Of a stretch of DNA of 64,000 nucleotides, positions 1 to 64,000 are shown one piece after another. The notes under the pieces were generated by a model, which saw only the letters and a list, made by a program, of their open reading frames with translations, made no database searches and was not told the origin of the DNA. The stretch comes from a virus. Taxonomy: Duplodnaviria; Heunggongvirae; Uroviricota; Caudoviricetes. A program made the position numbers and the translations under genes. How positions within the stretch are numbered: position 1 is the first letter of the stretch; each line of letters begins with the position of its first letter. The DNA lies in IMG/VR virus record IMGVR_UViG_2897328257_000003; one strand, 5' to 3'.

Positions 1-3000
1 NNNNNNNNNNNNNNNNNNNNNNNNNNNNNNNNNNNNNNNNNNNNNNNNNNNNNNNNNNNNNNNNNNNNNNNNNNNNNNNNNNNNNNNNNNNNNNNNNNNN
101 NNNNNNNNNNNNNNNNNNNNNNNNNNNNNNNNNNNNNNNNNNNNNNNNNNNNNNNNNNNNNNNNNNNNNNNNNNNNNNNNNNNNNNNNNNNNNNNNNNNN
201 NNNNNNNNNNNNNNNNNNNNNNNNNNNNNNNNNNNNNNNNNNNNNNNNNNNNNNNNNNNNNNNNNNNNNNNNNNNNNNNNNNNNNNNNNNNNNNNNNNNN
301 NNNNNNNNNNNNNNNNNNNNNNNNNNNNNNNNNNNNNNNNNNNNNNNNNNNNNNNNNNNNNNNNNNNNNNNNNNNNNNNNNNNNNNNNNNNNNNNNNNNN
401 NNNNNNNNNNNNNNNNNNNNNNNNNNNNNNNNNNNNNNNNNNNNNNNNNNNNNNNNNNNNNNNNNNNNNNNNNNNNNNNNNNNNNNNNNNNNNNNNNNNN
501 NNNNNNNNNNNNNNNNNNNNNNNNNNNNNNNNNNNNNNNNNNNNNNNNNNNNNNNNNNNNNNNNNNNNNNNNNNNNNNNNNNNNNNNNNNNNNNNNNNNN
601 NNNNNNNNNNNNNNNNNNNNNNNNNNNNNNNNNNNNNNNNNNNNNNNNNNNNNNNNNNNNNNNNNNNNNNNNNNNNNNNNNNNNNNNNNNNNNNNNNNNN
701 NNNNNNNNNNNNNNNNNNNNNNNNNNNNNNNNNNNNNNNNNNNNNNNNNNNNNNNNNNNNNNNNNNNNNNNNNNNNNNNNNNNNNNNNNNNNNNNNNNNN
801 NNNNNNNNNNNNNNNNNNNNNNNNNNNNNNNNNNNNNNNNNNNNNNNNNNNNNNNNNNNNNNNNNNNNNNNNNNNNNNNNNNNNNNNNNNNNNNNNNNNN
901 NNNNNNNNNNNNNNNNNNNNNNNNNNNNNNNNNNNNNNNNNNNNNNNNNNNNNNNNNNNNNNNNNNNNNNNNNNNNNNNNNNNNNNNNNNNNNNNNNNNN
1001 NNNNNNNNNNNNNNNNNNNNNNNNNNNNNNNNNNNNNNNNNNNNNNNNNNNNNNNNNNNNNNNNNNNNNNNNNNNNNNNNNNNNNNNNNNNNNNNNNNNN
1101 NNNNNNNNNNNNNNNNNNNNNNNNNNNNNNNNNNNNNNNNNNNNNNNNNNNNNNNNNNNNNNNNNNNNNNNNNNNNNNNNNNNNNNNNNNNNNNNNNNNN
1201 NNNNNNNNNNNNNNNNNNNNNNNNNNNNNNNNNNNNNNNNNNNNNNNNNNNNNNNNNNNNNNNNNNNNNNNNNNNNNNNNNNNNNNNNNNNNNNNNNNNN
1301 NNNNNNNNNNNNNNNNNNNNNNNNNNNNNNNNNNNNNNNNNNNNNNNNNNNNNNNNNNNNNNNNNNNNNNNNNNNNNNNNNNNNNNNNNNNNNNNNNNNN
1401 NNNNNNNNNNNNNNNNNNNNNNNNNNNNNNNNNNNNNNNNNNNNNNNNNNNNNNNNNNNNNNNNNNNNNNNNNNNNNNNNNNNNNNNNNNNNNNNNNNNN
1501 NNNNNNNNNNNNNNNNNNNNNNNNNNNNNNNNNNNNNNNNNNNNNNNNNNNNNNNNNNNNNNNNNNNNNNNNNNNNNNNNNNNNNNNNNNNNNNNNNNNN
1601 NNNNNNNNNNNNNNNNNNNNNNNNNNNNNNNNNNNNNNNNNNNNNNNNNNNNNNNNNNNNNNNNNNNNNNNNNNNNNNNNNNNNNNNNNNNNNNNNNNNN
1701 NNNNNNNNNNNNNNNNNNNNNNNNNNNNNNNNNNNNNNNNNNNNNNNNNNNNNNNNNNNNNNNNNNNNNNNNNNNNNNNNNNNNNNNNNNNNNNNNNNNN
1801 NNNNNNNNNNNNNNNNNNNNNNNNNNNNNNNNNNNNNNNNNNNNNNNNNNNNNNNNNNNNNNNNNNNNNNNNNNNNNNNNNNNNNNNNNNNNNNNNNNNN
1901 NNNNNNNNNNNNNNNNNNNNNNNNNNNNNNNNNNNNNNNNNNNNNNNNNNNNNNNNNNNNNNNNNNNNNNNNNNNNNNNNNNNNNNNNNNNNNNNNNNNN
2001 NNNNNNNNNNNNNNNNNNNNNNNNNNNNNNNNNNNNNNNNNNNNNNNNNNNNNNNNNNNNNNNNNNNNNNNNNNNNNNNNNNNNNNNNNNNNNNNNNNNN
2101 NNNNNNNNNNNNNNNNNNNNNNNNNNNNNNNNNNNNNNNNNNNNNNNNNNNNNNNNNNNNNNNNNNNNNNNNNNNNNNNNNNNNNNNNNNNNNNNNNNNN
2201 NNNNNNNNNNNNNNNNNNNNNNNNNNNNNNNNNNNNNNNNNNNNNNNNNNNNNNNNNNNNNNNNNNNNNNNNNNNNNNNNNNNNNNNNNNNNNNNNNNNN
2301 NNNNNNNNNNNNNNNNNNNNNNNNNNNNNNNNNNNNNNNNNNNNNNNNNNNNNNNNNNNNNNNNNNNNNNNNNNNNNNNNNNNNNNNNNNNNNNNNNNNN
2401 NNNNNNNNNNNNNNNNNNNNNNNNNNNNNNNNNNNNNNNNNNNNNNNNNNNNNNNNNNNNNNNNNNNNNNNNNNNNNNNNNNNNNNNNNNNNNNNNNNNN
2501 NNNNNNNNNNNNNNNNNNNNNNNNNNNNNNNNNNNNNNNNNNNNNNNNNNNNNNNNNNNNNNNNNNNNNNNNNNNNNNNNNNNNNNNNNNNNNNNNNNNN
2601 NNNNNNNNNNNNNNNNNNNNNNNNNNNNNNNNNNNNNNNNNNNNNNNNNNNNNNNNNNNNNNNNNNNNNNNNNNNNNNNNNNNNNNNNNNNNNNNNNNNN
2701 NNNNNNNNNNNNNNNNNNNNNNNNNNNNNNNNNNNNNNNNNNNNNNNNNNNNNNNNNNNNNNNNNNNNNNNNNNNNNNNNNNNNNNNNNNNNNNNNNNNN
2801 NNNNNNNNNNNNNNNNNNNNNNNNNNNNNNNNNNNNNNNNNNNNNNNNNNNNNNNNNNNNNNNNNNNNNNNNNNNNNNNNNNNNNNNNNNNNNNNNNNNN
2901 NNNNNNNNNNNNNNNNNNNNNNNNNNNNNNNNNNNNNNNNNNNNNNNNNNNNNNNNNNNNNNNNNNNNNNNNNNNNNNNNNNNNNNNNNNNNNNNNNNNN

Positions 3001-6000
3001 NNNNNNNNNNNNNNNNNNNNNNNNNNNNNNNNNNNNNNNNNNNNNNNNNNNNNNNNNNNNNNNNNNNNNNNNNNNNNNNNNNNNNNNNNNNNNNNNNNNN
3101 NNNNNNNNNNNNNNNNNNNNNNNNNNNNNNNNNNNNNNNNNNNNNNNNNNNNNNNNNNNNNNNNNNNNNNNNNNNNNNNNNNNNNNNNNNNNNNNNNNNN
3201 NNNNNNNNNNNNNNNNNNNNNNNNNNNNNNNNNNNNNNNNNNNNNNNNNNNNNNNNNNNNNNNNNNNNNNNNNNNNNNNNNNNNNNNNNNNNNNNNNNNN
3301 NNNNNNNNNNNNNNNNNNNNNNNNNNNNNNNNNNNNNNNNNNNNNNNNNNNNNNNNNNNNNNNNNNNNNNNNNNNNNNNNNNNNNNNNNNNNNNNNNNNN
3401 NNNNNNNNNNNNNNNNNNNNNNNNNNNNNNNNNNNNNNNNNNNNNNNNNNNNNNNNNNNNNNNNNNNNNNNNNNNNNNNNNNNNNNNNNNNNNNNNNNNN
3501 NNNNNNNNNNNNNNNNNNNNNNNNNNNNNNNNNNNNNNNNNNNNNNNNNNNNNNNNNNNNNNNNNNNNNNNNNNNNNNNNNNNNNNNNNNNNNNNNNNNN
3601 NNNNNNNNNNNNNNNNNNNNNNNNNNNNNNNNNNNNNNNNNNNNNNNNNNNNNNNNNNNNNNNNNNNNNNNNNNNNNNNNNNNNNNNNNNNNNNNNNNNN
3701 NNNNNNNNNNNNNNNNNNNNNNNNNNNNNNNNNNNNNNNNNNNNNNNNNNNNNNNNNNNNNNNNNNNNNNNNNNNNNNNNNNNNNNNNNNNNNNNNNNNN
3801 NNNNNNNNNNNNNNNNNNNNNNNNNNNNNNNNNNNNNNNNNNNNNNNNNNNNNNNNNNNNNNNNNNNNNNNNNNNNNNNNNNNNNNNNNNNNNNNNNNNN
3901 NNNNNNNNNNNNNNNNNNNNNNNNNNNNNNNNNNNNNNNNNNNNNNNNNNNNNNNNNNNNNNNNNNNNNNNNNNNNNNNNNNNNNNNNNNNNNNNNNNNN
4001 NNNNNNNNNNNNNNNNNNNNNNNNNNNNNNNNNNNNNNNNNNNNNNNNNNNNNNNNNNNNNNNNNNNNNNNNNNNNNNNNNNNNNNNNNNNNNNNNNNNN
4101 NNNNNNNNNNNNNNNNNNNNNNNNNNNNNNNNNNNNNNNNNNNNNNNNNNNNNNNNNNNNNNNNNNNNNNNNNNNNNNNNNNNNNNNNNNNNNNNNNNNN
4201 NNNNNNNNNNNNNNNNNNNNNNNNNNNNNNNNNNNNNNNNNNNNNNNNNNNNNNNNNNNNNNNNNNNNNNNNNNNNNNNNNNNNNNNNNNNNNNNNNNNN
4301 NNNNNNNNNNNNNNNNNNNNNNNNNNNNNNNNNNNNNNNNNNNNNNNNNNNNNNNNNNNNNNNNNNNNNNNNNNNNNNNNNNNNNNNNNNNNNNNNNNNN
4401 NNNNNNNNNNNNNNNNNNNNNNNNNNNNNNNNNNNNNNNNNNNNNNNNNNNNNNNNNNNNNNNNNNNNNNNNNNNNNNNNNNNNNNNNNNNNNNNNNNNN
4501 NNNNNNNNNNNNNNNNNNNNNNNNNNNNNNNNNNNNNNNNNNNNNNNNNNNNNNNNNNNNNNNNNNNNNNNNNNNNNNNNNNNNNNNNNNNNNNNNNNNN
4601 NNNNNNNNNNNNNNNNNNNNNNNNNNNNNNNNNNNNNNNNNNNNNNNNNNNNNNNNNNNNNNNNNNNNNNNNNNNNNNNNNNNNNNNNNNNNNNNNNNNN
4701 NNNNNNNNNNNNNNNNNNNNNNNNNNNNNNNNNNNNNNNNNNNNNNNNNNNNNNNNNNNNNNNNNNNNNNNNNNNNNNNNNNNNNNNNNNNNNNNNNNNN
4801 NNNNNNNNNNNNNNNNNNNNNNNNNNNNNNNNNNNNNNNNNNNNNNNNNNNNNNNNNNNNNNNNNNNNNNNNNNNNNNNNNNNNNNNNNNNNNNNNNNNN
4901 NNNNNNNNNNNNNNNNNNNNNNNNNNNNNNNNNNNNNNNNNNNNNNNNNNNNNNNNNNNNNNNNNNNNNNNNNNNNNNNNNNNNNNNNNNNNNNNNNNNN
5001 NNNNNNNNNNNNNNNNNNNNNNNNNNNNNNNNNNNNNNNNNNNNNNNNNNNNNNNNNNNNNNNNNNNNNNNNNNNNNNNNNNNNNNNNNNNNNNNNNNNN
5101 NNNNNNNNNNNNNNNNNNNNNNNNNNNNNNNNNNNNNNNNNNNNNNNNNNNNNNNNNNNNNNNNNNNNNNNNNNNNNNNNNNNNNNNNNNNNNNNNNNNN
5201 NNNNNNNNNNNNNNNNNNNNNNNNNNNNNNNNNNNNNNNNNNNNNNNNNNNNNNNNNNNNNNNNNNNNNNNNNNNNNNNNNNNNNNNNNNNNNNNNNNNN
5301 NNNNNNNNNNNNNNNNNNNNNNNNNNNNNNNNNNNNNNNNNNNNNNNNNNNNNNNNNNNNNNNNNNNNNNNNNNNNNNNNNNNNNNNNNNNNNNNNNNNN
5401 NNNNNNNNNNNNNNNNNNNNNNNNNNNNNNNNNNNNNNNNNNNNNNNNNNNNNNNNNNNNNNNNNNNNNNNNNNNNNNNNNNNNNNNNNNNNNNNNNNNN
5501 NNNNNNNNNNNNNNNNNNNNNNNNNNNNNNNNNNNNNNNNNNNNNNNNNNNNNNNNNNNNNNNNNNNNNNNNNNNNNNNNNNNNNNNNNNNNNNNNNNNN
5601 NNNNNNNNNNNNNNNNNNNNNNNNNNNNNNNNNNNNNNNNNNNNNNNNNNNNNNNNNNNNNNNNNNNNNNNNNNNNNNNNNNNNNNNNNNNNNNNNNNNN
5701 NNNNNNNNNNNNNNNNNNNNNNNNNNNNNNNNNNNNNNNNNNNNNNNNNNNNNNNNNNNNNNNNNNNNNNNNNNNNNNNNNNNNNNNNNNNNNNNNNNNN
5801 NNNNNNNNNNNNNNNNNNNNNNNNNNNNNNNNNNNNNNNNNNNNNNNNNNNNNNNNNNNNNNNNNNNNNNNNNNNNNNNNNNNNNNNNNNNNNNNNNNNN
5901 NNNNNNNNNNNNNNNNNNNNNNNNNNNNNNNNNNNNNNNNNNNNNNNNNNNNNNNNNNNNNNNNNNNNNNNNNNNNNNNNNNNNNNNNNNNNNNNNNNNN

Positions 6001-9000
6001 NNNNNNNNNNNNNNNNNNNNNNNNNNNNNNNNNNNNNNNNNNNNNNNNNNNNNNNNNNNNNNNNNNNNNNNNNNNNNNNNNNNNNNNNNNNNNNNNNNNN
6101 NNNNNNNNNNNNNNNNNNNNNNNNNNNNNNNNNNNNNNNNNNNNNNNNNNNNNNNNNNNNNNNNNNNNNNNNNNNNNNNNNNNNNNNNNNNNNNNNNNNN
6201 NNNNNNNNNNNNNNNNNNNNNNNNNNNNNNNNNNNNNNNNNNNNNNNNNNNNNNNNNNNNNNNNNNNNNNNNNNNNNNNNNNNNNNNNNNNNNNNNNNNN
6301 NNNNNNNNNNNNNNNNNNNNNNNNNNNNNNNNNNNNNNNNNNNNNNNNNNNNNNNNNNNNNNNNNNNNNNNNNNNNNNNNNNNNNNNNNNNNNNNNNNNN
6401 NNNNNNNNNNNNNNNNNNNNNNNNNNNNNNNNNNNNNNNNNNNNNNNNNNNNNNNNNNNNNNNNNNNNNNNNNNNNNNNNNNNNNNNNNNNNNNNNNNNN
6501 NNNNNNNNNNNNNNNNNNNNNNNNNNNNNNNNNNNNNNNNNNNNNNNNNNNNNNNNNNNNNNNNNNNNNNNNNNNNNNNNNNNNNNNNNNNNNNNNNNNN
6601 NNNNNNNNNNNNNNNNNNNNNNNNNNNNNNNNNNNNNNNNNNNNNNNNNNNNNNNNNNNNNNNNNNNNNNNNNNNNNNNNNNNNNNNNNNNNNNNNNNNN
6701 NNNNNNNNNNNNNNNNNNNNNNNNNNNNNNNNNNNNNNNNNNNNNNNNNNNNNNNNNNNNNNNNNNNNNNNNNNNNNNNNNNNNNNNNNNNNNNNNNNNN
6801 NNNNNNNNNNNNNNNNNNNNNNNNNNNNNNNNNNNNNNNNNNNNNNNNNNNNNNNNNNNNNNNNNNNNNNNNNNNNNNNNNNNNNNNNNNNNNNNNNNNN
6901 NNNNNNNNNNNNNNNNNNNNNNNNNNNNNNNNNNNNNNNNNNNNNNNNNNNNNNNNNNNNNNNNNNNNNNNNNNNNNNNNNNNNNNNNNNNNNNNNNNNN
7001 NNNNNNNNNNNNNNNNNNNNNNNNNNNNNNNNNNNNNNNNNNNNNNNNNNNNNNNNNNNNNNNNNNNNNNNNNNNNNNNNNNNNNNNNNNNNNNNNNNNN
7101 NNNNNNNNNNNNNNNNNNNNNNNNNNNNNNNNNNNNNNNNNNNNNNNNNNNNNNNNNNNNNNNNNNNNNNNNNNNNNNNNNNNNNNNNNNNNNNNNNNNN
7201 NNNNNNNNNNNNNNNNNNNNNNNNNNNNNNNNNNNNNNNNNNNNNNNNNNNNNNNNNNNNNNNNNNNNNNNNNNNNNNNNNNNNNNNNNNNNNNNNNNNN
7301 NNNNNNNNNNNNNNNNNNNNNNNNNNNNNNNNNNNNNNNNNNNNNNNNNNNNNNNNNNNNNNNNNNNNNNNNNNNNNNNNNNNNNNNNNNNNNNNNNNNN
7401 NNNNNNNNNNNNNNNNNNNNNNNNNNNNNNNNNNNNNNNNNNNNNNNNNNNNNNNNNNNNNNNNNNNNNNNNNNNNNNNNNNNNNNNNNNNNNNNNNNNN
7501 NNNNNNNNNNNNNNNNNNNNNNNNNNNNNNNNNNNNNNNNNNNNNNNNNNNNNNNNNNNNNNNNNNNNNNNNNNNNNNNNNNNNNNNNNNNNNNNNNNNN
7601 NNNNNNNNNNNNNNNNNNNNNNNNNNNNNNNNNNNNNNNNNNNNNNNNNNNNNNNNNNNNNNNNNNNNNNNNNNNNNNNNNNNNNNNNNNNNNNNNNNNN
7701 NNNNNNNNNNNNNNNNNNNNNNNNNNNNNNNNNNNNNNNNNNNNNNNNNNNNNNNNNNNNNNNNNNNNNNNNNNNNNNNNNNNNNNNNNNNNNNNNNNNN
7801 NNNNNNNNNNNNNNNNNNNNNNNNNNNNNNNNNNNNNNNNNNNNNNNNNNNNNNNNNNNNNNNNNNNNNNNNNNNNNNNNNNNNNNNNNNNNNNNNNNNN
7901 NNNNNNNNNNNNNNNNNNNNNNNNNNNNNNNNNNNNNNNNNNNNNNNNNNNNNNNNNNNNNNNNNNNNNNNNNNNNNNNNNNNNNNNNNNNNNNNNNNNN
8001 NNNNNNNNNNNNNNNNNNNNNNNNNNNNNNNNNNNNNNNNNNNNNNNNNNNNNNNNNNNNNNNNNNNNNNNNNNNNNNNNNNNNNNNNNNNNNNNNNNNN
8101 NNNNNNNNNNNNNNNNNNNNNNNNNNNNNNNNNNNNNNNNNNNNNNNNNNNNNNNNNNNNNNNNNNNNNNNNNNNNNNNNNNNNNNNNNNNNNNNNNNNN
8201 NNNNNNNNNNNNNNNNNNNNNNNNNNNNNNNNNNNNNNNNNNNNNNNNNNNNNNNNNNNNNNNNNNNNNNNNNNNNNNNNNNNNNNNNNNNNNNNNNNNN
8301 NNNNNNNNNNNNNNNNNNNNNNNNNNNNNNNNNNNNNNNNNNNNNNNNNNNNNNNNNNNNNNNNNNNNNNNNNNNNNNNNNNNNNNNNNNNNNNNNNNNN
8401 NNNNNNNNNNNNNNNNNNNNNNNNNNNNNNNNNNNNNNNNNNNNNNNNNNNNNNNNNNNNNNNNNNNNNNNNNNNNNNNNNNNNNNNNNNNNNNNNNNNN
8501 NNNNNNNNNNNNNNNNNNNNNNNNNNNNNNNNNNNNNNNNNNNNNNNNNNNNNNNNNNNNNNNNNNNNNNNNNNNNNNNNNNNNNNNNNNNNNNNNNNNN
8601 NNNNNNNNNNNNNNNNNNNNNNNNNNNNNNNNNNNNNNNNNNNNNNNNNNNNNNNNNNNNNNNNNNNNNNNNNNNNNNNNNNNNNNNNNNNNNNNNNNNN
8701 NNNNNNNNNNNNNNNNNNNNNNNNNNNNNNNNNNNNNNNNNNNNNNNNNNNNNNNNNNNNNNNNNNNNNNNNNNNNNNNNNNNNNNNNNNNNNNNNNNNN
8801 NNNNNNNNNNNNNNNNNNNNNNNNNNNNNNNNNNNNNNNNNNNNNNNNNNNNNNNNNNNNNNNNNNNNNNNNNNNNNNNNNNNNNNNNNNNNNNNNNNNN
8901 NNNNNNNNNNNNNNNNNNNNNNNNNNNNNNNNNNNNNNNNNNNNNNNNNNNNNNNNNNNNNNNNNNNNNNNNNNNNNNNNNNNNNNNNNNNNNNNNNNNN

Positions 9001-12000
9001 NNNNNNNNNNNNNNNNNNNNNNNNNNNNNNNNNNNNNNNNNNNNNNNNNNNNNNNNNNNNNNNNNNNNNNNNNNNNNNNNNNNNNNNNNNNNNNNNNNNN
9101 NNNNNNNNNNNNNNNNNNNNNNNNNNNNNNNNNNNNNNNNNNNNNNNNNNNNNNNNNNNNNNNNNNNNNNNNNNNNNNNNNNNNNNNNNNNNNNNNNNNN
9201 NNNNNNNNNNNNNNNNNNNNNNNNNNNNNNNNNNNNNNNNNNNNNNNNNNNNNNNNNNNNNNNNNNNNNNNNNNNNNNNNNNNNNNNNNNNNNNNNNNNN
9301 NNNNNNNNNNNNNNNNNNNNNNNNNNNNNNNNNNNNNNNNNNNNNNNNNNNNNNNNNNNNNNNNNNNNNNNNNNNNNNNNNNNNNNNNNNNNNNNNNNNN
9401 NNNNNNNNNNNNNNNNNNNNNNNNNNNNNNNNNNNNNNNNNNNNNNNNNNNNNNNNNNNNNNNNNNNNNNNNNNNNNNNNNNNNNNNNNNNNNNNNNNNN
9501 NNNNNNNNNNNNNNNNNNNNNNNNNNNNNNNNNNNNNNNNNNNNNNNNNNNNNNNNNNNNNNNNNNNNNNNNNNNNNNNNNNNNNNNNNNNNNNNNNNNN
9601 NNNNNNNNNNNNNNNNNNNNNNNNNNNNNNNNNNNNNNNNNNNNNNNNNNNNNNNNNNNNNNNNNNNNNNNNNNNNNNNNNNNNNNNNNNNNNNNNNNNN
9701 NNNNNNNNNNNNNNNNNNNNNNNNNNNNNNNNNNNNNNNNNNNNNNNNNNNNNNNNNNNNNNNNNNNNNNNNNNNNNNNNNNNNNNNNNNNNNNNNNNNN
9801 NNNNNNNNNNNNNNNNNNNNNNNNNNNNNNNNNNNNNNNNNNNNNNNNNNNNNNNNNNNNNNNNNNNNNNNNNNNNNNNNNNNNNNNNNNNNNNNNNNNN
9901 NNNNNNNNNNNNNNNNNNNNNNNNNNNNNNNNNNNNNNNNNNNNNNNNNNNNNNNNNNNNNNNNNNNNNNNNNNNNNNNNNNNNNNNNNNNNNNNNNNNN
10001 NNNNNNNNNNNNNNNNNNNNNNNNNNNNNNNNNNNNNNNNNNNNNNNNNNNNNNNNNNNNNNNNNNNNNNNNNNNNNNNNNNNNNNNNNNNNNNNNNNNN
10101 NNNNNNNNNNNNNNNNNNNNNNNNNNNNNNNNNNNNNNNNNNNNNNNNNNNNNNNNNNNNNNNNNNNNNNNNNNNNNNNNNNNNNNNNNNNNNNNNNNNN
10201 NNNNNNNNNNNNNNNNNNNNNNNNNNNNNNNNNNNNNNNNNNNNNNNNNNNNNNNNNNNNNNNNNNNNNNNNNNNNNNNNNNNNNNNNNNNNNNNNNNNN
10301 NNNNNNNNNNNNNNNNNNNNNNNNNNNNNNNNNNNNNNNNNNNNNNNNNNNNNNNNNNNNNNNNNNNNNNNNNNNNNNNNNNNNNNNNNNNNNNNNNNNN
10401 NNNNNNNNNNNNNNNNNNNNNNNNNNNNNNNNNNNNNNNNNNNNNNNNNNNNNNNNNNNNNNNNNNNNNNNNNNNNNNNNNNNNNNNNNNNNNNNNNNNN
10501 NNNNNNNNNNNNNNNNNNNNNNNNNNNNNNNNNNNNNNNNNNNNNNNNNNNNNNNNNNNNNNNNNNNNNNNNNNNNNNNNNNNNNNNNNNNNNNNNNNNN
10601 NNNNNNNNNNNNNNNNNNNNNNNNNNNNNNNNNNNNNNNNNNNNNNNNNNNNNNNNNNNNNNNNNNNNNNNNNNNNNNNNNNNNNNNNNNNNNNNNNNNN
10701 NNNNNNNNNNNNNNNNNNNNNNNNNNNNNNNNNNNNNNNNNNNNNNNNNNNNNNNNNNNNNNNNNNNNNNNNNNNNNNNNNNNNNNNNNNNNNNNNNNNN
10801 NNNNNNNNNNNNNNNNNNNNNNNNNNNNNNNNNNNNNNNNNNNNNNNNNNNNNNNNNNNNNNNNNNNNNNNNNNNNNNNNNNNNNNNNNNNNNNNNNNNN
10901 NNNNNNNNNNNNNNNNNNNNNNNNNNNNNNNNNNNNNNNNNNNNNNNNNNNNNNNNNNNNNNNNNNNNNNNNNNNNNNNNNNNNNNNNNNNNNNNNNNNN
11001 NNNNNNNNNNNNNNNNNNNNNNNNNNNNNNNNNNNNNNNNNNNNNNNNNNNNNNNNNNNNNNNNNNNNNNNNNNNNNNNNNNNNNNNNNNNNNNNNNNNN
11101 NNNNNNNNNNNNNNNNNNNNNNNNNNNNNNNNNNNNNNNNNNNNNNNNNNNNNNNNNNNNNNNNNNNNNNNNNNNNNNNNNNNNNNNNNNNNNNNNNNNN
11201 NNNNNNNNNNNNNNNNNNNNNNNNNNNNNNNNNNNNNNNNNNNNNNNNNNNNNNNNNNNNNNNNNNNNNNNNNNNNNNNNNNNNNNNNNNNNNNNNNNNN
11301 NNNNNNNNNNNNNNNNNNNNNNNNNNNNNNNNNNNNNNNNNNNNNNNNNNNNNNNNNNNNNNNNNNNNNNNNNNNNNNNNNNNNNNNNNNNNNNNNNNNN
11401 NNNNNNNNNNNNNNNNNNNNNNNNNNNNNNNNNNNNNNNNNNNNNNNNNNNNNNNNNNNNNNNNNNNNNNNNNNNNNNNNNNNNNNNNNNNNNNNNNNNN
11501 NNNNNNNNNNNNNNNNNNNNNNNNNNNNNNNNNNNNNNNNNNNNNNNNNNNNNNNNNNNNNNNNNNNNNNNNNNNNNNNNNNNNNNNNNNNNNNNNNNNN
11601 NNNNNNNNNNNNNNNNNNNNNNNNNNNNNNNNNNNNNNNNNNNNNNNNNNNNNNNNNNNNNNNNNNNNNNNNNNNNNNNNNNNNNNNNNNNNNNNNNNNN
11701 NNNNNNNNNNNNNNNNNNNNNNNNNNNNNNNNNNNNNNNNNNNNNNNNNNNNNNNNNNNNNNNNNNNNNNNNNNNNNNNNNNNNNNNNNNNNNNNNNNNN
11801 NNNNNNNNNNNNNNNNNNNNNNNNNNNNNNNNNNNNNNNNNNNNNNNNNNNNNNNNNNNNNNNNNNNNNNNNNNNNNNNNNNNNNNNNNNNNNNNNNNNN
11901 NNNNNNNNNNNNNNNNNNNNNNNNNNNNNNNNNNNNNNNNNNNNNNNNNNNNNNNNNNNNNNNNNNNNNNNNNNNNNNNNNNNNNNNNNNNNNNNNNNNN

Positions 12001-15000
12001 NNNNNNNNNNNNNNNNNNNNNNNNNNNNNNNNNNNNNNNNNNNNNNNNNNNNNNNNNNNNNNNNNNNNNNNNNNNNNNNNNNNNNNNNNNNNNNNNNNNN
12101 NNNNNNNNNNNNNNNNNNNNNNNNNNNNNNNNNNNNNNNNNNNNNNNNNNNNNNNNNNNNNNNNNNNNNNNNNNNNNNNNNNNNNNNNNNNNNNNNNNNN
12201 NNNNNNNNNNNNNNNNNNNNNNNNNNNNNNNNNNNNNNNNNNNNNNNNNNNNNNNNNNNNNNNNNNNNNNNNNNNNNNNNNNNNNNNNNNNNNNNNNNNN
12301 NNNNNNNNNNNNNNNNNNNNNNNNNNNNNNNNNNNNNNNNNNNNNNNNNNNNNNNNNNNNNNNNNNNNNNNNNNNNNNNNNNNNNNNNNNNNNNNNNNNN
12401 NNNNNNNNNNNNNNNNNNNNNNNNNNNNNNNNNNNNNNNNNNNNNNNNNNNNNNNNNNNNNNNNNNNNNNNNNNNNNNNNNNNNNNNNNNNNNNNNNNNN
12501 NNNNNNNNNNNNNNNNNNNNNNNNNNNNNNNNNNNNNNNNNNNNNNNNNNNNNNNNNNNNNNNNNNNNNNNNNNNNNNNNNNNNNNNNNNNNNNNNNNNN
12601 NNNNNNNNNNNNNNNNNNNNNNNNNNNNNNNNNNNNNNNNNNNNNNNNNNNNNNNNNNNNNNNNNNNNNNNNNNNNNNNNNNNNNNNNNNNNNNNNNNNN
12701 NNNNNNNNNNNNNNNNNNNNNNNNNNNNNNNNNNNNNNNNNNNNNNNNNNNNNNNNNNNNNNNNNNNNNNNNNNNNNNNNNNNNNNNNNNNNNNNNNNNN
12801 NNNNNNNNNNNNNNNNNNNNNNNNNNNNNNNNNNNNNNNNNNNNNNNNNNNNNNNNNNNNNNNNNNNNNNNNNNNNNNNNNNNNNNNNNNNNNNNNNNNN
12901 NNNNNNNNNNNNNNNNNNNNNNNNNNNNNNNNNNNNNNNNNNNNNNNNNNNNNNNNNNNNNNNNNNNNNNNNNNNNNNNNNNNNNNNNNNNNNNNNNNNN
13001 NNNNNNNNNNNNNNNNNNNNNNNNNNNNNNNNNNNNNNNNNNNNNNNNNNNNNNNNNNNNNNNNNNNNNNNNNNNNNNNNNNNNNNNNNNNNNNNNNNNN
13101 NNNNNNNNNNNNNNNNNNNNNNNNNNNNNNNNNNNNNNNNNNNNNNNNNNNNNNNNNNNNNNNNNNNNNNNNNNNNNNNNNNNNNNNNNNNNNNNNNNNN
13201 NNNNNNNNNNNNNNNNNNNNNNNNNNNNNNNNNNNNNNNNNNNNNNNNNNNNNNNNNNNNNNNNNNNNNNNNNNNNNNNNNNNNNNNNNNNNNNNNNNNN
13301 NNNNNNNNNNNNNNNNNNNNNNNNNNNNNNNNNNNNNNNNNNNNNNNNNNNNNNNNNNNNNNNNNNNNNNNNNNNNNNNNNNNNNNNNNNNNNNNNNNNN
13401 NNNNNNNNNNNNNNNNNNNNNNNNNNNNNNNNNNNNNNNNNNNNNNNNNNNNNNNNNNNNNNNNNNNNNNNNNNNNNNNNNNNNNNNNNNNNNNNNNNNN
13501 NNNNNNNNNNNNNNNNNNNNNNNNNNNNNNNNNNNNNNNNNNNNNNNNNNNNNNNNNNNNNNNNNNNNNNNNNNNNNNNNNNNNNNNNNNNNNNNNNNNN
13601 NNNNNNNNNNNNNNNNNNNNNNNNNNNNNNNNNNNNNNNNNNNNNNNNNNNNNNNNNNNNNNNNNNNNNNNNNNNNNNNNNNNNNNNNNNNNNNNNNNNN
13701 NNNNNNNNNNNNNNNNNNNNNNNNNNNNNNNNNNNNNNNNNNNNNNNNNNNNNNNNNNNNNNNNNNNNNNNNNNNNNNNNNNNNNNNNNNNNNNNNNNNN
13801 NNNNNNNNNNNNNNNNNNNNNNNNNNNNNNNNNNNNNNNNNNNNNNNNNNNNNNNNNNNNNNNNNNNNNNNNNNNNNNNNNNNNNNNNNNNNNNNNNNNN
13901 NNNNNNNNNNNNNNNNNNNNNNNNNNNNNNNNNNNNNNNNNNNNNNNNNNNNNNNNNNNNNNNNNNNNNNNNNNNNNNNNNNNNNNNNNNNNNNNNNNNN
14001 NNNNNNNNNNNNNNNNNNNNNNNNNNNNNNNNNNNNNNNNNNNNNNNNNNNNNNNNNNNNNNNNNNNNNNNNNNNNNNNNNNNNNNNNNNNNNNNNNNNN
14101 NNNNNNNNNNNNNNNNNNNNNNNNNNNNNNNNNNNNNNNNNNNNNNNNNNNNNNNNNNNNNNNNNNNNNNNNNNNNNNNNNNNNNNNNNNNNNNNNNNNN
14201 NNNNNNNNNNNNNNNNNNNNNNNNNNNNNNNNNNNNNNNNNNNNNNNNNNNNNNNNNNNNNNNNNNNNNNNNNNNNNNNNNNNNNNNNNNNNNNNNNNNN
14301 NNNNNNNNNNNNNNNNNNNNNNNNNNNNNNNNNNNNNNNNNNNNNNNNNNNNNNNNNNNNNNNNNNNNNNNNNNNNNNNNNNNNNNNNNNNNNNNNNNNN
14401 NNNNNNNNNNNNNNNNNNNNNNNNNNNNNNNNNNNNNNNNNNNNNNNNNNNNNNNNNNNNNNNNNNNNNNNNNNNNNNNNNNNNNNNNNNNNNNNNNNNN
14501 NNNNNNNNNNNNNNNNNNNNNNNNNNNNNNNNNNNNNNNNNNNNNNNNNNNNNNNNNNNNNNNNNNNNNNNNNNNNNNNNNNNNNNNNNNNNNNNNNNNN
14601 NNNNNNNNNNNNNNNNNNNNNNNNNNNNNNNNNNNNNNNNNNNNNNNNNNNNNNNNNNNNNNNNNNNNNNNNNNNNNNNNNNNNNNNNNNNNNNNNNNNN
14701 NNNNNNNNNNNNNNNNNNNNNNNNNNNNNNNNNNNNNNNNNNNNNNNNNNNNNNNNNNNNNNNNNNNNNNNNNNNNNNNNNNNNNNNNNNNNNNNNNNNN
14801 NNNNNNNNNNNNNNNNNNNNNNNNNNNNNNNNNNNNNNNNNNNNNNNNNNNNNNNNNNNNNNNNNNNNNNNNNNNNNNNNNNNNNNNNNNNNNNNNNNNN
14901 NNNNNNNNNNNNNNNNNNNNNNNNNNNNNNNNNNNNNNNNNNNNNNNNNNNNNNNNNNNNNNNNNNNNNNNNNNNNNNNNNNNNNNNNNNNNNNNNNNNN

Positions 15001-18000
15001 NNNNNNNNNNNNNNNNNNNNNNNNNNNNNNNNNNNNNNNNNNNNNNNNNNNNNNNNNNNNNNNNNNNNNNNNNNNNNNNNNNNNNNNNNNNNNNNNNNNN
15101 NNNNNNNNNNNNNNNNNNNNNNNNNNNNNNNNNNNNNNNNNNNNNNNNNNNNNNNNNNNNNNNNNNNNNNNNNNNNNNNNNNNNNNNNNNNNNNNNNNNN
15201 NNNNNNNNNNNNNNNNNNNNNNNNNNNNNNNNNNNNNNNNNNNNNNNNNNNNNNNNNNNNNNNNNNNNNNNNNNNNNNNNNNNNNNNNNNNNNNNNNNNN
15301 NNNNNNNNNNNNNNNNNNNNNNNNNNNNNNNNNNNNNNNNNNNNNNNNNNNNNNNNNNNNNNNNNNNNNNNNNNNNNNNNNNNNNNNNNNNNNNNNNNNN
15401 NNNNNNNNNNNNNNNNNNNNNNNNNNNNNNNNNNNNNNNNNNNNNNNNNNNNNNNNNNNNNNNNNNNNNNNNNNNNNNNNNNNNNNNNNNNNNNNNNNNN
15501 NNNNNNNNNNNNNNNNNNNNNNNNNNNNNNNNNNNNNNNNNNNNNNNNNNNNNNNNNNNNNNNNNNNNNNNNNNNNNNNNNNNNNNNNNNNNNNNNNNNN
15601 NNNNNNNNNNNNNNNNNNNNNNNNNNNNNNNNNNNNNNNNNNNNNNNNNNNNNNNNNNNNNNNNNNNNNNNNNNNNNNNNNNNNNNNNNNNNNNNNNNNN
15701 NNNNNNNNNNNNNNNNNNNNNNNNNNNNNNNNNNNNNNNNNNNNNNNNNNNNNNNNNNNNNNNNNNNNNNNNNNNNNNNNNNNNNNNNNNNNNNNNNNNN
15801 NNNNNNNNNNNNNNNNNNNNNNNNNNNNNNNNNNNNNNNNNNNNNNNNNNNNNNNNNNNNNNNNNNNNNNNNNNNNNNNNNNNNNNNNNNNNNNNNNNNN
15901 NNNNNNNNNNNNNNNNNNNNNNNNNNNNNNNNNNNNNNNNNNNNNNNNNNNNNNNNNNNNNNNNNNNNNNNNNNNNNNNNNNNNNNNNNNNNNNNNNNNN
16001 NNNNNNNNNNNNNNNNNNNNNNNNNNNNNNNNNNNNNNNNNNNNNNNNNNNNNNNNNNNNNNNNNNNNNNNNNNNNNNNNNNNNNNNNNNNNNNNNNNNN
16101 NNNNNNNNNNNNNNNNNNNNNNNNNNNNNNNNNNNNNNNNNNNNNNNNNNNNNNNNNNNNNNNNNNNNNNNNNNNNNNNNNNNNNNNNNNNNNNNNNNNN
16201 NNNNNNNNNNNNNNNNNNNNNNNNNNNNNNNNNNNNNNNNNNNNNNNNNNNNNNNNNNNNNNNNNNNNNNNNNNNNNNNNNNNNNNNNNNNNNNNNNNNN
16301 NNNNNNNNNNNNNNNNNNNNNNNNNNNNNNNNNNNNNNNNNNNNNNNNNNNNNNNNNNNNNNNNNNNNNNNNNNNNNNNNNNNNNNNNNNNNNNNNNNNN
16401 NNNNNNNNNNNNNNNNNNNNNNNNNNNNNNNNNNNNNNNNNNNNNNNNNNNNNNNNNNNNNNNNNNNNNNNNNNNNNNNNNNNNNNNNNNNNNNNNNNNN
16501 NNNNNNNNNNNNNNNNNNNNNNNNNNNNNNNNNNNNNNNNNNNNNNNNNNNNNNNNNNNNNNNNNNNNNNNNNNNNNNNNNNNNNNNNNNNNNNNNNNNN
16601 NNNNNNNNNNNNNNNNNNNNNNNNNNNNNNNNNNNNNNNNNNNNNNNNNNNNNNNNNNNNNNNNNNNNNNNNNNNNNNNNNNNNNNNNNNNNNNNNNNNN
16701 NNNNNNNNNNNNNNNNNNNNNNNNNNNNNNNNNNNNNNNNNNNNNNNNNNNNNNNNNNNNNNNNNNNNNNNNNNNNNNNNNNNNNNNNNNNNNNNNNNNN
16801 NNNNNNNNNNNNNNNNNNNNNNNNNNNNNNNNNNNNNNNNNNNNNNNNNNNNNNNNNNNNNNNNNNNNNNNNNNNNNNNNNNNNNNNNNNNNNNNNNNNN
16901 NNNNNNNNNNNNNNNNNNNNNNNNNNNNNNNNNNNNNNNNNNNNNNNNNNNNNNNNNNNNNNNNNNNNNNNNNNNNNNNNNNNNNNNNNNNNNNNNNNNN
17001 NNNNNNNNNNNNNNNNNNNNNNNNNNNNNNNNNNNNNNNNNNNNNNNNNNNNNNNNNNNNNNNNNNNNNNNNNNNNNNNNNNNNNNNNNNNNNNNNNNNN
17101 NNNNNNNNNNNNNNNNNNNNNNNNNNNNNNNNNNNNNNNNNNNNNNNNNNNNNNNNNNNNNNNNNNNNNNNNNNNNNNNNNNNNNNNNNNNNNNNNNNNN
17201 NNNNNNNNNNNNNNNNNNNNNNNNNNNNNNNNNNNNNNNNNNNNNNNNNNNNNNNNNNNNNNNNNNNNNNNNNNNNNNNNNNNNNNNNNNNNNNNNNNNN
17301 NNNNNNNNNNNNNNNNNNNNNNNNNNNNNNNNNNNNNNNNNNNNNNNNNNNNNNNNNNNNNNNNNNNNNNNNNNNNNNNNNNNNNNNNNNNNNNNNNNNN
17401 NNNNNNNNNNNNNNNNNNNNNNNNNNNNNNNNNNNNNNNNNNNNNNNNNNNNNNNNNNNNNNNNNNNNNNNNNNNNNNNNNNNNNNNNNNNNNNNNNNNN
17501 NNNNNNNNNNNNNNNNNNNNNNNNNNNNNNNNNNNNNNNNNNNNNNNNNNNNNNNNNNNNNNNNNNNNNNNNNNNNNNNNNNNNNNNNNNNNNNNNNNNN
17601 NNNNNNNNNNNNNNNNNNNNNNNNNNNNNNNNNNNNNNNNNNNNNNNNNNNNNNNNNNNNNNNNNNNNNNNNNNNNNNNNNNNNNNNNNNNNNNNNNNNN
17701 NNNNNNNNNNNNNNNNNNNNNNNNNNNNNNNNNNNNNNNNNNNNNNNNNNNNNNNNNNNNNNNNNNNNNNNNNNNNNNNNNNNNNNNNNNNNNNNNNNNN
17801 NNNNNNNNNNNNNNNNNNNNNNNNNNNNNNNNNNNNNNNNNNNNNNNNNNNNNNNNNNNNNNNNNNNNNNNNNNNNNNNNNNNNNNNNNNNNNNNNNNNN
17901 NNNNNNNNNNNNNNNNNNNNNNNNNNNNNNNNNNNNNNNNNNNNNNNNNNNNNNNNNNNNNNNNNNNNNNNNNNNNNNNNNNNNNNNNNNNNNNNNNNNN

Positions 18001-21000
18001 NNNNNNNNNNNNNNNNNNNNNNNNNNNNNNNNNNNNNNNNNNNNNNNNNNNNNNNNNNNNNNNNNNNNNNNNNNNNNNNNNNNNNNNNNNNNNNNNNNNN
18101 NNNNNNNNNNNNNNNNNNNNNNNNNNNNNNNNNNNNNNNNNNNNNNNNNNNNNNNNNNNNNNNNNNNNNNNNNNNNNNNNNNNNNNNNNNNNNNNNNNNN
18201 NNNNNNNNNNNNNNNNNNNNNNNNNNNNNNNNNNNNNNNNNNNNNNNNNNNNNNNNNNNNNNNNNNNNNNNNNNNNNNNNNNNNNNNNNNNNNNNNNNNN
18301 NNNNNNNNNNNNNNNNNNNNNNNNNNNNNNNNNNNNNNNNNNNNNNNNNNNNNNNNNNNNNNNNNNNNNNNNNNNNNNNNNNNNNNNNNNNNNNNNNNNN
18401 NNNNNNNNNNNNNNNNNNNNNNNNNNNNNNNNNNNNNNNNNNNNNNNNNNNNNNNNNNNNNNNNNNNNNNNNNNNNNNNNNNNNNNNNNNNNNNNNNNNN
18501 NNNNNNNNNNNNNNNNNNNNNNNNNNNNNNNNNNNNNNNNNNNNNNNNNNNNNNNNNNNNNNNNNNNNNNNNNNNNNNNNNNNNNNNNNNNNNNNNNNNN
18601 NNNNNNNNNNNNNNNNNNNNNNNNNNNNNNNNNNNNNNNNNNNNNNNNNNNNNNNNNNNNNNNNNNNNNNNNNNNNNNNNNNNNNNNNNNNNNNNNNNNN
18701 NNNNNNNNNNNNNNNNNNNNNNNNNNNNNNNNNNNNNNNNNNNNNNNNNNNNNNNNNNNNNNNNNNNNNNNNNNNNNNNNNNNNNNNNNNNNNNNNNNNN
18801 NNNNNNNNNNNNNNNNNNNNNNNNNNNNNNNNNNNNNNNNNNNNNNNNNNNNNNNNNNNNNNNNNNNNNNNNNNNNNNNNNNNNNNNNNNNNNNNNNNNN
18901 NNNNNNNNNNNNNNNNNNNNNNNNNNNNNNNNNNNNNNNNNNNNNNNNNNNNNNNNNNNNNNNNNNNNNNNNNNNNNNNNNNNNNNNNNNNNNNNNNNNN
19001 NNNNNNNNNNNNNNNNNNNNNNNNNNNNNNNNNNNNNNNNNNNNNNNNNNNNNNNNNNNNNNNNNNNNNNNNNNNNNNNNNNNNNNNNNNNNNNNNNNNN
19101 NNNNNNNNNNNNNNNNNNNNNNNNNNNNNNNNNNNNNNNNNNNNNNNNNNNNNNNNNNNNNNNNNNNNNNNNNNNNNNNNNNNNNNNNNNNNNNNNNNNN
19201 NNNNNNNNNNNNNNNNNNNNNNNNNNNNNNNNNNNNNNNNNNNNNNNNNNNNNNNNNNNNNNNNNNNNNNNNNNNNNNNNNNNNNNNNNNNNNNNNNNNN
19301 NNNNNNNNNNNNNNNNNNNNNNNNNNNNNNNNNNNNNNNNNNNNNNNNNNNNNNNNNNNNNNNNNNNNNNNNNNNNNNNNNNNNNNNNNNNNNNNNNNNN
19401 NNNNNNNNNNNNNNNNNNNNNNNNNNNNNNNNNNNNNNNNNNNNNNNNNNNNNNNNNNNNNNNNNNNNNNNNNNNNNNNNNNNNNNNNNNNNNNNNNNNN
19501 NNNNNNNNNNNNNNNNNNNNNNNNNNNNNNNNNNNNNNNNNNNNNNNNNNNNNNNNNNNNNNNNNNNNNNNNNNNNNNNNNNNNNNNNNNNNNNNNNNNN
19601 NNNNNNNNNNNNNNNNNNNNNNNNNNNNNNNNNNNNNNNNNNNNNNNNNNNNNNNNNNNNNNNNNNNNNNNNNNNNNNNNNNNNNNNNNNNNNNNNNNNN
19701 NNNNNNNNNNNNNNNNNNNNNNNNNNNNNNNNNNNNNNNNNNNNNNNNNNNNNNNNNNNNNNNNNNNNNNNNNNNNNNNNNNNNNNNNNNNNNNNNNNNN
19801 NNNNNNNNNNNNNNNNNNNNNNNNNNNNNNNNNNNNNNNNNNNNNNNNNNNNNNNNNNNNNNNNNNNNNNNNNNNNNNNNNNNNNNNNNNNNNNNNNNNN
19901 NNNNNNNNNNNNNNNNNNNNNNNNNNNNNNNNNNNNNNNNNNNNNNNNNNNNNNNNNNNNNNNNNNNNNNNNNNNNNNNNNNNNNNNNNNNNNNNNNNNN
20001 NNNNNNNNNNNNNNNNNNNNNNNNNNNNNNNNNNNNNNNNNNNNNNNNNNNNNNNNNNNNNNNNNNNNNNNNNNNNNNNNNNNNNNNNNNNNNNNNNNNN
20101 NNNNNNNNNNNNNNNNNNNNNNNNNNNNNNNNNNNNNNNNNNNNNNNNNNNNNNNNNNNNNNNNNNNNNNNNNNNNNNNNNNNNNNNNNNNNNNNNNNNN
20201 NNNNNNNNNNNNNNNNNNNNNNNNNNNNNNNNNNNNNNNNNNNNNNNNNNNNNNNNNNNNNNNNNNNNNNNNNNNNNNNNNNNNNNNNNNNNNNNNNNNN
20301 NNNNNNNNNNNNNNNNNNNNNNNNNNNNNNNNNNNNNNNNNNNNNNNNNNNNNNNNNNNNNNNNNNNNNNNNNNNNNNNNNNNNNNNNNNNNNNNNNNNN
20401 NNNNNNNNNNNNNNNNNNNNNNNNNNNNNNNNNNNNNNNNNNNNNNNNNNNNNNNNNNNNNNNNNNNNNNNNNNNNNNNNNNNNNNNNNNNNNNNNNNNN
20501 NNNNNNNNNNNNNNNNNNNNNNNNNNNNNNNNNNNNNNNNNNNNNNNNNNNNNNNNNNNNNNNNNNNNNNNNNNNNNNNNNNNNNNNNNNNNNNNNNNNN
20601 NNNNNNNNNNNNNNNNNNNNNNNNNNNNNNNNNNNNNNNNNNNNNNNNNNNNNNNNNNNNNNNNNNNNNNNNNNNNNNNNNNNNNNNNNNNNNNNNNNNN
20701 NNNNNNNNNNNNNNNNNNNNNNNNNNNNNNNNNNNNNNNNNNNNNNNNNNNNNNNNNNNNNNNNNNNNNNNNNNNNNNNNNNNNNNNNNNNNNNNNNNNN
20801 NNNNNNNNNNNNNNNNNNNNNNNNNNNNNNNNNNNNNNNNNNNNNNNNNNNNNNNNNNNNNNNNNNNNNNNNNNNNNNNNNNNNNNNNNNNNNNNNNNNN
20901 NNNNNNNNNNNNNNNNNNNNNNNNNNNNNNNNNNNNNNNNNNNNNNNNNNNNNNNNNNNNNNNNNNNNNNNNNNNNNNNNNNNNNNNNNNNNNNNNNNNN

Positions 21001-24000
21001 NNNNNNNNNNNNNNNNNNNNNNNNNNNNNNNNNNNNNNNNNNNNNNNNNNNNNNNNNNNNNNNNNNNNNNNNNNNNNNNNNNNNNNNNNNNNNNNNNNNN
21101 NNNNNNNNNNNNNNNNNNNNNNNNNNNNNNNNNNNNNNNNNNNNNNNNNNNNNNNNNNNNNNNNNNNNNNNNNNNNNNNNNNNNNNNNNNNNNNNNNNNN
21201 NNNNNNNNNNNNNNNNNNNNNNNNNNNNNNNNNNNNNNNNNNNNNNNNNNNNNNNNNNNNNNNNNNNNNNNNNNNNNNNNNNNNNNNNNNNNNNNNNNNN
21301 NNNNNNNNNNNNNNNNNNNNNNNNNNNNNNNNNNNNNNNNNNNNNNNNNNNNNNNNNNNNNNNNNNNNNNNNNNNNNNNNNNNNNNNNNNNNNNNNNNNN
21401 NNNNNNNNNNNNNNNNNNNNNNNNNNNNNNNNNNNNNNNNNNNNNNNNNNNNNNNNNNNNNNNNNNNNNNNNNNNNNNNNNNNNNNNNNNNNNNNNNNNN
21501 NNNNNNNNNNNNNNNNNNNNNNNNNNNNNNNNNNNNNNNNNNNNNNNNNNNNNNNNNNNNNNNNNNNNNNNNNNNNNNNNNNNNNNNNNNNNNNNNNNNN
21601 NNNNNNNNNNNNNNNNNNNNNNNNNNNNNNNNNNNNNNNNNNNNNNNNNNNNNNNNNNNNNNNNNNNNNNNNNNNNNNNNNNNNNNNNNNNNNNNNNNNN
21701 NNNNNNNNNNNNNNNNNNNNNNNNNNNNNNNNNNNNNNNNNNNNNNNNNNNNNNNNNNNNNNNNNNNNNNNNNNNNNNNNNNNNNNNNNNNNNNNNNNNN
21801 NNNNNNNNNNNNNNNNNNNNNNNNNNNNNNNNNNNNNNNNNNNNNNNNNNNNNNNNNNNNNNNNNNNNNNNNNNNNNNNNNNNNNNNNNNNNNNNNNNNN
21901 NNNNNNNNNNNNNNNNNNNNNNNNNNNNNNNNNNNNNNNNNNNNNNNNNNNNNNNNNNNNNNNNNNNNNNNNNNNNNNNNNNNNNNNNNNNNNNNNNNNN
22001 NNNNNNNNNNNNNNNNNNNNNNNNNNNNNNNNNNNNNNNNNNNNNNNNNNNNNNNNNNNNNNNNNNNNNNNNNNNNNNNNNNNNNNNNNNNNNNNNNNNN
22101 NNNNNNNNNNNNNNNNNNNNNNNNNNNNNNNNNNNNNNNNNNNNNNNNNNNNNNNNNNNNNNNNNNNNNNNNNNNNNNNNNNNNNNNNNNNNNNNNNNNN
22201 NNNNNNNNNNNNNNNNNNNNNNNNNNNNNNNNNNNNNNNNNNNNNNNNNNNNNNNNNNNNNNNNNNNNNNNNNNNNNNNNNNNNNNNNNNNNNNNNNNNN
22301 NNNNNNNNNNNNNNNNNNNNNNNNNNNNNNNNNNNNNNNNNNNNNNNNNNNNNNNNNNNNNNNNNNNNNNNNNNNNNNNNNNNNNNNNNNNNNNNNNNNN
22401 NNNNNNNNNNNNNNNNNNNNNNNNNNNNNNNNNNNNNNNNNNNNNNNNNNNNNNNNNNNNNNNNNNNNNNNNNNNNNNNNNNNNNNNNNNNNNNNNNNNN
22501 NNNNNNNNNNNNNNNNNNNNNNNNNNNNNNNNNNNNNNNNNNNNNNNNNNNNNNNNNNNNNNNNNNNNNNNNNNNNNNNNNNNNNNNNNNNNNNNNNNNN
22601 NNNNNNNNNNNNNNNNNNNNNNNNNNNNNNNNNNNNNNNNNNNNNNNNNNNNNNNNNNNNNNNNNNNNNNNNNNNNNNNNNNNNNNNNNNNNNNNNNNNN
22701 NNNNNNNNNNNNNNNNNNNNNNNNNNNNNNNNNNNNNNNNNNNNNNNNNNNNNNNNNNNNNNNNNNNNNNNNNNNNNNNNNNNNNNNNNNNNNNNNNNNN
22801 NNNNNNNNNNNNNNNNNNNNNNNNNNNNNNNNNNNNNNNNNNNNNNNNNNNNNNNNNNNNNNNNNNNNNNNNNNNNNNNNNNNNNNNNNNNNNNNNNNNN
22901 NNNNNNNNNNNNNNNNNNNNNNNNNNNNNNNNNNNNNNNNNNNNNNNNNNNNNNNNNNNNNNNNNNNNNNNNNNNNNNNNNNNNNNNNNNNNNNNNNNNN
23001 NNNNNNNNNNNNNNNNNNNNNNNNNNNNNNNNNNNNNNNNNNNNNNNNNNNNNNNNNNNNNNNNNNNNNNNNNNNNNNNNNNNNNNNNNNNNNNNNNNNN
23101 NNNNNNNNNNNNNNNNNNNNNNNNNNNNNNNNNNNNNNNNNNNNNNNNNNNNNNNNNNNNNNNNNNNNNNNNNNNNNNNNNNNNNNNNNNNNNNNNNNNN
23201 NNNNNNNNNNNNNNNNNNNNNNNNNNNNNNNNNNNNNNNNNNNNNNNNNNNNNNNNNNNNNNNNNNNNNNNNNNNNNNNNNNNNNNNNNNNNNNNNNNNN
23301 NNNNNNNNNNNNNNNNNNNNNNNNNNNNNNNNNNNNNNNNNNNNNNNNNNNNNNNNNNNNNNNNNNNNNNNNNNNNNNNNNNNNNNNNNNNNNNNNNNNN
23401 NNNNNNNNNNNNNNNNNNNNNNNNNNNNNNNNNNNNNNNNNNNNNNNNNNNNNNNNNNNNNNNNNNNNNNNNNNNNNNNNNNNNNNNNNNNNNNNNNNNN
23501 NNNNNNNNNNNNNNNNNNNNNNNNNNNNNNNNNNNNNNNNNNNNNNNNNNNNNNNNNNNNNNNNNNNNNNNNNNNNNNNNNNNNNNNNNNNNNNNNNNNN
23601 NNNNNNNNNNNNNNNNNNNNNNNNNNNNNNNNNNNNNNNNNNNNNNNNNNNNNNNNNNNNNNNNNNNNNNNNNNNNNNNNNNNNNNNNNNNNNNNNNNNN
23701 NNNNNNNNNNNNNNNNNNNNNNNNNNNNNNNNNNNNNNNNNNNNNNNNNNNNNNNNNNNNNNNNNNNNNNNNNNNNNNNNNNNNNNNNNNNNNNNNNNNN
23801 NNNNNNNNNNNNNNNNNNNNNNNNNNNNNNNNNNNNNNNNNNNNNNNNNNNNNNNNNNNNNNNNNNNNNNNNNNNNNNNNNNNNNNNNNNNNNNNNNNNN
23901 NNNNNNNNNNNNNNNNNNNNNNNNNNNNNNNNNNNNNNNNNNNNNNNNNNNNNNNNNNNNNNNNNNNNNNNNNNNNNNNNNNNNNNNNNNNNNNNNNNNN

Positions 24001-27000
24001 NNNNNNNNNNNNNNNNNNNNNNNNNNNNNNNNNNNNNNNNNNNNNNNNNNNNNNNNNNNNNNNNNNNNNNNNNNNNNNNNNNNNNNNNNNNNNNNNNNNN
24101 NNNNNNNNNNNNNNNNNNNNNNNNNNNNNNNNNNNNNNNNNNNNNNNNNNNNNNNNNNNNNNNNNNNNNNNNNNNNNNNNNNNNNNNNNNNNNNNNNNNN
24201 NNNNNNNNNNNNNNNNNNNNNNNNNNNNNNNNNNNNNNNNNNNNNNNNNNNNNNNNNNNNNNNNNNNNNNNNNNNNNNNNNNNNNNNNNNNNNNNNNNNN
24301 NNNNNNNNNNNNNNNNNNNNNNNNNNNNNNNNNNNNNNNNNNNNNNNNNNNNNNNNNNNNNNNNNNNNNNNNNNNNNNNNNNNNNNNNNNNNNNNNNNNN
24401 NNNNNNNNNNNNNNNNNNNNNNNNNNNNNNNNNNNNNNNNNNNNNNNNNNNNNNNNNNNNNNNNNNNNNNNNNNNNNNNNNNNNNNNNNNNNNNNNNNNN
24501 NNNNNNNNNNNNNNNNNNNNNNNNNNNNNNNNNNNNNNNNNNNNNNNNNNNNNNNNNNNNNNNNNNNNNNNNNNNNNNNNNNNNNNNNNNNNNNNNNNNN
24601 NNNNNNNNNNNNNNNNNNNNNNNNNNNNNNNNNNNNNNNNNNNNNNNNNNNNNNNNNNNNNNNNNNNNNNNNNNNNNNNNNNNNNNNNNNNNNNNNNNNN
24701 NNNNNNNNNNNNNNNNNNNNNNNNNNNNNNNNNNNNNNNNNNNNNNNNNNNNNNNNNNNNNNNNNNNNNNNNNNNNNNNNNNNNNNNNNNNNNNNNNNNN
24801 NNNNNNNNNNNNNNNNNNNNNNNNNNNNNNNNNNNNNNNNNNNNNNNNNNNNNNNNNNNNNNNNNNNNNNNNNNNNNNNNNNNNNNNNNNNNNNNNNNNN
24901 NNNNNNNNNNNNNNNNNNNNNNNNNNNNNNNNNNNNNNNNNNNNNNNNNNNNNNNNNNNNNNNNNNNNNNNNNNNNNNNNNNNNNNNNNNNNNNNNNNNN
25001 NNNNNNNNNNNNNNNNNNNNNNNNNNNNNNNNNNNNNNNNNNNNNNNNNNNNNNNNNNNNNNNNNNNNNNNNNNNNNNNNNNNNNNNNNNNNNNNNNNNN
25101 NNNNNNNNNNNNNNNNNNNNNNNNNNNNNNNNNNNNNNNNNNNNNNNNNNNNNNNNNNNNNNNNNNNNNNNNNNNNNNNNNNNNNNNNNNNNNNNNNNNN
25201 NNNNNNNNNNNNNNNNNNNNNNNNNNNNNNNNNNNNNNNNNNNNNNNNNNNNNNNNNNNNNNNNNNNNNNNNNNNNNNNNNNNNNNNNNNNNNNNNNNNN
25301 NNNNNNNNNNNNNNNNNNNNNNNNNNNNNNNNNNNNNNNNNNNNNNNNNNNNNNNNNNNNNNNNNNNNNNNNNNNNNNNNNNNNNNNNNNNNNNNNNNNN
25401 NNNNNNNNNNNNNNNNNNNNNNNNNNNNNNNNNNNNNNNNNNNNNNNNNNNNNNNNNNNNNNNNNNNNNNNNNNNNNNNNNNNNNNNNNNNNNNNNNNNN
25501 NNNNNNNNNNNNNNNNNNNNNNNNNNNNNNNNNNNNNNNNNNNNNNNNNNNNNNNNNNNNNNNNNNNNNNNNNNNNNNNNNNNNNNNNNNNNNNNNNNNN
25601 NNNNNNNNNNNNNNNNNNNNNNNNNNNNNNNNNNNNNNNNNNNNNNNNNNNNNNNNNNNNNNNNNNNNNNNNNNNNNNNNNNNNNNNNNNNNNNNNNNNN
25701 NNNNNNNNNNNNNNNNNNNNNNNNNNNNNNNNNNNNNNNNNNNNNNNNNNNNNNNNNNNNNNNNNNNNNNNNNNNNNNNNNNNNNNNNNNNNNNNNNNNN
25801 NNNNNNNNNNNNNNNNNNNNNNNNNNNNNNNNNNNNNNNNNNNNNNNNNNNNNNNNNNNNNNNNNNNNNNNNNNNNNNNNNNNNNNNNNNNNNNNNNNNN
25901 NNNNNNNNNNNNNNNNNNNNNNNNNNNNNNNNNNNNNNNNNNNNNNNNNNNNNNNNNNNNNNNNNNNNNNNNNNNNNNNNNNNNNNNNNNNNNNNNNNNN
26001 NNNNNNNNNNNNNNNNNNNNNNNNNNNNNNNNNNNNNNNNNNNNNNNNNNNNNNNNNNNNNNNNNNNNNNNNNNNNNNNNNNNNNNNNNNNNNNNNNNNN
26101 NNNNNNNNNNNNNNNNNNNNNNNNNNNNNNNNNNNNNNNNNNNNNNNNNNNNNNNNNNNNNNNNNNNNNNNNNNNNNNNNNNNNNNNNNNNNNNNNNNNN
26201 NNNNNNNNNNNNNNNNNNNNNNNNNNNNNNNNNNNNNNNNNNNNNNNNNNNNNNNNNNNNNNNNNNNNNNNNNNNNNNNNNNNNNNNNNNNNNNNNNNNN
26301 NNNNNNNNNNNNNNNNNNNNNNNNNNNNNNNNNNNNNNNNNNNNNNNNNNNNNNNNNNNNNNNNNNNNNNNNNNNNNNNNNNNNNNNNNNNNNNNNNNNN
26401 NNNNNNNNNNNNNNNNNNNNNNNNNNNNNNNNNNNNNNNNNNNNNNNNNNNNNNNNNNNNNNNNNNNNNNNNNNNNNNNNNNNNNNNNNNNNNNNNNNNN
26501 NNNNNNNNNNNNNNNNNNNNNNNNNNNNNNNNNNNNNNNNNNNNNNNNNNNNNNNNNNNNNNNNNNNNNNNNNNNNNNNNNNNNNNNNNNNNNNNNNNNN
26601 NNNNNNNNNNNNNNNNNNNNNNNNNNNNNNNNNNNNNNNNNNNNNNNNNNNNNNNNNNNNNNNNNNNNNNNNNNNNNNNNNNNNNNNNNNNNNNNNNNNN
26701 NNNNNNNNNNNNNNNNNNNNNNNNNNNNNNNNNNNNNNNNNNNNNNNNNNNNNNNNNNNNNNNNNNNNNNNNNNNNNNNNNNNNNNNNNNNNNNNNNNNN
26801 NNNNNNNNNNNNNNNNNNNNNNNNNNNNNNNNNNNNNNNNNNNNNNNNNNNNNNNNNNNNNNNNNNNNNNNNNNNNNNNNNNNNNNNNNNNNNNNNNNNN
26901 NNNNNNNNNNNNNNNNNNNNNNNNNNNNNNNNNNNNNNNNNNNNNNNNNNNNNNNNNNNNNNNNNNNNNNNNNNNNNNNNNNNNNNNNNNNNNNNNNNNN

Positions 27001-30000
27001 NNNNNNNNNNNNNNNNNNNNNNNNNNNNNNNNNNNNNNNNNNNNNNNNNNNNNNNNNNNNNNNNNNNNNNNNNNNNNNNNNNNNNNNNNNNNNNNNNNNN
27101 NNNNNNNNNNNNNNNNNNNNNNNNNNNNNNNNNNNNNNNNNNNNNNNNNNNNNNNNNNNNNNNNNNNNNNNNNNNNNNNNNNNNNNNNNNNNNNNNNNNN
27201 NNNNNNNNNNNNNNNNNNNNNNNNNNNNNNNNNNNNNNNNNNNNNNNNNNNNNNNNNNNNNNNNNNNNNNNNNNNNNNNNNNNNNNNNNNNNNNNNNNNN
27301 NNNNNNNNNNNNNNNNNNNNNNNNNNNNNNNNNNNNNNNNNNNNNNNNNNNNNNNNNNNNNNNNNNNNNNNNNNNNNNNNNNNNNNNNNNNNNNNNNNNN
27401 NNNNNNNNNNNNNNNNNNNNNNNNNNNNNNNNNNNNNNNNNNNNNNNNNNNNNNNNNNNNNNNNNNNNNNNNNNNNNNNNNNNNNNNNNNNNNNNNNNNN
27501 NNNNNNNNNNNNNNNNNNNNNNNNNNNNNNNNNNNNNNNNNNNNNNNNNNNNNNNNNNNNNNNNNNNNNNNNNNNNNNNNNNNNNNNNNNNNNNNNNNNN
27601 NNNNNNNNNNNNNNNNNNNNNNNNNNNNNNNNNNNNNNNNNNNNNNNNNNNNNNNNNNNNNNNNNNNNNNNNNNNNNNNNNNNNNNNNNNNNNNNNNNNN
27701 NNNNNNNNNNNNNNNNNNNNNNNNNNNNNNNNNNNNNNNNNNNNNNNNNNNNNNNNNNNNNNNNNNNNNNNNNNNNNNNNNNNNNNNNNNNNNNNNNNNN
27801 NNNNNNNNNNNNNNNNNNNNNNNNNNNNNNNNNNNNNNNNNNNNNNNNNNNNNNNNNNNNNNNNNNNNNNNNNNNNNNNNNNNNNNNNNNNNNNNNNNNN
27901 NNNNNNNNNNNNNNNNNNNNNNNNNNNNNNNNNNNNNNNNNNNNNNNNNNNNNNNNNNNNNNNNNNNNNNNNNNNNNNNNNNNNNNNNNNNNNNNNNNNN
28001 NNNNNNNNNNNNNNNNNNNNNNNNNNNNNNNNNNNNNNNNNNNNNNNNNNNNNNNNNNNNNNNNNNNNNNNNNNNNNNNNNNNNNNNNNNNNNNNNNNNN
28101 NNNNNNNNNNNNNNNNNNNNNNNNNNNNNNNNNNNNNNNNNNNNNNNNNNNNNNNNNNNNNNNNNNNNNNNNNNNNNNNNNNNNNNNNNNNNNNNNNNNN
28201 NNNNNNNNNNNNNNNNNNNNNNNNNNNNNNNNNNNNNNNNNNNNNNNNNNNNNNNNNNNNNNNNNNNNNNNNNNNNNNNNNNNNNNNNNNNNNNNNNNNN
28301 NNNNNNNNNNNNNNNNNNNNNNNNNNNNNNNNNNNNNNNNNNNNNNNNNNNNNNNNNNNNNNNNNNNNNNNNNNNNNNNNNNNNNNNNNNNNNNNNNNNN
28401 NNNNNNNNNNNNNNNNNNNNNNNNNNNNNNNNNNNNNNNNNNNNNNNNNNNNNNNNNNNNNNNNNNNNNNNNNNNNNNNNNNNNNNNNNNNNNNNNNNNN
28501 NNNNNNNNNNNNNNNNNNNNNNNNNNNNNNNNNNNNNNNNNNNNNNNNNNNNNNNNNNNNNNNNNNNNNNNNNNNNNNNNNNNNNNNNNNNNNNNNNNNN
28601 NNNNNNNNNNNNNNNNNNNNNNNNNNNNNNNNNNNNNNNNNNNNNNNNNNNNNNNNNNNNNNNNNNNNNNNNNNNNNNNNNNNNNNNNNNNNNNNNNNNN
28701 NNNNNNNNNNNNNNNNNNNNNNNNNNNNNNNNNNNNNNNNNNNNNNNNNNNNNNNNNNNNNNNNNNNNNNNNNNNNNNNNNNNNNNNNNNNNNNNNNNNN
28801 NNNNNNNNNNNNNNNNNNNNNNNNNNNNNNNNNNNNNNNNNNNNNNNNNNNNNNNNNNNNNNNNNNNNNNNNNNNNNNNNNNNNNNNNNNNNNNNNNNNN
28901 NNNNNNNNNNNNNNNNNNNNNNNNNNNNNNNNNNNNNNNNNNNNNNNNNNNNNNNNNNNNNNNNNNNNNNNNNNNNNNNNNNNNNNNNNNNNNNNNNNNN
29001 NNNNNNNNNNNNNNNNNNNNNNNNNNNNNNNNNNNNNNNNNNNNNNNNNNNNNNNNNNNNNNNNNNNNNNNNNNNNNNNNNNNNNNNNNNNNNNNNNNNN
29101 NNNNNNNNNNNNNNNNNNNNNNNNNNNNNNNNNNNNNNNNNNNNNNNNNNNNNNNNNNNNNNNNNNNNNNNNNNNNNNNNNNNNNNNNNNNNNNNNNNNN
29201 NNNNNNNNNNNNNNNNNNNNNNNNNNNNNNNNNNNNNNNNNNNNNNNNNNNNNNNNNNNNNNNNNNNNNNNNNNNNNNNNNNNNNNNNNNNNNNNNNNNN
29301 NNNNNNNNNNNNNNNNNNNNNNNNNNNNNNNNNNNNNNNNNNNNNNNNNNNNNNNNNNNNNNNNNNNNNNNNNNNNNNNNNNNNNNNNNNNNNNNNNNNN
29401 NNNNNNNNNNNNNNNNNNNNNNNNNNNNNNNNNNNNNNNNNNNNNNNNNNNNNNNNNNNNNNNNNNNNNNNNNNNNNNNNNNNNNNNNNNNNNNNNNNNN
29501 NNNNNNNNNNNNNNNNNNNNNNNNNNNNNNNNNNNNNNNNNNNNNNNNNNNNNNNNNNNNNNNNNNNNNNNNNNNNNNNNNNNNNNNNNNNNNNNNNNNN
29601 NNNNNNNNNNNNNNNNNNNNNNNNNNNNNNNNNNNNNNNNNNNNNNNNNNNNNNNNNNNNNNNNNNNNNNNNNNNNNNNNNNNNNNNNNNNNNNNNNNNN
29701 NNNNNNNNNNNNNNNNNNNNNNNNNNNNNNNNNNNNNNNNNNNNNNNNNNNNNNNNNNNNNNNNNNNNNNNNNNNNNNNNNNNNNNNNNNNNNNNNNNNN
29801 NNNNNNNNNNNNNNNNNNNNNNNNNNNNNNNNNNNNNNNNNNNNNNNNNNNNNNNNNNNNNNNNNNNNNNNNNNNNNNNNNNNNNNNNNNNNNNNNNNNN
29901 NNNNNNNNNNNNNNNNNNNNNNNNNNNNNNNNNNNNNNNNNNNNNNNNNNNNNNNNNNNNNNNNNNNNNNNNNNNNNNNNNNNNNNNNNNNNNNNNNNNN

Positions 30001-33000
30001 NNNNNNNNNNNNNNNNNNNNNNNNNNNNNNNNNNNNNNNNNNNNNNNNNNNNNNNNNNNNNNNNNNNNNNNNNNNNNNNNNNNNNNNNNNNNNNNNNNNN
30101 NNNNNNNNNNNNNNNNNNNNNNNNNNNNNNNNNNNNNNNNNNNNNNNNNNNNNNNNNNNNNNNNNNNNNNNNNNNNNNNNNNNNNNNNNNNNNNNNNNNN
30201 NNNNNNNNNNNNNNNNNNNNNNNNNNNNNNNNNNNNNNNNNNNNNNNNNNNNNNNNNNNNNNNNNNNNNNNNNNNNNNNNNNNNNNNNNNNNNNNNNNNN
30301 NNNNNNNNNNNNNNNNNNNNNNNNNNNNNNNNNNNNNNNNNNNNNNNNNNNNNNNNNNNNNNNNNNNNNNNNNNNNNNNNNNNNNNNNNNNNNNNNNNNN
30401 NNNNNNNNNNNNNNNNNNNNNNNNNNNNNNNNNNNNNNNNNNNNNNNNNNNNNNNNNNNNNNNNNNNNNNNNNNNNNNNNNNNNNNNNNNNNNNNNNNNN
30501 NNNNNNNNNNNNNNNNNNNNNNNNNNNNNNNNNNNNNNNNNNNNNNNNNNNNNNNNNNNNNNNNNNNNNNNNNNNNNNNNNNNNNNNNNNNNNNNNNNNN
30601 NNNNNNNNNNNNNNNNNNNNNNNNNNNNNNNNNNNNNNNNNNNNNNNNNNNNNNNNNNNNNNNNNNNNNNNNNNNNNNNNNNNNNNNNNNNNNNNNNNNN
30701 NNNNNNNNNNNNNNNNNNNNNNNNNNNNNNNNNNNNNNNNNNNNNNNNNNNNNNNNNNNNNNNNNNNNNNNNNNNNNNNNNNNNNNNNNNNNNNNNNNNN
30801 NNNNNNNNNNNNNNNNNNNNNNNNNNNNNNNNNNNNNNNNNNNNNNNNNNNNNNNNNNNNNNNNNNNNNNNNNNNNNNNNNNNNNNNNNNNNNNNNNNNN
30901 NNNNNNNNNNNNNNNNNNNNNNNNNNNNNNNNNNNNNNNNNNNNNNNNNNNNNNNNNNNNNNNNNNNNNNNNNNNNNNNNNNNNNNNNNNNNNNNNNNNN
31001 NNNNNNNNNNNNNNNNNNNNNNNNNNNNNNNNNNNNNNNNNNNNNNNNNNNNNNNNNNNNNNNNNNNNNNNNNNNNNNNNNNNNNNNNNNNNNNNNNNNN
31101 NNNNNNNNNNNNNNNNNNNNNNNNNNNNNNNNNNNNNNNNNNNNNNNNNNNNNNNNNNNNNNNNNNNNNNNNNNNNNNNNNNNNNNNNNNNNNNNNNNNN
31201 NNNNNNNNNNNNNNNNNNNNNNNNNNNNNNNNNNNNNNNNNNNNNNNNNNNNNNNNNNNNNNNNNNNNNNNNNNNNNNNNNNNNNNNNNNNNNNNNNNNN
31301 NNNNNNNNNNNNNNNNNNNNNNNNNNNNNNNNNNNNNNNNNNNNNNNNNNNNNNNNNNNNNNNNNNNNNNNNNNNNNNNNNNNNNNNNNNNNNNNNNNNN
31401 NNNNNNNNNNNNNNNNNNNNNNNNNNNNNNNNNNNNNNNNNNNNNNNNNNNNNNNNNNNNNNNNNNNNNNNNNNNNNNNNNNNNNNNNNNNNNNNNNNNN
31501 NNNNNNNNNNNNNNNNNNNNNNNNNNNNNNNNNNNNNNNNNNNNNNNNNNNNNNNNNNNNNNNNNNNNNNNNNNNNNNNNNNNNNNNNNNNNNNNNNNNN
31601 NNNNNNNNNNNNNNNNNNNNNNNNNNNNNNNNNNNNNNNNNNNNNNNNNNNNNNNNNNNNNNNNNNNNNNNNNNNNNNNNNNNNNNNNNNNNNNNNNNNN
31701 NNNNNNNNNNNNNNNNNNNNNNNNNNNNNNNNNNNNNNNNNNNNNNNNNNNNNNNNNNNNNNNNNNNNNNNNNNNNNNNNNNNNNNNNNNNNNNNNNNNN
31801 NNNNNNNNNNNNNNNNNNNNNNNNNNNNNNNNNNNNNNNNNNNNNNNNNNNNNNNNNNNNNNNNNNNNNNNNNNNNNNNNNNNNNNNNNNNNNNNNNNNN
31901 NNNNNNNNNNNNNNNNNNNNNNNNNNNNNNNNNNNNNNNNNNNNNNNNNNNNNNNNNNNNNNNNNNNNNNNNNNNNNNNNNNNNNNNNNNNNNNNNNNNN
32001 NNNNNNNNNNNNNNNNNNNNNNNNNNNNNNNNNNNNNNNNNNNNNNNNNNNNNNNNNNNNNNNNNNNNNNNNNNNNNNNNNNNNNNNNNNNNNNNNNNNN
32101 NNNNNNNNNNNNNNNNNNNNNNNNNNNNNNNNNNNNNNNNNNNNNNNNNNNNNNNNNNNNNNNNNNNNNNNNNNNNNNNNNNNNNNNNNNNNNNNNNNNN
32201 NNNNNNNNNNNNNNNNNNNNNNNNNNNNNNNNNNNNNNNNNNNNNNNNNNNNNNNNNNNNNNNNNNNNNNNNNNNNNNNNNNNNNNNNNNNNNNNNNNNN
32301 NNNNNNNNNNNNNNNNNNNNNNNNNNNNNNNNNNNNNNNNNNNNNNNNNNNNNNNNNNNNNNNNNNNNNNNNNNNNNNNNNNNNNNNNNNNNNNNNNNNN
32401 NNNNNNNNNNNNNNNNNNNNNNNNNNNNNNNNNNNNNNNNNNNNNNNNNNNNNNNNNNNNNNNNNNNNNNNNNNNNNNNNNNNNNNNNNNNNNNNNNNNN
32501 NNNNNNNNNNNNNNNNNNNNNNNNNNNNNNNNNNNNNNNNNNNNNNNNNNNNNNNNNNNNNNNNNNNNNNNNNNNNNNNNNNNNNNNNNNNNNNNNNNNN
32601 NNNNNNNNNNNNNNNNNNNNNNNNNNNNNNNNNNNNNNNNNNNNNNNNNNNNNNNNNNNNNNNNNNNNNNNNNNNNNNNNNNNNNNNNNNNNNNNNNNNN
32701 NNNNNNNNNNNNNNNNNNNNNNNNNNNNNNNNNNNNNNNNNNNNNNNNNNNNNNNNNNNNNNNNNNNNNNNNNNNNNNNNNNNNNNNNNNNNNNNNNNNN
32801 NNNNNNNNNNNNNNNNNNNNNNNNNNNNNNNNNNNNNNNNNNNNNNNNNNNNNNNNNNNNNNNNNNNNNNNNNNNNNNNNNNNNNNNNNNNNNNNNNNNN
32901 NNNNNNNNNNNNNNNNNNNNNNNNNNNNNNNNNNNNNNNNNNNNNNNNNNNNNNNNNNNNNNNNNNNNNNNNNNNNNNNNNNNNNNNNNNNNNNNNNNNN

Positions 33001-36000
33001 NNNNNNNNNNNNNNNNNNNNNNNNNNNNNNNNNNNNNNNNNNNNNNNNNNNNNNNNNNNNNNNNNNNNNNNNNNNNNNNNNNNNNNNNNNNNNNNNNNNN
33101 NNNNNNNNNNNNNNNNNNNNNNNNNNNNNNNNNNNNNNNNNNNNNNNNNNNNNNNNNNNNNNNNNNNNNNNNNNNNNNNNNNNNNNNNNNNNNNNNNNNN
33201 NNNNNNNNNNNNNNNNNNNNNNNNNNNNNNNNNNNNNNNNNNNNNNNNNNNNNNNNNNNNNNNNNNNNNNNNNNNNNNNNNNNNNNNNNNNNNNNNNNNN
33301 NNNNNNNNNNNNNNNNNNNNNNNNNNNNNNNNNNNNNNNNNNNNNNNNNNNNNNNNNNNNNNNNNNNNNNNNNNNNNNNNNNNNNNNNNNNNNNNNNNNN
33401 NNNNNNNNNNNNNNNNNNNNNNNNNNNNNNNNNNNNNNNNNNNNNNNNNNNNNNNNNNNNNNNNNNNNNNNNNNNNNNNNNNNNNNNNNNNNNNNNNNNN
33501 NNNNNNNNNNNNNNNNNNNNNNNNNNNNNNNNNNNNNNNNNNNNNNNNNNNNNNNNNNNNNNNNNNNNNNNNNNNNNNNNNNNNNNNNNNNNNNNNNNNN
33601 NNNNNNNNNNNNNNNNNNNNNNNNNNNNNNNNNNNNNNNNNNNNNNNNNNNNNNNNNNNNNNNNNNNNNNNNNNNNNNNNNNNNNNNNNNNNNNNNNNNN
33701 NNNNNNNNNNNNNNNNNNNNNNNNNNNNNNNNNNNNNNNNNNNNNNNNNNNNNNNNNNNNNNNNNNNNNNNNNNNNNNNNNNNNNNNNNNNNNNNNNNNN
33801 NNNNNNNNNNNNNNNNNNNNNNNNNNNNNNNNNNNNNNNNNNNNNNNNNNNNNNNNNNNNNNNNNNNNNNNNNNNNNNNNNNNNNNNNNNNNNNNNNNNN
33901 NNNNNNNNNNNNNNNNNNNNNNNNNNNNNNNNNNNNNNNNNNNNNNNNNNNNNNNNNNNNNNNNNNNNNNNNNNNNNNNNNNNNNNNNNNNNNNNNNNNN
34001 NNNNNNNNNNNNNNNNNNNNNNNNNNNNNNNNNNNNNNNNNNNNNNNNNNNNNNNNNNNNNNNNNNNNNNNNNNNNNNNNNNNNNNNNNNNNNNNNNNNN
34101 NNNNNNNNNNNNNNNNNNNNNNNNNNNNNNNNNNNNNNNNNNNNNNNNNNNNNNNNNNNNNNNNNNNNNNNNNNNNNNNNNNNNNNNNNNNNNNNNNNNN
34201 NNNNNNNNNNNNNNNNNNNNNNNNNNNNNNNNNNNNNNNNNNNNNNNNNNNNNNNNNNNNNNNNNNNNNNNNNNNNNNNNNNNNNNNNNNNNNNNNNNNN
34301 NNNNNNNNNNNNNNNNNNNNNNNNNNNNNNNNNNNNNNNNNNNNNNNNNNNNNNNNNNNNNNNNNNNNNNNNNNNNNNNNNNNNNNNNNNNNNNNNNNNN
34401 NNNNNNNNNNNNNNNNNNNNNNNNNNNNNNNNNNNNNNNNNNNNNNNNNNNNNNNNNNNNNNNNNNNNNNNNNNNNNNNNNNNNNNNNNNNNNNNNNNNN
34501 NNNNNNNNNNNNNNNNNNNNNNNNNNNNNNNNNNNNNNNNNNNNNNNNNNNNNNNNNNNNNNNNNNNNNNNNNNNNNNNNNNNNNNNNNNNNNNNNNNNN
34601 NNNNNNNNNNNNNNNNNNNNNNNNNNNNNNNNNNNNNNNNNNNNNNNNNNNNNNNNNNNNNNNNNNNNNNNNNNNNNNNNNNNNNNNNNNNNNNNNNNNN
34701 NNNNNNNNNNNNNNNNNNNNNNNNNNNNNNNNNNNNNNNNNNNNNNNNNNNNNNNNNNNNNNNNNNNNNNNNNNNNNNNNNNNNNNNNNNNNNNNNNNNN
34801 NNNNNNNNNNNNNNNNNNNNNNNNNNNNNNNNNNNNNNNNNNNNNNNNNNNNNNNNNNNNNNNNNNNNNNNNNNNNNNNNNNNNNNNNNNNNNNNNNNNN
34901 NNNNNNNNNNNNNNNNNNNNNNNNNNNNNNNNNNNNNNNNNNNNNNNNNNNNNNNNNNNNNNNNNNNNNNNNNNNNNNNNNNNNNNNNNNNNNNNNNNNN
35001 NNNNNNNNNNNNNNNNNNNNNNNNNNNNNNNNNNNNNNNNNNNNNNNNNNNNNNNNNNNNNNNNNNNNNNNNNNNNNNNNNNNNNNNNNNNNNNNNNNNN
35101 NNNNNNNNNNNNNNNNNNNNNNNNNNNNNNNNNNNNNNNNNNNNNNNNNNNNNNNNNNNNNNNNNNNNNNNNNNNNNNNNNNNNNNNNNNNNNNNNNNNN
35201 NNNNNNNNNNNNNNNNNNNNNNNNNNNNNNNNNNNNNNNNNNNNNNNNNNNNNNNNNNNNNNNNNNNNNNNNNNNNNNNNNNNNNNNNNNNNNNNNNNNN
35301 NNNNNNNNNNNNNNNNNNNNNNNNNNNNNNNNNNNNNNNNNNNNNNNNNNNNNNNNNNNNNNNNNNNNNNNNNNNNNNNNNNNNNNNNNNNNNNNNNNNN
35401 NNNNNNNNNNNNNNNNNNNNNNNNNNNNNNNNNNNNNNNNNNNNNNNNNNNNNNNNNNNNNNNNNNNNNNNNNNNNNNNNNNNNNNNNNNNNNNNNNNNN
35501 NNNNNNNNNNNNNNNNNNNNNNNNNNNNNNNNNNNNNNNNNNNNNNNNNNNNNNNNNNNNNNNNNNNNNNNNNNNNNNNNNNNNNNNNNNNNNNNNNNNN
35601 NNNNNNNNNNNNNNNNNNNNNNNNNNNNNNNNNNNNNNNNNNNNNNNNNNNNNNNNNNNNNNNNNNNNNNNNNNNNNNNNNNNNNNNNNNNNNNNNNNNN
35701 NNNNNNNNNNNNNNNNNNNNNNNNNNNNNNNNNNNNNNNNNNNNNNNNNNNNNNNNNNNNNNNNNNNNNNNNNNNNNNNNNNNNNNNNNNNNNNNNNNNN
35801 NNNNNNNNNNNNNNNNNNNNNNNNNNNNNNNNNNNNNNNNNNNNNNNNNNNNNNNNNNNNNNNNNNNNNNNNNNNNNNNNNNNNNNNNNNNNNNNNNNNN
35901 NNNNNNNNNNNNNNNNNNNNNNNNNNNNNNNNNNNNNNNNNNNNNNNNNNNNNNNNNNNNNNNNNNNNNNNNNNNNNNNNNNNNNNNNNNNNNNNNNNNN

Positions 36001-36269
36001 NNNNNNNNNNNNNNNNNNNNNNNNNNNNNNNNNNNNNNNNNNNNNNNNNNNNNNNNNNNNNNNNNNNNNNNNNNNNNNNNNNNNNNNNNNNNNNNNNNNN
36101 NNNNNNNNNNNNNNNNNNNNNNNNNNNNNNNNNNNNNNNNNNNNNNNNNNNNNNNNNNNNNNNNNNNNNNNNNNNNNNNNNNNNNNNNNNNNNNNNNNNN
36201 NNNNNNNNNNNNNNNNNNNNNNNNNNNNNNNNNNNNNNNNNNNNNNNNNNNNNNNNNNNNNNNNNNNNN
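1..36269. other. Unresolved N run; no sequence information
   Basis: All bases are n; sequence begins at 36270. Confidence 0.99.
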
Positions 36270-36305
36270 ACAGGGTTGGCTGGGCACAGGAATAACAGAC
36301 AAAAA

Positions 36306-36331
36306 GATGGGGGACCATCACTTCCCCCATG
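36306..36331 (-). terminator. Possible rho-independent terminator downstream of the YkgJ-like ORF
   Basis: Inverted repeat gatggggg/cccccatc; on the minus strand it is followed by a T-run (plus-strand caaaaa just upstream). Confidence 0.3.
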
Positions 36332-36459
36332 AACTGCGTTGATTATGTCATTATTGTGAAGAGACCTTACCTACACAGATAAAGAATGCCACGGAAAAGT
36401 TAATTCCGGAAGTGACGGAAATCTCATTTTTCGTGCATCCTGTTGATATGGATGATTTT

Positions 36460-36789
36460 TCAGATTTCCGGAAGTCCGTATTTTGCCCGGGCGCGGTTGC
36501 ATGCTTCATTCGCGATGCCATTTTCTCCGGACATTGCGAATTCCCGGCATGTGGACGGACGGTTTTTGTAAACAGAGCAATATGCGTTTTCACCCGGAGT
36601 TCCCGCCAGAGCGACACATCGGGGATTTTTCTGACTTGTGCCGCGCATACAGCGATGAAAGGGGGATATTTGCTCAGTGAGACTGACCGGAACCTTTCCG
36701 CCAGCATCGTCAGCTTCTGCCCAGTAAAAAGAGACGCGGAAAAATGCACAACAGGCACCACACGTCATGCATGGATTCGGATTGTTCAT
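36460..36789 (-). CDS. YkgJ-family cysteine-cluster protein (CxxCGACC motif), 109 aa
   Basis: Six-frame ORF; N-terminal motif [21 protein letters not shown] is the hallmark CxxCxxCC pattern of the YkgJ/UPF0153 family. No strong SD seen. Confidence 0.5.
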
Positions 36790-36887
36790 TTTTATACTAT
36801 TTGTTGTTTTTTCAGCGATCAGATCAAAGGGCGCTGAAAAAAAACATTCTCCAAAATTAGATTATAACTATTTGATTTTATGGATAG

Positions 36888-36921
36888 AGGCATGCTTTTT
36901 ACGCAAAAGTAAAAAGCATGC
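36888..36921. terminator. Perfect 12-bp-stem hairpin between the potB stop and upstream foreign sequence
   Basis: ggcatgcttttt-acgcaaaagt-aaaaagcatgcc; symmetric stem with A/T-rich arms, located just after the potB stop (minus strand). Confidence 0.4.
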
Positions 36922-36954
36922 CAAATTTGCTATTAACTCTTTGAATATTCAGCA

Positions 36955-46059: not shown

Positions 46060-47804
46060 AACTGGCACCGAACGTAAAAAAACAGCCACGCGGAATAAAA
46101 CACAAAGACACAGAGGTGATTATTTTCGCGGGTAGTGATGCGTGGGCACATGCAAAACAGTGGCAGGAGCAGGACGGCCCCGCATCCGGCGATAATGTGC
46201 CTCCTGTGTGGCTTGGGCCAAATCAGCTTGCCGAACTTGATGCACTGCAAATTGTTCCTGATGGAAAAAAACGCGTAAGGCTGTACCAGGCAGGAGAACT
46301 GGACTTGGTGGAGACCAAAAAGATTGGTCAGAAGCTGGCGGCGGCAGATATTCAGGACACAAATTTTTACCCCGAAGGAATGCACGCCCAGAAGTGTGAA
46401 AACTGGCGGCGCTATCTGAATGCTGAGCGTGAAAATATTGCCGCAGGGCTTACCATGCCGGAGCAGAAAAATACGCAACTGGCACAAATGGCAGACAGTG
46501 AGCGCGCCCAGCTGCTTGCTGGTCGATTTGATGGCGTTTGCGTACATCCTGAAAGTGAAATCGTTCACGTATGGCGCGGCGGGGTATGGTGTCCGGTCAG
46601 CACAATGGAACTTAGCCGCGAAATGGTGGCGATCTATTCAGAGCACAGGGCCACTTTCAGCAAGCGCGTAATCAATAACGCCGTGGAAGCGTTAAAAGTT
46701 ATTGCCGAACCAATGGGCGAGCCGTCTGGCGATTTGCTGCCGTTCGCCAATGGTGCGCTTGACCTGAAAACAGGGGAATTTTCCCCGCACACGCCGGAGA
46801 ACTGGATCACCACGCACAACGGCATTGAGTACACGCCACCAGCACCAGGGGAGAACATCCGCGATAACGCGCCAAACTTTCATAAATGGCTTGAGCACGC
46901 AGCCGGAAAAGACCCGCGCAAGATGATGCGTATATGTGCCGCGCTGTACATGATTATGGCGAACCGGTACGACTGGCAGATGTTTATTGAGGCCACCGGA
47001 GACGGCGGGAGCGGTAAAAGTACATTCACACACATAGCCAGCCTTCTGGCAGGGAAACAGAACACGGTAAGCGCTGAAATGACATCGCTTGATGATGCTG
47101 GTGGACGTGCGCAGGTTGTCGGGAGTCGTCTTATCGTCCTGGCTGACCAGCCGAAATATACAGGCGAAGGAACGGGCATCAAGAAAATCACAGGCGGCGA
47201 CCCCGTGGAAATTAACCCGAAATATGAAAAGCGTTTCACGGCGGTAATCAGGGCGGTGGTGCTGGCGACCAACAACAACCCGATGATATTCACCGAACGG
47301 GCCGGAGGTGTGGCACGTCGTCGCGTGATTTTCCGTTTCGACAATATCGTCAGTGAGGCCGAAAAAGACAGGGAGCTACCGGAAAAGATTGCGGCTGAAA
47401 TCCCCGTTATTATCCGCCGATTGCTGGCGAACTTTACCGACCCTGAGAAGGCACGGGCTTTACTACTGGAACAGCGTGACGGTGATGAAGCACTGGCAAT
47501 AAAGCAACAGACGGATCCGGTTATTGAGTTTTGCCAGTTCCTGAATTTTCTGGAGGAAGCGCGCGGCCTGATGATGGGTGGCGGTGGTGATTCAGTGAAG
47601 TACACGACCAGGAACAGCCTTTACCGCGTCTATCTGGCGTTTATGGCATACGCGGGCAGGAGCAAACCGCTAAACGTGGCTGAGTTCAGCAAGGCCATGA
47701 AGCCAGCGGCGAAAGTTTACGGGCATGAATATATTACGCGAAAAGTTAAGGGAGTAACGCAGACCAACGCAATTACAACAGACGATTGCGACGCGTTTTT
47801 ATAA
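46056..47804 (+). CDS. P4-family phage/plasmid primase / replication initiator with P-loop NTPase domain
   Basis: 582 aa; Walker A FIEATGDGGSGKST; N-terminal region (VIIFAGSDAWAHAKQWQEQDG) shared with island-2 primase, central region divergent. Confidence 0.85.
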   Translation: MKLAPNVKKQPRGIKHKDTEVIIFAGSDAWAHAKQWQEQDGPASGDNVPPVWLGPNQLAELDALQIVPDGKKRVRLYQAGELDLVETKKIGQKLAAADIQDTNFYPEGMHAQKCENWRRYLNAERENIAAGLTMPEQKNTQLAQMADSERAQLLAGRFDGVCVHPESEIVHVWRGGVWCPVSTMELSREMVAIYSEHRATFSKRVINNAVEALKVIAEPMGEPSGDLLPFANGALDLKTGEFSPHTPENWITTHNGIEYTPPAPGENIRDNAPNFHKWLEHAAGKDPRKMMRICAALYMIMANRYDWQMFIEATGDGGSGKSTFTHIASLLAGKQNTVSAEMTSLDDAGGRAQVVGSRLIVLADQPKYTGEGTGIKKITGGDPVEINPKYEKRFTAVIRAVVLATNNNPMIFTERAGGVARRRVIFRFDNIVSEAEKDRELPEKIAAEIPVIIRRLLANFTDPEKARALLLEQRDGDEALAIKQQTDPVIEFCQFLNFLEEARGLMMGGGGDSVKYTTRNSLYRVYLAFMAYAGRSKPLNVAEFSKAMKPAAKVYGHEYITRKVKGVTQTNAITTDDCDAFL

Positions 47805-48075
47805 TTTTTTGTAAAAGCCATCTACCCCATCTACCTGAACGAAATAAACGCATATTATTCAACATGATAAGTGGGTATAGGGCTAGGTAGAAGGCTAATA
47901 AAAGCTCTCTACCTCTTCTACCTGATTTTATCAGTTTCAGGTAGCAGGGTAGACGGCAGGTAGAGGAGTCAAAAAAGCTATCTACCCGCTGAAAGCGGCG
48001 CCATTACTGACATGATGAGCATTCGGGTAGATGGGTAGAGGGGGGGGAGGCACAACTAAAAACTTTTTAAACGAG
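47805..48075. repeat. Iteron array, putative island-1 replication origin
   Basis: At least 10 copies of TCTACC/GGTAGA-type motifs in both orientations (catctaccccatctacc, ggtagaagg, ctctacctcttctacc, caggtagcagggtagacggcaggtagagg, cgggtagatgggtagagg) directly after the primase gene. Confidence 0.65.
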
Positions 48076-48090
48076 GGGGGGTGAAAATAA

Positions 48091-48405
48091 ATGCGCATAC
48101 ATAAAAATCACTTAACAAACATGCCAGCCGAATACATGAATCAGGGGCGACAAATGACCCAAAAACGCAGAGACAGAACAGAGCCAAAATATAAAGCGTT
48201 AGACATGACTGAGCACACCTTAAAGGTGGCAATCAGAACGATAGACCGCCACACGCGGGAAGGATACGCGAAGGAACATCCCGACCTGATAAGCGCATTC
48301 ATGACCACGGCGGCGGCAAACTTTGCCACGCTGACAGAACGGGAGATTGCCGAAGCGGAACAGGTAACAACCATCAACGTTAAAACCGGAGAGGTGGAAT
48401 TATGA
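48091..48405 (+). CDS. Hypothetical protein conserved in both islands (upstream of ssb)
   Basis: C-terminal two-thirds nearly identical to island-2 ORF 59484-59729 (EGYAKEHPDLISAFMTTAAANFATLTEREIAEAEQVTTINVKTGE); SD gaggggggg. Confidence 0.55.
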   Translation: MRIHKNHLTNMPAEYMNQGRQMTQKRRDRTEPKYKALDMTEHTLKVAIRTIDRHTREGYAKEHPDLISAFMTTAAANFATLTEREIAEAEQVTTINVKTGEVEL

Positions 48406-48812
48406 CGGCACAGATAGCCGCTTACGGGCGGCTGGTGGACGACCCGCTGGTAAAACAGAGCAGCAAGGGCACACCGATGACTCTGGCGCGTATGGCGGTA
48501 TCGTTGCCATGCAGCCAGGCACATGACGGACAGGCGACGTTATGGTTATCGGTTATCGCATTTGGCAAACAGGCCGATTTCCTGGCTAAACATCAAAAAG
48601 GCGATGTTGCCAGCGTATCCGGCACGATGCAGGTAAGCCAGTGGACCGGACAGAACGGGGAAACACGGCAGGGGTATCAGGTTATTGCGGACAGCGTAAT
48701 CAGTGCCCGCGCGGCACGTCCTGGCGGGAACAGACGCAAAGCCACAGGCACACAGGGTAATCAGCCACCAGCGGGAGGTGATGACCCTTACGGTGATGAT
48801 ATTCCGTTCTGA
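48402..48812 (+). CDS. ssb: Single-stranded DNA-binding protein (SSB-like OB fold with C-terminal DDIPF tail)
   Basis: 136 aa; OB-fold pattern (GRLVDDP...W..V.AFGKQADFLAKH.KGD.V.V.G.....W....G) and the hallmark acidic C-terminus ...GDDIPF, as in E. coli SSB (DDDIPF). Confidence 0.75.
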   Translation: MTAQIAAYGRLVDDPLVKQSSKGTPMTLARMAVSLPCSQAHDGQATLWLSVIAFGKQADFLAKHQKGDVASVSGTMQVSQWTGQNGETRQGYQVIADSVISARAARPGGNRRKATGTQGNQPPAGGDDPYGDDIPF

Positions 48813-48822
48813 GGGGGTGACG

Positions 48823-49095
48823 ATGGCACATGACCGCATAGCGGAGGAACTCGAGGCAAAAGGCTTTTACCGGAGGGCGGCGGCGCGATGGGGTGAAGTC
48901 ATGCAACTGGTGGAGACAGACAAGGAACGGCATCAGGTTACGATGCGACGGCTGGAATGTTCCAGGAAGGCACAGAGGCCACCGGAGCCGCCGGATAACT
49001 TCGGAGACCTGAGAAAGGCAGTCGATCGCACTTATGCTGAAATGGGTATGGATGGTGTAAGCGATGAAATATGGCGTAATTACACAGACAGCTAA
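48823..49095 (+). CDS. PerC/Pch-family-like transcriptional regulator (putative)
   Basis: 90 aa from the ATG after SD gagggggtga; motif AEELEAKGFYRRAAARWGEVM resembles the conserved core of PerC-family activators. Recalled family signature, not searched. Confidence 0.5.
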   Translation: MAHDRIAEELEAKGFYRRAAARWGEVMQLVETDKERHQVTMRRLECSRKAQRPPEPPDNFGDLRKAVDRTYAEMGMDGVSDEIWRNYTDS

Positions 49096-49100
49096 TCAAC

Positions 49101-49125
49101 AGCCGGAGCAATCCGGCTTTTTGTT
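49101..49125 (+). terminator. Rho-independent terminator (agccggagcaatccggc + T-run)
   Basis: 6-bp GC-rich stem gccgga/tccggc, 4-nt loop, then TTTTT; the same hairpin recurs at 60418 and 62332. Confidence 0.6.
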
Positions 49126-49344
49126 ATTTTTTGTAAATTATTTGTTCGTGGTTGTTCCACGTTGTTCACTGAGCGGATCGGCATATTTTACCCGAACTGA
49201 ATCATGATTATTCTCGCCCGTGGTGCCAGGACGCTGGGGCCACTTTCCCGCCTGTTAATGTGCCCGCCAATATTCATTACCAGGCGGGAAAACGATCGGT
49301 GCGATTGCTGATTTCCTTATGAAAAACGGTTGAGTGTTTGCCGC

Positions 49345-49382
49345 GTCCTGGAGTTCCTTACTTAACCCCAGGACTTTTTTTT
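49345..49382 (+). terminator. Hairpin plus T8 tract abutting the capsid gene start (terminator/attenuator-like)
   Basis: gtcctgg-N15-ccaggac followed by tttttttt then ATG (49383); no SD for the capsid gene; half-site gttgagtgttt at 49329-49341 resembles the island control palindrome. Confidence 0.4.
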
Positions 49383-50540
49383 ATGCAGAGAATAATCGAA
49401 TTACGCCAGCAGAAAACCGCCATTAAAAATCAGATGCGTGACATGCTGGAGAACGCGGAAAAAGAAAACCGCAGTCTTAACGATGCTGAGGGCGCAAAAT
49501 TTGACGAATTACGCGCTAAAGCTGAATCCCTCGATAAAGACATTTCCCGCCTTGAAGCCATTGCAGACGAAGAGCGCAGCAAGCCAGCTAAAAGCAGTCA
49601 GACCACTGACCCCGCAGAACTACGCAACTACATTCTGACAGGTGAAACCCGCGCATTAAGTACAGGCGTTCCCGCTGATGGTGGTTATACCGTTATCCCC
49701 GAGCTGAACACCGAAATCATGCGAATGCTGGCGGATGAATCCACCATGCGCCGCATCTGTACCGTGAAGAAAATCAGCAGCAACGAGTTTAAGCAGCTTG
49801 TTTCCGCTGGCGGTGCGACCGTTAACCACGGTGAAGAGGCTAAGGCACGCGAACAGACCAGCACCCCGCAGATTAACGAGGTGAGCATTAAGCTGTATCC
49901 GGTCTATGCGTACCCGCGCACCACACAGGAAATCGTGGATTTTTCCGATGTGGACATCCTTTCATGGCTGACGGGCGAGATTGGCGACACCTTCACGGAA
50001 ACCGAAGAAAGCGATCTGGTTGTGGGCGACGGTGACAAAAAAGCAAAAGGTTTTTTATCCGTACCCCGTGCAGAGAAGAACGACAAAGAGCGTGATTTTG
50101 GTACGTTGCAGGTAATTAAACCTTCCGAATCTCTGGCGTGGACATCTGCGGACCCGCTGATCGACCTGAAATTTGCATTACGTAAAAAATACCGCAAAAA
50201 CGCGGTCTGGGTGGTTAACTCCACGACGGCGGCAAAACTTCAGAAGGTGAAGAACGCGAACGGTGATTACATCTGGCGCGACCGTTTACAGGCGGGTGAT
50301 CCTGATACGTTGCTGGGCCTTCCGGTCGAATATCTGGAGTTTATGCCTGATAACGTTATTGCCCTGGGTGACTTCAAACGCGGTTACTACATTGTTGATC
50401 ACGAAACAGGTGTTCGCACCAGACCGGACAACCTCACAGAGCCGGGTTTCATCAAAATTTTCACGCAGAAATATTTAGGCGGTGGCGTGGTGGATTCGAA
50501 CGCGATCAAGATTCTGGAACTGCCACAGGACGACGATTAA
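49383..50540 (+). CDS. Major capsid protein, HK97 family
   Basis: About 385 aa; N-terminal coiled-coil delta-like region (ELRQQKTAIKNQMRDMLENAEKE...LDKDISRLEA) followed by typical HK97-fold MCP body; start refined from the six-frame ORF at 49338. Confidence 0.88.
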   Translation: MQRIIELRQQKTAIKNQMRDMLENAEKENRSLNDAEGAKFDELRAKAESLDKDISRLEAIADEERSKPAKSSQTTDPAELRNYILTGETRALSTGVPADGGYTVIPELNTEIMRMLADESTMRRICTVKKISSNEFKQLVSAGGATVNHGEEAKAREQTSTPQINEVSIKLYPVYAYPRTTQEIVDFSDVDILSWLTGEIGDTFTETEESDLVVGDGDKKAKGFLSVPRAEKNDKERDFGTLQVIKPSESLAWTSADPLIDLKFALRKKYRKNAVWVVNSTTAAKLQKVKNANGDYIWRDRLQAGDPDTLLGLPVEYLEFMPDNVIALGDFKRGYYIVDHETGVRTRPDNLTEPGFIKIFTQKYLGGGVVDSNAIKILELPQDDD

Positions 50541-50594
50541 CAGCATACAGAAGGGGCTTAAAAGCCCCTTTAGTGTTTTATGGGTGAAAAATTT

Positions 50595-51152
50595 ATGAAG
50601 AGTATGGAAATCCGGTCATCGGAAATCACTACCAGCGGCAGCAACACGCTTACAGGCTACGTTGTTCGCTGGGATAAGCTTTCAGAACTGTTATGGGGTG
50701 AGTTTTACGAAAAATTCCAGCGGGGGGCGTTTACTGAATGGCTTGCGGCGGGTAATGACGTTCGCGGCCTGTATGAGCATGACCACAGTATGTTACTGGG
50801 GCGCACCCGTTCCGGCACGCTGAAACTGGAAGAGGATGAAACAGGGTTACGCTTTGAACTGACCCCACCGGATACCAGTACAGGGCGCGACGTTATCGAA
50901 CTGGTTAAACGTGGTGATATATCCGGCATGAGCTTTGGCTTTCGCTCCCGTAAGGATGTATGGGATACCACAACAGATCCATGCGTGCGCACCGTGCTGG
51001 TGGCGGAACTGTACGAAATTACCGTTACATCGGTACCGGCTTACCCCGATTCCGGCGTGGAGCTGGCCCGCCGTTCCCTGTATGAGCAGCACCCCGAAAA
51101 AATGCCGCGTGCGGATAATCGCCGCTGGTGGGTGGATTTAGCGGGGGTGTGA
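50595..51152 (+). CDS. Prohead maturation protease, HK97 family
   Basis: About 185 aa; pattern GYVVRWD...F.E.F..GAF......DVRGL.EHD...LLGRT.SGTL.LEED..GL.FEL.PPDT..GRDV.ELV.RGD.SGMSFGF matches prohead proteases. Confidence 0.85.
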   Translation: MKSMEIRSSEITTSGSNTLTGYVVRWDKLSELLWGEFYEKFQRGAFTEWLAAGNDVRGLYEHDHSMLLGRTRSGTLKLEEDETGLRFELTPPDTSTGRDVIELVKRGDISGMSFGFRSRKDVWDTTTDPCVRTVLVAELYEITVTSVPAYPDSGVELARRSLYEQHPEKMPRADNRRWWVDLAGV

Positions 51153-51153
51153 T

Positions 51154-52365
51154 ATGTGGCCTTTCAGAAGAAAAAAAGAGCAGCGCAGCATGACGCTTGA
51201 TGAATTTATGGCGCTGGCTGGCACATCGAACACGGGGGCGGGTGAGTACGTATCATCGGGGACAGCGGAATCACTGCCTGCCGTCATGAACGCCGTTACG
51301 GTCATCTCTGAGGCGGTGGCTACTATGCCATGCTACCTGTACCTGGTACGCAATGAGAAGGGGAAGGAGGCCCGCGAGTGGCTTGATTCTCATCCGGTCG
51401 ATCACATCCTCAACGAGCGCCCGAACGCATGGCAAACCCCCTACCAGTTTAAGCGAATGATGATCCGCCACTGCCTGTTAAACGGTAATGCTTATGCGGT
51501 TATTCAGTGGGGGCGTGATGGTTTTCCGGCGGCTTTACATCCTTACCCGCCGCAGTCGGTGAACGTGGAGCAGACAGGCGAACACAACTGGCGCTATTGC
51601 ATCACTGACGCCTACACCGGAAACACCCACAACTATTTACCGTGGGAAGTACTTCACCTTCGTTACTCCACGGATGACGGCTTTATGGGGCGCTCACCTG
51701 TAACCATCTGCCGCGAATCGCTGGGGCTTGGGCTGGCCCAACAACGCCACGGCGCGAGCGTGATGCGTGATGGCATGATGGCGGCAGGGGTTATCACGTC
51801 AGGCGAATGGCTGGACGGCGTGAAGGGCAAACAGGCATTAGCCGCACTGGAACGCTACAAAGGGGCCAGAAACGCCGGAAAAACGCCCATCCTTGAAGGG
51901 GGGATGAGCTATCAGCAGCTGGGCATGAGTAATCAGGATGCTGAATGGCTGGCCTCCCGTCGCTTTACCATTGAAGACATCGCCCGAATGTTCAACGTCT
52001 CGCCGATTTTTTTGCAGGAATACAGCAACAGCACCTACAGCAATTTCAGCGAGGCAAGCCGCGCATTTCTCACCATGACGATGCGCCCGTGGCTGGCGAA
52101 CTTTGAGCAGCAGATAAAAAACGCCCTGCTGGTGGCCTCGCCTGTACCTGGTATCCGGTATCAGGTGGAGTTTGACAGCGCGGACCTGTTACGGGCCACA
52201 CCTGGCGAACGCTTTGCCACCTATGAGCGCGGCATCAAATCCGGCGTTATGTGCCCGAACGAAGCCCGCGAACGTGAAGGACTGTCACCGCGTGATGGTG
52301 GTGATGAGTTCAGTCAGGCATGGAAACAGGAAGTAAAAATCAGCGAGGGAGAAAAACCGGAATGA
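51154..52365 (+). CDS. Portal protein, HK97 family
   Basis: 403 aa, SD gcgggggtg; size and sequence character of HK97-type portals; directly follows the protease. Confidence 0.88.
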   Translation: MWPFRRKKEQRSMTLDEFMALAGTSNTGAGEYVSSGTAESLPAVMNAVTVISEAVATMPCYLYLVRNEKGKEAREWLDSHPVDHILNERPNAWQTPYQFKRMMIRHCLLNGNAYAVIQWGRDGFPAALHPYPPQSVNVEQTGEHNWRYCITDAYTGNTHNYLPWEVLHLRYSTDDGFMGRSPVTICRESLGLGLAQQRHGASVMRDGMMAAGVITSGEWLDGVKGKQALAALERYKGARNAGKTPILEGGMSYQQLGMSNQDAEWLASRRFTIEDIARMFNVSPIFLQEYSNSTYSNFSEASRAFLTMTMRPWLANFEQQIKNALLVASPVPGIRYQVEFDSADLLRATPGERFATYERGIKSGVMCPNEAREREGLSPRDGGDEFSQAWKQEVKISEGEKPE

Positions 52366-52700
52366 ACATAGGGCGACTGCGTGACAGGATAACGATTCAG
52401 ACCCTGAAACAGACCAGAGCCATGACGGGCGAAATACTCGAAACGTGGGAGGACGGTCACACACTCTGGGCAAGCGTGAACATGATCAGCAGCAAGGAGG
52501 CCATTTCATCGGGCGCAGAGCTGGCGATTGGTACCGTAAGGATCTGGATACGGTACCGGAAGGACATCAACGCCACCAGCCGGATAAAGGTCAGTACGGG
52601 GCCGCTGGCGGGGCGTGTACTGAATATCATCGGGCAGCCGTTGCCGGATGTCGCCAGGACACGCCTTGAAATTCTTTGTCGTGAGGGCGCGGAAAAATGA
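52362..52700 (+). CDS. Head-tail adaptor / head closure protein
   Basis: 112 aa starting MNIGRLRDRITIQ (typical GRLR.R.TIQ head-tail joining motif); ATGA overlap with portal stop. Confidence 0.7.
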   Translation: MNIGRLRDRITIQTLKQTRAMTGEILETWEDGHTLWASVNMISSKEAISSGAELAIGTVRIWIRYRKDINATSRIKVSTGPLAGRVLNIIGQPLPDVARTRLEILCREGAEK

Positions 52701-52993
52701 CAGAAGAACTTATCACCCTGGAAGAAGTGAAACTCCATTGCCGTATCGATGGAGACGAGGAAGACCAGTTAATCAGCGGATACATTGCCGCATCGCTTGA
52801 GGCGTGCCAGATACACATAGGCAGGCGCTTTGATGACGGGCTGGAGTTCACGCCAGCCATAAAGATTGGCTGCATGATGTTTATCGCTCACCTGTATGAG
52901 AATCGCCAGATTGTCGCGGATAACGCAAAAACACGCGTACCCATGACGATTGGCGCACTCTGGACGGCTTACCGTGATGTGGGGGTGTACTGA
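52697..52993 (+). CDS. Head-tail connector protein (gp6-like)
   Basis: 98 aa, LEEVKLHCRIDGDEEDQLI... typical of gp6-like connectors; overlapping starts/stops with neighbours. Confidence 0.7.
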   Translation: MTEELITLEEVKLHCRIDGDEEDQLISGYIAASLEACQIHIGRRFDDGLEFTPAIKIGCMMFIAHLYENRQIVADNAKTRVPMTIGALWTAYRDVGVY

Positions 52994-53433
52994 TGCCGTG
53001 GCAACCATTAAGACGATGCACAGAACCAGGCTGTAACAGGCGCGTTAAATCCGGCAAGTGTGAGGAGCACAGGCGGGCGGCATGGCGTGCAGAGGATGCC
53101 AGACGAGGACACCGCCGCGCGCGTGGATATTCCAGACAGTGGGACAAATACCGCGCCATGTATCTGAGTAAAAACCCGTTATGCGTGCGATGCCTTGAGA
53201 AGGGGATATATACGCCCGCCGTGGTGGTGGATCACATTATCCCGATTAATGGCGGTGATGATGTTCTCTTCTGGCCCGAATGGAACCATCAACCATTGTG
53301 CCAGGCGTGTCATAACCAGAAAACGAAATGGCTTGATCCGGCAACAAAAAGCAAGCGTGCCGCAGGTGGATTTCGTGAAGAGGAAGAACGGGCCGCTAAC
53401 CGCAATAACTGGATGTATGACGCTGATGAATGA
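52993..53433 (+). CDS. HNH endonuclease (terminase-associated)
   Basis: 146 aa; Cys pairs and HNH core (VVDHIIPINGGDD...NHQPLCQACHNQKTKW); immediately upstream of TerS/TerL as in HNH-dependent cos packaging modules. Confidence 0.85.
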   Translation: MPWQPLRRCTEPGCNRRVKSGKCEEHRRAAWRAEDARRGHRRARGYSRQWDKYRAMYLSKNPLCVRCLEKGIYTPAVVVDHIIPINGGDDVLFWPEWNHQPLCQACHNQKTKWLDPATKSKRAAGGFREEEERAANRNNWMYDADE

Positions 53434-53722
53434 GCGGGAACAAAACCGCCTTATCCGTGGACTTATAAGGCAGCGTGACGCATGGAAGACACAGGAAACA
53501 GGGCATAAAGATAAAGCGTCAGGACGCGCAGAACGCATCACAGCGAAGCGATTAACCGACCGTGACCGCGAGGTTATGGAATGTTTCCGCAATCGCTGAT
53601 GAGGCTGTATGACGGGGTGGGGGGCGTTTTCAGGACAAACCCGACCCCGCCGGGCACCGAACGCCTCCTCAAATTTTTATGCACGGGAATTTTTTGAAAA
53701 ATAATCTGGCGAAAAAATAAGC

Positions 53723-54079
53723 ATGGCAAGACCACCGAAAGCCCCCGCCTACCTGGATGACATCGCCGTGAAGCAGTGGCGGGAAAAATCGCGGCAGCTT
53801 GCGGAACGGGGAGACCTGACCCCCGCCGACTGGAGCAATCTGGAACTGTATTGCGTCAACTACTCCATTTACCGGAAAGCCGTTGCAGACCTTGCGGCGC
53901 GCGGGTTCAGCATTGTTAACAGTCAGGGCGGCGAGAGCAGAAACCCCGCATTAAGCGCAAAATCCGACGCTGAAAGAGTGATGATAAAAATGGCCTCCTT
54001 GCTCGGTTTTGACCCGATAAGCCGCCGTAAAAATCCACCGGAAACAGAAGAAGAGGACGAGCTTGACCGCCTGGAATAA
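53723..54079 (+). CDS. Terminase small subunit, P27 family
   Basis: 118 aa; pattern ...W.E..RQL.ERGDLT.AD...LELYCVNYSIYRKA...L...G..........NPA........M.KMAS.LGFDP.SRRK matches P27-family TerS. Confidence 0.8.
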   Translation: MARPPKAPAYLDDIAVKQWREKSRQLAERGDLTPADWSNLELYCVNYSIYRKAVADLAARGFSIVNSQGGESRNPALSAKSDAERVMIKMASLLGFDPISRRKNPPETEEEDELDRLE

Positions 54080-55724
54080 GTACGCAGAAGACGTAAAAAC
54101 GGGCAAAATTCCGGCCTGTAAACGGCTGAAACAGGCCGTTAAACGGTACTTTTCGGACCTTGAAAGCCCCCTTTACACGTTCGATCGTGAGGTTGTGGAG
54201 CGGTTTATTGCCTTTTCCAGGGTGTGCCCGCACGTAAAAGGGCCGATGCGTGGCAGACCCATTGAGCTGGAGCCGTGGCAGCAGTTCGCCTTTGCGTGCA
54301 TCCTCGGCTTTAAGGTTAAGGCCACCGGACGGCGCAAATACACGAGCGCCTTTATCGAAGTGCCGCGCAAAAATGCGAAATCCACGACCGCCGCGATTCT
54401 GGCTAACTGGTTTCTGATTATGGAGAACGGGCAGCAGGATATTTACACCGCAGCGGTGAGCCGTGACCAGGCGCGGATCGTTTTTGATGATGCGCGTCAG
54501 ATGTGCCTTTTATCCCGACCGTTACGCAGGCGGGTGAATATTCAGGCCCACAAGGTGATGCACCCGAAAAGCAACAGCCTGTTAAAGCCGCTGGCAGCAA
54601 AAGCGGCAACCATCGAGGGCACAAACCCAAGCCTTTCCATCGTGGACGAATACCACCTACACCCCGATAACGGCGTTTATTCCGCGCTTGAGCTGGGGAT
54701 GGGCGCACGTCCCGAAGGGCTGTTATTTGCCATTACCACATCGGGCAGTAACGTCGTTTCAGCCTGTAAGCAGCACTATGATTATTGCTGCCAGATCCTG
54801 GACGGCGAAGAGGTCAACGATTCAATTTTTGTGCTGATTTACGAGCTGGACGACGAAAACGAGGTTGATGATCCGGCGATGTGGATAAAGGCTAACCCTA
54901 ACATCGATGTTTCCGTGGATCGTGAAAAACTGGCCTCAACCATCCAGAAAGCGCGGGGTATTCCGTCGCAATGGGTGGAGATGATGACAAAGCGATTTAA
55001 TATCTGGTGCCAGGGGGCTACCCCGTGGATGGGTAACGGCGCATGGGCTGAGTGTGCCGGAACGTTCACGGAGGAAGATTTACTCGGGCAGGAGTGTTAC
55101 GCGGGGCTGGACTTATCATCAACCAGCGATATTTCCAGCGTGTGCTATGCCTTTCCGGTCGGTAAAAATATCATGCTGGTTTCCCGTCATTATCTGCCGG
55201 AGTTCCAGCTACAGAACCCCGCCAATAAAAACCGCGCTGTCTATCGCCAGTGGGCTAAAGCGGGCTGGATACGCACAACGCCAGGTGACTGCATTGATTA
55301 CGACCGGATCAGAGATGACATCATGCAGGATGCGGAGAAATTTAATATCAGGCTGGTGGGCTTTGATACGTGGAACGCCACGCATCTCAGGACGCAATTA
55401 CAGGGGGCAGGCTTTGAGGTGGAGCCGTTCCCGCAAACCTACCTCAGATTCAGTCCGGCGGCGAAATCGTTCGAAGTTTTTGTTAACCGCAGGGTGATTG
55501 TGCATCGTGGCGATCCGGTGTTGTCCTGGTCGATGAGTAACGTCGTGATGCAGAGTGACGCGAACGCCAATATCAAGCCGAACAAGAAAAAATCACCGAA
55601 CAAGATAGACCCGAGCGTGGCGGCGCTGATGGCGTTTGGTACATTCCAGGCAGAGCATGAGGATTTTGCTTTTGATATAAGCGACAGCCACCGCCAGAAA
55701 CTGGAAGAATTTAGCGGGGTGTAA
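54063..55724 (+). CDS. Terminase large subunit
   Basis: 553 aa; ATPase region (FIEVPRKNAKSTTAA) and nuclease-domain character; overlaps TerS stop. Confidence 0.88.
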   Translation: MTAWNKYAEDVKTGKIPACKRLKQAVKRYFSDLESPLYTFDREVVERFIAFSRVCPHVKGPMRGRPIELEPWQQFAFACILGFKVKATGRRKYTSAFIEVPRKNAKSTTAAILANWFLIMENGQQDIYTAAVSRDQARIVFDDARQMCLLSRPLRRRVNIQAHKVMHPKSNSLLKPLAAKAATIEGTNPSLSIVDEYHLHPDNGVYSALELGMGARPEGLLFAITTSGSNVVSACKQHYDYCCQILDGEEVNDSIFVLIYELDDENEVDDPAMWIKANPNIDVSVDREKLASTIQKARGIPSQWVEMMTKRFNIWCQGATPWMGNGAWAECAGTFTEEDLLGQECYAGLDLSSTSDISSVCYAFPVGKNIMLVSRHYLPEFQLQNPANKNRAVYRQWAKAGWIRTTPGDCIDYDRIRDDIMQDAEKFNIRLVGFDTWNATHLRTQLQGAGFEVEPFPQTYLRFSPAAKSFEVFVNRRVIVHRGDPVLSWSMSNVVMQSDANANIKPNKKKSPNKIDPSVAALMAFGTFQAEHEDFAFDISDSHRQKLEEFSGV

Positions 55725-55737
55725 TGAGGTCAGCAGC

Positions 55738-56019
55738 ATGACAGAAGCCGAAATACTGCGATTAATCCGCCGCGTCTCTGGAATCAGCCAGCAGGCTGAC
55801 GAACAGACCACGCAGCCGGACAGCGTGACAGCCGAAAATTATGCGCGTGTTGTTGCTGAGGTGATGCGCCGTGATGGTATCCAGCTTAATGATGCGGATA
55901 TGCGCGACATACGGATCCGCGTTCTGGAAATGCTGGCCTACAATCGCCGCGTTGAACTGTATCGGGAGAAGGAGAAAATCACGTACCACTGGAAGAAGCC
56001 GGAGCGGTTACGGCGGTAA
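55738..56019 (+). CDS. Conserved hypothetical 93-aa protein at the right end of both islands
   Basis: Close homolog at 63330-63611 (MTEAE.LRLIRRV.GISQQ.DEQ.TQPDSVTAENYARVVAEVMRRDGI.LN..DMR.IR.RVLE.LAY.RRVE.YREKEKITYHWKKPERLRR). Confidence 0.6.
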   Translation: MTEAEILRLIRRVSGISQQADEQTTQPDSVTAENYARVVAEVMRRDGIQLNDADMRDIRIRVLEMLAYNRRVELYREKEKITYHWKKPERLRR

Positions 56020-56433
56020 CTTGTTGATTAAAAGGCGGCTCAATTCTGAGCTGGGTAGCTGACGGCGGTAACTGTTTTATATTCCCGATAGCGCAAAAAT
56101 GCGCGGTCGGGCAGAATGACCACCACCTCAATCGTGACGGAGAGTGACAACCAGTGACACACCGTGACAAAAAGACGGTTTAACCGTTCATTAAAAATCG
56201 ACGTGATTTTGTGCTATCAGGATGACGTGGCCAACGTCATTTTTTAGCGAAAAATTCTGATTAAGGTCACTGGCTGAATGGTCATAATGACCACGCAGAC
56301 CATCGAGGCAACCATAGCGATCATCGTTACGGTTGGAGCTTTTCCGCCATTGGTGGAAAAGGTGCACATCTGGATCATCATTACGGTGATCAAGGGTATG
56401 TAAAACCCACCAGCCTGATTAAATGTTAACCGG
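56020..56433. repeat. Island-1 right-end non-coding region with repeated motifs (cggcggtaact x2, GTGACA repeats, palindrome tggtcataatgacca); probable attR/arm-site region
   Basis: Motifs partly shared with the island-2 right end (63612-63820); contains a 38-codon hydrophobic ORF at 56287-56403. Confidence 0.4.
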
Positions 56434-56444
56434 NNNNNNNNNNN
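56434..56444. other. Assembly gap (11 N) between islands
   Basis: Run of n; sequence resumes at the same conserved motif that follows the 623-N gap in island 1. Confidence 0.99.
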
Positions 56445-56559
56445 TGATTATACTGGAATCCAGTTGAGTGTTTATCACTCAATGCAAACGAGGCTGAAAA
56501 GGATTGCCGTCCTTTCGCAGCCTCTGACCACCAACGATAGCGAAAGTATCGAGGTAGCT
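56445..56559 (+). promoter_or_regulatory. Conserved control region (copy 2) with palindrome TTGAGTG-N5-CACTCAA (56464-56482)
   Basis: Near-identical to 44836-44952. Confidence 0.5.
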
Positions 56560-56763
56560 ATGAGAAATCATATCACACACCCGCAAGGGCGGGACTCGCA
56601 CAACCTGAATAAATTCACCTGGCGTTTTATCGCCCTGAGCACGGCACAACCGCGCGTGATTACCATTGAGGCCACCAGCGAACAGGAAGCACGCCTGCAA
56701 TCCCCGGCTGGCTGCGTGATGGTATTCGCTGCCCGTATTCGTCAGGGGGGGTGCCATGCCTGA
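56560..56763 (+). CDS. Hypothetical small protein (homolog of 44953-45153)
   Basis: Same SD and start context; N-terminus conserved, C-terminus divergent. Confidence 0.5.
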   Translation: MRNHITHPQGRDSHNLNKFTWRFIALSTAQPRVITIEATSEQEARLQSPAGCVMVFAARIRQGGCHA

Positions 56764-57076
56764 CATGACCAATTACCAGTACCTGATTAATCCGCATTTT
56801 AACTGTGAGCATGATATTGCTAAAAAGGTTTATTCCGCTGCGGATGGGGCTACTGACAATATATCAATGGCTGTTTCGTCAATTGGTAGCCTGATGTGGT
56901 ATGCGTCAGAAAATGAGGAATATGACGAAAAGGCCATGCGCATTGACATGGGGAATATTGGCTTGTTACTGGCAATGCTTGGGCAGTTTGATATTTCGTT
57001 ACGGTGCACCATTGAAAATGCCACAGATGCATTAAATGCCATAAAGAAAGCGAATACTGATTCAAATCGGGGATAA
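56756..57076 (+). CDS. Hypothetical protein (106 aa), island-2-specific variable-slot gene
   Basis: Six-frame ORF in the same slot as island-1 ORFs 45146-45754 but unrelated in sequence. Confidence 0.45.
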   Translation: MPDMTNYQYLINPHFNCEHDIAKKVYSAADGATDNISMAVSSIGSLMWYASENEEYDEKAMRIDMGNIGLLLAMLGQFDISLRCTIENATDALNAIKKANTDSNRG

Positions 57077-57082
57077 ATAATC

Positions 57083-57382
57083 ATGAGAACATATTTATCT
57101 GGCTTGACTGCCAGCGGTTATGCACACCCCAAAATTATCCCCGGCGCTATTTATCTGGATAAGAACGGTAACAGAGTAACGGTAAAAGAACTGATGTTTG
57201 ACCGTGTGTATTTTATCCGTGATGGCTATTCATTTCTTAGTTCGCTGAACGTGGAGATCTTTATTAGCAGATTCAGGCGGGAAATCCCGCTTTCCAGAAA
57301 TAACCATGTGTCATGTATGGATGTTGATAAAAAACTACAGGAACTAAAAAACATGATTGCCGCGTGGAGAGAGCAGAAATGA
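57083..57382 (+). CDS. Hypothetical protein with GLTASG motif (99 aa)
   Basis: Counterpart of 45760-46059; stop overlaps primase start. Confidence 0.5.
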   Translation: MRTYLSGLTASGYAHPKIIPGAIYLDKNGNRVTVKELMFDRVYFIRDGYSFLSSLNVEIFISRFRREIPLSRNNHVSCMDVDKKLQELKNMIAAWREQK

Positions 57383-59196
57383 AAAAAGCGCCAAATTTAA
57401 AACACCAGCCACGTGACAAAATGATGGAAGTCATCATTTTTGCGGGTAGTGATGCGTGGGCACATGCGAAGCAATGGCAGGAACAGGACGGGCGACTGGC
57501 TGGCGACAGCGTGCCTCCTGTCTGGCTTGGAGAGCAACAACTTGCCGAACTGGACAACCTGCAAATCGTACCGGACGGACGCTATCGCGTGCGTCTCTAT
57601 CAGGCGGGGTTATTGCGTCCGGGGCTTGTTAATACCATCGGGCAGAAACTGGCAGCGGCAGGTGTCAGGGATGCTGATTATTACCCTGAAGGAATGCACA
57701 GCCAGAAACGGGAGAACTGGCGCGAATATCTGGAACGTGAACGGGCAGAGCAGGCGGAAAAGAAAAAGGTAGTTGAACTGCCTGTAAAGAAAAAAGAGCG
57801 GGTAAAAGACGATAACGCTTCATCACTGGCGCTTAACCAGATGGGAGCAAGTCAACGCGGCGAAGTTCTCCTGGCACATTATGGCGGTGAACTGGCGATT
57901 CATGCTGACTCTGACACTGTTCACTATTACAACGGCGTTGTATGGGAGCCAGTACAGGATAAAGAATTACAGCGAGCTATGGCACAGATTTTCATTGATG
58001 CGGAGATCAGCTATTCGCAGAACGCCATTAAATCGGCGGTCGATACCATGAAGTTAAGTTTGCCTGTAATGGGGAATACAGCCCGTAACCTGATTGGATT
58101 CAGTAACGGTGTTTTTGATACCCGGACAGGCGATTTTCGGGAGCATAACAAAAACGACTGGTTGTTAATTGCCAGTGAATTACCTTTCAGCCCACCAGCA
58201 GAGGGGGAAACGCTGGCAACACATGCGCCGAATTTCTGGAAGTGGTTACGCCGTTCGGTGGCTGAGAATGACCGCAAGGCGGATCGCGTACTGGCTGCAT
58301 TATTCATGGTGCTGGCGAACCGGTACGACTGGCAGTTATTCATTGAGGTAACAGGTCCAGGGGGAAGTGGTAAAAGCGTGATGGCGGAGATTTGCACCAT
58401 GCTGGCGGGTAAGGCCAACACGGTATCGGCAAGCATGAAGGCGCTGGAAGATGCCAGGGAACGCGCGTTAGTGGTTGGCTTTTCGCTGATTATCATGCCG
58501 GATATGACCCGTTACGCTGGTGATGGCGCAGGAATTAAGGCCATTACAGGCGGTGACAAGGTGGCAATCGACCCGAAGCATAAAGCCCCCTACTCAACAC
58601 GCATTCAGGCGGTAGTGTTGGCGGTGAACAATAACGCCATGTCATTCAGTGACCGCAGCGGGGGGATTTCACGTCGTCGGGTGATATTCAATTTTTCGGA
58701 GGTTGTACCGGAAAACGAACGCGACCCCATGCTGGCAGAAAAAATAGAAGGAGAGCTGGCGGTTGTGATTCGCCACCTGCTTACTCGTTTTTCTGACCAG
58801 GACGAAGCTAAACGCCTGCTGTATGAGCAGCAGAAATCAGAAGAAGCTCTGGTGATAAAACGCGAGGGCGATTCGCTGGTGGACTTCTGCGGCTATCTCA
58901 TGTCGTCGGTAATGTGTGATGGTCTGTTAGTGGGTAATGCCGAAATTATTCCGTTCAGTCCGCGCAGGTATCTTTATCACGCCTATCTGGCATATATGAG
59001 GGCACACGGATTCGGTAAACCTGTAACACTGACGCGCTTCGGTAAAGATATGCCGGGGGCAATGGCGGAATATGGCAGGGAGTATATGAAACGGAAAACG
59101 AAGCACGGTTTGCGTTCAAATGTGACCCTGACAGAGGATTCAGAAGACTGGATGCCATCATGTGCATCGGTCACAAATGACGATGGAAAAAATTAA
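57379..59196 (+). CDS. P4-family phage/plasmid primase / replication initiator (island-2 allele)
   Basis: About 605 aa; Walker A FIEVTGPGGSGKSV; N-terminus and C-terminal domain related to island-1 primase, middle divergent; start refined to MKKAPNLK; six-frame ORF starts at 57364. Confidence 0.85.
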   Translation: MKKAPNLKHQPRDKMMEVIIFAGSDAWAHAKQWQEQDGRLAGDSVPPVWLGEQQLAELDNLQIVPDGRYRVRLYQAGLLRPGLVNTIGQKLAAAGVRDADYYPEGMHSQKRENWREYLERERAEQAEKKKVVELPVKKKERVKDDNASSLALNQMGASQRGEVLLAHYGGELAIHADSDTVHYYNGVVWEPVQDKELQRAMAQIFIDAEISYSQNAIKSAVDTMKLSLPVMGNTARNLIGFSNGVFDTRTGDFREHNKNDWLLIASELPFSPPAEGETLATHAPNFWKWLRRSVAENDRKADRVLAALFMVLANRYDWQLFIEVTGPGGSGKSVMAEICTMLAGKANTVSASMKALEDARERALVVGFSLIIMPDMTRYAGDGAGIKAITGGDKVAIDPKHKAPYSTRIQAVVLAVNNNAMSFSDRSGGISRRRVIFNFSEVVPENERDPMLAEKIEGELAVVIRHLLTRFSDQDEAKRLLYEQQKSEEALVIKREGDSLVDFCGYLMSSVMCDGLLVGNAEIIPFSPRRYLYHAYLAYMRAHGFGKPVTLTRFGKDMPGAMAEYGREYMKRKTKHGLRSNVTLTEDSEDWMPSCASVTNDDGKN

Positions 59197-59460
59197 ACTT
59201 ATGGAATAACTGTTCACCACTGTTCAGCCTGCAATAAATGTCTTTTATATCAGTATATTATAGGGTGAACAGTTATTTATGAACTGTTCACCAAACTATT
59301 CACTGTTCACCTTTTTGATTCTTTATTGAGCTTTAAGGGTGAACAGTGGTGAACAGTTGGTGAATAGTTTTTGTGAAACTGTTCACCCCTTAACATCATG
59401 AATAAAAAGGGAAAATTGCAAAAGGTGAACAGGTGAAGGGTTGAAATGCAAAAATTTTAT
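59197..59460. repeat. Iteron array, putative island-2 replication origin (GTGAACAG-type)
   Basis: At least 10 copies of TGTTCACC/GGTGAACAG in both orientations (aactgttcaccactgttcag, gggtgaacagtt, gaactgttcaccaaactattcactgttcacc, gggtgaacagtggtgaacagttggtgaatag, ggtgaacaggtgaagg) right after the primase gene. Confidence 0.65.
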
Positions 59461-59483
59461 TTTATTGCTGTGAGGTAAAGCCT

Positions 59484-59729
59484 GTGACAACGAAGCACGC
59501 CAAAAAACCACAATCTCACGCCCTTGATTTGACAGAACACTGGCTGAGGGTGGCGATAAAAATCATCGACCGCAACGCCGGGGAAGGATACGCGAAGGAA
59601 CATCCCGACCTGATAAGCGCATTCATGACCACAGCAGCGGCAAACTTTGCCACGCTGACAGAACGGGAGATTGCCGAAGCGGAACAGGTAACAACCATCA
59701 ACGTTAAAACCGGAGAGGGGGCAGTATGA
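59484..59729 (+). CDS. Hypothetical protein conserved in both islands (homolog of 48091-48405)
   Basis: GTG start with SD gaggt; C-terminal region near-identical to island-1 copy. Confidence 0.55.
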   Translation: MTTKHAKKPQSHALDLTEHWLRVAIKIIDRNAGEGYAKEHPDLISAFMTTAAANFATLTEREIAEAEQVTTINVKTGEGAV

Positions 59730-60136
59730 CGGCACAGATAGCCGCTTACGGGCGGCTGGTGGACGACCCGCAGGTAAAACAGACCAGCAAGGGCACACCA
59801 ATGACGCTGGCTCGTATGGCGGTATCGCTGCCATGCAGCCAGGCACAGGACGGACAGGCGACGTTATGGCTGTCGGTCATCGCATTTGGCAAACAGTCCG
59901 ACTTCCTGGCTAAACATCAAAAAGGCGACGTTGCCAGCGTATCCGGCACGATGCAGGTAAGCCAGTGGACCGGACAGAACGGGGAGACGCGTCAGGGTTA
60001 TCAGGTTATTGCAGACAGCGTAATCAGTGCCCGTGCGGCACGTCCTGGCGGGAACAGACGCAAAACCACAGGCGCACAGGGTAATCAGCCACCAGCGGGA
60101 GACGATGATCCCTACGGTGATGATATTCCGTTCTGA
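59726..60136 (+). CDS. ssb: Single-stranded DNA-binding protein (SSB-like, C-terminal DDIPF)
   Basis: Near-identical to island-1 SSB; ends ...AGDDDPYGDDIPF. Confidence 0.75.
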   Translation: MTAQIAAYGRLVDDPQVKQTSKGTPMTLARMAVSLPCSQAQDGQATLWLSVIAFGKQSDFLAKHQKGDVASVSGTMQVSQWTGQNGETRQGYQVIADSVISARAARPGGNRRKTTGAQGNQPPAGDDDPYGDDIPF

Positions 60137-60146
60137 GGGGGTGACG

Positions 60147-60395
60147 ATGGTACATGACCGCATAGCGGAAGAACTCGAAGCGAAAGGATTTTACCGGAGG
60201 GCGGCGGCGCGATGGGGTGAAGTCATGATGCTGGTGGAGACAGACAAGGAACGGCATCACATCACGATGCGACGGCTGGAATGTTCCAGGAAGGCACAGA
60301 GGCCACCGGAGCCGCCAACGGAGAACTATGCAGACCTGAGAAATGCAGTAAATCGCACTTACGCAGACATGGGGCTGAGCAAATTAGCAGAGTAG
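60147..60395 (+). CDS. PerC/Pch-family-like transcriptional regulator (putative)
   Basis: 82 aa; AEELEAKGFYRRAAARWGEVM core shared with island-1 copy. Confidence 0.5.
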   Translation: MVHDRIAEELEAKGFYRRAAARWGEVMMLVETDKERHHITMRRLECSRKAQRPPEPPTENYADLRNAVNRTYADMGLSKLAE

Positions 60396-60416
60396 GAATA
60401 CCAGAACCACACCACA

Positions 60417-60490
60417 CAGCCGGAGCAATCCGGCTTTTTTGCGCCCAAAAAAAGCCCGATAAGGTCAGAGGTGGCTTATCGGGCTTTTGC
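60417..60490 (+). terminator. Tandem rho-independent terminators
   Basis: agccggagcaatccggc + T6, then aagcccgataag-N11-cttatcgggctt + TTTT (12-bp stem). Confidence 0.65.
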
Positions 60491-60649
60491 ATATGAGGCT
60501 TTTTGGTGCACTGACACACATGATCGGGATAATCATTTCATAATTTGCAACACAACTCAATATCATTGCACAAAATGCAATCATGATTATAATCATAACT
60601 GGATGAACATACAGTTGTGGTTTTTTAAGTCAAAGAGGAATTTCTTACT

Positions 60650-60856
60650 ATGGCTGAAGAGAAAAAAGGCGGTGTTTCGGTGTACATAAGCCCCGACATC
60701 GTGAAGGCGCTCAAGGAACGCCACCAGCAGAACGTAAAAGCAGGCATTGCGGCAGGACTTGATCCGCTGGCGATGGTTGAGCCGTCAACAGGCTGGCAGG
60801 TACGCGCCTATTTACGCGCGGCGCTGGGTATGAATCAGGTTCACGGGGGTGAATAA
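60650..60856 (+). CDS. Hypothetical 68-aa protein upstream of the gpE-like capsid gene
   Basis: SD aaagagg; stop overlaps the capsid gene start; no recognisable family. Confidence 0.45.
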   Translation: MAEEKKGGVSVYISPDIVKALKERHQQNVKAGIAAGLDPLAMVEPSTGWQVRAYLRAALGMNQVHGGE

Positions 60857-61911
60857 TGACAGGTAAAGCAACAGCACTTACCACTAATCAGCTTTTCACG
60901 TACCTGAATCGCGGGGATATTGCGGAATTTAAATTCAGTCCGCTGTTTACGACGCTGTTTTTCCCGAACGTGGCGACATTCAGCACCCAAAACATCATGC
61001 TGGATACCCTGGACATTGAAGAAGTCACCATGTCGGCGTTTTGTTCGCCTATGGTTGGCAGCCAGGTACAGCGCGATAAAGGGTACGAAACCAGCACAAT
61101 TAAACCTGGCTACATGAAGCCAAAGCACGAAATCGATCCAACGAAAACCATCATGCGCATGGCTGGAGAAGATCCAGCACAGCTTAACGACCCTACCTAC
61201 CGACGTATGCGCCTGATTACTGGCAACATGCGCCGCCAGGTAAACGCCATTAAAGCGCGCGTGGAATGGCTGGCGGTGAATGCGATAACGACCGGAAAAA
61301 ACATTATTGAGGGCGAAGGCATAGAACGCTATGAAATAGACTGGAAAATACCGGAAAACTGCATCATAGAGCAGGCCAAGGGTAAAAAATGGTCCGAGCA
61401 GGATAAAGAGATGCACGACCCAATCTATGACATCGAGCTTTATGCTGATCAGGCTGGTTGCCCCGCAAACGTCATGATTATGGGCGCTGAGGTATGGCGC
61501 ACGCTACGCAGCTTTAAAAAATTCCGTGAGCTGTACGATCTTTCCCGTGGTTCAGAATCCGCCGCAGAACTGGCCTGTAAAAACCTGGGCGAAGTGGTGA
61601 GCTTTAAAGGCTATCTGGGCGATATTGCCCTTATCGTCTATTCCGGCAAATACGCTGACAGCGACGGCACCGAAAAATATTTCCTTGAGCCTGATTTACT
61701 GGTCCTGGGTAACACCAACAATAAAGGCCTGGTGGCCTATGGTGCGATTATGGATCAGGAAGCGGTAAGAACGGGCGCAACGCAAAACATGTACTACCCG
61801 AAAAACTGGATTGAGGACGGCGATCCGGCGATTGAGTACGTGCAGACACACAGCGCACCGCAGCCGGTACCGGCAGATATTCGCAAATTTGTTACCGTCA
61901 AAATTGGTTAA
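60856..61911 (+). CDS. Major capsid protein, lambda gpE-like
   Basis: 351 aa; colinear similarity to lambda gpE as remembered (island KFSPLFTTLFF / PGYMKPKHEI / YPKNWIEDGDPA versus lambda KFDPLFLRLFF / PGYVKPKHEV / YPKNWVTTGDPA). Confidence 0.85.
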   Translation: MTGKATALTTNQLFTYLNRGDIAEFKFSPLFTTLFFPNVATFSTQNIMLDTLDIEEVTMSAFCSPMVGSQVQRDKGYETSTIKPGYMKPKHEIDPTKTIMRMAGEDPAQLNDPTYRRMRLITGNMRRQVNAIKARVEWLAVNAITTGKNIIEGEGIERYEIDWKIPENCIIEQAKGKKWSEQDKEMHDPIYDIELYADQAGCPANVMIMGAEVWRTLRSFKKFRELYDLSRGSESAAELACKNLGEVVSFKGYLGDIALIVYSGKYADSDGTEKYFLEPDLLVLGNTNNKGLVAYGAIMDQEAVRTGATQNMYYPKNWIEDGDPAIEYVQTHSAPQPVPADIRKFVTVKIG

Positions 61912-61922
61912 CGGGGGATTCT

Positions 61923-62258
61923 ATGGACACTCCATACATTGAGTTATTCGCAGGCAGTCAGCAGGTCGCCACGACGCTGGTACATTTTGCCGCTGATGCT
62001 GGCGTTATTCAGGAATTTACCCCGCTGATGCTGGCGGACAATGGCGAGTTTAAGCCGTGGGATGGTCAGGAATCTGGCAAGGCTGTTTATCTGACTTCGT
62101 ACCCCGTGGACACGTCGACGCAGAAATCAGCACAGTGTTACAAGACGGGGATATTTAATATCGCTGCCGTAAACTGGCCTGAGAGCGCCGACACTGACGC
62201 GAAAAAATGCGCTGCCTTTGCGGGGTCTGGCGTATCCGTTCAGCCGCTGGCGCGATAA
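61923..62258 (+). CDS. Head decoration protein, lambda gpD-like
   Basis: 111 aa; similar to lambda gpD as remembered (island FTPLMLADNGEFKPWDG...YKTGIFN...NWPESADTDAKKCAAFAGSGVSV versus lambda MTPLMLDTSSRKLVAWDG...YKSGTFR...[24 protein letters not shown]). Confidence 0.8.
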   Translation: MDTPYIELFAGSQQVATTLVHFAADAGVIQEFTPLMLADNGEFKPWDGQESGKAVYLTSYPVDTSTQKSAQCYKTGIFNIAAVNWPESADTDAKKCAAFAGSGVSVQPLAR

Positions 62259-62330
62259 GCAGGGGGAACGATGGCAGAACCCCGGGCGATGACGGCGACA
62301 TCGATCGCATACTGAAAACCATCTGAGACA

Positions 62331-62355
62331 GGCCGGAGAAATCCGGCTTTTTTTA
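62331..62355 (+). terminator. Rho-independent terminator (ggccggagaaatccggc + T7) just before cos
   Basis: Third copy of the gccgga/tccggc hairpin, followed by ttttttt. Confidence 0.6.
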
Positions 62356-62356
62356 C

Positions 62357-62430
62357 GGGTCCTTTCCGGCATATGGACCCGTTACGGGGCGGCGACCTCG
62401 CGGATTTTCGCTATTTATGAGCCTTTTCGG
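62357..62430 (+). promoter_or_regulatory. Lambda-type cos site 1 (cosQ-cosN conserved; predicted 12-nt cohesive end GGGCGGCGACCT at 62387-62398; divergent cosB)
   Basis: acgggtcctttccgg...gttacg|gggcggcgacctcgcggattttcgctatttatga matches the lambda right-end/left-end junction as remembered; downstream cosB region differs from lambda. Confidence 0.75.
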
Positions 62431-62531
62431 GTTTGTGGTGGTGGTTTTGTTGTTCGCTCTATCTCTATGAATAAAAAGGGAAAGATAAAACCAACACACC
62501 AACCTGAAACCTTAACTAAGTGGGTATATTG

Positions 62532-63074
62532 ATGAAATCGCACCTGATGAACAAAAAAAACATGGCGAAAAGCTGCCGTGTAAGTGCGACAGCGTTCGAC
62601 AAGTGGGGAGTGACACCCGTTGAACGTAAAGGCCGTGAGGCGTTTTATGATGTTGCCAGCGTGATAGACAATAGGGTTAACAATGCAATTAGCCAGCTTA
62701 CAAACGACAAAGTCGAGATTGATGATGATGAACTCTTACGAGTCAGGATCAGATTACTGACAGCACAGGCGGAGGCGCAGGAACTTAAAAACGAGCGCGA
62801 TCGCGGTGACGTGATTGATACAGAGTTTTGCATGTACGCGCTTTCAAAACTGGCAAGTCAGATTTCTTCAATCATGGACAGCCTCCCGCTTACTATGCAA
62901 AGGAACTTCCCACAGATGCCCCCCGCTATGCTGCATGGGCTTAAGAGGGAAGTAGTTAAAGCCTGTAATGCCAGTGCCAGAGTTGCCGACAACCTCCCAC
63001 AGATACTTGCTGATTACCTGAACGAAACAACCGGAAACGTACCGGAAAAGTTGCTACAGAAGAAAGGCGAGTAA
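62532..63074 (+). CDS. Terminase small subunit, lambda Nu1-like (divergent N-terminal DNA-binding region, conserved C-terminal region)
   Basis: About 180 aa; C-terminal half resembles lambda Nu1 (LTAQAEAQELKNERDRGDVIDTEFCMYALSKLASQISSIMDSLPLTMQRNFPQ); N-terminal HTH region divergent; lies directly downstream of cos1 as in lambda. Start could be 62520, 62532 or 62547. Confidence 0.78.
   Translation: MKSHLMNKKNMAKSCRVSATAFDKWGVTPVERKGREAFYDVASVIDNRVNNAISQLTNDKVEIDDDELLRVRIRLLTAQAEAQELKNERDRGDVIDTEFCMYALSKLASQISSIMDSLPLTMQRNFPQMPPAMLHGLKREVVKACNASARVADNLPQILADYLNETTGNVPEKLLQKKGE

Positions 63075-64000: not shown

Follow-up and report, generated by a model that had tools for sequence, protein, structure and literature searches.

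The window analysed here, a stretch of 64,000 nucleotides of viral DNA, carries two satellite islands, each with a gene for a replication protein (Pri-Rep) that is followed directly by a non-coding block of short repeats. Real sequence makes up 27,086 bases of the window, all within positions 36270-64000, and the remainder is N; further runs of N interrupt the real part at 43242-43252, 44213-44835 and 56434-56444. The window has been scaffolded from overlapping contigs. The stretch before the 11-N run at 43242 recurs after that run (region 43106-43388), and the sequence from 44836, after the 623-N run (44836-44900), is the same as that from 56445, after the 11-N run (56434-56510). Moreover, homology to island 1 in E. 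coli stops exactly at 56433, and phoQ comes next there. The adjacency of islands 1 and 2 is therefore uncertain, as is the island that owns the segment with the integrase gene (41912-43162, Pfam match).

In island 1, the Pri-Rep gene (46056..47804, + strand) encodes an initiator-helicase of 582 aa with Pfam matches to D5_N, DUF5906 and Pox_D5. Its N-terminal module (residues 1-125) is TOPRIM-like and is followed by a D5_N region at residues 152-280 and an SF3 helicase that spans about 291-470; the winged-helix domain for origin binding lies at the C-terminus (residues 486-582, nt 47511-47801). It matches the PDB entries 7OLA, the helicase of SaPI5 PriRep5 (E=4e-15), and 1KA8, the P4 origin-binding domain (E=8e-6). 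The Pri-Rep of island 2 (57379..59196, + strand) has 605 aa when counted from ATG 57379 (the ORF opens at GTG 57364, giving 610 aa). It matches the same three Pfam families and shares the architecture of the island 1 protein, with the origin-binding domain at residues 502-598 of the 610-aa ORF (nt 58867-59157). Its C-terminus matches the origin-binding winged helix of P4 alpha (1KA8) at E=2.4e-24, its helicase part also matches SaPI5 PriRep5 (7OLA), and its residues 150-600 are 50.4% identical to P4 alpha. Pfam and PDB matches thus identify both proteins as SF3 helicases with a C-terminal winged-helix domain, the combination that characterizes the Reps of PICIs and SaPIs, and the Zn-ribbon and TOPRIM primase domain of P4 alpha, which would mark a P4 replicon, is absent from both. 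The two proteins are 47% identical to each other overall, 34% in the central D5_N region and 27-32% in the C-terminal origin-binding domain, depending on how that domain is delimited.

The N-terminal module of island 1 (window 46056-46505) is also found fused to AAA_25/RepA-type helicases in the E. coli proteins P0046, P0052, P0056 and P0079. It appears from these fusions to be a mobile module that is common to satellite replication proteins with different helicase cores. A homologue search with the N-terminal 150 aa returned mostly partial proteins from E. coli and Shigella, so the alignment behind the structure model is shallow.

Downstream of the repeat block, island 1 encodes a small ORF (48154-48405, or from 48091) and an SSB (48402-48812), which together occupy 48154..48812 on the + strand; the SSB assignment comes from Pfam, and the RefSeq homologue in island L001 agrees. 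The same pair follows the block of island 2 (59484..60136, + strand), with the small ORF at 59484-59729 and the SSB, again matched by Pfam, at 59726-60136. The late genes of island 1 encode an HK97-type capsid, a prohead protease, a portal, a head completion protein, an HNH protein, TerS and TerL. A capsid/terminase module of this kind is the gene set of capsid-forming PICIs (cf-PICIs; bioRxiv 10.1101/2022.09.08.507074) and, judged from its gene content, island 1 is a cf-PICI. Island 2 carries homologues of a lambda gpE-like capsid protein, a gpD-like decoration protein and an Nu1-like TerS, as does the E. coli island EcCICFT073. PICIs typically combine an integrase, an AlpA-type regulator, a unidirectional operon and genes for packaging or for phage interference. 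The wider context here is that of PICIs, with an integrase, a unidirectional operon and packaging modules, and we found complete homologous islands (L001, L002 and L085). Among 5,426 complete E. coli genomes, 1,632 and 1,919 gave matches to homologous modules. In island 2, the Nu1-like TerS gene is followed downstream by a direct repeat of about 90 bp (63604-63693 and 63737-63816; 89-96% identical, 133-bp spacing), and this pair (63604-63816) may correspond to the two cos-like sites that have been reported for EcCICFT073.

The block of island 1 (47805..48075) contains 12 RGGTAGA/TCTACC iterons between 47821 and 48039. They lie at 47821(-), 47830(-), 47874(+, GGTATA), 47886(+), 47908(-), 47917(-), 47940(+, GGTAGC), 47948(+), 47959(+), 47981(-), 48026(+) and 48034(+). 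Two minus-strand copies are followed by an AT-rich spacer, two plus-strand and two minus-strand copies, a second AT-rich spacer, three plus-strand copies, one minus-strand copy, a third spacer and two final plus-strand copies. The AT-rich spacers have 71% AT (47836-47873) and 76% AT (47923-47939), and the third spacer has 46%. In terms of duplex stability, the AT-rich spacers of this island are moderately unstable at most, and the weakest 25-mers of the block lie at its edges. When four homologous origins were aligned (island 1 and three others, including EcCICFT073), the iteron cores were invariant and the flanks and spacers variable. The same four origins also keep an iteron-free block at the 3' edge (48030-48090; GGGGAGGCACAACT.AAAACTTTTTAAACGA..GGGGGT), in a region where the sequence between iterons varies. 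This conserved block may be a ribosome-binding site or a control element of the next gene.

The block of island 2 (59197..59460) has the same layout and also contains 12 iterons, here of the form GGTGAACAGT/ACTGTTCACC, between 59209 and 59441. These lie at 59209(-), 59219(-), 59264(+), 59283(-), 59295(-), 59302(-), 59338(+), 59348(+), 59359(+), 59378(-), 59424(+) and 59432(+), with strands given for GGTGAACAGT. The eight exact GTGAACAG sites of the block extend to ACTGTTCACC, and this longer iteron contains the type I iteron of P4, TGTTCACC, which is the 'ori type 1 repeat' of NC_001609.1. Three spacers are AT-rich (59229-59263, 77% AT; 59312-59337, 77%; 59388-59423, 72%), and the lowest duplex stability of any 25-mer in the region falls in the first of them, at a value past the window's 99.9th percentile. 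By eye, we also spotted an IHF-like site, TATCAGTATATTA, in this first spacer; island 1 is without a counterpart.

Both motifs are strongly concentrated in these blocks. Ten of the 11 GGTAGA sites in the whole window fall within 47821-48039, and 8 of the 10 GTGAACAG sites fall within 59210-59432; the count of 12 per block, in both orientations, is reached when 1-2 mismatches are allowed. A scan of all k-mers, which chooses the motif independently of the finding, returned the two blocks as the densest k-mer clusters of the window. Non-overlapping copies of one 6-mer reach 10 per 270 bp in these blocks against a maximum of 6 in 300 Markov simulations, a 7-mer occurs nine times in the island 2 block against a simulated maximum of 4, and the named motifs have Poisson tail probabilities of around 1e-19 and 1e-22. 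The original prediction of a non-coding block of roughly 250 bp after each primase gene, filled with an island-specific motif in both orientations, is therefore borne out, and the motif frequency is far beyond chance. The motifs that it named need refinement, since the arrays are real but the full motif of island 2 is the 10-mer ACTGTTCACC/GGTGAACAGT, and the core of island 1 is TCTACC/GGTAGA with a preceding R.

The arrays of the two islands differ in motif and nearly coincide in geometry. The first iteron lies 17 nt (island 1) or 13 nt (island 2) past the stop codons that end at 47804 and 59196, and both blocks end before the next gene, which starts at 48154 or 48091 in island 1 and at 59484 in island 2. 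Measured from the stop codon, the sites of island 1 lie at 17, 26, 70, 82, 104, 113, 136, 144, 155, 177, 222 and 230, and those of island 2 at 13, 23, 68, 87, 99, 106, 142, 152, 163, 182, 228 and 236. The layout common to both is thus two minus copies, an AT-rich spacer, two plus copies, two or three minus copies, an AT-rich spacer, three plus copies, one minus copy, a spacer and two plus copies, with neighbouring iterons spaced at 7-12 bp. The cores, TCTACC and TTCACC, differ at two adjacent positions and no more.

What else could such a block be? RefSeq annotates nothing at these arrays in E. coli genomes. Rfam gave no match at the gathering threshold across 44836-64000, which makes an RNA gene unlikely. 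Scans of both blocks for promoter and terminator consensus sequences returned nothing useful. The blocks could be operators or copy-control arrays, which would regulate the small ORF and ssb or handcuff copies instead of initiating replication. They do lie inside a unidirectional operon that runs from pri-rep to ssb, with no terminator or promoter consensus separating the genes, and plasmid iteron origins commonly double as control sites. However, we detected no sigma-70-like promoter on the + strand in or after either block, and none of the neighbouring genes (DUF4222, small ORF and SSB) tracks the iteron class. Moreover, inverted groups of iterons around AT-rich spacers are the layout of an origin, with which a control role could coexist. 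We consider it very unlikely that control is what these blocks are for in place of initiation.

The origins of PICIs and SaPIs lie immediately 3' of rep and have 6-12 short iterons in two oppositely oriented sets around an AT-rich region, with two or more iterons on either side (PMC9371898; PMC6092414). The winged helix at the C-terminus of Rep, a self-loading SF3 helicase, reads these iterons, which are island-specific (PMC9371898). Both of our blocks lie directly 3' of pri-rep and have 12 inverted iterons and spacers of 71-77% AT. The SaPI origins (SaPI1, SaPIbov1 and SaPI5) resemble them in position, in having 6-12 iterons and an AT-rich region, and in being served by an SF3 Rep with a winged helix. 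However, the SaPIs are only distantly similar in sequence, have Gram-positive hosts and carry another N-terminal module, and the two iteron sets of a SaPI contrast with the three inverted units in the arrays of islands 1 and 2.

A much closer relative is EcCICFT073, whose ori and Rep we compared from the CFT073 genome sequence. In a pKO3-blue assay, a construct with pri and ori of EcCICFT073 replicated a thermosensitive plasmid, and deletion of pri or ori impaired replication (PMC6092414; Fillol-Salom et al. 2018, ISME J). As in island 1, its ori lies 3' of pri-rep and is built from GGTAGA/TCTACC iterons in the same site order, with 11 GGTAGA sites in the 288 bp after the gene. The Pri-Reps of island 1 and EcCICFT073 are 90.6% identical, and 97% identical in the last 100 aa. 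Because of this identity and the matching order of GGTAGA sites, we conclude from sequence comparison that the island 1 block is the ortholog of the experimentally tested EcCICFT073 origin. The two islands also share flanking genes (DUF4222, small ORF, SSB and PerC) and the chromosomal site between roxA and phoQ. They differ in packaging, where island 1 has the cf-PICI module and EcCICFT073 has homologues of lambda-type capsid and decoration proteins. Island 2 shows the opposite combination: its late genes are of the EcCICFT073 type, and its Rep domain and iteron are not.

Plasmid iteron replicons (Rep_3, pi and TrfA) use direct iterons of 17-22 bp and a Rep_3-family initiator that recruits the host DnaB. 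Unlike these, the islands have iterons of 6-10 bp in both orientations, and their initiator is an SF3 helicase fusion without a Rep_3 domain.

For island 2, a known counterpart of the iteron is found in P4. The P4 record (NC_001609.1) annotates 'ori type 1 repeats' both in the origin and in crr, which lies directly 3' of the alpha gene; the repeat sequence is TGTTCACC, usually in the context CTGTTCACC. We confirmed the P4 iteron from this annotated record, and a full-text search for TGTTCACC gave unrelated papers, mostly with primers. P4 thus resembles island 2 in its type I iteron and in a Rep that is 50% identical, including the origin-binding domain for which a structure has been solved (1KA8). 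The type I iteron is not in island 1, whose core is TCTACC. The crr of P4 also consists of inverted iteron groups around A-rich spacers, but it is organized as two 120-bp direct repeats.

This likeness raises an alternative to an origin. The crr of P4 acts in cis as an auxiliary element, 4.5 kb from the actual origin. By analogy, the blocks might be bound by Rep and merely stimulate a separate origin elsewhere in the island. The crr of P4 occupies exactly this position 3' of alpha and has the iteron of island 2, and NC_001609.1 labels it a 'cis required region for replication' and annotates the origin separately. However, P4 depends on ori and crr as two elements at separate places, whereas L001 and L002, both complete islands, have one cluster. 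We found no second iteron cluster of the P4 ori-and-crr style in these two islands, only 1-2 isolated copies outside the block, and a single cluster argues that the block is the origin and not an auxiliary element. In addition, the EcCICFT073 fragment with pri and the adjacent ori sufficed for plasmid replication (PMC6092414). A purely auxiliary role is therefore improbable.

We collected 80 related loci from a scan of species-representative genomes (Enterobacterales, Aeromonas and others), 76 of which had enough downstream DNA. At least eight copies of one 8-mer, with one mismatch allowed, were present in the 340 bp after the gene at 37 of the 76 loci and in 2 of 293 control windows. The site layout is kept while the motif changes across 52 related replicons, and 21 loci share a ++-+++ pattern with relative offsets of 0, 9.2, 54.7, 75.3, 86.2 and 96.3 bp. 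The motif itself varies on a common register, xxTxTxxACC, with the cores TCTACC, TTCACC, TTCAT, TACACC, TGCACC, TACAT, GTCACT, TTCCA and GTCCG.

Iteron class follows the C-terminal winged-helix domain of Rep and not the central region, to judge from this comparative set. The AUC for iteron class was 0.87 for the C-terminal domain against 0.63 for D5_N and 0.67 for the helicase. In Mantel tests on 37 non-redundant proteins, iteron class correlated with the C-terminal domain (r=0.51), also after the helicase was partialled out (r=0.46, p=2e-4), while the partial correlation of D5_N given the C-terminal domain was not significant (r=-0.17). Among the columns that best separate the TCTACC and TTCACC classes, 24 of 25 fall in residues 489-575 of the island 1 protein, and those at 503, 564, 566 and 568 separate the classes fully. 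Natural chimeras agree. L068 and L071 combine island-2-like central and helicase parts with an island-1-like C-terminal domain and have TCTACC iterons, and L015, which is the reverse, uses TTCACC. The proposal that the blocks are replicon-specific origins is thus supported, by the orthology of the island 1 array to the tested EcCICFT073 ori and by the P4 type I iteron and P4-alpha-like Rep of island 2. The accompanying link between the arrays and divergent primase central regions is right in that iterons and protein are matched but does not hold for the region named, as the C-terminal domain (32%) is as divergent between the islands as D5_N (34%), and the partial Mantel tests and the chimeras rule out the central D5_N region as the determinant of specificity.

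We also considered neighbouring genes as readers of the iterons. The upstream DUF4222 gene is absent from 37 of 52 loci, all of which bear arrays, and we rejected it; where L017, L030, L055 and L059 share the island 2 iteron, their DUF4222 proteins are 38-53% identical in partial alignments. The downstream small ORF and SSB were rejected as well, since identity between islands 1 and 2 is 73% for the small ORF and 95% for the SSB, despite the different iterons.

Within the origin-binding domain, differences in iteron core go with a short segment, residues 559-575 of the island 1 Rep, which we placed in the 'wing' of the winged helix by position and not by structure. For pairs in the island-2-like clade whose iteron cores differ, identity is 83% in the core of the domain and 39% in residues 559-575; where the iteron cores agree, it is 90% and 86%. 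Arrays can also be compared between near-identical Reps. L007 and L008 (4255-4600) have Rep helicases that are 99% identical and origin-binding domains that differ by four residues, and their iterons have changed in concert from GGTGTTCAT in L007 to GGTATACAC in L008 at homologous positions, with a few intermediate copies remaining in L007. One tentative explanation, which we think may well be wrong, is that the origin-binding domain and the iterons form a simple, evolvable recognition code, in which a segment of about 17 residues sets the central iteron bases and arrays are rewritten in concert.

The replicon module also moves between satellites. An array 100% identical to that of island 1 is present in L086 (E. 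coli 210205630, NZ_CP015912.1 4478950-4489000), a PICI with a lambda-type packaging module that is inserted inside a prophage portal gene. Satellites that differ in packaging module and integration site have thus exchanged the pri-rep/ori module. This array bears on the idea that the blocks serve the satellites in packaging, as cos/pac sites that a terminase would recognise. Specific packaging signals are a requirement for satellites, and TerS-like proteins are encoded in both islands, but an identical array next to a quite different packaging module indicates that the array travels with Rep and not with the terminase. Furthermore, the motif covaries with the C-terminal domain of Rep, and P4 shares the iteron of island 2 though it encodes no terminase. 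We therefore set aside a packaging role, which the L086 array makes extremely improbable.

How do related satellites share a host? In a set of 5,426 complete E. coli genomes, arrays at least about 80% identical to that of island 1 were located 139 times, in 128 genomes and with a maximum of 3 in any one, and arrays equally close to that of island 2 were located 655 times, in 594 genomes and with a maximum of 6. Both types occur together, at separate loci, in E. coli EH53, and Xenorhabdus yunnanensis has three loci with one and the same iteron, TATCTACC. Because a single E. coli genome can thus have as many as 3 or 6 origins of an identical type, orthogonality is not required for satellites to reside together. 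It is nevertheless plausible that the two replicons of the window are orthogonal through their different iterons. Each Rep would most likely fire only its own origin, since the iterons (TCTACC and TTCACC cores) are related but different and each pairs with an origin-binding domain of its own. Specificity may still be less than strict, given that SaPI Rep1 discriminated poorly between origins in vitro (PMC9371898).

We therefore propose that each block is the replication origin of a PICI, read by its own Pri-Rep via the C-terminal winged helix, with the SF3 helicase melting an AT-rich spacer and loading there. This is very probably correct, and it builds on the arrays and their conserved layout, the domain homologies of the Reps, the orthology to a tested ori and the covariation of iterons with the origin-binding domain. 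In this scheme, once an island has been induced and excised, its Pri-Rep would recognise the short iterons through the winged-helix domain. Rep bound to the oppositely oriented iteron groups that flank an AT-rich spacer would assemble its SF3 helicase part, and this helicase would then melt the spacer and self-load, presumably in two directions. Host enzymes and the island-encoded SSB would then copy the DNA.

Elements of this kind have precedents. The E. coli literature has included described and tested PICI origins since 2018, and the P4 annotation of the island 2 iteron is decades old. It is likewise established, from SaPIs, EcCICFT073 and P4, that Rep uses its C-terminal domain to read iterons specific to its island, and these two instances therefore add no new biology. 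The modest new points are that specificity maps to a short C-terminal segment, that arrays are rewritten in concert, that a P4-type iteron occurs in a PICI and that the replicon module is mobile. The first three of these by-products could aid the design of orthogonal replicons. For the satellites themselves, the blocks would mark where each begins to copy itself after induction by a helper phage, which makes them useful for PICI annotation and replicon typing. Finally, if the recognition code proposed above is true, cross-talk between satellite families would be possible. The alpha protein of a co-resident P4-like element might fire the origin of island 2, or the Rep of island 2 might fire the P4 origin, as the two share an iteron and a P4-like origin-binding domain.

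Follow-up and report, generated by a model that had tools for sequence, protein, structure and literature searches.

The operon considered here has already been described and annotated, namely as ECs_1586-ECs_1587-pchE of Sakai Sp7, an element recorded in the Sakai annotation as "prophage Sp7; untypable" between roxA and phoQ. The genes of Sp7 follow the order integrase, primase, ECs_1586 (hypothetical), ECs_1587 (SSB), ECs_1588 (pchE), and then HK97-type head and terminase genes. This layout matches that of EcCIEDL933, the prototype capsid-forming PICI (bioRxiv 2022.09.08.507074), which carries a PerC-like gene as well, according to Pick et al. (PMC11773190). In Gram-negative PICIs, SSB, Primase and DUF5906 are assigned to the "Replication" category and colocalise with mapped origins (PMC10111431). 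Andreozzi and Uhlich mapped the transcription start site (TSS) of pchE to a G located 10 nt upstream of ECs1586, and they found pchE to be polycistronic with ECs1586 and ECs1587 (PMC7369912). The pchE promoter is on in uninduced cells (PMC7369912; PMC6265319), and the SOS inducer SMX-TM lowered its activity about 3-fold as measured with a lacZ fusion and 6-7-fold as measured by qRT-PCR (PMC6265319; PMC7369912). For a protein whose task would be confined to induced replication, a transcript that is present without induction and lowered by SOS is unexpected. Overexpression of PchE increased the expression of fliC (20-fold), flhDC (>2-fold) and ler (2.1-fold), and it decreased that of csgD (3-6-fold), stpA (2.5-fold), eae (2.7-fold) and also csgA (PMC7369912; PMC6265319). 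[quoted passage not shown]

The expression of ler and espA requires solely the group-1 Pch proteins (PchA, PchB and PchC), and those of groups 2 and 3 (PchD and PchE) are not required (PMC6265319). Group-1 Pch proteins relieve the silencing imposed by H-NS/StpA/Hha and activate LEE1 by relieving H-NS silencing (PMC4764244); the PchE group does not activate LEE1 (PMC6265319; PMC11773190). Pick et al. report, with reference to Porter 2005, that LEE1-lacZ is unaffected by the genes for PerC-like proteins in EcCIEDL933 and EcCICFT073 (PMC11773190). The PerC-family gene of another E. coli PICI, EcCIMP1_025, represses LEE1 in C. rodentium, and its product is reported to be about 40% identical to the PerC-like proteins of EcCIEDL933 and EcCICFT073 (PMC11773190).

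Two satellite islands with a shared three-gene operon

The analyzed stretch of DNA (the window) comprises 64,000 nt, of which positions 1-36269, 43242-43252, 44213-44835 and 56434-56444 are runs of N, and its readable part (36270-64000) is E. coli DNA. The chromosomal genes potB, potA, pepT and roxA are followed by a tyrosine integrase gene (41912-43162) and a satellite. The integrase/satellite stretch is 99.4% identical to the corresponding DNA of strain OkiPb01697, which has a capsid-forming PICI inserted between roxA and phoQ. As hallmarks of a PICI we took an integrase, an AlpA-type regulator, a pri-rep gene with an adjacent iteron origin, and a phage-like packaging module, without lysis or tail genes. 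The first island (island 1), which occupies the roxA/phoQ site and extends to about 56.0 kb, contains the integrase, an AlpA-like HTH gene (in a region 99.4% identical to locus L003), the pri-rep gene with its iteron origin, and a packaging set composed of HK97-type capsid, protease, portal, connectors, HNH, TerS and TerL; it thus corresponds to a Gram-negative, capsid-forming PICI. The second island (island 2) is entered part-way, directly 3' of the 11-N run at 56434-56444, and what the window holds of it is an Icd-like region, a primase, iterons, a lambda-E-like capsid, a decoration protein and TerS, its int/alpA end falling outside the window. The same repeat follows two of the N runs (bases from 44836 and from 56445), and the N runs thus resemble scaffold gaps placed at the boundaries of repeats. 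The physical adjacency of islands 1 and 2 is therefore uncertain and may be a scaffold join. A scan of positions 36270-64000 against Rfam gave no family above threshold.

In both islands the gap between the primase gene and the operon is filled with short repeats in both orientations, the arrangement known from PICIs, which carry an iteron-type origin 3' of pri-rep (PMC6092414; PMC10111431). The iteron sequence differs between the islands, in step with their diverged primases. The gene matching the island 1 primase is annotated in homologous islands as 'DNA primase family protein', and PGAP annotates all three genes of the operon there, the two distal ones under the names "single-stranded DNA-binding protein" and "PerC family transcriptional regulator". 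The operon, which adjoins the origin downstream of pri-rep in both islands, was presented in the initial annotation as a conserved pair of ssb and a PerC-like regulator carried by both satellites. The segment 48402-49095 was indeed found to consist of exactly these two genes, both with significant profile matches, and the second copies were confirmed in island 2. However, the operon is composed of three genes and not of two, since a further gene upstream of ssb, encoding a protein of family phrog_1231, had been missed in both islands, and PerC is absent from many similar islands. The coordinates of all features are collected in the table.

Table. Features of the operon and its surroundings in islands 1 and 2 (window coordinates)
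Feature	Position	Strand	Basis
Island 1 primase/replicase (Pri-Rep)	46056..47804	+	Pfam D5_N + DUF5906 + Pox_D5
Island 1 replication-origin iterons, ATCTACC on one side and GGTAGA on the other	47812..48049	.	Repeat families D1-D3, I1-I17; alignment
Island 1 phrog_1231 protein, 83 aa, orthologue of Sakai ECs_1586	48154..48405	+	PHROG E 3.3e-53; 75/83 identical
Island 1 SSB, 136 aa, OB fold, short linker and GDDIPF tip	48402..48812	+	Pfam; 131/136 identical to ECs_1587
Island 1 PchE-type PerC, 90 aa, orthologue of ECs_1588 pchE	48823..49095	+	Pfam 150 bits; 85/90 identical to PchE
Intrinsic-terminator-like hairpin AGCCGGAGCAATCCGGCT and T-run at the operon end	49101..49128	+	24-nt stretch identical in island 2
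Island 2 primase/replicase, diverged from that of island 1	57364..59196	+	Pfam, alignment
Island 2 replication-origin iterons CTGTTCACC / GGTGAACAG, at least 10 copies	59205..59443	.	Repeat search
Island 2 phrog_1231 protein, 81 aa, GTG start	59484..59729	+	PHROG E 1.1e-49
Island 2 SSB, 136 aa, GDDIPF tip	59726..60136	+	Pfam; 129/136 identical to copy 1
Island 2 PchE-type PerC, 82 aa, other C-terminal tail (…MGLSKLAE)	60147..60395	+	Pfam 122 bits; 80% to PchE
Island 2 copy of the hairpin	60418..60445	+	Sequence

The start of the first gene of island 1 was set following the example of Sakai, where the TSS has been mapped (PMC7369912); a longer ORF (48091-48405) is an over-extended call that was ruled out by the positions of Shine-Dalgarno (SD) sequences and by the same TSS. 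The mapped leader of 675-680 nt between the TSS and pchE (PMC7369912) agrees with the lengths of the genes in the window. An AF2 model of the phrog_1231 protein reached a pLDDT of 68.7, and its structural matches were generic helical hairpins only. The stop codon of this gene and the start codon of ssb overlap as ATGA, and the two genes are translationally coupled. The stop codon of ssb is separated from the start of perC by 10 nt, and in island 1 the SD sequence GGGGGTG lies 5 nt upstream of perC. A longer ORF covering PerC (48703-49095) was likewise discarded as over-extended, based on SD positions and on the profile match, which spans the entire PF06069 model (1-90 of 90) with the 90-residue protein. 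The SD sequences, the coupled starts and the intact ORFs are kept in both copies. The hairpin proper occupies 49101-49118 and 60418-60435, and it begins 6 nt past the perC stop codon in island 1. A scan of the plus strand of both islands for the sigma-70 consensus found none upstream of the operon and none between the terminator and the capsid gene; the placement of the promoter therefore rests on the published Sakai TSS.

Compared with Sakai Sp7, island 1 shares the roxA/phoQ site and the order of pri-rep, iteron origin, hypothetical gene, ssb, perC and HK97-type capsid module, and the three proteins of the operon are 90%, 96% and 94% identical to their Sakai counterparts. The two elements differ in the iteron sequence, in the primase gene (2133 nt in Sakai versus 582 aa in island 1), in a 75-aa ORF (ECs_1589) that is present only in Sakai between pchE and the capsid gene, and in the tip of the SSB (DGIPF in Sakai versus DDIPF in the window). 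Within the window, the segments 48225-49046 and 59549-60373 align over 825 bp at 92.2% identity, whereas the flanking primase genes are 68-78% identical in patches only, which indicates that the two copies are true homologues and not a product of chance. In a further island (L006) the operon adjoins a different replicase, an AAA ATPase. These comparisons indicate that the unit moves as a cassette among PICIs with differing replicases, iterons and packaging modules.

The SSB and the PerC-family protein

Both copies of the SSB matched profile PF00436 with 58.7 and 60.0 bits (cut-off of 26; E about 1e-16), while the score against TIGR00621 was just under its cut-off (53.0 versus 53.95), and a sequence search of the PDB matched SSB chains down to E 1.4e-9. 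The satellite protein shares with E. coli SSB the OB-fold domain and an acidic tip, and BLASTP aligned its residues W48, F54 and W81 with W54, F60 and W88 of the E. coli protein. On the other hand, the two are only 26% identical, the E. coli protein is longer (178 versus 136 aa), the linker in the window SSB is much shorter, and W40 and the tetramer residue H55 of E. coli SSB are replaced by C37 and L49, respectively. The DDIPF tail described in the initial annotation is present, as both copies terminate in ...PYGDDIPF. More generally, 107 full-length homologues were tallied, of which 102 have a tail ending in IPF, and the linker varies, giving proteins of 136-149 aa. The dN/dS ratio was 0.05-0.11 at a dS of 0.22-0.27. 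The SSB is under strong purifying selection, and the copies are old and constrained. A scan of genome contigs with exact peptide patterns, which yielded 6 loci and hence samples the taxonomic breadth thinly, located an SSB of the same family after the primase in Edwardsiella and Scandinavium and near an integrase in Serratia. Taken together, its position, conservation and family make the SSB most likely a member of the satellite replication module, as judged from sequence.

The PerC copies matched PF06069 (PerC) with 150 and 122 bits, far above the cut-off of 22.6 (E 2e-44 and 1e-35), so the family assignments of the initial annotation for both ssb and perC are correct. Sakai PchE is 94% and 80% identical to the PerC proteins of islands 1 and 2, respectively, versus 42% and 45% for Sakai PchA and 37% and 35% for Sakai PchD. 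These far lower values for PchA and PchD place both copies in group 3 (the PchE type), and they speak against a close relationship with the LEE-activating PchA/B/C of group 1, with which identity is in the range of 40-45% (to PchA). Assignment of the island 2 protein to the PchD type was ruled out by its 35% identity. The ssb-linked synteny on a PICI agrees with the PchE subgroup, though the tail of the island 2 protein is divergent. With PchA/B/C of EHEC and PerC of EPEC the window proteins have in common the Pfam family, the N-terminal helical motif and a central PPxxP segment. They differ from PchA in being 14-22 aa shorter and in having no counterpart of its basic C-terminal extension. The genomic settings differ as well, since pchA lies among the lysis genes (endolysin, endopeptidase) of the lambdoid prophage Sp4, whereas the perC of the window is located on a satellite beside ssb. 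With EcCIMP1_025 they share, besides the PICI location, a similarity to the ANR family, noted for that protein by Pick et al. (PMC11773190), which is weak in the window proteins and amounts to a resemblance only (NF033650: 18.0 and 20.5 bits versus a cut-off of 32). A sequence search of the PDB with PerC returned nothing under E 0.2. The dN/dS ratio of PerC was 0.26-0.46, calculated from few sites.

The SSB was found in 1783 of the 5426 complete E. coli genomes (33%), at 2325 places, and PerC of the PchE type in 936 of them (17%), at 1078 places. Islands carrying the hypothetical gene and ssb without perC are common (e.g. L002, L013 and L014), and therefore the tight pair is formed by these two genes, with perC as an optional third one. 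In addition, one island (L003) carries a truncated PerC, and in a Shigella island PerC is joined to an SSB stub (the altered cases being L003 and L012). The PerC family as a whole is small, with 99 clusters at 50% identity among 1.84 billion representatives, and among deposited phages it is nearly absent, with 2 of 50,697 genomes carrying it.

Possible functions of the operon

We hypothesize, with a probability of about 70%, that the operon is a known type of PICI accessory unit in which the SSB serves replication and the PchE-type PerC is an optional modulator of the host. The satellite SSB would coat the single-stranded DNA produced by the island's own primase-helicase at its origin, and its D-x-IPF tip would link it to the network of host SSB partners (Pol III chi, PriA and others). 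The PchE-type PerC is predicted to be an all-helical, TPR/ANR-like module for protein-protein interactions with no recognisable DNA-binding fold, and it probably disturbs silencing by nucleoid proteins (H-NS/StpA type), as do the group-1 Pch proteins. Its target set would differ from that of group 1, with motility increased and curli decreased. The protein is best regarded as an optional, moron-like factor that modulates the host, and not as an activator of LEE.

The latter role had been proposed in the initial annotation, by analogy with known PerC-family activators of virulence regulons, and this functional suggestion is weak. A classical virulence activator of ler/LEE, such as PerC of EPEC or PchA/B/C of EHEC, would fit the clear membership in the Pfam family, the N-terminal motif LExKGxYRRAAxRWxxVM that the window PerC shares with PchA, and the 2.1-fold rise of ler upon pchE overexpression (PMC7369912). 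Nevertheless, we regard this role as decidedly unlikely, given that both copies are much closer to PchE than to PchA, that PchE-type genes are dispensable for ler and espA (PMC6265319) and, according to Pick et al., inert on LEE1-lacZ (PMC11773190), that the gene of EcCIMP1 acts on LEE1 as a repressor (PMC11773190), and that eae fell upon overexpression of pchE (PMC7369912). That perC immediately precedes the packaging module in both types of island could instead suggest a late regulator of the satellite, one that switches on or de-silences the capsid/packaging operon, which begins about 250 nt downstream, or one that acts on late promoters of the helper. The 'transcriptional activator' label of PHROG relatives of PerC is in line with this, as is the missing sigma-70 consensus in front of the capsid gene, which implies a need for an activator or for read-through. 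However, a conserved terminator lies between perC and the packaging genes, the near-identical islands L002, L013 and L014 have the same packaging module but no perC, other islands carry it in the truncated or fused form mentioned above, and the operon promoter is repressed, not induced, under SOS, that is, under helper-inducing conditions (PMC6265319; PMC7369912). Furthermore, the induction of PICIs has been ascribed to AlpA (bioRxiv 2022.09.08.507074). The intervening terminator, the absence of perC from similar islands and the down-regulation on induction make activation of the packaging operon less likely, and the drop of expression on SOS induction together with the dispensability of PerC in many islands does the same for helper late promoters; on balance, we consider a late regulatory role unlikely.

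As for the SSB, it might be a constitutive decoy or interference protein, whose tip titrates SSB-binding proteins, as the initial annotation had imagined for host or helper partners, or which itself coats helper or incoming DNA; the outcome would be interference with the helper or a blunting of host defences that sense SSB or single-stranded DNA. The preserved IPF tip on a linker of variable length is compatible with such a function, the diverged OB domain (with the equivalents of W40 and H55 lost) makes mixed tetramers or altered DNA binding conceivable, and the transcript is present in uninduced cells (PMC7369912). This last point is a caveat on the replication reading and would also be compatible with a role as decoy or in interference. 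Yet none of the three proteins of the operon matched the PADLOC defence models, the gene resides in the replication module beside the origin in several genera, and our literature search found neither functional data for the SSB in phage satellites nor an experimental hint of such interference, so we attach a low likelihood to it. It is very improbable that the three genes are decaying cargo, functionless at present. Only the variable presence of PerC and its truncation or fusion in some islands point in that direction, and they are outweighed by the SSB omega of 0.05-0.11 at dS >0.2, by the intact ORFs, SD sequences and coupled starts in both copies, and by the retention of the cassette across different island backbones and in a third of E. 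coli genomes.

A more speculative reading is that of a life-cycle switch with the operon promoter at the edge of the origin, in which the island's own Rep/primase, binding to the terminal iterons on induction, would stop the production of SSB and of PchE, the latter acting as an anti-silencing-type modulator through protein-protein contacts. The last two ATAACCCGCA iterons of Sakai are located 23-40 nt upstream of the mapped TSS (the G at position 31093 of locus L004), over the expected -35 region. In island 2 some 30-40 nt separate the last iteron from the presumed start downstream of it, and in island 1 the gap between the iterons and the start is larger (about 100 nt). Binding of Rep to the iterons as the cause of the published SOS repression is speculation on our part, and the iterons of the origin and the published repression of pchE have seemingly not been connected before. 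The switch as a whole, including a resident satellite that would keep its host motile and low in curli and release it on leaving, appears doubtful, though not negligible.

There is little novelty in the genes themselves, which are annotated by pipelines, with pchE named and studied and the SSB already placed in the PICI replication module. What is added here is the recognition of a three-gene unit, bounded by the origin and a conserved terminator, that behaves as a mobile cassette with PerC as its dispensable member. If the switch proved true, a resident, silent satellite would set the motility and curli production of its host through PchE and would free the host from this control when leaving.

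Iterons and the operon downstream

Between the primase/replicase gene (pri-rep) and the operon formed by the phrog_1231 gene, ssb and the PchE-type perC, each of the two phage satellites in the window carries its own iteron set (see table), whereas the Sp7 locus of E. coli O157:H7 Sakai (L004) has a third, ATAACCCGCA. In the islands compared, a diverged primase goes together with a diverged iteron type, while the cassette located 3' of them is still about 92% identical. The published transcription start of the Sakai hyp-ssb-pchE transcript is a G at L004 31093, and two direct iterons lie over the expected -35 region just 5' of it (L004 31052-31105). The reported SOS repression of pchE may be tied to binding of Rep at these iterons.

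Features of the two islands and of related loci
Feature	Location	Remarks
Island 1 iterons	window 47812-48049	ATCTACC/GGTAGA; between pri-rep and operon
Island 2 iterons	window 59205-59443	CTGTTCACC/GGTGAACAG; between pri-rep and operon
Island 2 lambda-E-like major capsid gene, decoration protein and TerS	window 60650-63074	
PerC-N-terminus-like ORF	L008 5817-5945	Scandinavium sp.; 44-50% identity over about 40 aa
ssb-perC deletion fusion	L012 6001-6180	Shigella flexneri SFBU1023; otherwise island-1-like cf-PICI
TIR-domain protein	L014 570-1445 and 9020-9781 (jointly with next row)	E. coli KE47 PICI; adjoins AlpA-like gene
Abortive-infection family protein	L014, as in preceding row	E. coli KE47; far end of PICI

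Variation and distribution of the cassette

The IPF of the SSB tip is almost invariant among the family members compared (P0262-P0381), and the residue preceding it varies: the window has DDIPF, Sakai (L004 31351-31761) and strain 7_26_9A have DGIPF, and DNIPF was found in 25 of the 107 homologues. In the S. flexneri fusion, a deletion fuses ssb codons 1-25 with roughly the final 30 codons of perC, and the primase of this cf-PICI is 98% identical to that of island 1. Directly 5' of SSB, the Scandinavium locus carries the PerC-N-terminus-like ORF, in the place that the phrog_1231 gene has in the E. coli islands. Genes of the PerC family are frequent on PICIs and plasmids (107 plasmid records) but nearly missing among the phage genomes on deposit, where a search of the phage collection found them in 2 of 50,697 records; Sakai pchA, by contrast, is located within the lysis genes of the lambdoid prophage Sp4.

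Assembly gaps and island neighbourhood

More than half of the window consists of N (runs at 1-36269, 43242-43252, 44213-44835 and 56434-56444). Since the same repeat (TGATTATACTGGAATCCAGTTGAG...) resumes after two of these runs, at 44836 and at 56445, the gaps look, from the sequence, like scaffold joins placed at repeats common to both islands. Because island 2 lacks its int/alpA end, the two islands may not truly lie side by side. A separate 171-kb record, CP061267.1 (L006), is listed as plasmid pSTEC1024_3; it contains phoQ/phoP, and its roxA/phoQ site is occupied by a PICI, so it is probably a misassigned chromosomal fragment.

Cargo and packaging

The TIR-domain and abortive-infection proteins of the related KE47 PICI look like defence cargo carried by its variable zones. 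No portal, protease or TerL gene was seen in the visible part of island 2. The same ssb-perC cassette precedes differing packaging strategies in islands 1 and 2.

Follow-up and report, generated by a model that had tools for sequence, protein, structure and literature searches.

A near-identical terminator-like hairpin recurs at module junctions of Escherichia coli phage-inducible chromosomal islands

Introduction

The viral sequence IMGVR_UViG_2897328257_000003 carries three near-identical hairpins spread over two islands. The locus thus raises the question of what such a repeated element is for: does it end transcripts, mark or promote the exchange of gene modules, belong to the packaging sites, or recur by coincidence? 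Papers on the phage-inducible chromosomal islands (PICIs) EcCICFT073 and EcCIEDL933 (PMC6092414, PMC6739421, bioRxiv 10.1101/2022.09.08.507074) describe cos sites, Rpp and capsid genes, and mention neither the hairpin nor any terminator; in the PICI literature we found no paper mentioning a terminator. As we report here, the hairpin itself is of an ordinary kind, but its arrangement is noteworthy and has not been described.

Results

The stretch of DNA analysed (the window) is 64,000 nt long, and real DNA occupies only positions 36270-64000. Two 11-N spacers, at 43242-52 and 56434-44, are probably joins between separate contigs, so the two islands would lie on different contigs. The window holds two E. 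coli PICIs, a capsid-forming island (cf-PICI) and a cos PICI of the EcCICFT073 type. The first has the cf-PICI gene order, of which EcCIEDL933 is the prototype. Its integrase gene is at 41912-43162, and alpA (43684..43872, + strand, PF05930) heads a rightward gene array. A perC-family gene (48823..49095, + strand, PF06069, E 7e-44) is the final gene of the replication/regulatory block, and an HK97-type major capsid gene (49338..50540, + strand) starts the packaging module. The second island follows EcCICFT073 in gene order: primase, ssb, perC, c1499, c1500 and two cos. Its perC-family gene (60147..60395) is followed by a capsid module (60650..62258) made up of a small ORF (60650-60856), a lambda-E-like capsid gene (60856-61911, c1499 of EcCICFT073) and a lambda-D-like decoration gene (61923-62258, c1500), all on the + strand. 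A lambda-type cos (62355..62430, + strand) comes next, with cosQ ACGGGTCCTTTCCGG at 62355 and the cosN cohesive-end sequence GGGCGGCGACCT at 62387-62398. The Nu1-like small-terminase-like gene 3' of this cos (62520..63074, + strand, PF07471) may be an Rpp-type gene, judging from its position and from the fold that RppC is reported to share with lambda TerS. A second lambda-type cos (63221..63300) is inverted, on the - strand, and has no hairpin in front. No Rfam family matched anywhere in the window at the gathering score, and a tRNA scan of the window found nothing.

All three hairpins were present within 1-2 nt of where the sequence-only reading had placed them. Site 1 (49101..49122, + strand) reads AGCCGGA-GCAA-TCCGGCT followed by T5; it begins 6 nt past the cf-PICI perC stop and stands 216 nt ahead of the HK97-type capsid gene. 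Site 2 (60418..60440, + strand) has the same 24-mer, ACAGCCGGAGCAATCCGGCTTTTT, with T6, 23 nt past the perC stop of the EcCICFT073-type island. Site 3 (62330..62354, + strand), at the end of the capsid/decoration module, reads (A)GGCCGGA-GAAA-TCCGGC plus T7; it follows the remnant of an ORF downstream of the decoration gene, and its T-run directly abuts cosQ of the lambda-type cos. The three sites had been described as boundaries between a replication/regulatory block and a packaging block or cos. This holds for sites 1 and 2, which lie 3' of perC and are each followed by a capsid module, the two modules being unrelated. For site 3 it is slightly off: the block before it is the capsid/decoration module, not a replication/regulatory one, and cos follows.

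A search with GCCGGAGMAATCCGGCTTTTT, allowing up to 2 mismatches, returned exactly three sites in the window, all on the + strand, and the pattern had 0 matches in 100 dinucleotide-preserving shuffles of the window, so that none is expected by chance. Folds of the whole 46-nt windows around the three sites gave -13.5 to -16.4 kcal/mol (z about -3.3), and all three rank within the top four terminator-like sites of the + strand. The stems have 7-8 bp with 5 GC pairs and are closed by a 4-nt GNRA loop; 5, 6 and 7 T follow, and in related loci 5-9 T stand directly 3' of the stem. The hairpins occur in one orientation only, that of the genes. Thus each site combines a stable GC-rich stem-loop and an adjacent U-tract with a position just after the end of a co-oriented gene, as a Rho-independent terminator does. 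The earlier suggestion that the hairpins punctuate transcription fits this canonical form, the distance of 6-23 nt past a stop codon and the co-orientation with genes. Among known systems, enterobacterial intrinsic terminators with GNRA or UUCG tetraloops are alike in the GC-rich 7-8 bp stem, the 4-nt GNRA loop, the 5-9 U after the stem, the position a few nt past the stop codon and the single orientation.

For a sample independent of the hairpin, perC loci were collected by their PerC protein, giving 79 that could be evaluated. The hairpin was found 6-23 nt after the perC stop in 79/79. Every loop was GNRA (about 39 GAAA, 30 GCAA and 10 GUAA); only the N varies freely, as selection on RNA structure would predict. 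The stem hardly varies at these loci, and its few variants, single uncompensated mismatches, are too few to lend covariation support. The hairpin as a feature of perC only was ruled out: it also follows ssb, an ORF of the decoration module, a 74-aa gene and other small ORFs.

We consider it probable that the hairpin is a Rho-independent terminator, a near-identical copy of which closes each co-oriented transcription unit of a PICI and which, in E. coli, was found only in PICIs. One copy follows the last replication/regulatory gene (perC, or ssb where perC is absent), another an optional 74-aa accessory gene cassette, and another the capsid/decoration module, where its U-tract doubles as the T-rich left flank of cosQ. 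In this way the hairpin sets the early block apart from the packaging genes, as well as from cos and the Nu1-like gene. Judged by its sequence, it would terminate transcription in vivo. Counting against the terminator reading, the hairpin is missing upstream of cos in two divergent islands whose decoration gene is 52% identical. A promoter scan of the + strand found nothing sigma-70-like from site 1 to the capsid gene, nor from site 3 to the Nu1-like gene; if the terminator were fully efficient, no obvious transcript would remain for these genes. In lambda, late transcripts normally run across cos, so a terminator before cos is not an evident necessity. The possibility that AlpA acts as a processive antiterminator through the repeated hairpins was rejected, since the window AlpA is not homologous to that of P. 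aeruginosa: it has 62 aa, PF05930 is its only family match, and no PDB match links it to P. aeruginosa AlpA, an antiterminator of >140 residues with a Q21-like fold.

The sequence-only reading had named a generic genome-wide, REP-like element as the case that would speak against a link to module boundaries. REPs belong to the core genome and number hundreds in each genome. Like the REP/BIME palindromes of E. coli, the hairpin is short, GC-rich and palindromic and recurs in intergenic DNA; it differs in its T-run, its low copy number and its confinement to PICIs. It is accessory in E. coli, being present in 1250/5426 complete genomes (23%) and absent from 77%, with 2828 places, a median of 2 per genome and a maximum of 10. 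Every E. coli place examined is a PICI. Four low-ranking complete-genome matches are PICIs as well, in which the hairpin begins 16-22 nt past the annotated stop of ssb; three have a ClpP-protease/capsid-fusion module downstream and the fourth a lambda-E-type capsid, and one of the four has a RepA helicase in place of the primase. Measured elsewhere from where the ssb match ends, the distance is 19 nt. None of 50,697 phage records is an Escherichia phage with the hairpin. A REP/BIME-like generic palindrome was rejected on these grounds for E. coli. In IMG/VR, 137/158 hairpin occurrences adjoin homologues of the window's PICI genes, and the prototype PICI EcCICFT073 bears two copies, placed as in the second island of the window.

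The sequence is nevertheless common elsewhere. When one genome per species was scanned, the exact 21-mer turned up in at least 120 contigs of unrelated phyla (Bacteroidota, Bacillota and Pseudomonadota), where a uniform-probability estimate predicts only a few matches, and none of the matches listed is an enterobacterial locus; the phage records also hold it in Enterococcus, Erwinia and Vibrio phages. In the unrelated phyla it is, by its sequence, a putative convergent terminator, and its frequency there means that the sequence alone is not special and carries no meaning. These matches give some weight to the idea that the three copies are independently converged generic terminators (GCCGGA-GNRA-TCCGGC-Tn) with no shared history and no link to the islands. 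Against it stand the window shuffles, the absence from most E. coli genomes together with the PICI context of each sampled occurrence, the unbroken series of perC loci, the flanking ACA and T-run details common to sites 1 and 2, and 32 IMG/VR contigs in which an island of roughly 10 kb has 2-3 copies. We regard coincidence as very improbable; for E. coli it is largely refuted. We infer instead that the hairpin spread by cassette exchange or duplication and not by repeated convergence.

The contact of site 3 with cosQ could point to another function, that of a DNA-level packaging element. The hairpin would then be a cosQ-proximal subsite of an extended PICI cos, an inverted repeat bound by terminase, Rpp or a host factor, which could give the island cos an edge over phage cos or control the termination of packaging. 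Consistent with this, the T-run abuts cosQ-like sequences of at least three cos types, ACGGGTCCTTTCC (lambda type), GTAGGTACTCC and ATGGGTCCTCC, and does so behind decoration, ssb and perC genes as well as behind primase and a small ORF; in one island, each of two different cos sites has a hairpin in front; and PICI + strand cos have the hairpin where phage cos sites do not. At phage-type lambda cos it was absent in 86 clear phage-context loci and in all of the newly fetched ones (0/107). However, the hairpin also lies far from any cos, between perC and the HK97 capsid gene in cf-PICIs and between perC and the 74-aa gene, and the second PICI cos lacks it, although both cos sites of EcCICFT073 are reported functional (PMC6092414). 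Its strict co-orientation with transcription argues the same way, and the GNRA-preserving loop variation favours selection at the RNA level over a DNA-binding site. An extended-cosQ subsite was thus rejected, the hairpin being missing at phage cos and at the inverted second cos and present at cos-free junctions, and we hold a packaging element to be unlikely. Descent from the cos region of a helper phage was also rejected: lambda-type phage cos has TAATTATTATCATTTT, and Escherichia phage records lack the hairpin.

In related islands the upstream flanks of the hairpin fall into at least 8 classes and the downstream flanks into at least 7, which meet in about 20 combinations, and conservation at the junctions is limited to the hairpin and its T-run. 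Within the window, sites 1 and 2 share a stretch of 24/24 identity that stands alone, with 42-52 unalignable nt before it and unrelated DNA beyond. Every cassette ends in the same 22-28 bp, so module combinations that are otherwise unrelated have only the hairpin sequence in common, and it is there that the mosaic junctions of PICIs fall. The ends of recently shared tracts favour the hairpin over other intergenic sites. As counts of non-independent events at loci partly ascertained through the hairpin, 14.9% of tract ends lie within 10 nt of it as against 1.0% for random positions (about 15-fold), and 52% of gaps with the hairpin hold at least one tract end as against 16% of other intergenic gaps within 3 kb (odds ratio 5.5). 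The flanks on both sides are interchangeable, non-homologous modules, as expected of a boundary (linker) sequence. The earlier claim that the hairpin marks module boundaries is strongly supported by these flank combinations and concentrated tract ends, and its double character as terminator and module-junction marker is well supported.

That the hairpin is in addition a causal recombination hotspot, as had been proposed, is plausible from the sequence comparisons. The shared 22-28 bp would serve as a crossover site, besides or instead of terminating transcription; co-resident or co-infecting PICIs would swap modules through Red/Rad52-type recombinases of the helper or through RecA, leaving cassette insertions flanked by two hairpin copies. 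Several observations point this way. Upstream and downstream shared tracts both include the hairpin, which is thus their overlap zone, and in hairpin-containing gaps 87/123 tract ends fall within 10 nt of it, though these ends are not independent events. Two cassettes have the hairpin at both ends: the 74-aa gene, in classical PICI and cf-PICI contexts, and the E/D capsid module between sites 2 and 3. The presence or absence of perC has its boundary at the hairpin, the loop letter follows neither flank strictly, and the length of the T-run tracks the downstream module. The source genome probably had two islands bearing a copy. On the other side, an identity block of 22-28 bp is at or below the Red-beta minimum, quoted as roughly 30 bp (PMC3945230), and the same pattern is expected if random junctions survive only at operon ends with the terminator kept by selection, a long-standing alternative (PMC3233612). 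The window pair also speaks against a crossover at the hairpin. A shared block over the 5' part of the cos-PICI perC has 92% overall identity to the cf-PICI; the final ~20 nt of the gene (from 60374) and its 3' flank cannot be aligned, and homology already ends about 50 nt upstream of the hairpin. Crossover at the hairpin is a possibility that we hold only tentatively.

Discussion

The terminator reading sets the PICI hairpin apart from ordinary terminators in one respect. These are gene-specific in sequence, whereas the hairpin is nearly invariant, is reused 2-3 times per island, and stands behind at least 5 unrelated genes and ahead of at least 7 unrelated downstream modules. If confirmed, it would provide a concrete transcription map of PICIs, give the stop of the early block, and bear on why the packaging and Rpp/TerS-like genes need their own activation. 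It would also be a sequence landmark for dividing islands into modules and for locating cos. The hairpin reveals no new kind of molecular machine.

As a module-junction marker, the hairpin resembles the boundary or linker sequences of lambdoid phages in the modular-evolution model (PMC3233612): it is a short conserved intergenic sequence with interchangeable, non-homologous flanks, and shared-tract ends pile up on it. Unlike them, it occurs in phage satellites and not in helper phages, with no Escherichia phage found to carry it, and a function of its own is evident, that of a putative terminator, so its conservation need not reflect a role in recombination. That it is a satellite-owned linker of modular phage-evolution theory, at which PICIs exchange modules by homologous recombination within 22-28 bp, is more doubtful still than crossover as such. 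Two islands replicating in one cell would then exchange replication blocks, accessory cassettes, at least 3 kinds of capsid/packaging module and different cos types, probably with the helper's recombinase as catalyst. If so, cf-PICIs and EcCICFT073-type PICIs would be interconvertible by a single crossover at the hairpin, and its placement against cosQ would make every cassette inserted there packageable. The hairpin, if its role is confirmed, offers a testable case of mosaic junctions at conserved linkers versus random joining followed by selection.

Morons of lambdoid phages are autonomous promoter-gene-terminator insertions. The 74-aa cassette, and arguably the E/D capsid module, are alike in being inserted between two operon genes and in ending with a putative terminator of their own. 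They differ in that the cassette terminator is the very sequence behind which the cassette is inserted, so that two identical hairpins bound it. For engineered PICIs this would offer a natural insertion point bounded by putative terminators. Directly after site 2 stands a different strong hairpin (60447..60488, + strand), consisting of an A-run, an 11-bp stem and a T-run, which is part of the lambda-E-type capsid module.

A single hairpin at three sites in the two islands

The 21-mer GCCGGAGMAATCCGGCTTTTT, searched with up to two mismatches, matched exactly three sites in the window, all on the + strand (site 1, 49101-49122; site 2, 60418-60440; site 3, 62330-62354), and gave no match in 100 dinucleotide-preserving shuffles. 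All three hairpins claimed by the sequence-only reading are present where it placed them. Folding predicted a stem-loop at each site, and a ranking of terminator-like sites on the + strand of the window places all three in the first four. Sites 1 and 2 have a 24/24 identical block in common; site 3 differs from both by a GAAA instead of a GCAA loop and by one extra stem pair.

Real sequence is found only at 36270-64000, the remainder, more than half of the window, being N (1-36269; 11-N spacers at 43242-43252 and 56434-56444; a 623-N mask at 44213-44835). The spacers, an exact 136-nt duplication flanking the first spacer (43106-43241 = 43253-43388) and the start of the third piece inside a 98-99% repeat of 44838-45023 indicate that the pieces are probably separate contigs of one draft genome set end to end; adjacency of the 'two islands' in the genome is therefore not established. 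E. coli chromosomal islands match this DNA at 93-97% identity. Piece 2 (up to 56433; integrase, 41912-43162; alpA, 43684-43872) is organised like a capsid-forming phage-inducible chromosomal island (PICI), in the order primase, ssb, perC, HK97-type capsid, protease, portal, connectors, HNH, TerS and TerL. Piece 3 (from 56445) follows the prototype EcCICFT073: primase, ssb, perC, small ORF, lambda-E-like capsid, lambda-D-like decoration, lambda-type cos, Nu1-like gene and a second inverted cos. The islands share a 92% identical block ending at 49046/60373; beyond the next 52 and 42 unalignable nucleotides the identical hairpin appears as an isolated match, followed by no similarity up to the right ends. 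Sites 1 and 2 therefore lie at the right-hand limit of a homologous block. The context of site 3 is unrelated to theirs.

Between the perC stop (49095) and the HK97 capsid gene, site 1 begins 6 nt past the former and ends 216 nt ahead of the latter. The distance from the other perC stop (60395) to the start of site 2 is 23 nt; site 2 is followed by a second hairpin, the small ORF and the capsid gene. The second hairpin (60447-60488; A7, 11-bp stem, T4) begins 6 nt after site 2, the two forming tandem terminator-like hairpins; it is much stronger than site 2 (-40.8 kcal/mol for the region, z -4.6) and looks bidirectional, and related islands carry it together with the lambda-E-type capsid module. 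Site 3 is 72 nt past the decoration gene and comes directly after an ORF (62259-62330) of which a ~350-nt deletion has left 18 codons. The intact form in relatives is a 137-aa ORF that separates the decoration gene from the hairpin (related locus L001, 9551-9964; L435, the sequence holding EcCICFT073, 32084-32497); by position, that of EcCICFT073 is likely c1501.

The best-supported reading is that the hairpin is an intrinsic terminator closing each co-oriented island unit; we infer termination itself from the anatomy. It is the same in kind as ordinary Rho-independent terminators. A scan for sigma-70-like promoters found none in the stretch from site 1 to the capsid gene and none from site 3 to the Nu1-like gene, and therefore read-through, an activator-dependent promoter or some antitermination must operate. 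AlpA-mediated antitermination was considered and rejected: the antiterminator called AlpA is an unrelated, larger protein.

Conservation of the hairpin in related islands

An IMG/VR scan with the 21-mer returned 158 occurrences in 120 contigs, 32 of which carry two or three copies; 137 of the 158 adjoin homologues of the window's PICI genes. A second sample was drawn by the PerC protein rather than the hairpin to avoid circularity. Here the hairpin was found 6-23 nt past the stop in 79/79 evaluable loci (62 exact, 17 with one mismatch each), and the loops were GAAA, GCAA or GUAA only; such variation, limited to the N of GNRA, is as predicted by selection on an RNA hairpin. In several lambdoid prophage contigs (L251, L260, L263 and others) a distant PerC homologue (42% identity) lies ~550 nt upstream of a phage-type cos. 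PerC-family genes therefore stand just ahead of the packaging region in phages as well as PICIs, a position that hints at a role of the family in late or packaging gene control.

That the hairpin might be generic, which the sequence-only reading had named as fatal to its view, holds across bacteria but not within E. coli. Among the matches listed, contigs of unrelated phyla with the exact 21-mer number more than 120, its count across bacteria being far above the few estimated from uniform chance, and phage records place it in Enterococcus, Erwinia and Vibrio phages as well; a GC stem, GNRA loop and T-run is a recurring solution across bacteria. Within E. coli the hairpin is accessory and, at the places sampled, lies in PICIs: 1250 of 5426 complete genomes have it, at a median of 2 places, and none of the Escherichia phage records searched carries it. 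Four low-ranking genome matches, picked for inspection because only the hairpin core matched, all lay in PICIs after ssb, one with a different replication gene; a third kind of capsid module followed in three and a lambda-E-type module in one. EcCICFT073 has both copies, one after perC with flanks as at site 2 and the other abutting cosQ. In the Enterococcus phages phiFL1A/phiFL2A (phage-record matches H72-H77), a hairpin-like match of 25/26 nt lies within or at an annotated ArpU-family late-activator gene, a convergent parallel to the perC-hairpin-packaging arrangement.

Module junctions and tract ends at the hairpin

The flanks, 30 nt on each side in 169 distinct contexts, fell into 8 upstream and 7 downstream classes joined in ~20 combinations, with conservation confined to the hairpin and T-run. 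One upstream class meets up to five downstream classes and one downstream class up to five upstream classes; a single perC allele, for example, is followed by a 74-aa cassette, the E-type capsid module, the HK97 module or a type-2 cos. The boundary between perC presence and absence also falls at the hairpin. The 74-aa gene (MPMKFDEILKQRDKYH...), which is absent from the window and gave no confident Pfam match, is a cassette between two hairpin copies 354-363 nt apart (L123, reverse complement, 3715-4098; L161, 6419-6793), in classical and capsid-forming islands alike.

Shared tracts (at least 97% identical over at least 400 nt) were delimited among 95 non-redundant PICI loci. Of 584 internal tract ends, 14.9% lay within 10 nt of a hairpin, vs 1.0% of random positions. 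Tract ends were held by 52% of the intergenic gaps with a hairpin vs 16% of other gaps within 3 kb (odds ratio 5.5), a comparison whose p-value is nominal only because the events are not independent. The hairpin is included in the shared tracts of both sides. The claim that it marks module boundaries is borne out by the flank combinations and this enrichment, and the check proposed with it, at module junctions of related islands, found it there in the IMG/VR and PerC-sampled loci and in the flank classes.

The hairpin may cause recombination, as was also proposed. The junction pattern fits a conserved-boundary model, and as a junction marker the hairpin is comparable to boundary sequences described in lambdoid phages; a model in which selection favours junctions at operon ends fits equally well (PMC3233612), and the identity block is about as long as, or shorter than, the ~30 bp given as minimum homology for Red-beta (PMC3945230). 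On the terminator reading, one copy would close each co-oriented transcription unit. Through its reuse the hairpin is the one sequence that module combinations otherwise unrelated to each other share, and for that reason mosaic junctions map to it.

The hairpin and cos

At site 3 seven T run without gap into ACGGGTCCTTTCCGG (cosQ), with the lambda cohesive-end sequence GGGCGGCGACCT further on at 62387-62398. The window has an inverted pair of lambda-type cos sites, 62355-62430 (+) and 63221-63300 (-), with the Nu1-like gene between and the hairpin before the + site only. EcCICFT073 has the same inverted pair (L435, 32558 (+) and 33293 (-)), which agrees with the published cos1/cos2 as a pair. 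In a further sample drawn by lambda-type cosN, phage cos sites had TAATTATTATCATTTT ahead of cosQ and never the hairpin; PICI + cos sites had the hairpin, and the PICI inverted cos sites and two divergent islands were without it. Other PICIs have the hairpin immediately ahead of two more cos types, whichever gene is upstream. In related locus L130 (reverse complement, 6970-9500) two different cos types in the same orientation, one after ssb and the other after the capsid/decoration module, each directly follow a hairpin; they may allow the use of two helper types.

This constant abutment to cosQ suggests a DNA-level role in packaging, against which stand the hairpin copies far from any cos and the second cos, which has no hairpin although both EcCICFT073 cos sites are reported functional. 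Undescribed in the searchable literature are one conserved terminator sequence across E. coli PICIs with several types of packaging, lineages of both experimental prototypes (EcCICFT073 and the capsid-forming EcCIEDL933) among them, its placement against cosQ and the mapping of module exchange onto it; their relevance is moderate, to satellite and phage-evolution specialists.

Other repeats in the islands

Between the primase gene and the ORF after it, a 29-nt palindromic motif (GGTGAACAGTT...AACTGTTCACC) occurs twice at a spacing of 95 nt (59264-59292 and 59359-59387); both copies are candidates for replication-origin or operator repeats. Near their right ends the two islands have direct repeats of 29-66 nt in common (GGCGGTAACT..., CTGGCTGAATGATCAT...; 63604-63669 / 63737-63802; also 55997-56080 and 56307-56389), which may be attachment or regulatory repeats.

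Follow-up and report, generated by a model that had tools for sequence, protein, structure and literature searches.

The window, by which we mean the whole 64,000-nucleotide stretch of viral DNA analysed (IMG/VR record IMGVR_UViG_2897328257_000003), carries the packaging operon of a capsid-forming PICI (cf-PICI), a phage satellite. The operon is headed by the gene for an HK97-fold major capsid protein, which is preceded by a PerC-family gene. The features that concern us are the following.

49101-49132, + strand: intrinsic terminator downstream of the PerC-family gene, AGCCGGAGCAATCCGGCT and then a T-rich tail
49129-49145, + strand: 17-nt box TTTTGTAAATTATTTGT, the upstream edge of a conserved module, ~91 nt ahead of the putative transcription start
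49142-49167, + strand: three TTGTTC repeats (at 49142, 49152 and 49162) with an exact spacing of 10 bp
49187-49214, + strand: putative capsid-operon promoter of the sigma-70 type (-35 TTTACC, 49187-49192; 16-nt spacer; -10 TATTCT, 49209-49214)
49220-49243, + strand: hairpin H1, at the 5' end of the putative transcript, GUGGUGCCAG-GACG-CUGGGGCCAC, -15.6 kcal/mol
49226-49234, + strand: CCAGGACGC, the top of H1 and proposed antiterminator strand; perfect complement of 49343-49351, with 7 nt identical to the 3' arm of H3
49244-49291, + strand: long hairpin H2, UUUCCCGCCUG...CAGGCGGGAAA, -22.6 kcal/mol
49343-49351, + strand: GCGUCCUGG, comprising the H3 5' arm and 2 further nt, able to pair with 49226-49234 or with 49368-49374
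49345-49374, + strand: terminator-shaped hairpin H3, with a 7-bp GC-rich stem (49345-49351 / 49368-49374) of which 5 pairs are G-C
49370-49373, + strand: AGGA, the sole element resembling a Shine-Dalgarno (SD) sequence, inside the 3' arm of H3
49375-49382, + strand: T8 run, spacing the SD from the AUG and also forming the terminator's U-tract
49383-50540, + strand: major capsid gene (385 aa), start codon confirmed
50550-50579, + strand: hairpin downstream of the capsid gene, ending in a U-rich tail; listed by the terminator scan

A terminator-shaped hairpin at the capsid start codon

The original prediction placed a terminator-like stem-loop and a run of eight T residues two bases ahead of the capsid ATG. 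Hairpin and run are real, and their positions are those given above; the gap between the run and the ATG (49383-49385), however, is zero bases. The arms, read from the window sequence, are GTCCTGG and CCAGGAC, and the loop of 16 nt includes a small inner 3-bp GUU/AAC helix which, if it forms, leaves a loop of 8 nt. Folded alone, H3 has a free energy of -12.7 kcal/mol at 37 C (-14.6 at 30 C and -11.2 at 42 C), with a G-C pair at the base of the stem and U8 directly adjoining; a role as an RNA thermometer was rejected, there being no marginal opening of the stem between 30 and 42 C. The 65-nt stretch that contains the hairpin folds at -17.9 kcal/mol (z = -2.66), a value beyond chance that was equalled in 4 of 200 shuffles.

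Runs of T6 or longer occur 55 times on the two strands of the window, and just three of these are T8, the run in the capsid leader included. Among the hairpin/T-run combinations at the 55 sites, H3 with its T8 is in the top four, on a par with the canonical terminator of perC; on a d'Aubenton-Carafa-type score the two reach +21 and +31, respectively. H3 has the stable G+C-rich hairpin and the U run within 0-2 nt that mark an intrinsic (Rho-independent) terminator, while its loop of 16 nt falls outside the short range (typically 3-8 nt) of such terminators. The terminator scan missed H3 because its ceiling for loops is 8 nt.

The claim that the capsid gene lacks an SD holds insofar as a strong one is missing, but a weak one exists: AGGA, buried in the 3' arm of H3, pairs with the 3' end of 16S rRNA at -4.0 kcal/mol and lies 8-9 nt from the AUG (compare -12.4 kcal/mol for the portal gene and -15.5 for PerC). 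Weak pairing of -3 to -4 kcal/mol is found across all lineages of related satellites, and in the other lineages GGA or GAGA purines occupy the equivalent place in the 3' arm of H3. As in an SD-sequestering hairpin, the SD is paired within a stem that ends near the AUG.

It had also been suggested that the true start of the capsid lies elsewhere. It does not: ATG 49383 is the start codon. The N-terminus M-[QPK]-[RK]-[IL]-[IL]-E-L-R-Q is kept in all of the ~150 loci compared (see below), with indels lying upstream of it, and both the PGAP annotation and PDB 9gyi begin at the same methionine. An in-frame TTG at 49338 was dismissed as a start codon, since the T7 carried by most relatives shifts it out of frame; variation between T7 and T8 breaks any upstream frame.

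The hairpin that follows the capsid gene (50550-50579) is probably a partial terminator setting the ratio of capsid to downstream gene. The notion that 'hairpin, U-run, AUG' is a recurring design of starts, the protease gene included, was abandoned as probably an effect of annotation, since ATG 50595 has a GGTGA SD 7 nt upstream.

A conserved module of putative promoter and leader

Upstream, the perC terminator (7 bp with 5 GC pairs, a loop of 4, dG -12.0 kcal/mol; listed by the terminator scan) insulates the capsid operon from upstream transcription, and relatives have the same hairpin after their upstream gene. Given so strong a terminator at 49101-49118, the capsid operon needs a promoter of its own; the same follows from elements in which the upstream genes point away, where a promoter is required at the capsid leader.

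We compared ~150 related capsid-forming satellite loci (a single-protein scan of genome contigs gave 9 loci, of which 2 were useful). The same module recurs throughout: a 17-nt box, hexamers that resemble a promoter and keep a fixed spacing, H1 placed at the predicted +1, H2, and H3 ending 3-8 nt before the AUG. The cf-PICIs are spread through Enterobacterales (at least 150 loci; ~9% of complete E. coli genomes), and the window has every element of this cf-PICI capsid-operon leader at the expected spacing: the box TTTTGTAAATTATTYGT, TTTAC-N16-TATnTT, H1 with its GACG loop, H2 and the end hairpin. The 17-nt box, which occurs once in the window, has an exact match 211-259 nt 5' of the capsid homologue in 82 loci, including loci whose upstream genes are divergent. 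The three TTGTTC repeats, partially conserved in relatives, may form an array that binds an activator.

The promoter consensus, drawn from 76 distinct upstream regions, reads TTTAC(T/A)-N16-TAT(C/G)TT-N5-GTGG, and key -10 positions are 97-100% conserved. The window's putative promoter agrees with the consensus at only 8 positions out of 12 and went unlisted in the scan that lists the perC terminator; transcription would start at about G49220, the G of GTGGTGCC. Two other roles for the conserved region were examined. A sigma-54 promoter starting from the TGGCAC in H1 was rejected, the -12 element being missing on inspection; a cos site or replication origin was judged unlikely, given that the HK97-type cos sits between the HNH and terS genes (the cf-PICI papers searched do not give the location of cos). 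These papers leave the module unmentioned and do not treat transcription or translation of the packaging operon, and no transcription start, 3' end or sRNA for the capsid leader was found in Tree 2014, in Sy 2020 or by locus tag. In the E. coli O157 Sakai genome (NC_002695.2) the leader lies around 1,602,520-1,602,690, the G of GTGGTGCC falling at about 1,602,524 and the T-run just ahead of 1,602,686.

The leader of ~160-163 nt from the putative start contains H1, H2 and H3 in order, and the whole intergenic region folds with z = -4.4. All relatives share the outer stem and the GACG loop of H1; in its inner stem three pairs are altered on both sides between lineages, with the loop retained. 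H2 keeps its structure and not its sequence: 78 leaders contain 37 distinct basal stems of 9-13 bp, 10 of 12 pairs show compensatory changes, and none of 500 shuffles attains the covariation score. By these comparisons, in which covariation proves H2, the leader is an RNA structure maintained by selection. Its likeness to known RNAs is at chance level: Rfam 15 gave the window leader a single match of 16.7 bits (E ~2; gathering score 245), a plant microRNA model on the H2 palindrome, and gave the leaders of four loci from other lineages no match at all. Similarity of the leader to phages was confined to cf-PICI-like records. A mini-ORF of 4 codons (49319-49333) was discarded as a leader peptide, being without an SD and found in this lineage alone.

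One part of the module differs between lineages. The terminator shape – H3 followed by T7-8 – belongs to the EDL933-type lineage, to which the window belongs, and none of 77 distinct leaders from other lineages has a T-run, from which it follows that H3 did not have termination as its ancestral role. The lineage (type EDL933/Sakai-Sp7; E. coli O157 Sakai carries the island as 'Sp7') is young: the N-terminal 120 residues of the capsid are 95-100% identical, and here it is near-clonal. Among its members T7 is found in 33 copies and T8 in 9; the run never falls below seven T residues in the variants, and in most of them the H3 stem is unchanged or longer. Two natural variants (L210 and L226) weaken it. 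In alignment, the EDL933-type leader differs from those of other lineages by a 27-nt insertion and a replaced H3 3' arm. The MAFFT alignment of that arm was inconsistent, homology of the leaders being already evident from other comparisons.

Competing pairings and proposed control of the capsid operon

The top of H1 and the 5' side of H3 can pair with each other. In the window the alternative helix (49226-49234 / 49343-49351) has 9 bp and a duplex energy of -19.8 kcal/mol, and it covers all 7 nt of the H3 5' arm: helix and terminator stem are mutually exclusive, as the two states of an attenuator must be. In each of the 51 distinct leaders first examined, 7-9 nt of the H1 loop region are perfectly complementary to a segment on the 5' side of H3 that lies 34-40 nt ahead of the ATG; the pairs flanking the helix differ between lineages. 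By shuffling, the complementarity is of modest significance in each lineage (p ~0.01-0.05), values that are not independent tests because the lineages are related. On 23 leaders from outside the EDL933 type the alternative helix is 99.6% paired; 9 of its 12 pairs are invariant and none is altered on both sides. H1 and the 5' arm of H3 are invariant within the large lineage, which accounts for the lack of covariation for H3 and for the alternative helix. A natural U-to-C variant breaks H3 and improves the alternative helix.

The energies of the competing states are closely balanced. In nascent RNA up to 49365 the alternative helix is the minimum-energy fold: for transcripts ending at 49351-49365 its energy ranges from -51.0 to -53.5 kcal/mol, and that of the H1 state from -50.8 to -52.3. 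The two stay 0.2-1.2 kcal/mol apart until the 3' arm of H3 has been made, after which H1 with H3 is ahead by ~10 kcal/mol. The balance recurs in the other lineages, where the sequences differ. The analysis thus shows directly the sequence anatomy, a conserved module, covariation in H2 and in H1's inner stem, competing complementarity in all lineages and two states of near-equal energy.

Together these data suggest that a conserved, folded leader of ~160 bases probably throttles expression of the capsid operon, and on the best reading the hairpin and T-run would be the expression platform of this cis-acting leader. To its being specifically a terminator/antiterminator attenuator that also hides the SD we give a little under an even chance. 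Such a switch would work as follows. The capsid operon would have its own weak sigma-70 promoter, with transcripts beginning at about G49220. Where H3 forms, RNA polymerase would stop within the U-run, one base short of the AUG, and let go of a ~160-nt leader RNA; in a message that has been read through, H3, if formed, would close the ribosome-binding site. Where instead GCGUCCUGG (49343-49351) pairs with CCAGGACGC (49226-49234), the terminator would be blocked and the SD freed. The switch would thereby set or regulate the amount of capsid-operon mRNA made and translated. In this scheme we infer the promoter and start site, actual termination, the operating switch and its trigger; candidates for the last are the kinetics of RNA polymerase or a satellite protein (PerC/PchE, or the phrog_1957 protein ECs_1589, which is absent from the window). 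As to a sensor, the leader yielded no conserved ORF, no Rfam match and no assignable RNA-binding protein. A loop of 16 nt is long for an efficient terminator and counts against attenuation, as do the restriction of the T-run to a single young lineage, the modest significance of the H1-H3 complementarity, the lack of covariation for H3 and the alternative helix, and the imperfect promoter match. In the prototype island, according to the cf-PICI literature, overexpression of alpA alone gives abundant capsids: any block must therefore leak, or be lifted by factors from the island or the host.

The main rival holds that H3 and its U-run serve translation: U8 would be an enhancer of the ribosomal-protein-S1 type that offsets the weak SD, the hairpin would present or protect it (5'-UTR stability), and little or no termination would occur in vivo. 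The SD is weak in every lineage, though the capsid is the product most needed, and the U-run sits exactly in the SD-AUG spacer. Moreover, the hairpin 3-8 nt before the AUG is kept in lineages free of U-runs, so its conserved role is not termination, and the long loop would suit a poor terminator. A precedent is the leader of E. coli rnd, studied by Zhang and Deutscher in 1989 and 1992, in which a hairpin is followed by U8 and the U-run is reportedly needed for translation. Against this, a stable G-C-based stem with an adjoining U7-8 is physically a signal for intrinsic termination, and some termination would be hard to avoid; the other lineages do without any U-run; and the competing H1-H3 pairing with its balanced energies is left unexplained. 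We regard this explanation as unlikely, if well worth considering.

Less probable again is that the terminator likeness has no regulatory meaning, the ancestral H3 having been rebuilt by insertion or replacement in the EDL933-type lineage and the T-run having arisen by slippage. The lineage's youth and near-clonality would allow this, as would the 27-nt insertion with the replaced 3' arm; T7/T8 polymorphism is typical of slippage, and L210 and L226 show that the stem can be weakened. Yet the rebuilt hairpin once more stops beside the AUG with SD-like purines hidden in its stem, H1 has co-changed in its inner stem to fit the new 5' arm (in the EDL933 lineage the duplex of H3 arm with cognate H1 has -23.2 kcal/mol, against -16.7 with the H1 of other lineages), and a useless terminator-grade signal before the main structural gene would be costly.

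A very small probability attaches to the leader itself being the product, a stable trans-acting sRNA of ~160 nt that binds Hfq or ProQ and targets helper-phage or host messages. Promoter and terminator, 163 nt apart, would delimit a discrete RNA. A U-tail of at least seven residues is typical of Hfq-dependent sRNAs, and the H3 hairpin with its long U-tail would suit binding by Hfq or ProQ; in some sister islands a gene for a ProQ/FinO-family protein lies immediately upstream. Stx phages offer a precedent in StxS, their short PR' transcript, a terminated leader that acts as an sRNA (PMC7547250). But the leader is missing from the list of Hfq-bound sRNAs of E. coli O157 Sakai, a carrier of the island, no target was found, and the other lineages, being without a terminator, could not make such an RNA.

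Hardly any weight is left for processive antitermination that depends on a factor (as with lambda Q, P. aeruginosa AlpA, N-nut or HK022 put), in which RNA polymerase, modified at or near the promoter, would ignore H3 and the post-capsid terminator. In its favour, the layout of promoter, short leader, terminator and late genes is like that of lambda PR'-tR', a second terminator-like hairpin follows the capsid gene, and H1 and H2 stand side by side close to the 5' end, as hairpins do in put RNA. Against it, the island AlpA is a 62-aa PF05930 protein with no other family match, and was rejected as a Q-like antiterminator by comparison with the ~150-aa, ring-forming Q-like protein of P. aeruginosa (PMC9371919), the annotations of the closely related RM10042 island and of EDL933 contain no Q-like gene, no -10-like pause hexamer is visible by eye in the first transcribed bases GUGGUGCCAGGACG nor any boxA/boxB, the leader lacks sequence similarity to phages outside cf-PICI-like records, and the H2 sequence, unlike put, is free to vary. 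Of the mechanisms originally proposed for the late operon, then, attenuation or a structured leader is backed by the comparison (the conserved ~163-nt leader, the promoter-like elements, H2 covariation and the competing pairing), and antitermination of the Q, N or AlpA type is unsupported.

Carried further, the attenuator reading leads to a broader hypothesis, which we advance tentatively and consider somewhat doubtful. The cf-PICIs across Enterobacterales would have in common a previously undescribed leader RNA, bistable in its pairings (H1, alternative helix, H3), as the gate of their self-encoded capsid operon, and a satellite or helper factor would flip it, tying capsid output to the helper cycle; in the EDL933/Sakai lineage translational masking would have become transcription termination, and the ~160-nt U-tailed by-product RNA may act in trans.

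Capsid-forming PICIs were recognised only in 2022-2023, and a central question about such satellites is how a parasite with its own capsids times and doses them against the helper phage that supplies the tails. A promoter-and-leader module with competing hairpins is a concrete and easily mutated control point. The islands are under development as delivery particles, and capsid constructs driven by a foreign promoter would carry or lose the terminator and the masked ribosome-binding site. In E. coli O157 the module sits in 'prophage Sp7', adjoining the virulence-linked regulator gene pchE.

Relation to known systems

Several known systems resemble parts of this arrangement. At PR'-tR' of lambda and Stx phages (6S RNA, StxS; PMC7547250) a promoter and then a terminator precede the structural genes, with a short RNA as the default and the genes expressed on read-through only. 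The cf-PICI island differs in showing no Q gene, Q-binding element or sigma-dependent pause signal, and in having its own competing pairing in the leader in place of a polymerase-bound factor. With SD-sequestering hairpins and RNA thermometers (ROSE, fourU) it shares SD-like purines paired in a hairpin near the AUG, but the H3 stem is too stable and regular to melt physiologically and is followed by a U-run.

The rnd (RNase D) leader is similar in that a terminator-like hairpin and 8 U lie directly 5' of a poorly signalled start codon. It reportedly has a separate SD and a UUG start after the U-run, whereas in the cf-PICI the U-run is itself the SD-AUG spacer and the SD is in the stem; the two are not homologous.

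The fold-back inhibition of IS10/Tn10 has a counterpart in sequence upstream of the operon's own transcription start that is complementary to the start of the coding region. This complementarity, between the -10 region (49206-49215) and 49388-49397, is significant in this lineage only and is a candidate fold-back; as the -10 region lies upstream of the operon's own start, only transcripts entering from outside would be silenced.

There is also a correspondence with the classical attenuators (the trp, his and pyrBI leaders; T-box, PyrR and riboswitch platforms), in which the 5' arm of a leader terminator also pairs with an upstream segment held in an earlier hairpin. There too the contest is three-way, as between H1, the alternative helix and H3, and the decision falls during transcription of the leader. 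The cf-PICI leader differs from them in showing no leader peptide, ligand pocket, or tRNA- or protein-binding motif, and in that the same scaffold bears a non-terminating hairpin in sister lineages. Finally, since the cf-PICI terminator abuts the AUG and contains the SD, one stem would gate transcription and translation alike.

The capsid start codon and the hairpin before it

The window carries a capsid-forming phage-inducible chromosomal island (cf-PICI) similar in type to EcCIEDL933. The query region matches E. coli O43 RM10042 at 100% identity and O157 EDL933 at 97.5%. Of 5426 complete E. coli genomes 488 contain it, with identity of at least 95% in 353.

Features of the capsid leader and adjoining genes
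48823-49095, PerC-family gene (PGAP annotation of the identical region; Pfam PF06069)
49101-49118, strong terminator preceding the leader module
49129-49145, 17-nt box TTTTGTAAATTATTYGT (= TTTTGTAAATTATTTGT), one copy only in the window
49187-92, -35-like TTTACC, matching the promoter-like consensus
49209-14, -10-like TATTCT, matching the promoter-like consensus
49345-49351 and 49368-49374, stem arms GTCCTGG and CCAGGAC of H3, the terminator-like hairpin
49370-49373, SD-like AGGA within the 3' arm of H3
49375-49382, T8 run
49383-50540, major capsid gene, HK97-type (PGAP annotation of the identical region; Pfam PF05065)

The original prediction, a hairpin followed by eight T residues ahead of the capsid gene, is confirmed in the sequence (49345-49382); the two bases said to separate the run from the ATG do not exist, the ATG at 49383 following directly on the T8. 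The loop of H3 is 16 nt and encloses a small inner GUU/AAC helix. H3 alone gives -12.7 kcal/mol and the 65-nt stretch -17.9 kcal/mol (z = -2.66; equalled by 4 of 200 shuffles); the 290-nt intergenic region as a whole is unusually structured (z = -4.43). Among 55 runs of at least T6 on both strands of the 64-kb window, that of the capsid leader is one of three T8. As a hairpin-plus-T-run site it is in the top four, on a par with the canonical terminator that follows perC. The claim that no SD is present holds only in part: an AGGA exists, but its pairing is weak (-4.0 kcal/mol, vs -12.4 (portal) and -15.5 (PerC)) and it lies inside the H3 3' arm.

The suggestion that the true capsid start is elsewhere is rejected. 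The N-terminus M-(Q/P/K)-(R/K)-(I/L)-(I/L)-E-L-R-Q is found at the homologous ATG in ~150 related loci, with indels upstream, and cryo-EM entry 9gyi holds the same 385-residue protein with the same starting Met. Because the T-run varies among relatives (T7 in 33 copies, T8 in 9), the in-frame TTG at 49338 picked by the ORF lister is out of frame in most of them and is ruled out. The annotated capsid start codon is correct.

At the other end of the gene (region 50550-50597), a 9-bp hairpin with a U-rich tail follows the capsid stop codon. The annotated protease ATG (50580) adjoins it and lacks an SD. The real protease start may be another in-frame ATG, at 50595, which has a GGTGA SD 7 nt upstream.

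Leader hairpins and a predicted competing helix

Every version of the leader RNA that was folded contains three successive hairpins, H1, H2 (49244-49291) and H3. In H1 the outer stem and the GACG loop are conserved, and three inner pairs have both partners replaced between lineages. The exact H1 sequence of the other lineages (relatives without the T-run) occurs in 121 loci, all 121 followed by a capsid gene. Across 78 leaders the base of H2 takes 37 different forms (stems of 9-13 bp), with compensatory changes in 10 of 12 pairs in a 23-sequence alignment, a score reached by none of 500 shuffles. H3 ends 3-8 nt before the AUG in all, and the sole SD-like purines always lie in its 3' arm. On this comparative evidence the leader is a selected RNA structure, in line with the structured leader originally proposed.

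The H1 loop region of each of the 51 distinct leaders examined first is perfectly complementary (7-9 nt) to a segment of the H3 5' side located 34-40 nt before the ATG. The partners in the window are CCAGGACGC (49226-34) and GCGUCCUGG (49343-51), which can form an alternative helix that excludes H3; seven nucleotides of the former, CCAGGAC, are those of the H3 3' arm. For nascent RNA ending at 49351-49365 the minimum-energy fold is the long-range pairing, within 0.2-1.2 kcal/mol of the H1 state, and once the H3 3' arm is transcribed H1 plus H3 is favoured by ~10 kcal/mol. Other lineages show the same energy balance; there the register is shifted and GGUUUCACGUC is the partner of the 3' half of H1. 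RNAalifold, applied to the 23-sequence alignment, picks the long-range helix (99.6% paired vs 89.5% for H3), and one natural U-to-C change breaks H3 and converts a G-U of the alternative helix to G-C. True covariation of this helix is absent because H1 and the H3 5' arm are invariant within the large lineage, and shuffle p-values for the complementarity are only 0.01-0.05 per lineage.

A G+C-rich H3 followed by a T-run is confined to the EDL933-type lineage (0 of 77 distinct leaders of other lineages have the run). Aligned with the others, this lineage shows an insertion of 27 nt and a 3' arm that has been exchanged, which argues that the predicted termination was acquired later, on top of an older hairpin at the ribosome-binding site. 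In members of the lineage the T-run never falls below 7 and H3 stem variants are mostly neutral or stabilising; one, seen four times, gives a stem of 11 bp, and in two single isolates the stem is weakened. The insertion also holds a four-codon mini-ORF without an SD (AUG AAA AAC GGU UGA, 49319-49333); in L111 two codons are altered, frame and stop kept.

Putative promoter, insulation and gene surroundings

In 82 loci (IMG/VR, E. coli, Shigella, Rosenbergiella) the 17-nt box is followed, 211-259 nt further on, by a capsid homologue. The N-terminal 120 residues of these homologues are 48-99% identical; the box is unchanged even in lineages at 48%, and the arrangement is kept also where upstream genes point the opposite way. 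Across 76 distinct upstream regions a promoter-like consensus, TTTAC(T/A)-N16-TAT(C/G)TT-N5-GTGG, has fixed spacing and key -10 positions 97-100% conserved, and would place the transcription start at the first G of H1 (49220-49243). Since a terminator precedes the module and promoter-like elements are present, the capsid operon appears to be transcriptionally insulated and self-promoted. Many relatives have a terminator overlapping the -35 element, a second design that would insulate the operon from upstream transcription; such hairpins with a U-tract, e.g. CCCCUGUCUCUGACGGGGG UUUUCUUU, lie over the -35 region in L003 (~2795-2835) and many IMG/VR loci.

Continuing from the box (49129-49167), TTGTTC occurs three times exactly 10 bp apart (49142, 49152, 49162), ~50-90 bp upstream of the putative start; together they look like a candidate binding array for an activator. 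The putative -10 region GATTATTCTC (49206-49215) and capsid codons 2-5 GAGAATAATC (49388-49397) are the two arms of a perfect inverted repeat of 10 bp, with a duplex of -14.8 kcal/mol (p ~0.001 by shuffling); the complementarity is weaker and variable in other lineages. The arrangement resembles IS10 fold-back inhibition, as both arms would occur only in transcripts entering from upstream.

The PerC-family gene, last ahead of the leader module, is a homologue of pchE (ECs_1588; NC_002695.2 1601772-1602044) of E. coli O157 Sakai, where the island is labelled 'prophage Sp7; untypable' and lies between roxA and phoQ; for the closely related RM10042 island the annotation gives tqsA as insertion site. 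About two thirds of loci encode a phrog_1957 protein (74-82 aa, no Pfam match, no known function) immediately upstream of the box. In EDL933 (L208 6768-6992) and Sakai (ECs_1589) its gene lies between PerC and the terminator and box; it is missing from the window, where the PerC stop codon leads directly into the terminator (49095-49101). In some sister islands free of the T-run, a ProQ/FinO-family RNA-binding protein gene replaces PerC (L012 697-1239, L013 690-1232), with the same leader following some hundreds of bases later. Colinearity with RM10042 is lost upstream of ~48.0 kb: the offset changes by 593 bp (window ~43684-48000) and a 582-aa ORF (46056-47804) stands against a 469-aa RepA helicase in RM10042, so the replication module is mosaic despite a 100% identical leader.

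A second satellite-like element lies downstream of the cf-PICI (57364-64000), and in both elements PerC is the last gene ahead of the head/morphogenesis genes.

Features of the second element
57364-59196, D5-type primase
59726-60136, SSB
60147-60395, PerC-family protein gene
60419-60434, terminator hairpin GCCGGAGCAATCCGGC, same as that of the cf-PICI
60856-61911, lambda gpE-like capsid protein
61923-62258, gpD-like decoration protein
62332-62347, third copy of the terminator motif
62520-63074, Nu1-like small terminase

Possible function of the leader

We tentatively favour a terminator/antiterminator attenuator which at the same time masks the SD. With H1 formed, the H3 5' arm would be free and H3 would form, whereupon polymerase would release a ~160-nt RNA in the U-run; in read-through message H3 would close the ribosome-binding site. 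Pairing of the H1 apex with the H3 5' arm would leave no terminator and an open SD. Candidate triggers are polymerase kinetics or a satellite protein such as PerC or the phrog_1957 protein. In the prototype island alpA overexpression alone yields capsids, so no helper-phage factor is strictly needed.

Less probable, and on balance unlikely, is that little termination occurs and the U-run, as an S1-type translational enhancer, makes up for the weak SD; the rnd leader is reportedly a precedent.

Improbable, in our judgement, is neutral remodelling, by which hairpin and T-run are a lineage-specific rebuild devoid of regulatory meaning.

That the terminated leader acts in trans as an sRNA is very doubtful: it is absent from the published Hfq-bound sRNAs of Sakai. 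Factor-dependent processive antitermination, part of the original prediction, is the least credible: the island AlpA has 62 aa (Pfam PF05930), the annotations of the RM10042 island and of EDL933 show nothing Q-like, and inspection by eye revealed neither a pause element in the first transcribed bases nor a nut site.

Rfam matched no family to the window or to four loci of other lineages, and the cf-PICI papers searched do not describe the leader RNA family. In the phage collection it occurs in three records only: a 'phage' of 16.5 kb, the size of a cf-PICI, a fragment of 3.8 kb and a phage record of 106 kb. The leader is genuine and widespread, a control element of inferred function that lends itself to experiment, in a newly recognised satellite class. 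The RNA family itself is undescribed in these sources; the type of mechanism is familiar, combining a competing-hairpin leader, an intrinsic terminator and SD masking.

Follow-up and report, generated by a model that had tools for sequence, protein, structure and literature searches.

A probable capsid-forming PICI allelic to EcCIEDL933 at the roxA-phoQ site of Escherichia coli

What kind of element carries a whole set of head and packaging genes beside an integrase, an alpA regulator and a primase, with no tail genes in sight? The question was raised by one island (island 1) in the window analysed here, a stretch of 64,000 nucleotides from a viral record (IMGVR_UViG_2897328257_000003). A preliminary description had assigned it to the capsid-forming PICIs (cf-PICIs), and this reading was upheld: every sequence-testable mark of the class, as published by He et al. 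and in the SatelliteFinder models from which our criteria were taken, was found in it. Island 1 is thus very probably a cf-PICI inserted at the phoQ 3′ end, between roxA and phoQ, and an allele of EcCIEDL933 (Alqurainy et al. 2022/2023; He et al. 2025), the prototype from E. coli O157:H7 EDL933. It belongs to an already described kind of E. coli satellite and is not new, since the near-identical EcCIEDL933 allele occupies the same chromosomal site (NZ_CP008957.1). Among 5,426 complete E. coli genomes, 227 contained at least 80% of the element.

The eight head and packaging genes formed a single co-directional block on the plus strand (49383-55724) in which internal stops were absent (Table 1). 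All eight proteins were assigned to the expected Pfam families, with scores above Pfam gathering and matches spanning essentially the entire profile; the PHROGs functions agreed in each case, and every protein matched its EcCIEDL933 counterpart exactly in length. The earlier claim of a complete and intact set, the packaging complement expected of a cf-PICI, was therefore confirmed by eight full-length genes. The major capsid protein (MCP) was 98.7% identical, over its full length, to that of the EcCIEDL933 T=4 capsid (PDB 9GYI), and exactly the same TerL was encoded in 19 contigs. Moreover, the contig carrying the head genes was base-for-base the same as in independent assemblies, so that pseudogenes due to sequencing errors are unlikely. 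In cos phages that depend on HNH, the cut adjoins terS. A putative cos could accordingly be placed in the stretch between HNH and terS; the related 16.5-kb element LR881103.1 begins 22 bp before terS, a start that may be the depositor's convention.

The genes were arranged as capsid-protease-portal-connectors followed by hnh-terS-terL, which is the order published for proteobacterial cf-PICIs (Alqurainy et al.), and the full set of 11 cf-PICI components was present in this canonical arrangement. The order had been described as permuted, and it does differ from that of HK97; however, it is not peculiar to this island, being conserved, as described, among all proteobacterial cf-PICIs.

Table 1. 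Features of island 1 and of its joins, in window positions; percentages are identities to the EcCIEDL933 counterpart.
Feature	Position	Strand	Evidence
attL core GGACATATTT, left boundary beside roxA	41752-41761		comparison with empty K-12 roxA-phoQ site
Tyrosine integrase, 409 aa	41933-43162	+	Pfam Arm-DNA-bind_3 and Phage_integrase; 95.8%
11-N linker, exact 136-bp duplicate each side (43106-43241 = 43253-43388)	43242-43252		suffix/prefix overlap
AlpA regulator, 62 aa	43684-43872	+	Pfam Phage_AlpA, E 5e-18; 98.4%
623-N gap	44213-44835		Ns also in independently fetched record
Icd-like / "transcriptional repressor" ORF, 98 aa	44857-45153	+	phrog_6196, E 4e-39
Four small conserved ORFs: 61, 63 and 80 aa, and 99-aa DUF4222 protein	45146-46059	+	PHROGs families without assigned function; Pfam DUF4222
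Primase/helicase-type replication protein, 582 aa	46056-47804	+	Pfam D5_N, DUF5906, Pox_D5; phrog_864 DNA primase
Iteron-like repeats CCATCTACC / GGTAGA, both orientations; putative replication origin	47809-48049		repeat families D1-D3
83-aa ORF, SSB (136 aa), PerC-family regulator (90 aa)	48154-49095	+	Pfam SSB, PerC; 91-96%
HK97-fold MCP, 385 aa	49383-50540	+	PF05065, E 2e-61
S78 prohead serine protease, 190 aa	50580-51152	+	PF04586, E 4e-48; 97.9%
Portal, 403 aa	51154-52365	+	PF04860, E 2e-90; 99.5%
Head-closure/head-completion protein, 112 aa	52362-52700	+	PF05521, E 1e-22; phrog_25; 100%
gp6-like head-tail adaptor, 98 aa	52697-52993	+	PF05135, E 8e-12; phrog_40; 100%
HNH endonuclease, 146 aa	52993-53433	+	PF01844, E 2e-8; phrog_144; 99.3%
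Conserved 60-aa ORF between HNH and terS	53417-53599	+	phrog_3173, no assigned function; 100%
HNH-terS intergenic stretch, putative cos location	53600-53722		prediction
TerS, P27 family, 118 aa	53723-54079	+	PF05119, E 1e-23; 100%
TerL, 553 aa, TTG start as in RefSeq relatives	54063-55724	+	PF03354 and PF20441, phrog_9; 98.2%
Conserved 93-aa ORF, island right end, no assigned function	55738-56019	+	phrog_1561; 93.5%
Non-coding right arm of island, ended by 11-N linker	56020-56433		L016 comparison

The element is flanked by roxA, which the integrase adjoins, and phoQ, and comparison with the empty K-12 site revealed that each of its two junctions has an overlap of 10 bp; attR falls beyond the window, at ~64575 when the L008 offset is applied. 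The integrase, alpA and primase genes reported earlier were all confirmed, and Pfam recognized in them the core module of a cf-PICI, the primase being of the D5_N/DUF5906 kind. An identical 582-aa primase was found in a classical PICI at tqsA (L015). Between alpA and the primase, the homologues of the 98-aa ORF are named "host cell division inhibitor Icd-like" in RefSeq, and the four small ORFs that follow were 95-100% identical to their EcCIEDL933 counterparts. Downstream of the primase, the repeat families were accompanied by many inverted pairs, and their position, together with what is generally known of PICIs, suggests a putative replication origin. At the other end of the island, it was observed that the conserved 93-aa ORF has a homologue (63330-63611) in a further island of the window, referred to as Island 2.

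The preliminary description had also denied the island any tail, lysis or repressor genes. The first two absences were borne out, as no match to a tail or lysis family was obtained among the island ORFs with Pfam and PHROGs, profile sets other than those of SatelliteFinder; tail modules and holin/lysis genes are the components forbidden in a cf-PICI. The third held only in part: no CI/Stl-type repressor was found, but the phrog_6196 ORF is annotated as a transcriptional repressor, and relatives carry an Arc-like 59-aa ORF in the interval that is masked by the 623-N gap. In the SatelliteFinder model, portal, adaptor and connector disqualify an element as a PICI, and island 1 possesses portal, adaptor and head-closure proteins, which sets it apart from classical PICIs.

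The gap falls between alpA and the remaining island, so it is here that the record's link from integrase and alpA to the contig with primase and head genes has to be crossed. Three ungapped assemblies (L016, L017 and L018; 99.9-100% identical) run unbroken from roxA through int, alpA and TerL to phoQ and match the record at 100% to the left and right of the gap. In these, the interval measures 1,108 bp (L016 7673-8780) and contains four minus-strand ORFs of 67, 59, 75 and 59 aa, whose PHROGs families were Arc-like or without assigned function; none of the four ORFs matched a tail or lysis family. From att to att, the ungapped relatives measured 15.26 kb, within the range of ~10-18 kb given for cf-PICIs in the methods of He et al. 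The earlier figure of under 15 kb is correct from int to TerL, but not for the whole element.

Since its head genes come from ordinary phage families and a P4-type integrase lies beside them, island 1 has the look expected of a remnant, and it might be asked whether it is a dead HK97-like prophage whose tail, lysis and immunity genes were deleted. This origin is extremely unlikely. All 21 ORFs are intact and the packaging proteins are length-matched to EcCIEDL933. Neither genes nor fragments of tail, lysis or immunity modules were found within the att-bounded element, which measures 15.26 kb where an HK97-like prophage would be expected to have ~35-45 kb. The same 15-kb architecture recurs in the 227 complete genomes and at different att sites, roxA-phoQ and tqsA among them, the nearest real phages have a TerL no more than 36% identical, the capsid-protease-portal order is unlike that of HK97, and mobility has been shown experimentally for the near-identical EDL933 allele. 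The cf-PICI reading of island 1 has further to be weighed against the state of the record itself. The window corresponds to the deposited GenBank record CP023200.1, a gapped scaffold. Window bases 1-36269 are N, so that no helper phage is visible, and joining artefacts are demonstrable: the duplicate around the first 11-N linker is single-copy in L016-L018, and linker and duplicate together are an artefact of scaffold joining and not biology. A chimeric scaffold might therefore be suspected, in which the head-gene contig (44836-56433) was never joined to the int-alpA contig by roxA and the integrase belongs to the island at 56445-64000, as in strain 2015C-3905; the join is a run of Ns, and the piece with int and alpA shares 99.8% identity with its equivalent in a genome that has an Island-2-type element at roxA-phoQ. 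Such a misassembly is nevertheless very unlikely, given that the three ungapped assemblies, which match the record at 100% to either side of the gap, lead without a break from roxA by way of the head genes to phoQ. One unbroken contig carries every head gene together with primase, SSB and PerC, so that most of the architecture is independent of the gap; moreover, the phoQ-proximal 244 bp of the record continue the head-gene contig exactly, and the other contig ends in a tqsA-site flank.

The second 11-N linker (56434-56444) raises the remaining alternative. In the deposited record, nominally complete, a classical PICI body stands within the right arm of the cf-PICI, and were this order real, the two satellites would be nested or in tandem, forming a composite of ~23 kb with one integrase. 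Island 2 was observed to be generally of the classical-PICI kind, and the inserted body at phoQ would bring a lambda gpE-like capsid protein, a gpD-like decoration protein, a Nu1-like TerS and its own primase; the composite would then exceed the T=4 capsid that the cf-PICI itself builds, and two satellite packaging strategies would conflict. However, the inserted segment is bounded on both sides by an 11-N linker and splits a sequence that is continuous at the adjacent L016 bases 20378 and 20379, the record resuming at L008 20270 beyond the linker that follows the insert. The position of the split is 244 bp within the island and not at an att core; these last 244 bp of the right arm and attR resume beyond the inserted contig, outside the window. 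The segment lacks an int and alpA of its own, its last 584 bp match an island at the tqsA site with its flank (98.6%), and ~23 kb is too large for a T=4 capsid sized for ~15.5 kb. It is thus highly improbable that the deposited order is real, and just as hard to credit a classical PICI body inserted in the right arm at phoQ; Island 2 is a contig of its own that has been set, between 11-N linkers, into the satellite's right arm.

If island 1 is the cf-PICI that these data point to, its life cycle can be proposed from what Alqurainy et al. and He et al. found experimentally for EcCIEDL933. For that prototype, published genetics and electron microscopy (EM) prove that it forms capsids, packages exclusively and depends on tails. 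Mutagenesis, Southern blots, EM and cryo-EM revealed that it builds its own small capsids and fills them only with its own DNA, mutants in the HK106 tail and in alpA revealed that its transfer depends on helper tails and on induction through alpA, and both the T=4 structure and the part that adaptor and connector play in tail specificity have been published. By analogy, alpA of island 1 would be switched on by a helper phage, the integrase would excise the island and the primase would replicate its DNA from the iteron region, after which the packaging operon would be expressed. MCP, protease and portal would then assemble a small T=4 capsid of ~47.5 nm, too small for a 40-kb phage genome, while HNH, TerS and TerL would cut the island's own cos, leading to the packaging of island DNA only. 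The neck would be completed by the head-closure and adaptor proteins, and helper lysis would free filled, tail-less capsids that could dock onto siphovirus tails made by a phage. Because both neck proteins match EcCIEDL933 at 100%, tails of the HK106/HK446 type and not of the HK022 type are predicted as partners. We infer from its near-identity to the prototype that this allele probably builds its own capsid and packages only its own DNA, and its dependence on helper tails and on induction through alpA is likewise expected from those experiments. Replication competence and helper response are presumed for island 1, whose replication protein differs from that of the tested prototype; this divergence agrees with the fact that PICIs and cf-PICIs are known to exchange modules of their left halves.

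Compared with known systems, island 1 shares its packaging protein families with HK97-like cos phages such as the helper HK106, which also have HNH-dependent cos packaging, the HK97 fold and maturation by a protease. However, protein identity is low, TerL of true phages reaching at most 36%, their capsids are T=7 and not T=4 as in the satellite, and their genes follow a terS-terL-portal-protease-capsid order with tail, lysis and immunity modules added. Classical E. coli PICIs (EcCICFT073/EcCIED1a) have the left half in common with island 1, namely the P4-type integrase, alpA, small ORFs, DUF4222, primase, SSB and PerC, but lack portal, protease, adaptor, connector, HNH and TerL and rely on helper capsids. 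The same 11 components, in 10-18 kb and without tail or lysis genes, are found in EcCIGN02175, KpCIDSM30104, vB_KppS-Ant (LR881103.1) and Pasteurella Pmp7/Pmp8, the last three being recorded as phages, with TerL identities to island 1 of 81% for vB_KppS-Ant and 69% for Pmp7/8 (DNA ~66-70%). He et al. reported that other cf-PICIs of Enterobacteria carry different adaptor and connector alleles and, with them, use different tail partners. In relation to EcCIEDL933, island 1 is of similar size (15.26 against 15.4-15.5 kb) and differs as follows: its replication protein is the 582-aa D5_N/DUF5906 form instead of a 710-aa DUF927 protein (68.5% identity over only 162 aa), small minus-strand ORFs follow alpA in place of a 247-aa ORF, and EcCIEDL933 has a longer right arm and, upstream of its capsid gene, an additional ~330 bp in which a 74-aa ORF lies. 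In gene order, the two are identical, and their packaging modules match at 97.6% of DNA positions over 6,930 bp and at 97.9-100% in protein; the original survey accepted relatives at 50-90% or more to this module.

All eight head and packaging genes proposed in the preliminary description of Island 1, the element inserted between roxA and phoQ, were recovered there with Pfam and PHROGs as intact and tightly packed genes on the plus strand. Pfam E-values lay between 2e-8 and 2e-90, the profiles being covered almost completely, and the PHROGs functions agreed. Neighbouring genes of this block were spaced by -17 to +39 bp, the sole exception being the 123 bp preceding terS. The int, alpA and primase genes, which had also been proposed, were identified with the same databases upstream of the head block and on the same strand, and the claimed lack of tail and lysis genes was borne out, since no island ORF matched any tail or lysis family in Pfam or PHROGs. 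The interval between HNH and terS (53433-53723) is the probable location of the cos site. When record ends were compared for the cos position, it was observed that the record of vB_KppS-Ant starts at terS, possibly by rotation of the deposited sequence.

Features of Island 1 and N runs within the real bases of the window
Feature	Coordinates	Strand	Source or remark
attL	41752-41761		core GGACATATTT; attR outside the window
Tyrosine integrase	41933-43162	+	
N run	43242-43252		11 N
alpA	43684-43872	+	
N run	44213-44835		623 N
Icd-like ORF and four small conserved ORFs, one a DUF4222 protein	between alpA and primase	+	
D5_N/DUF5906 primase	46056-47804	+	582 aa
SSB and PerC-family regulator	between primase and head block	+	
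Major capsid protein (MCP)	49383-50540	+	Pfam, PHROGs
S78 prohead protease	50580-51152	+	Pfam, PHROGs
Portal	51154-52365	+	Pfam, PHROGs
Head-closure protein	52362-52700	+	Pfam, PHROGs
gp6-like adaptor	52697-52993	+	Pfam, PHROGs
HNH nuclease	52993-53433	+	Pfam, PHROGs
P27-family TerS	53723-54079	+	Pfam, PHROGs
TerL	54063-55724	+	Pfam, PHROGs
N run	56434-56444		11 N

In PICIs, the stretch after the primase gene is the usual place of the replication origin. In Island 1, the 349-bp gap 3′ of this gene was filled with iteron-like repeats, which, given this position, are regarded as a putative origin. An identical copy of the primase was found in a classical PICI inserted at tqsA, which fits the published exchange of left halves between PICIs and cf-PICIs (SatelliteFinder source).

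Only positions 36270-64000 of the window correspond to real bases, the first 36,269 being N. Exact-protein look-ups and sequence comparison revealed 100% identity between GenBank CP023200.1 (GCA_002290225.1) and the three stretches of real bases that follow the first 11-N linker. The N runs could have been masking added to the window; this was rejected because CP023200.1, fetched independently, contains the same Ns. The match and the shared N runs together indicate that the window is an E. coli chromosomal scaffold with gaps, and annotation by homology identified potB, potA, pepT and roxA as the genes flanking the island. At the 3′ end of the integrase gene (43106-43388), a 136-bp exact duplicate was found on both sides of the 11-N run; it is a contig-overlap or joining artefact, since a single copy is present in three ungapped, near-identical assemblies (L016, L017 and L018). 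This artefact also yields a spurious 129-aa ORF on the minus strand.

The three ungapped assemblies were 100% identical to 43253-44212 and 99.9-100% identical to 44836-56433, and they run unbroken from roxA through int, alpA, primase, head genes, TerL and a 93-aa ORF to phoQ. In them, the 623-N gap corresponds to 1,108 bp carrying four minus-strand ORFs of 67, 59, 75 and 59 aa, which PHROGs classified as unknown or Arc-like; in these relatives, no tail or lysis gene occupies the region where the preliminary description had considered that one might be hidden. The filling sequence (7576-8701 of L016) consists of two similar minus-strand modules, each with a 67- or 75-aa ORF followed by a 59-aa Arc-like/YlcI-YnfO-family ORF. 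The assembly gap probably stems from this internal repetition, and the ORF pairs could be modules of the small-regulator or toxin-antitoxin type.

When the empty K-12 site was used for comparison, the junctions mapped to a core of 10 bp, GGACATATTT, that overlaps the phoQ stop codon, and the island size was 15.26 kb. A tRNA scan of the window found none, and the integration site is not a tRNA. A direct repeat of 21 bp, CGGTGTAGTTAATGGTGTAGT, which contains GGTGTAGT as a doublet, was located at 41886-41906 and at positions 5493 and 20524 of L016, approximately 100-130 bp inside both island ends. It was rejected as the att core because the empty K-12 site puts GGACATATTT ~100 bp further out. A variant, CGGTGTAGTCACTGGTGTAGT, occurs at the end of Island 2, a PICI-like segment downstream of the head-gene contig, and these repeats are probably arm-type binding sites of the integrase rather than the crossover core.

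The head-gene contig ends at 56433, 244 bp before attR. After the 11-N linker, the 7.8-kb Island 2 starts at 56445 and continues to ~64320 in CP023200.1 (12383-20258 of that sequence as retrieved, L008). Its genes comprise a primase, SSB and PerC, a capsid protein resembling lambda gpE (PF03864) and a decoration protein resembling gpD (PF02924), along with a Nu1-like TerS and a 93-aa ORF; it lacks an int and an alpA of its own. In CP023200.1, an 11-N linker stands at either end of this segment, which interrupts the right arm of the cf-PICI between neighbouring bases: after the second linker, the cf-PICI sequence is picked up at the very next base and followed by attR and phoQ. The last 584 bp of Island 2 were 98.6% identical to a tqsA-site island and its flank. 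Altogether, these features indicate that Island 2 is most likely a contig of a second satellite located at tqsA and mis-scaffolded here, instead of a tandem partner. Such scaffolding errors in CP023200.1 would distort automated counts of satellites, for instance through an apparent tandem of two islands. The 93-aa ORF (phrog_1561) ends both the cf-PICI (55738-56019) and Island 2 (63330-63611), with 88% DNA identity between the copies; it is also found in EcCIEDL933, the prototype cf-PICI of E. coli O157:H7 EDL933, and is a conserved satellite gene.

The assignment of the head genes to the roxA-phoQ element was weighed against other explanations. The head-gene contig itself could have been misplaced from tqsA, as its last 160 bp were 96.9% identical to a tqsA-site island versus only 80% to phoQ-site islands. 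This was rejected on the basis of the ungapped, 99.9-100% identical roxA-to-phoQ contigs and of the phoQ-proximal sequence of the record, which exactly continues the head-gene contig. That same continuation, along with the continuity of the identical ungapped relatives, makes a scaffold chimera joined across the 623-N gap in this strain improbable. It is also unlikely that the block represents what is left of a decayed prophage: all island ORFs are intact, the same architecture is seen in 227 complete E. coli genomes and at no fewer than two att sites, and true phages reach at most ~36% TerL identity. The few "phage" records closer in TerL are 10-16.5-kb elements that themselves carry the cf-PICI gene set. 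At least 80% of the element was present in 227 of 5,426 complete genomes, so it is common in E. coli.

The 16.5-kb record of 'Escherichia phage vB_KppS-Ant' (LR881103.1) has the cf-PICI gene set and seems to represent a packaged cf-PICI that was submitted as a phage. Its 765-aa ORF after terL (2036-4333) bears the annotation 'tail length tape measure protein', but it occupies the accessory slot and is therefore probably a cargo gene with a wrong annotation.

A tail source may lie close to Island 1. The segment 36270-36950 matched a lambdoid prophage end (3′ of tail-fibre genes) and a YkgJ-family gene adjoining potB, as in strain 2015C-3905, in which a full lambda-like tail module is found directly upstream. 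These observations suggest that the 36-kb N run probably conceals a siphovirus prophage, ~5 kb from the satellite, for which it could act as tail donor or helper.

EcCIEDL933 (~15.4 kb), on which the definition of the cf-PICI family is based, carries int, alpA, rep, capsid, protease, portal, head-tail connectors, HNH, TerS and TerL, and no tail genes (Alqurainy et al.). Alqurainy et al. demonstrated that mutation of any of its packaging genes abolished transfer, and that transfer was left intact by helper head-gene mutations but abolished by mutations in the helper tape-measure or major-tail genes. By analogy with the experiments on EcCIEDL933 (Alqurainy et al.; He et al.), a helper phage would induce Island 1 via AlpA, leading to its excision and replication; a T=4 capsid, matured by the protease and without room for a phage genome, would be assembled; HNH, TerS and TerL would fill it with the DNA of the island, starting at its cos site; and, once completed by the neck proteins, tail-less capsids would be released and then join phage tails. 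He et al. revealed that tail specificity is set by the adaptor and connector, and since the two corresponding proteins of Island 1 show 100% identity to their EcCIEDL933 counterparts, HK106/HK446-type tails are the predicted partners.

The gene order, described as permuted in the preliminary description, was confirmed, but it is not peculiar to this island, corresponding to the common order of proteobacterial cf-PICIs, in which capsid, protease, portal and connectors are followed by hnh-terS-terL (Alqurainy et al.). EcCIEDL933 occupies the same site, between roxA and phoQ, in the EDL933 chromosome. Twelve proteins of equal length were compared with it: MCP (98.7%), protease (97.9%), portal (99.5%), head closure (100%), adaptor (100%), HNH (99.3%), a 60-aa ORF (100%), TerS (100%), TerL (98.2%), the 93-aa ORF (93.5%), integrase (95.8%) and AlpA (98.4%). 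The packaging-module DNA was 97.6% identical over 6,930 bp, and the MCP matched PDB 9GYI, the T=4 EcCIEDL933 capsid solved at 3.24 Å, with 98.7% identity over its full 385 residues. The gene set, the order and this near-identity support the proposed cf-PICI assignment. However, the segment 3′ of alpA differs, and the 582-aa D5-type primase is alignable with the 710-aa DUF927 replication protein of EDL933 only over the first 162 residues (68.5%). In addition, EDL933 has ~330 further bp before its capsid gene, including a 74-aa ORF. Island 1 is thus supported as an already described cf-PICI, an allele of EcCIEDL933 at the prototype's attachment site with a swapped replication module. As the family, the prototype at this locus, the capsid structure and the tail-stealing mechanism are all published, the discovery value is small. 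Nevertheless, the locus offers a clean positive control for cf-PICI recognition from raw sequence, and an allele combining the prototype's exact neck proteins with a different replication module could help to distinguish the specificity of replication and induction from that for tails.

Follow-up and report, generated by a model that had tools for sequence, protein, structure and literature searches.

A conserved box-hairpin array behind an orphan gene at the right ends of enterobacterial PICIs

Phage satellites of the PICI type are among the commonest mobile elements in E. coli. The window analysed here, a stretch of 64,000 nucleotides from an E. coli draft genome, contains two of them (Islands 1 and 2), and raises the question of what role is played by the repeat-rich non-coding DNA that follows the same small gene in both. 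In a preliminary description, both islands were said to end with this 93-amino-acid (93-aa) gene and a series of repeated motifs, for which integrase arm sites or attR, operators of a second regulator and a small RNA locus were considered. The gene is indeed shared, its two copies showing 87% protein and 88% DNA identity, but the ends of the islands themselves lie outside the window: Island 1 is truncated by a run of 11 N that marks a contig join, while the right side of Island 2 is lost at the end of the window. In complete genomes, ~250 bp more of Island 1 and ~300 bp more of Island 2 precede the host flank. As the contig join lies inside the window, the two islands need not be genomic neighbours.

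The hallmarks of PICIs, namely an inward-facing int, an AlpA-type regulator and a primase/rep gene, are present on gene content alone, while tail and lysis genes are absent; the same gene content includes the hallmarks of a capsid-forming PICI (its own HK97-type capsid, portal, protease, HNH, TerS and TerL). Based on the annotation of identical islands and Pfam matches in the window, Island 1 is identified as an EcCIEDL933-like capsid-forming PICI and Island 2 as a lambda-cos PICI that carries a gene of the Nu1 family. EcCIEDL933, the prototype of the capsid-forming type, and Island 1 share the integration site (roxA/phoQ), the gene order and the 93-aa gene as last gene, with 95% DNA identity, while EcCICFT073 resembles Island 2 in its lambda-type MCP, decoration and Nu1-family genes and its two cos sites.

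The 93-aa gene reads as a genuine, though orphan, coding gene: a ribosome-binding site is readable upstream and, in the core of the gene, synonymous differences are commoner than non-synonymous ones. At the matching position in complete genomes and in EcCIEDL933, it is labelled a hypothetical protein. The product is helical with a basic WKKPERLRR tail, and could be linked to no characterised family or fold by Pfam (no match), PHROGs (phrog_1561, ‘unknown function’), comparison against the PDB (best E-values: 0.85 by sequence profile and 0.29 by fold with Foldseek; no informative relative), AlphaFold2 modelling (three helices; pLDDT 67) or an exhaustive HMMER search of 1.8 billion representative proteins, which returned relatives in just 37 clusters at 50% identity. 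In a scan of genome contigs, relatives in other species were limited to one Shigella locus. Among 14 alleles, the more distant of which were drawn from further contigs encoding relatives and from IMG/VR, the terminal CGG CGG TAA C is unchanged down to 43% protein identity, and together with TGG AAG AAG CCG represents the only invariant stretches of the 3′ end. The 3′ end is not frozen at synonymous sites as a whole, its fraction of synonymous differences (~0.2) being like that of the rest of the gene.

The repeated motifs noted downstream are real, being confined to the two right ends and to the plus strand, with 0.00 to 0.01 matches expected from 100 shuffles. In the window, GGCGGTAACT occurs four times (56012, 56064, 63604 and 63737), GCKCAAAAWTGCGC three times (56091, 63632 and 63765) and GCTGAAT-RR-TCATWATGA-YY-AC three times (56273, 63648 and 63781), all on the plus strand, and CCCCCATTGGGGG was found at 63719-63731. 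The two direct repeats of roughly 80 bp described for Island 2 are present, but measure 66 nt at 89% identity; a 10-nt indel is followed by a further 24 nt at 96%, giving a period of 133 bp. The motifs are fragments of a single repeat unit, consisting of a box of ~16 nt, CGGCG(CG)GTAAC-Y-N-R-Y-TGAT-W (core: TAAC-Y-N-R-Y-TGAT-W), and a hairpin 8-10 nt further on with a 5-12-bp stem and an A/T loop, the stem sequence being free but kept complementary. The reverse complement of the box corresponds to the IHF consensus WATCAR-N4-TTR. Between one and seven co-oriented units start from the stop codon of the 93-aa gene, followed by further hairpins up to a conserved att-proximal block, and units are legible in all right ends examined. 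The features in the window are listed in Table 1.

Table 1. Positions and strands of the features discussed, numbered from the first nucleotide of the window
Feature	Position	Strand	Remarks
Doubled motif GGTGTAGTTAATGGTGTAGT	41887..41906	+	Just upstream of int; right-arm partner past the N gap
93-aa orphan gene, copy 1	55738..56019	+	Last gene of the predicted capsid-forming PICI; 13 nt past terL
Box-hairpin unit 1, Island 1	56012..56051	+	Box TAACTTGTTGATT 56017-56029, opening with stop codon TAA; hairpin GCTCAattcTGAGC 56038-56051
Box-hairpin unit 2, Island 1	56064..56104	+	Degenerate box TAACTGTTTTATA 56069-56081; hairpin GCGCAaaaaTGCGC 56091-56104
Four GTGAC direct repeats	56134..56168	+	Exactly 10-bp spacing; optional module
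Terminator-like hairpin ATGACGTggccaACGTCAT, then T6	56223..56246	+	Recognised by eye; not in terminator scan output
GCTGAAT and palindrome TGGTCATaATGACCA	56273..56294	+	Conserved element; variants GG/CC, GA/TT and AA/TT preserve symmetry
38-codon hydrophobic ORF	56287..56403	+	Overlaps hairpin CTTTTCCGCCAtTGGTGGAAAAG (56339-56361)
Chi site GCTGGTGG	56407..56414	-	Within conserved block CCCACCAGCCTGATTAA, shortly ahead of the contig join
11-N run	56435..56445	.	Truncates Island 1 inside hairpin AACCGGAAAAAAATCCGGT
cos1	62387-62398	+	Island 2
Lambda-type cosN of cos2, inverted	63254..63265	-	cosQ-like GGAAGGACCCG adjoins start of 93-aa gene
93-aa orphan gene, copy 2	63330..63611	+	Directly 3′ of the inverted cos2 of Island 2
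Direct repeat 1, Island 2	63604..63669	+	Box-hairpin unit and GCTGAAT-palindrome element (63648-63669)
Unit of direct repeat 1			Box TAACTCACTGAGA 63609-63621 over stop codon; imperfect hairpin AGCTCAAAATTGCGCT 63631-63646
Unit with strict IHF consensus, Island 2	63696..63732	+	Box TAAACCGTTGATT 63696-63708; hairpin TCCCCCAtTGGGGGA 63718-63732
Direct repeat 2, Island 2	63737..63802	+	Box TAACTGGTTGAAC 63742-63754; hairpin AGCGCAAAATTGCGCT 63764-63779
GCTGAAT-palindrome element of direct repeat 2	63781-63802	+	
Hairpin-rich, strongly structured segment	63814..64000	+	Long inverted repeats; runs on past the window

The same arrangement was quantified across 67 distinct right ends, in 59 of which the 93-aa stop codon is overlapped by box 1. 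Their first 450 nt contain 143 matches to the IHF consensus on the minus strand and two on the plus strand (4.74 vs 0.07 per kb). A strict IHF consensus is found in 89/106 distinct units; the box flank is moderately A/T-rich. The unit search pattern itself demanded TAA...TGA and the assignment is to a degenerate 13-bp consensus, but the box positions left unconstrained by the pattern also fit (Y: 41/43; T: 36/43; W: 41/43). The 430-bp array of EcCIEDL933 (L004 16280-16700; within EDL933 3,053,700-3,054,560, NZ_CP120944) carries seven box-hairpin units, six of them with the strict consensus. These six matches lie in a stretch of 400 bp, while the flanks have ~0.1 per kb on each strand.

A hairpin with at most one mismatch accompanies 89/105 units and begins 8-10 nt past the box in 63 of the 89, with 43 different stems represented, while 34/42 units have a fully paired stem of 5 bp or longer (shuffles: mean 6.9, maximum 15). 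Stem covariation scores of 0.364 vs 0.118 and 0.317 vs 0.106 were obtained, with none of 500 shuffles as high, although pairing at the inner positions is inflated since the set was chosen for at least four paired positions beside the loop. Internal stem mismatches comprise eight G.T and one A.C, a small count from units related by descent, and the palindrome TGGTCATaATGACCA changes in a hairpin-like manner from GG/CC to GA/TT to AA/TT. The dominance of G.T mismatches together with this palindrome series indicates pairing on the plus strand; such stem signals would be equally expected from single-stranded DNA hairpins in that strand as from RNA. Relative to shuffles, the arrays fold with z = -2 and the distal parts with z = -5 to -8, compared to +0.6 for coding controls. 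The segment at the end of the window reaches z = -6.2 on the plus and -8.4 on the minus strand, and positions 12535-12800 of locus L002, whose coordinates plus 51279 are those of the window, reach -7.0; the segment in the window also overlaps a 52-60-aa ORF of inconsistent start, the starts differing in right ends L019 and L022. The units are limited to the first ~400 nt past the stop codon. One right end (L016) gave the idea that units flank cargo cassettes, but no strict unit recurs past ~400 nt at any of the 39 loci for which 2.5 kb or more of downstream sequence was available.

The 93-aa gene is present in 1567/5426 complete E. coli genomes (29%) and the array in 1315/5426, the median copy number per genome being one for each. 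A phage origin of the module was rejected, as tblastn found no match to the 93-aa gene in 50,697 phage records, where the array gave just 36-nt chance-level matches in three records; few array matches were found among 72,556 plasmid records. The 93-aa protein is an orphan restricted to satellites. The motifs are clearly conserved in related islands, the absence of such conservation having been named beforehand as what would speak against them: the box-hairpin arrangement persists down to 43% identity of the 93-aa protein, and the same array is found behind different packaging modules and at different att sites. The gene and its array constitute a 3′-terminal module common to enterobacterial PICIs.

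Several further features of the right ends were considered. The 15-bp palindrome TGGTCATaATGACCA and the four GTGAC repeats might conceivably serve as operators of a second regulator, although the palindrome varies as a hairpin would; the GTGAC module is missing from Island 2 and EDL933, while two right ends (L015 and L018) retain the repeats with variable spacers. The 38-codon ORF noted in Island 1 exists (41 codons if read from 56278) but is judged to be non-coding. Counterparts in related right ends measure 8, 16, 33, 38 and 42 aa, and the changes relative to EDL933 are mostly non-synonymous and compensatory for the hairpin. A type I toxin or small hydrophobic protein was consequently rejected, length and frame being unconserved and the changes giving no sign of purifying selection. 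The view of the region as a small or structured RNA locus fared better in part, agreeing with the compensatory stems, G.T mismatches and folding, but no promoter signal exceeded chance and no Rfam family was recognized: promoter and terminator totals in the right ends are no higher in scans than in shuffles, and Rfam 15 gave no match at the gathering score, the sole sub-threshold match being manA RNA (18 bits vs 55). No unit passes the intrinsic terminator scan on the plus strand; as the units lack a T-run on that strand, they are not canonical terminators there. Chi sites are frequent island-wide (~1 per kb), and an enrichment specific to the right end was therefore rejected. Integron attC sites, P4 crr iterons and Tus/Ter were likewise set aside, their defining sequences or partner genes being absent, and the arrays do not track Rep type.

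We tentatively favor, at somewhat less than even confidence, a reading in which the late operon ends in a structured 3′ region made up of the 93-aa gene and the array, similar to RIP/BIME elements. The 93-aa gene is the last gene of the long rightward, AlpA-dependent operon, and the array would be transcribed as its 3′ untranslated end. The hairpins may act in the plus-strand RNA to protect, process or stop the transcript, and could insulate the sequence beyond, comprising host genes in the integrated island and attP and int in the circular one, while the boxes would represent IHF-type DNA bending sites. It is further proposed that tandem duplications, such as the direct repeats of Island 2, and mosaic right ends arise because the repeats supply microhomology.

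Such an arrangement resembles the RIP/RIB/BIME-1 elements of E. coli, in which REP palindromes lie on either side of an IHF site where transcription units end. Both combine an IHF-consensus box with palindromic hairpins immediately behind the final gene of an operon, occur as tandem mosaic copies and show compensatory pairing with G.U tolerated on the transcribed strand. The units begin at the stop codon of the last co-oriented gene, and in this placement of an IHF-type site beside palindromes they agree with RIP/BIME-1. This likeness is architectural only, with no relation in sequence being claimed. REP/BIME elements are found in hundreds of chromosomal copies. By contrast, the array is satellite-specific and found only beside the 93-aa gene; the genome-wide dispersal of RIP/BIME-1 is not displayed by an element occurring about once per genome. 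The array stems are furthermore short (5-12 bp) and highly variable, and the first box lies on a stop codon. A functional analogy can also be drawn with the sib/tI-type 3′ hairpins of lambda, which lie across att and mediate retroregulation of int. In both cases a structured RNA would lie by att, with a linkage to int that differs between the integrated and excised states; however, once the island is circular the array precedes int rather than following it, and no long stem of the RNase III type was identified. No description of a box-hairpin array was found in the literature searched. In that on EcCIEDL933- and EcCICFT073-type islands (Alqurainy et al. 2022/2023; Fillol-Salom et al. 2018, 2019), the function of the 93-aa protein and the downstream repeats are undescribed, and the PICI 3′ end is mentioned just as a variable region expected to hold immune systems.

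A more ambitious version of the 3′-end reading, which we regard as speculative and rather unlikely, is that the 93-aa protein, IHF and the units make up a previously unrecognised, satellite-specific cis/trans system. They would assemble into a nucleoprotein or ribonucleoprotein complex where the late operon ends and thereby govern some step in the life cycle of mechanistically different PICI classes, both capsid-forming and cos/Rpp. Such a complex might stop antiterminated late transcription before attP/int, time the expression of Int after circularisation or mark the DNA for packaging. Closely related to this is the possibility, to which we assign a slightly lower and again small probability, that the 93-aa protein and the units are simply a cognate pair, the protein, with its basic C-terminal tail, binding the units as DNA or RNA and forming a nucleoprotein array at the right end, possibly with IHF, that might serve packaging or the control of excision or transcription. 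The gene is physically linked to the array at every locus examined, with box 1 on the stop codon as noted above, both are satellite-restricted with near-identical genome distributions, and the WKKPERLRR tail and the box are the best conserved parts. Furthermore, transfer was severely reduced in an EcCIEDL933 mutant of ‘hypothetical gene 1792’ (bioRxiv 10.1101/2022.09.08.507074), a packaging module gene that may be the 93-aa one or else the ORF of 60 aa lying between HNH and terS. The 93-aa protein is, however, without a recognisable DNA- or RNA-binding fold, the conservation of the last tail codons may merely reflect the overlapping box, and freely varying stems speak against sequence-specific recognition of the hairpins.

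It is less probable still that the array serves as a leftward insulator, its minus-strand hairpins forming a stack of weak intrinsic terminators that would shield the late operon from antisense transcription entering through the host flank or originating in right-end cargo. Read on that strand, the hairpins precede the A/T-rich part of the box, which becomes U-rich; a single unit, AGCGCAATTTTGCGCT TTGCTTT, passes the minus-strand terminator scan, and the host genes at two att sites (phoPQ and a tqsA 5′ fragment) point towards the island. That passing unit is, however, the only one in L002, with none in L001, which is no more than in shuffles, the plus-strand G.T mismatches would become A.C in a minus-strand RNA, and conservation of the box outside its U-rich stretch is left unexplained.

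The array could also be considered a set of recombination scars, with duplicated gene ends and terminators left by repeated illegitimate or homologous exchange and serving only to mark where modules join, beside the 3′ accessory hotspot known from PICIs. The internal boxes do resemble the 3′ end of the 93-aa gene (CGGCG(CG)GTAACT), right ends are mosaic and carry tandem duplications, and the PICI 3′ end has been described as variable or accessory (PMC11364771; bioRxiv 10.1101/2025.02.11.637232). Neutral scars would nevertheless decay, whereas the IHF-matching positions of the box are fixed while others drift, compensatory changes maintain the hairpins across the 43 different stems, the spacing from box to hairpin is constant and the arrangement survives to 43% protein identity. 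We consequently view this explanation as doubtful, and marginally more so than insulation.

The weakest explanation is the one that had been foremost in the preliminary description, that the motifs are integrase arm-type sites or part of attR: the motifs do lie at the integrase-distal end, which is joined to the int side on circularisation, and IHF-like sites are typical of att arms, but the idea is largely refuted and now highly improbable, since the motifs are missing from the left arm, where GGCGGTAACT, GCKCAAAAWTGCGC and the GCTGAAT-palindrome were each sought near int and not found, are separated from the core by ~250-650 bp, outside the roughly 150 bp expected of arm sites (the array occupies +0 to +400 past the stop codon and the putative core lies at ~+660 to +700), and are independent of att type. 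Direct repeats and the interruption of host genes served to infer the att cores. Arrays follow neither integrase nor att type, being identical or near-identical at phoQ, tqsA/ydgV and thiM; for instance, a right end at phoQ (L005) matches one in tqsA (L002), and three others (L009, L012 and L013) match one another despite their sites being phoQ, ydgV and thiM.

A doubled motif, GGTGTAGTTAAT in two copies (GGTGTAGTyAmT x2), behaves differently: it is present on both arms and, unlike the arrays, covaries in sequence with the att site. It lies ~90 bp from the core on the right, inside attR in complete genomes, and ~140 bp on the left; between it and the core sits a separate IHF consensus (TTAAATCAAT...) in the opposite orientation to that of the boxes. 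The island integrase carries an Arm-DNA-bind_3 domain, and the doubled motif is likely to be the true arm-type Int site. In helper-embedded PICIs, a doubled attP motif (tgTGTATTGCa x2) has been proposed to be bound by the arm domain of Int (Tommasini, Mageeney and Williams 2023, PMC10111431), at 81 and 132 bp from the core, which matches the distances observed here. While that motif was stated to be absent from other PICIs (PMC10111431), here several PICI types hold doubled motifs of other sequence in the corresponding position. The doubled motif represents an element apart from the box-hairpin array, which sits further inside the island.

Gram-negative PICIs have so far been without a described operon end, and the sole att-arm element proposed for them was the doubled motif, in helper-embedded PICIs alone (PMC10111431). 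The right end can now be divided into what is likely the true att arm, with the doubled motif, IHF site and core, and a conserved array that is independent of att. The seven units and one orphan gene of EcCIEDL933 provide precise experimental targets, while the sequence ...WKKPERLRR* followed by the box constitutes a signature of PICI right ends that could sharpen the calling of satellite boundaries. Should the array merely be a RIP-like stabiliser of mRNA, this would represent a modest addition, whereas control of transcription across attP, or binding of the orphan protein, would add a new regulatory layer across satellite classes.

The repeated motifs that the preliminary description reported from both islands lie in the right ends, the non-coding DNA 3′ of the 93-aa gene, each being restricted to these two right ends and to the + strand (0.00-0.01 copies expected). 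Side-by-side comparison of 15 different right ends identifies them as pieces of one repeat unit. The unit opens with a box, CGGCG(CG)GTAAC-Y-N-R-Y-TGAT-W-T, the reverse complement of which is the IHF consensus WATCAR-N4-TTR, and continues 8-10 nt further 3′ with a hairpin, the outer stem of which varies between units (for example CCTCAAtTTGAGG, CCCCCAtTGGGGG, CCACAGaCTGTGG, GCGCAAaaTTGCGC and CGACCTCCTCAAtTTGAGGAGGTCG) around a centre that is usually CA(A)-W-(T)TG. The first box includes the stop codon of the 93-aa gene. Seven units occur within 430 bp in EcCIEDL933, two in Island 1, with the second box degenerate, and three in Island 2. Two of the latter lie within direct repeats, which are present as described, but measure 66 nt (89% identity) with a further 24 nt (96%), rather than ~80 bp.

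Features of the two islands and of their counterparts in complete genomes (L001, Island 1; L002, Island 2) and related loci
Feature	Position	Strand	Remarks
Doubled motif GGTGTAGTyAmT x2	41887-41906		Sole window copy, just before int
93-aa gene, Island 1	55738-56019
GTGAC x4	56134-56168		Island 1; exact 10-bp spacing (helical phase)
Hairpin then T6	56223-56246	+	Island 1
Conserved Chi copy CCACCAGC	56407-56414		~170-270 bp before doubled arm motif in right ends read
11-N run	56435-56445
cosN, lambda-type, perfect (GGGCGGCGACCT)	62387-62398	+	Island 2
Nu1-family gene	62520-63074		Flanked by two inverted cosN
cosN, lambda-type, perfect (GGGCGGCGACCT)	63254-63265	-	Island 2; inverted relative to first
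93-aa gene, Island 2	63330-63611
Three long imperfect inverted repeats	63814-64000, on into L002 12535-12800		Arms 19, 33, 26 nt
GGCGGTAACT		+	4 copies, two right ends only; far above chance
GCKCAAAAWTGCGC		+	3 copies, two right ends only; far above chance
GCTGAAT-RR-TCATWATGA-YY-AC		+	3 copies, two right ends only; far above chance
Doubled motif GGTGTAGTyAmT x2	L001 2140-2163, 16880-16903; L002 1040-1063, 12937-12960		Both att arms
IHF consensus TTAAATCAATnnnnTTR	L001 16923-16935; L002 12971-12983		Conserved; beyond window; opposite to array boxes; between doubled arm motif and presumed core
Doubled motif, tqsA			GGTGTAGTCACT
Doubled motif, thiM (L013)			TGTGGTCAGT x2
Doubled motif, helper-embedded island (L017)			TGTATTGC x2
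Doubled motif, L023			ATGTGTATAG x2
Doubled motif, L018			AGCTAyACG x2
Doubled motif, L022			GGTATCCTA x2

The motifs are widely conserved in related islands, as observed in 67 distinct right ends assembled from earlier loci and from IMG/VR records scanned for the conserved end of the gene. In the 450 nt that follow the stop codon, strict matches to the IHF consensus number 143 on the - strand and two on the + strand (4.74 vs 0.07 per kb). Of 106 distinct units, 89 fit it strictly; box and stop codon overlap in 59/67 right ends, and in the 39 loci with long downstream sequence strict units are limited to the first ~400 nt. Perfect stems of at least 5 bp are found in 34/42 units (shuffles: mean 6.9; maximum 15), while with one mismatch allowed a hairpin is present in 89/105 units, with 43 different stems, and starts 8-10 nt after the box in 63 of these 89. 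Pair counts in two centred alignments gave covariation scores of 0.364 vs 0.118 and 0.317 vs 0.106, which none of 500 shuffles reached and which collapsed in slid controls; only pair variety and the outer positions are unbiased here, since the sequences were selected for at least 4 pairs adjoining the loop. The internal mismatches of the hairpins comprise eight G.T and one A.C, and variants of a conserved 15-bp palindrome form the series GG/CC, GA/TT and AA/TT, both pointing to pairing in the + strand, an indication weakened by the relatedness of the units by descent. RNA folding yielded z-scores of about -2 for the arrays, -5 to -8 for the distal segments (L002 12535-12800: -7.0, dinucleotide shuffles) and +0.6 for coding controls, and no Rfam family matched the right ends. 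Leftward terminators were considered as an explanation for the units; promoter and terminator scans of the right ends gave counts that were not above chance.

Further features accompany the array. The GTGAC repeats of Island 1 are kept in two related loci (L015 and L018) while their spacers change, and are absent from Island 2 and EcCIEDL933, making this an optional module; it looks like a candidate site for a protein that would bind as a filament or multimer. The 38-codon hydrophobic ORF noted in Island 1 is present, but the protein is not conserved: related right ends hold ORFs of 8, 16, 33, 38 and 42 aa. Its differences from EcCIEDL933 are mostly non-synonymous and keep a hairpin (CCGCCA...TGGTGG to ACCCCA...TGGGGG). 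The inverted-repeat segment at the end of the window overlaps an ORF of 52-60 aa that is annotated in only part of the genomes and has an unconserved start (L019 has a TGA immediately upstream, and L022 is without an in-frame ATG).

Both islands carry the same 93-aa gene, as first described, with 87% protein identity. A ribosome-binding site upstream of both copies and the rarity of non-synonymous relative to synonymous differences in the protein core indicate that the gene is real. No Pfam family covers its product, which falls into PHROG 1561 (function unknown); neither sequence nor fold searches turned up a solved relative, and the AlphaFold2 model consists of three helices (pLDDT 67). At 50% identity, an exhaustive protein search recovered only 37 clusters, of which many are fragments. 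The gene was found in none of 50,697 phage records; of 5426 complete E. coli genomes, 1567 carry it, a single genome holding as many as six copies. No co-oriented PICI gene follows it in any case, but its upstream neighbours vary: TerL in capsid-forming PICIs, a Nu1-family gene in cos-type PICIs (one helper-embedded included), with or without cos between, and other genes in L016 and L021. The EcCIEDL933 array, used as query, matched 1315 genomes at a median of one place per genome; this and its sharing of the genomic distribution of the 93-aa gene show that it is not a genome-wide repeat. Phage records gave only 36-nt chance-level matches (3 records), and plasmid records a handful of matches. 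The gene-array arrangement is kept in the L023 allele, with protein identity of only 43%. The sequence CGG CGG TAA C is invariant in 14 alleles, synonymous variation elsewhere at the gene end being normal. Rival explanations considered include neutral recombination scars and binding of the units by the 93-aa protein as its cognate sites. In one database protein, P0136, a peptide (QLDHETTETTRSLGSKSN) that matches the right-end ORF of Island 2 (63818-64000) is fused to the C-terminal half of the 93-aa sequence, which suggests tandem or recombinant islands in which a partial gene copy comes after a right end. The PICI literature searched yielded no prior description of the gene or the repeats. 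In EcCIEDL933, mutation of the packaging-module 'hypothetical gene 1792' severely reduced transfer without abolishing it (bioRxiv 10.1101/2022.09.08.507074); this is either the 93-aa gene or a 60-aa ORF between HNH and terS. The region beyond the PICI packaging module has been described as variable and expected to carry immune systems (bioRxiv 10.1101/2025.02.11.637232).

The window is E. coli DNA, and its 11-N run shows that it joins two draft-assembly contigs, such that adjacency of the islands in the genome is not established. The break falls at the start of sequence common to both islands, with the att-proximal block on one side and the int-to-DUF4222 region on the other. Island 1 (~41.9-56.4 kb, left of the gap) is, over the described right-end module, 100% identical to an island that complete genomes carry between roxA and phoQ. 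Its gene order (int, AlpA-type HTH, primase, HK97-type capsid, protease, portal, head closure, connector, HNH, P27-family TerS, TerL, 93-aa gene) and site match EcCIEDL933, the prototype capsid-forming PICI (bioRxiv 10.1101/2022.09.08.507074). Beyond the gap, 56446-64000 holds the distal part of Island 2, which is located in tqsA in complete genomes and encodes a D5-type primase, lambda E-type capsid protein, D-type decoration protein and Nu1-family protein. A cosQ-like GGGTCCTTTCC lies near each of its cosN sites, and the stretch adjoining the second (cos2) presumably resembles lambda immediately to the right of cosN. The pair recalls cos1 and cos2 of EcCICFT073 (PMC6739421). In L017 and L018 the Nu1-family and 93-aa genes lie too close together for cos2 to fit between them. 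Chi (GCTGGTGG) occurs at 14 sites in ~14.6 kb, ~1 per kb across the whole of Island 1 (L001 ~2000-17000), with + orientation in 9/14, and other islands are likewise very Chi-rich throughout.

We propose that transcription of the late operon runs into the array, which would form its 3′ end. The hairpins would act in + strand RNA in stability, processing or termination and may insulate the host flank or, in the circular form, attP and int, and the boxes would bind IHF. The closest known architecture is, we presume, that of the RIP/BIME-1 elements at the 3′ ends of E. coli operons, the likeness being one of architecture.

The motifs had also been proposed to be integrase arm sites or attR. As the right ends in the window are incomplete, stopped by the gap in Island 1 and by the window end in Island 2, complete ones were taken from L001 and L002. 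There, a conserved block with a Chi site is followed by ~70 bp resembling the region upstream of int and containing the doubled motif, by the IHF consensus TTAAATCAAT... in the orientation opposite to the array boxes, and by the presumed core; the position of this IHF consensus is that expected of an att-arm IHF site. The integrase has an Arm-DNA-bind_3 domain, and the doubled motif lies ~90 bp (right) and ~140 bp (left) from the presumed core, close to the 81 and 132 bp of helper-embedded PICIs (PMC10111431). L017 (NZ_CP098192, 3534756-3543037), a 93-aa gene carrier inserted in a prophage portal gene, is such a helper-embedded PICI with the doubled motif of that study (PMC10111431). The motif was there attributed to helper-embedded PICIs only and not found in others (PMC10111431), whereas here other PICI types carry, at the corresponding position, a doubled motif of another sequence. 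The doubled motif varies with the att site, while the array does not: L005, a capsid-forming island at the phoQ site, carries the Island 2 array, and one array is common to L009, L012 and L013 at three different att sites. Array and att arm are thus distinct elements, and these comparisons largely exclude attR arm sites as an explanation.

The array is a real and widely conserved feature. Together, the 93-aa gene and the array constitute a satellite-specific module common to different PICI classes, in which an orphan last gene is joined to an array that is strand-specific and pairs each IHF-consensus box with a hairpin of conserved structure.
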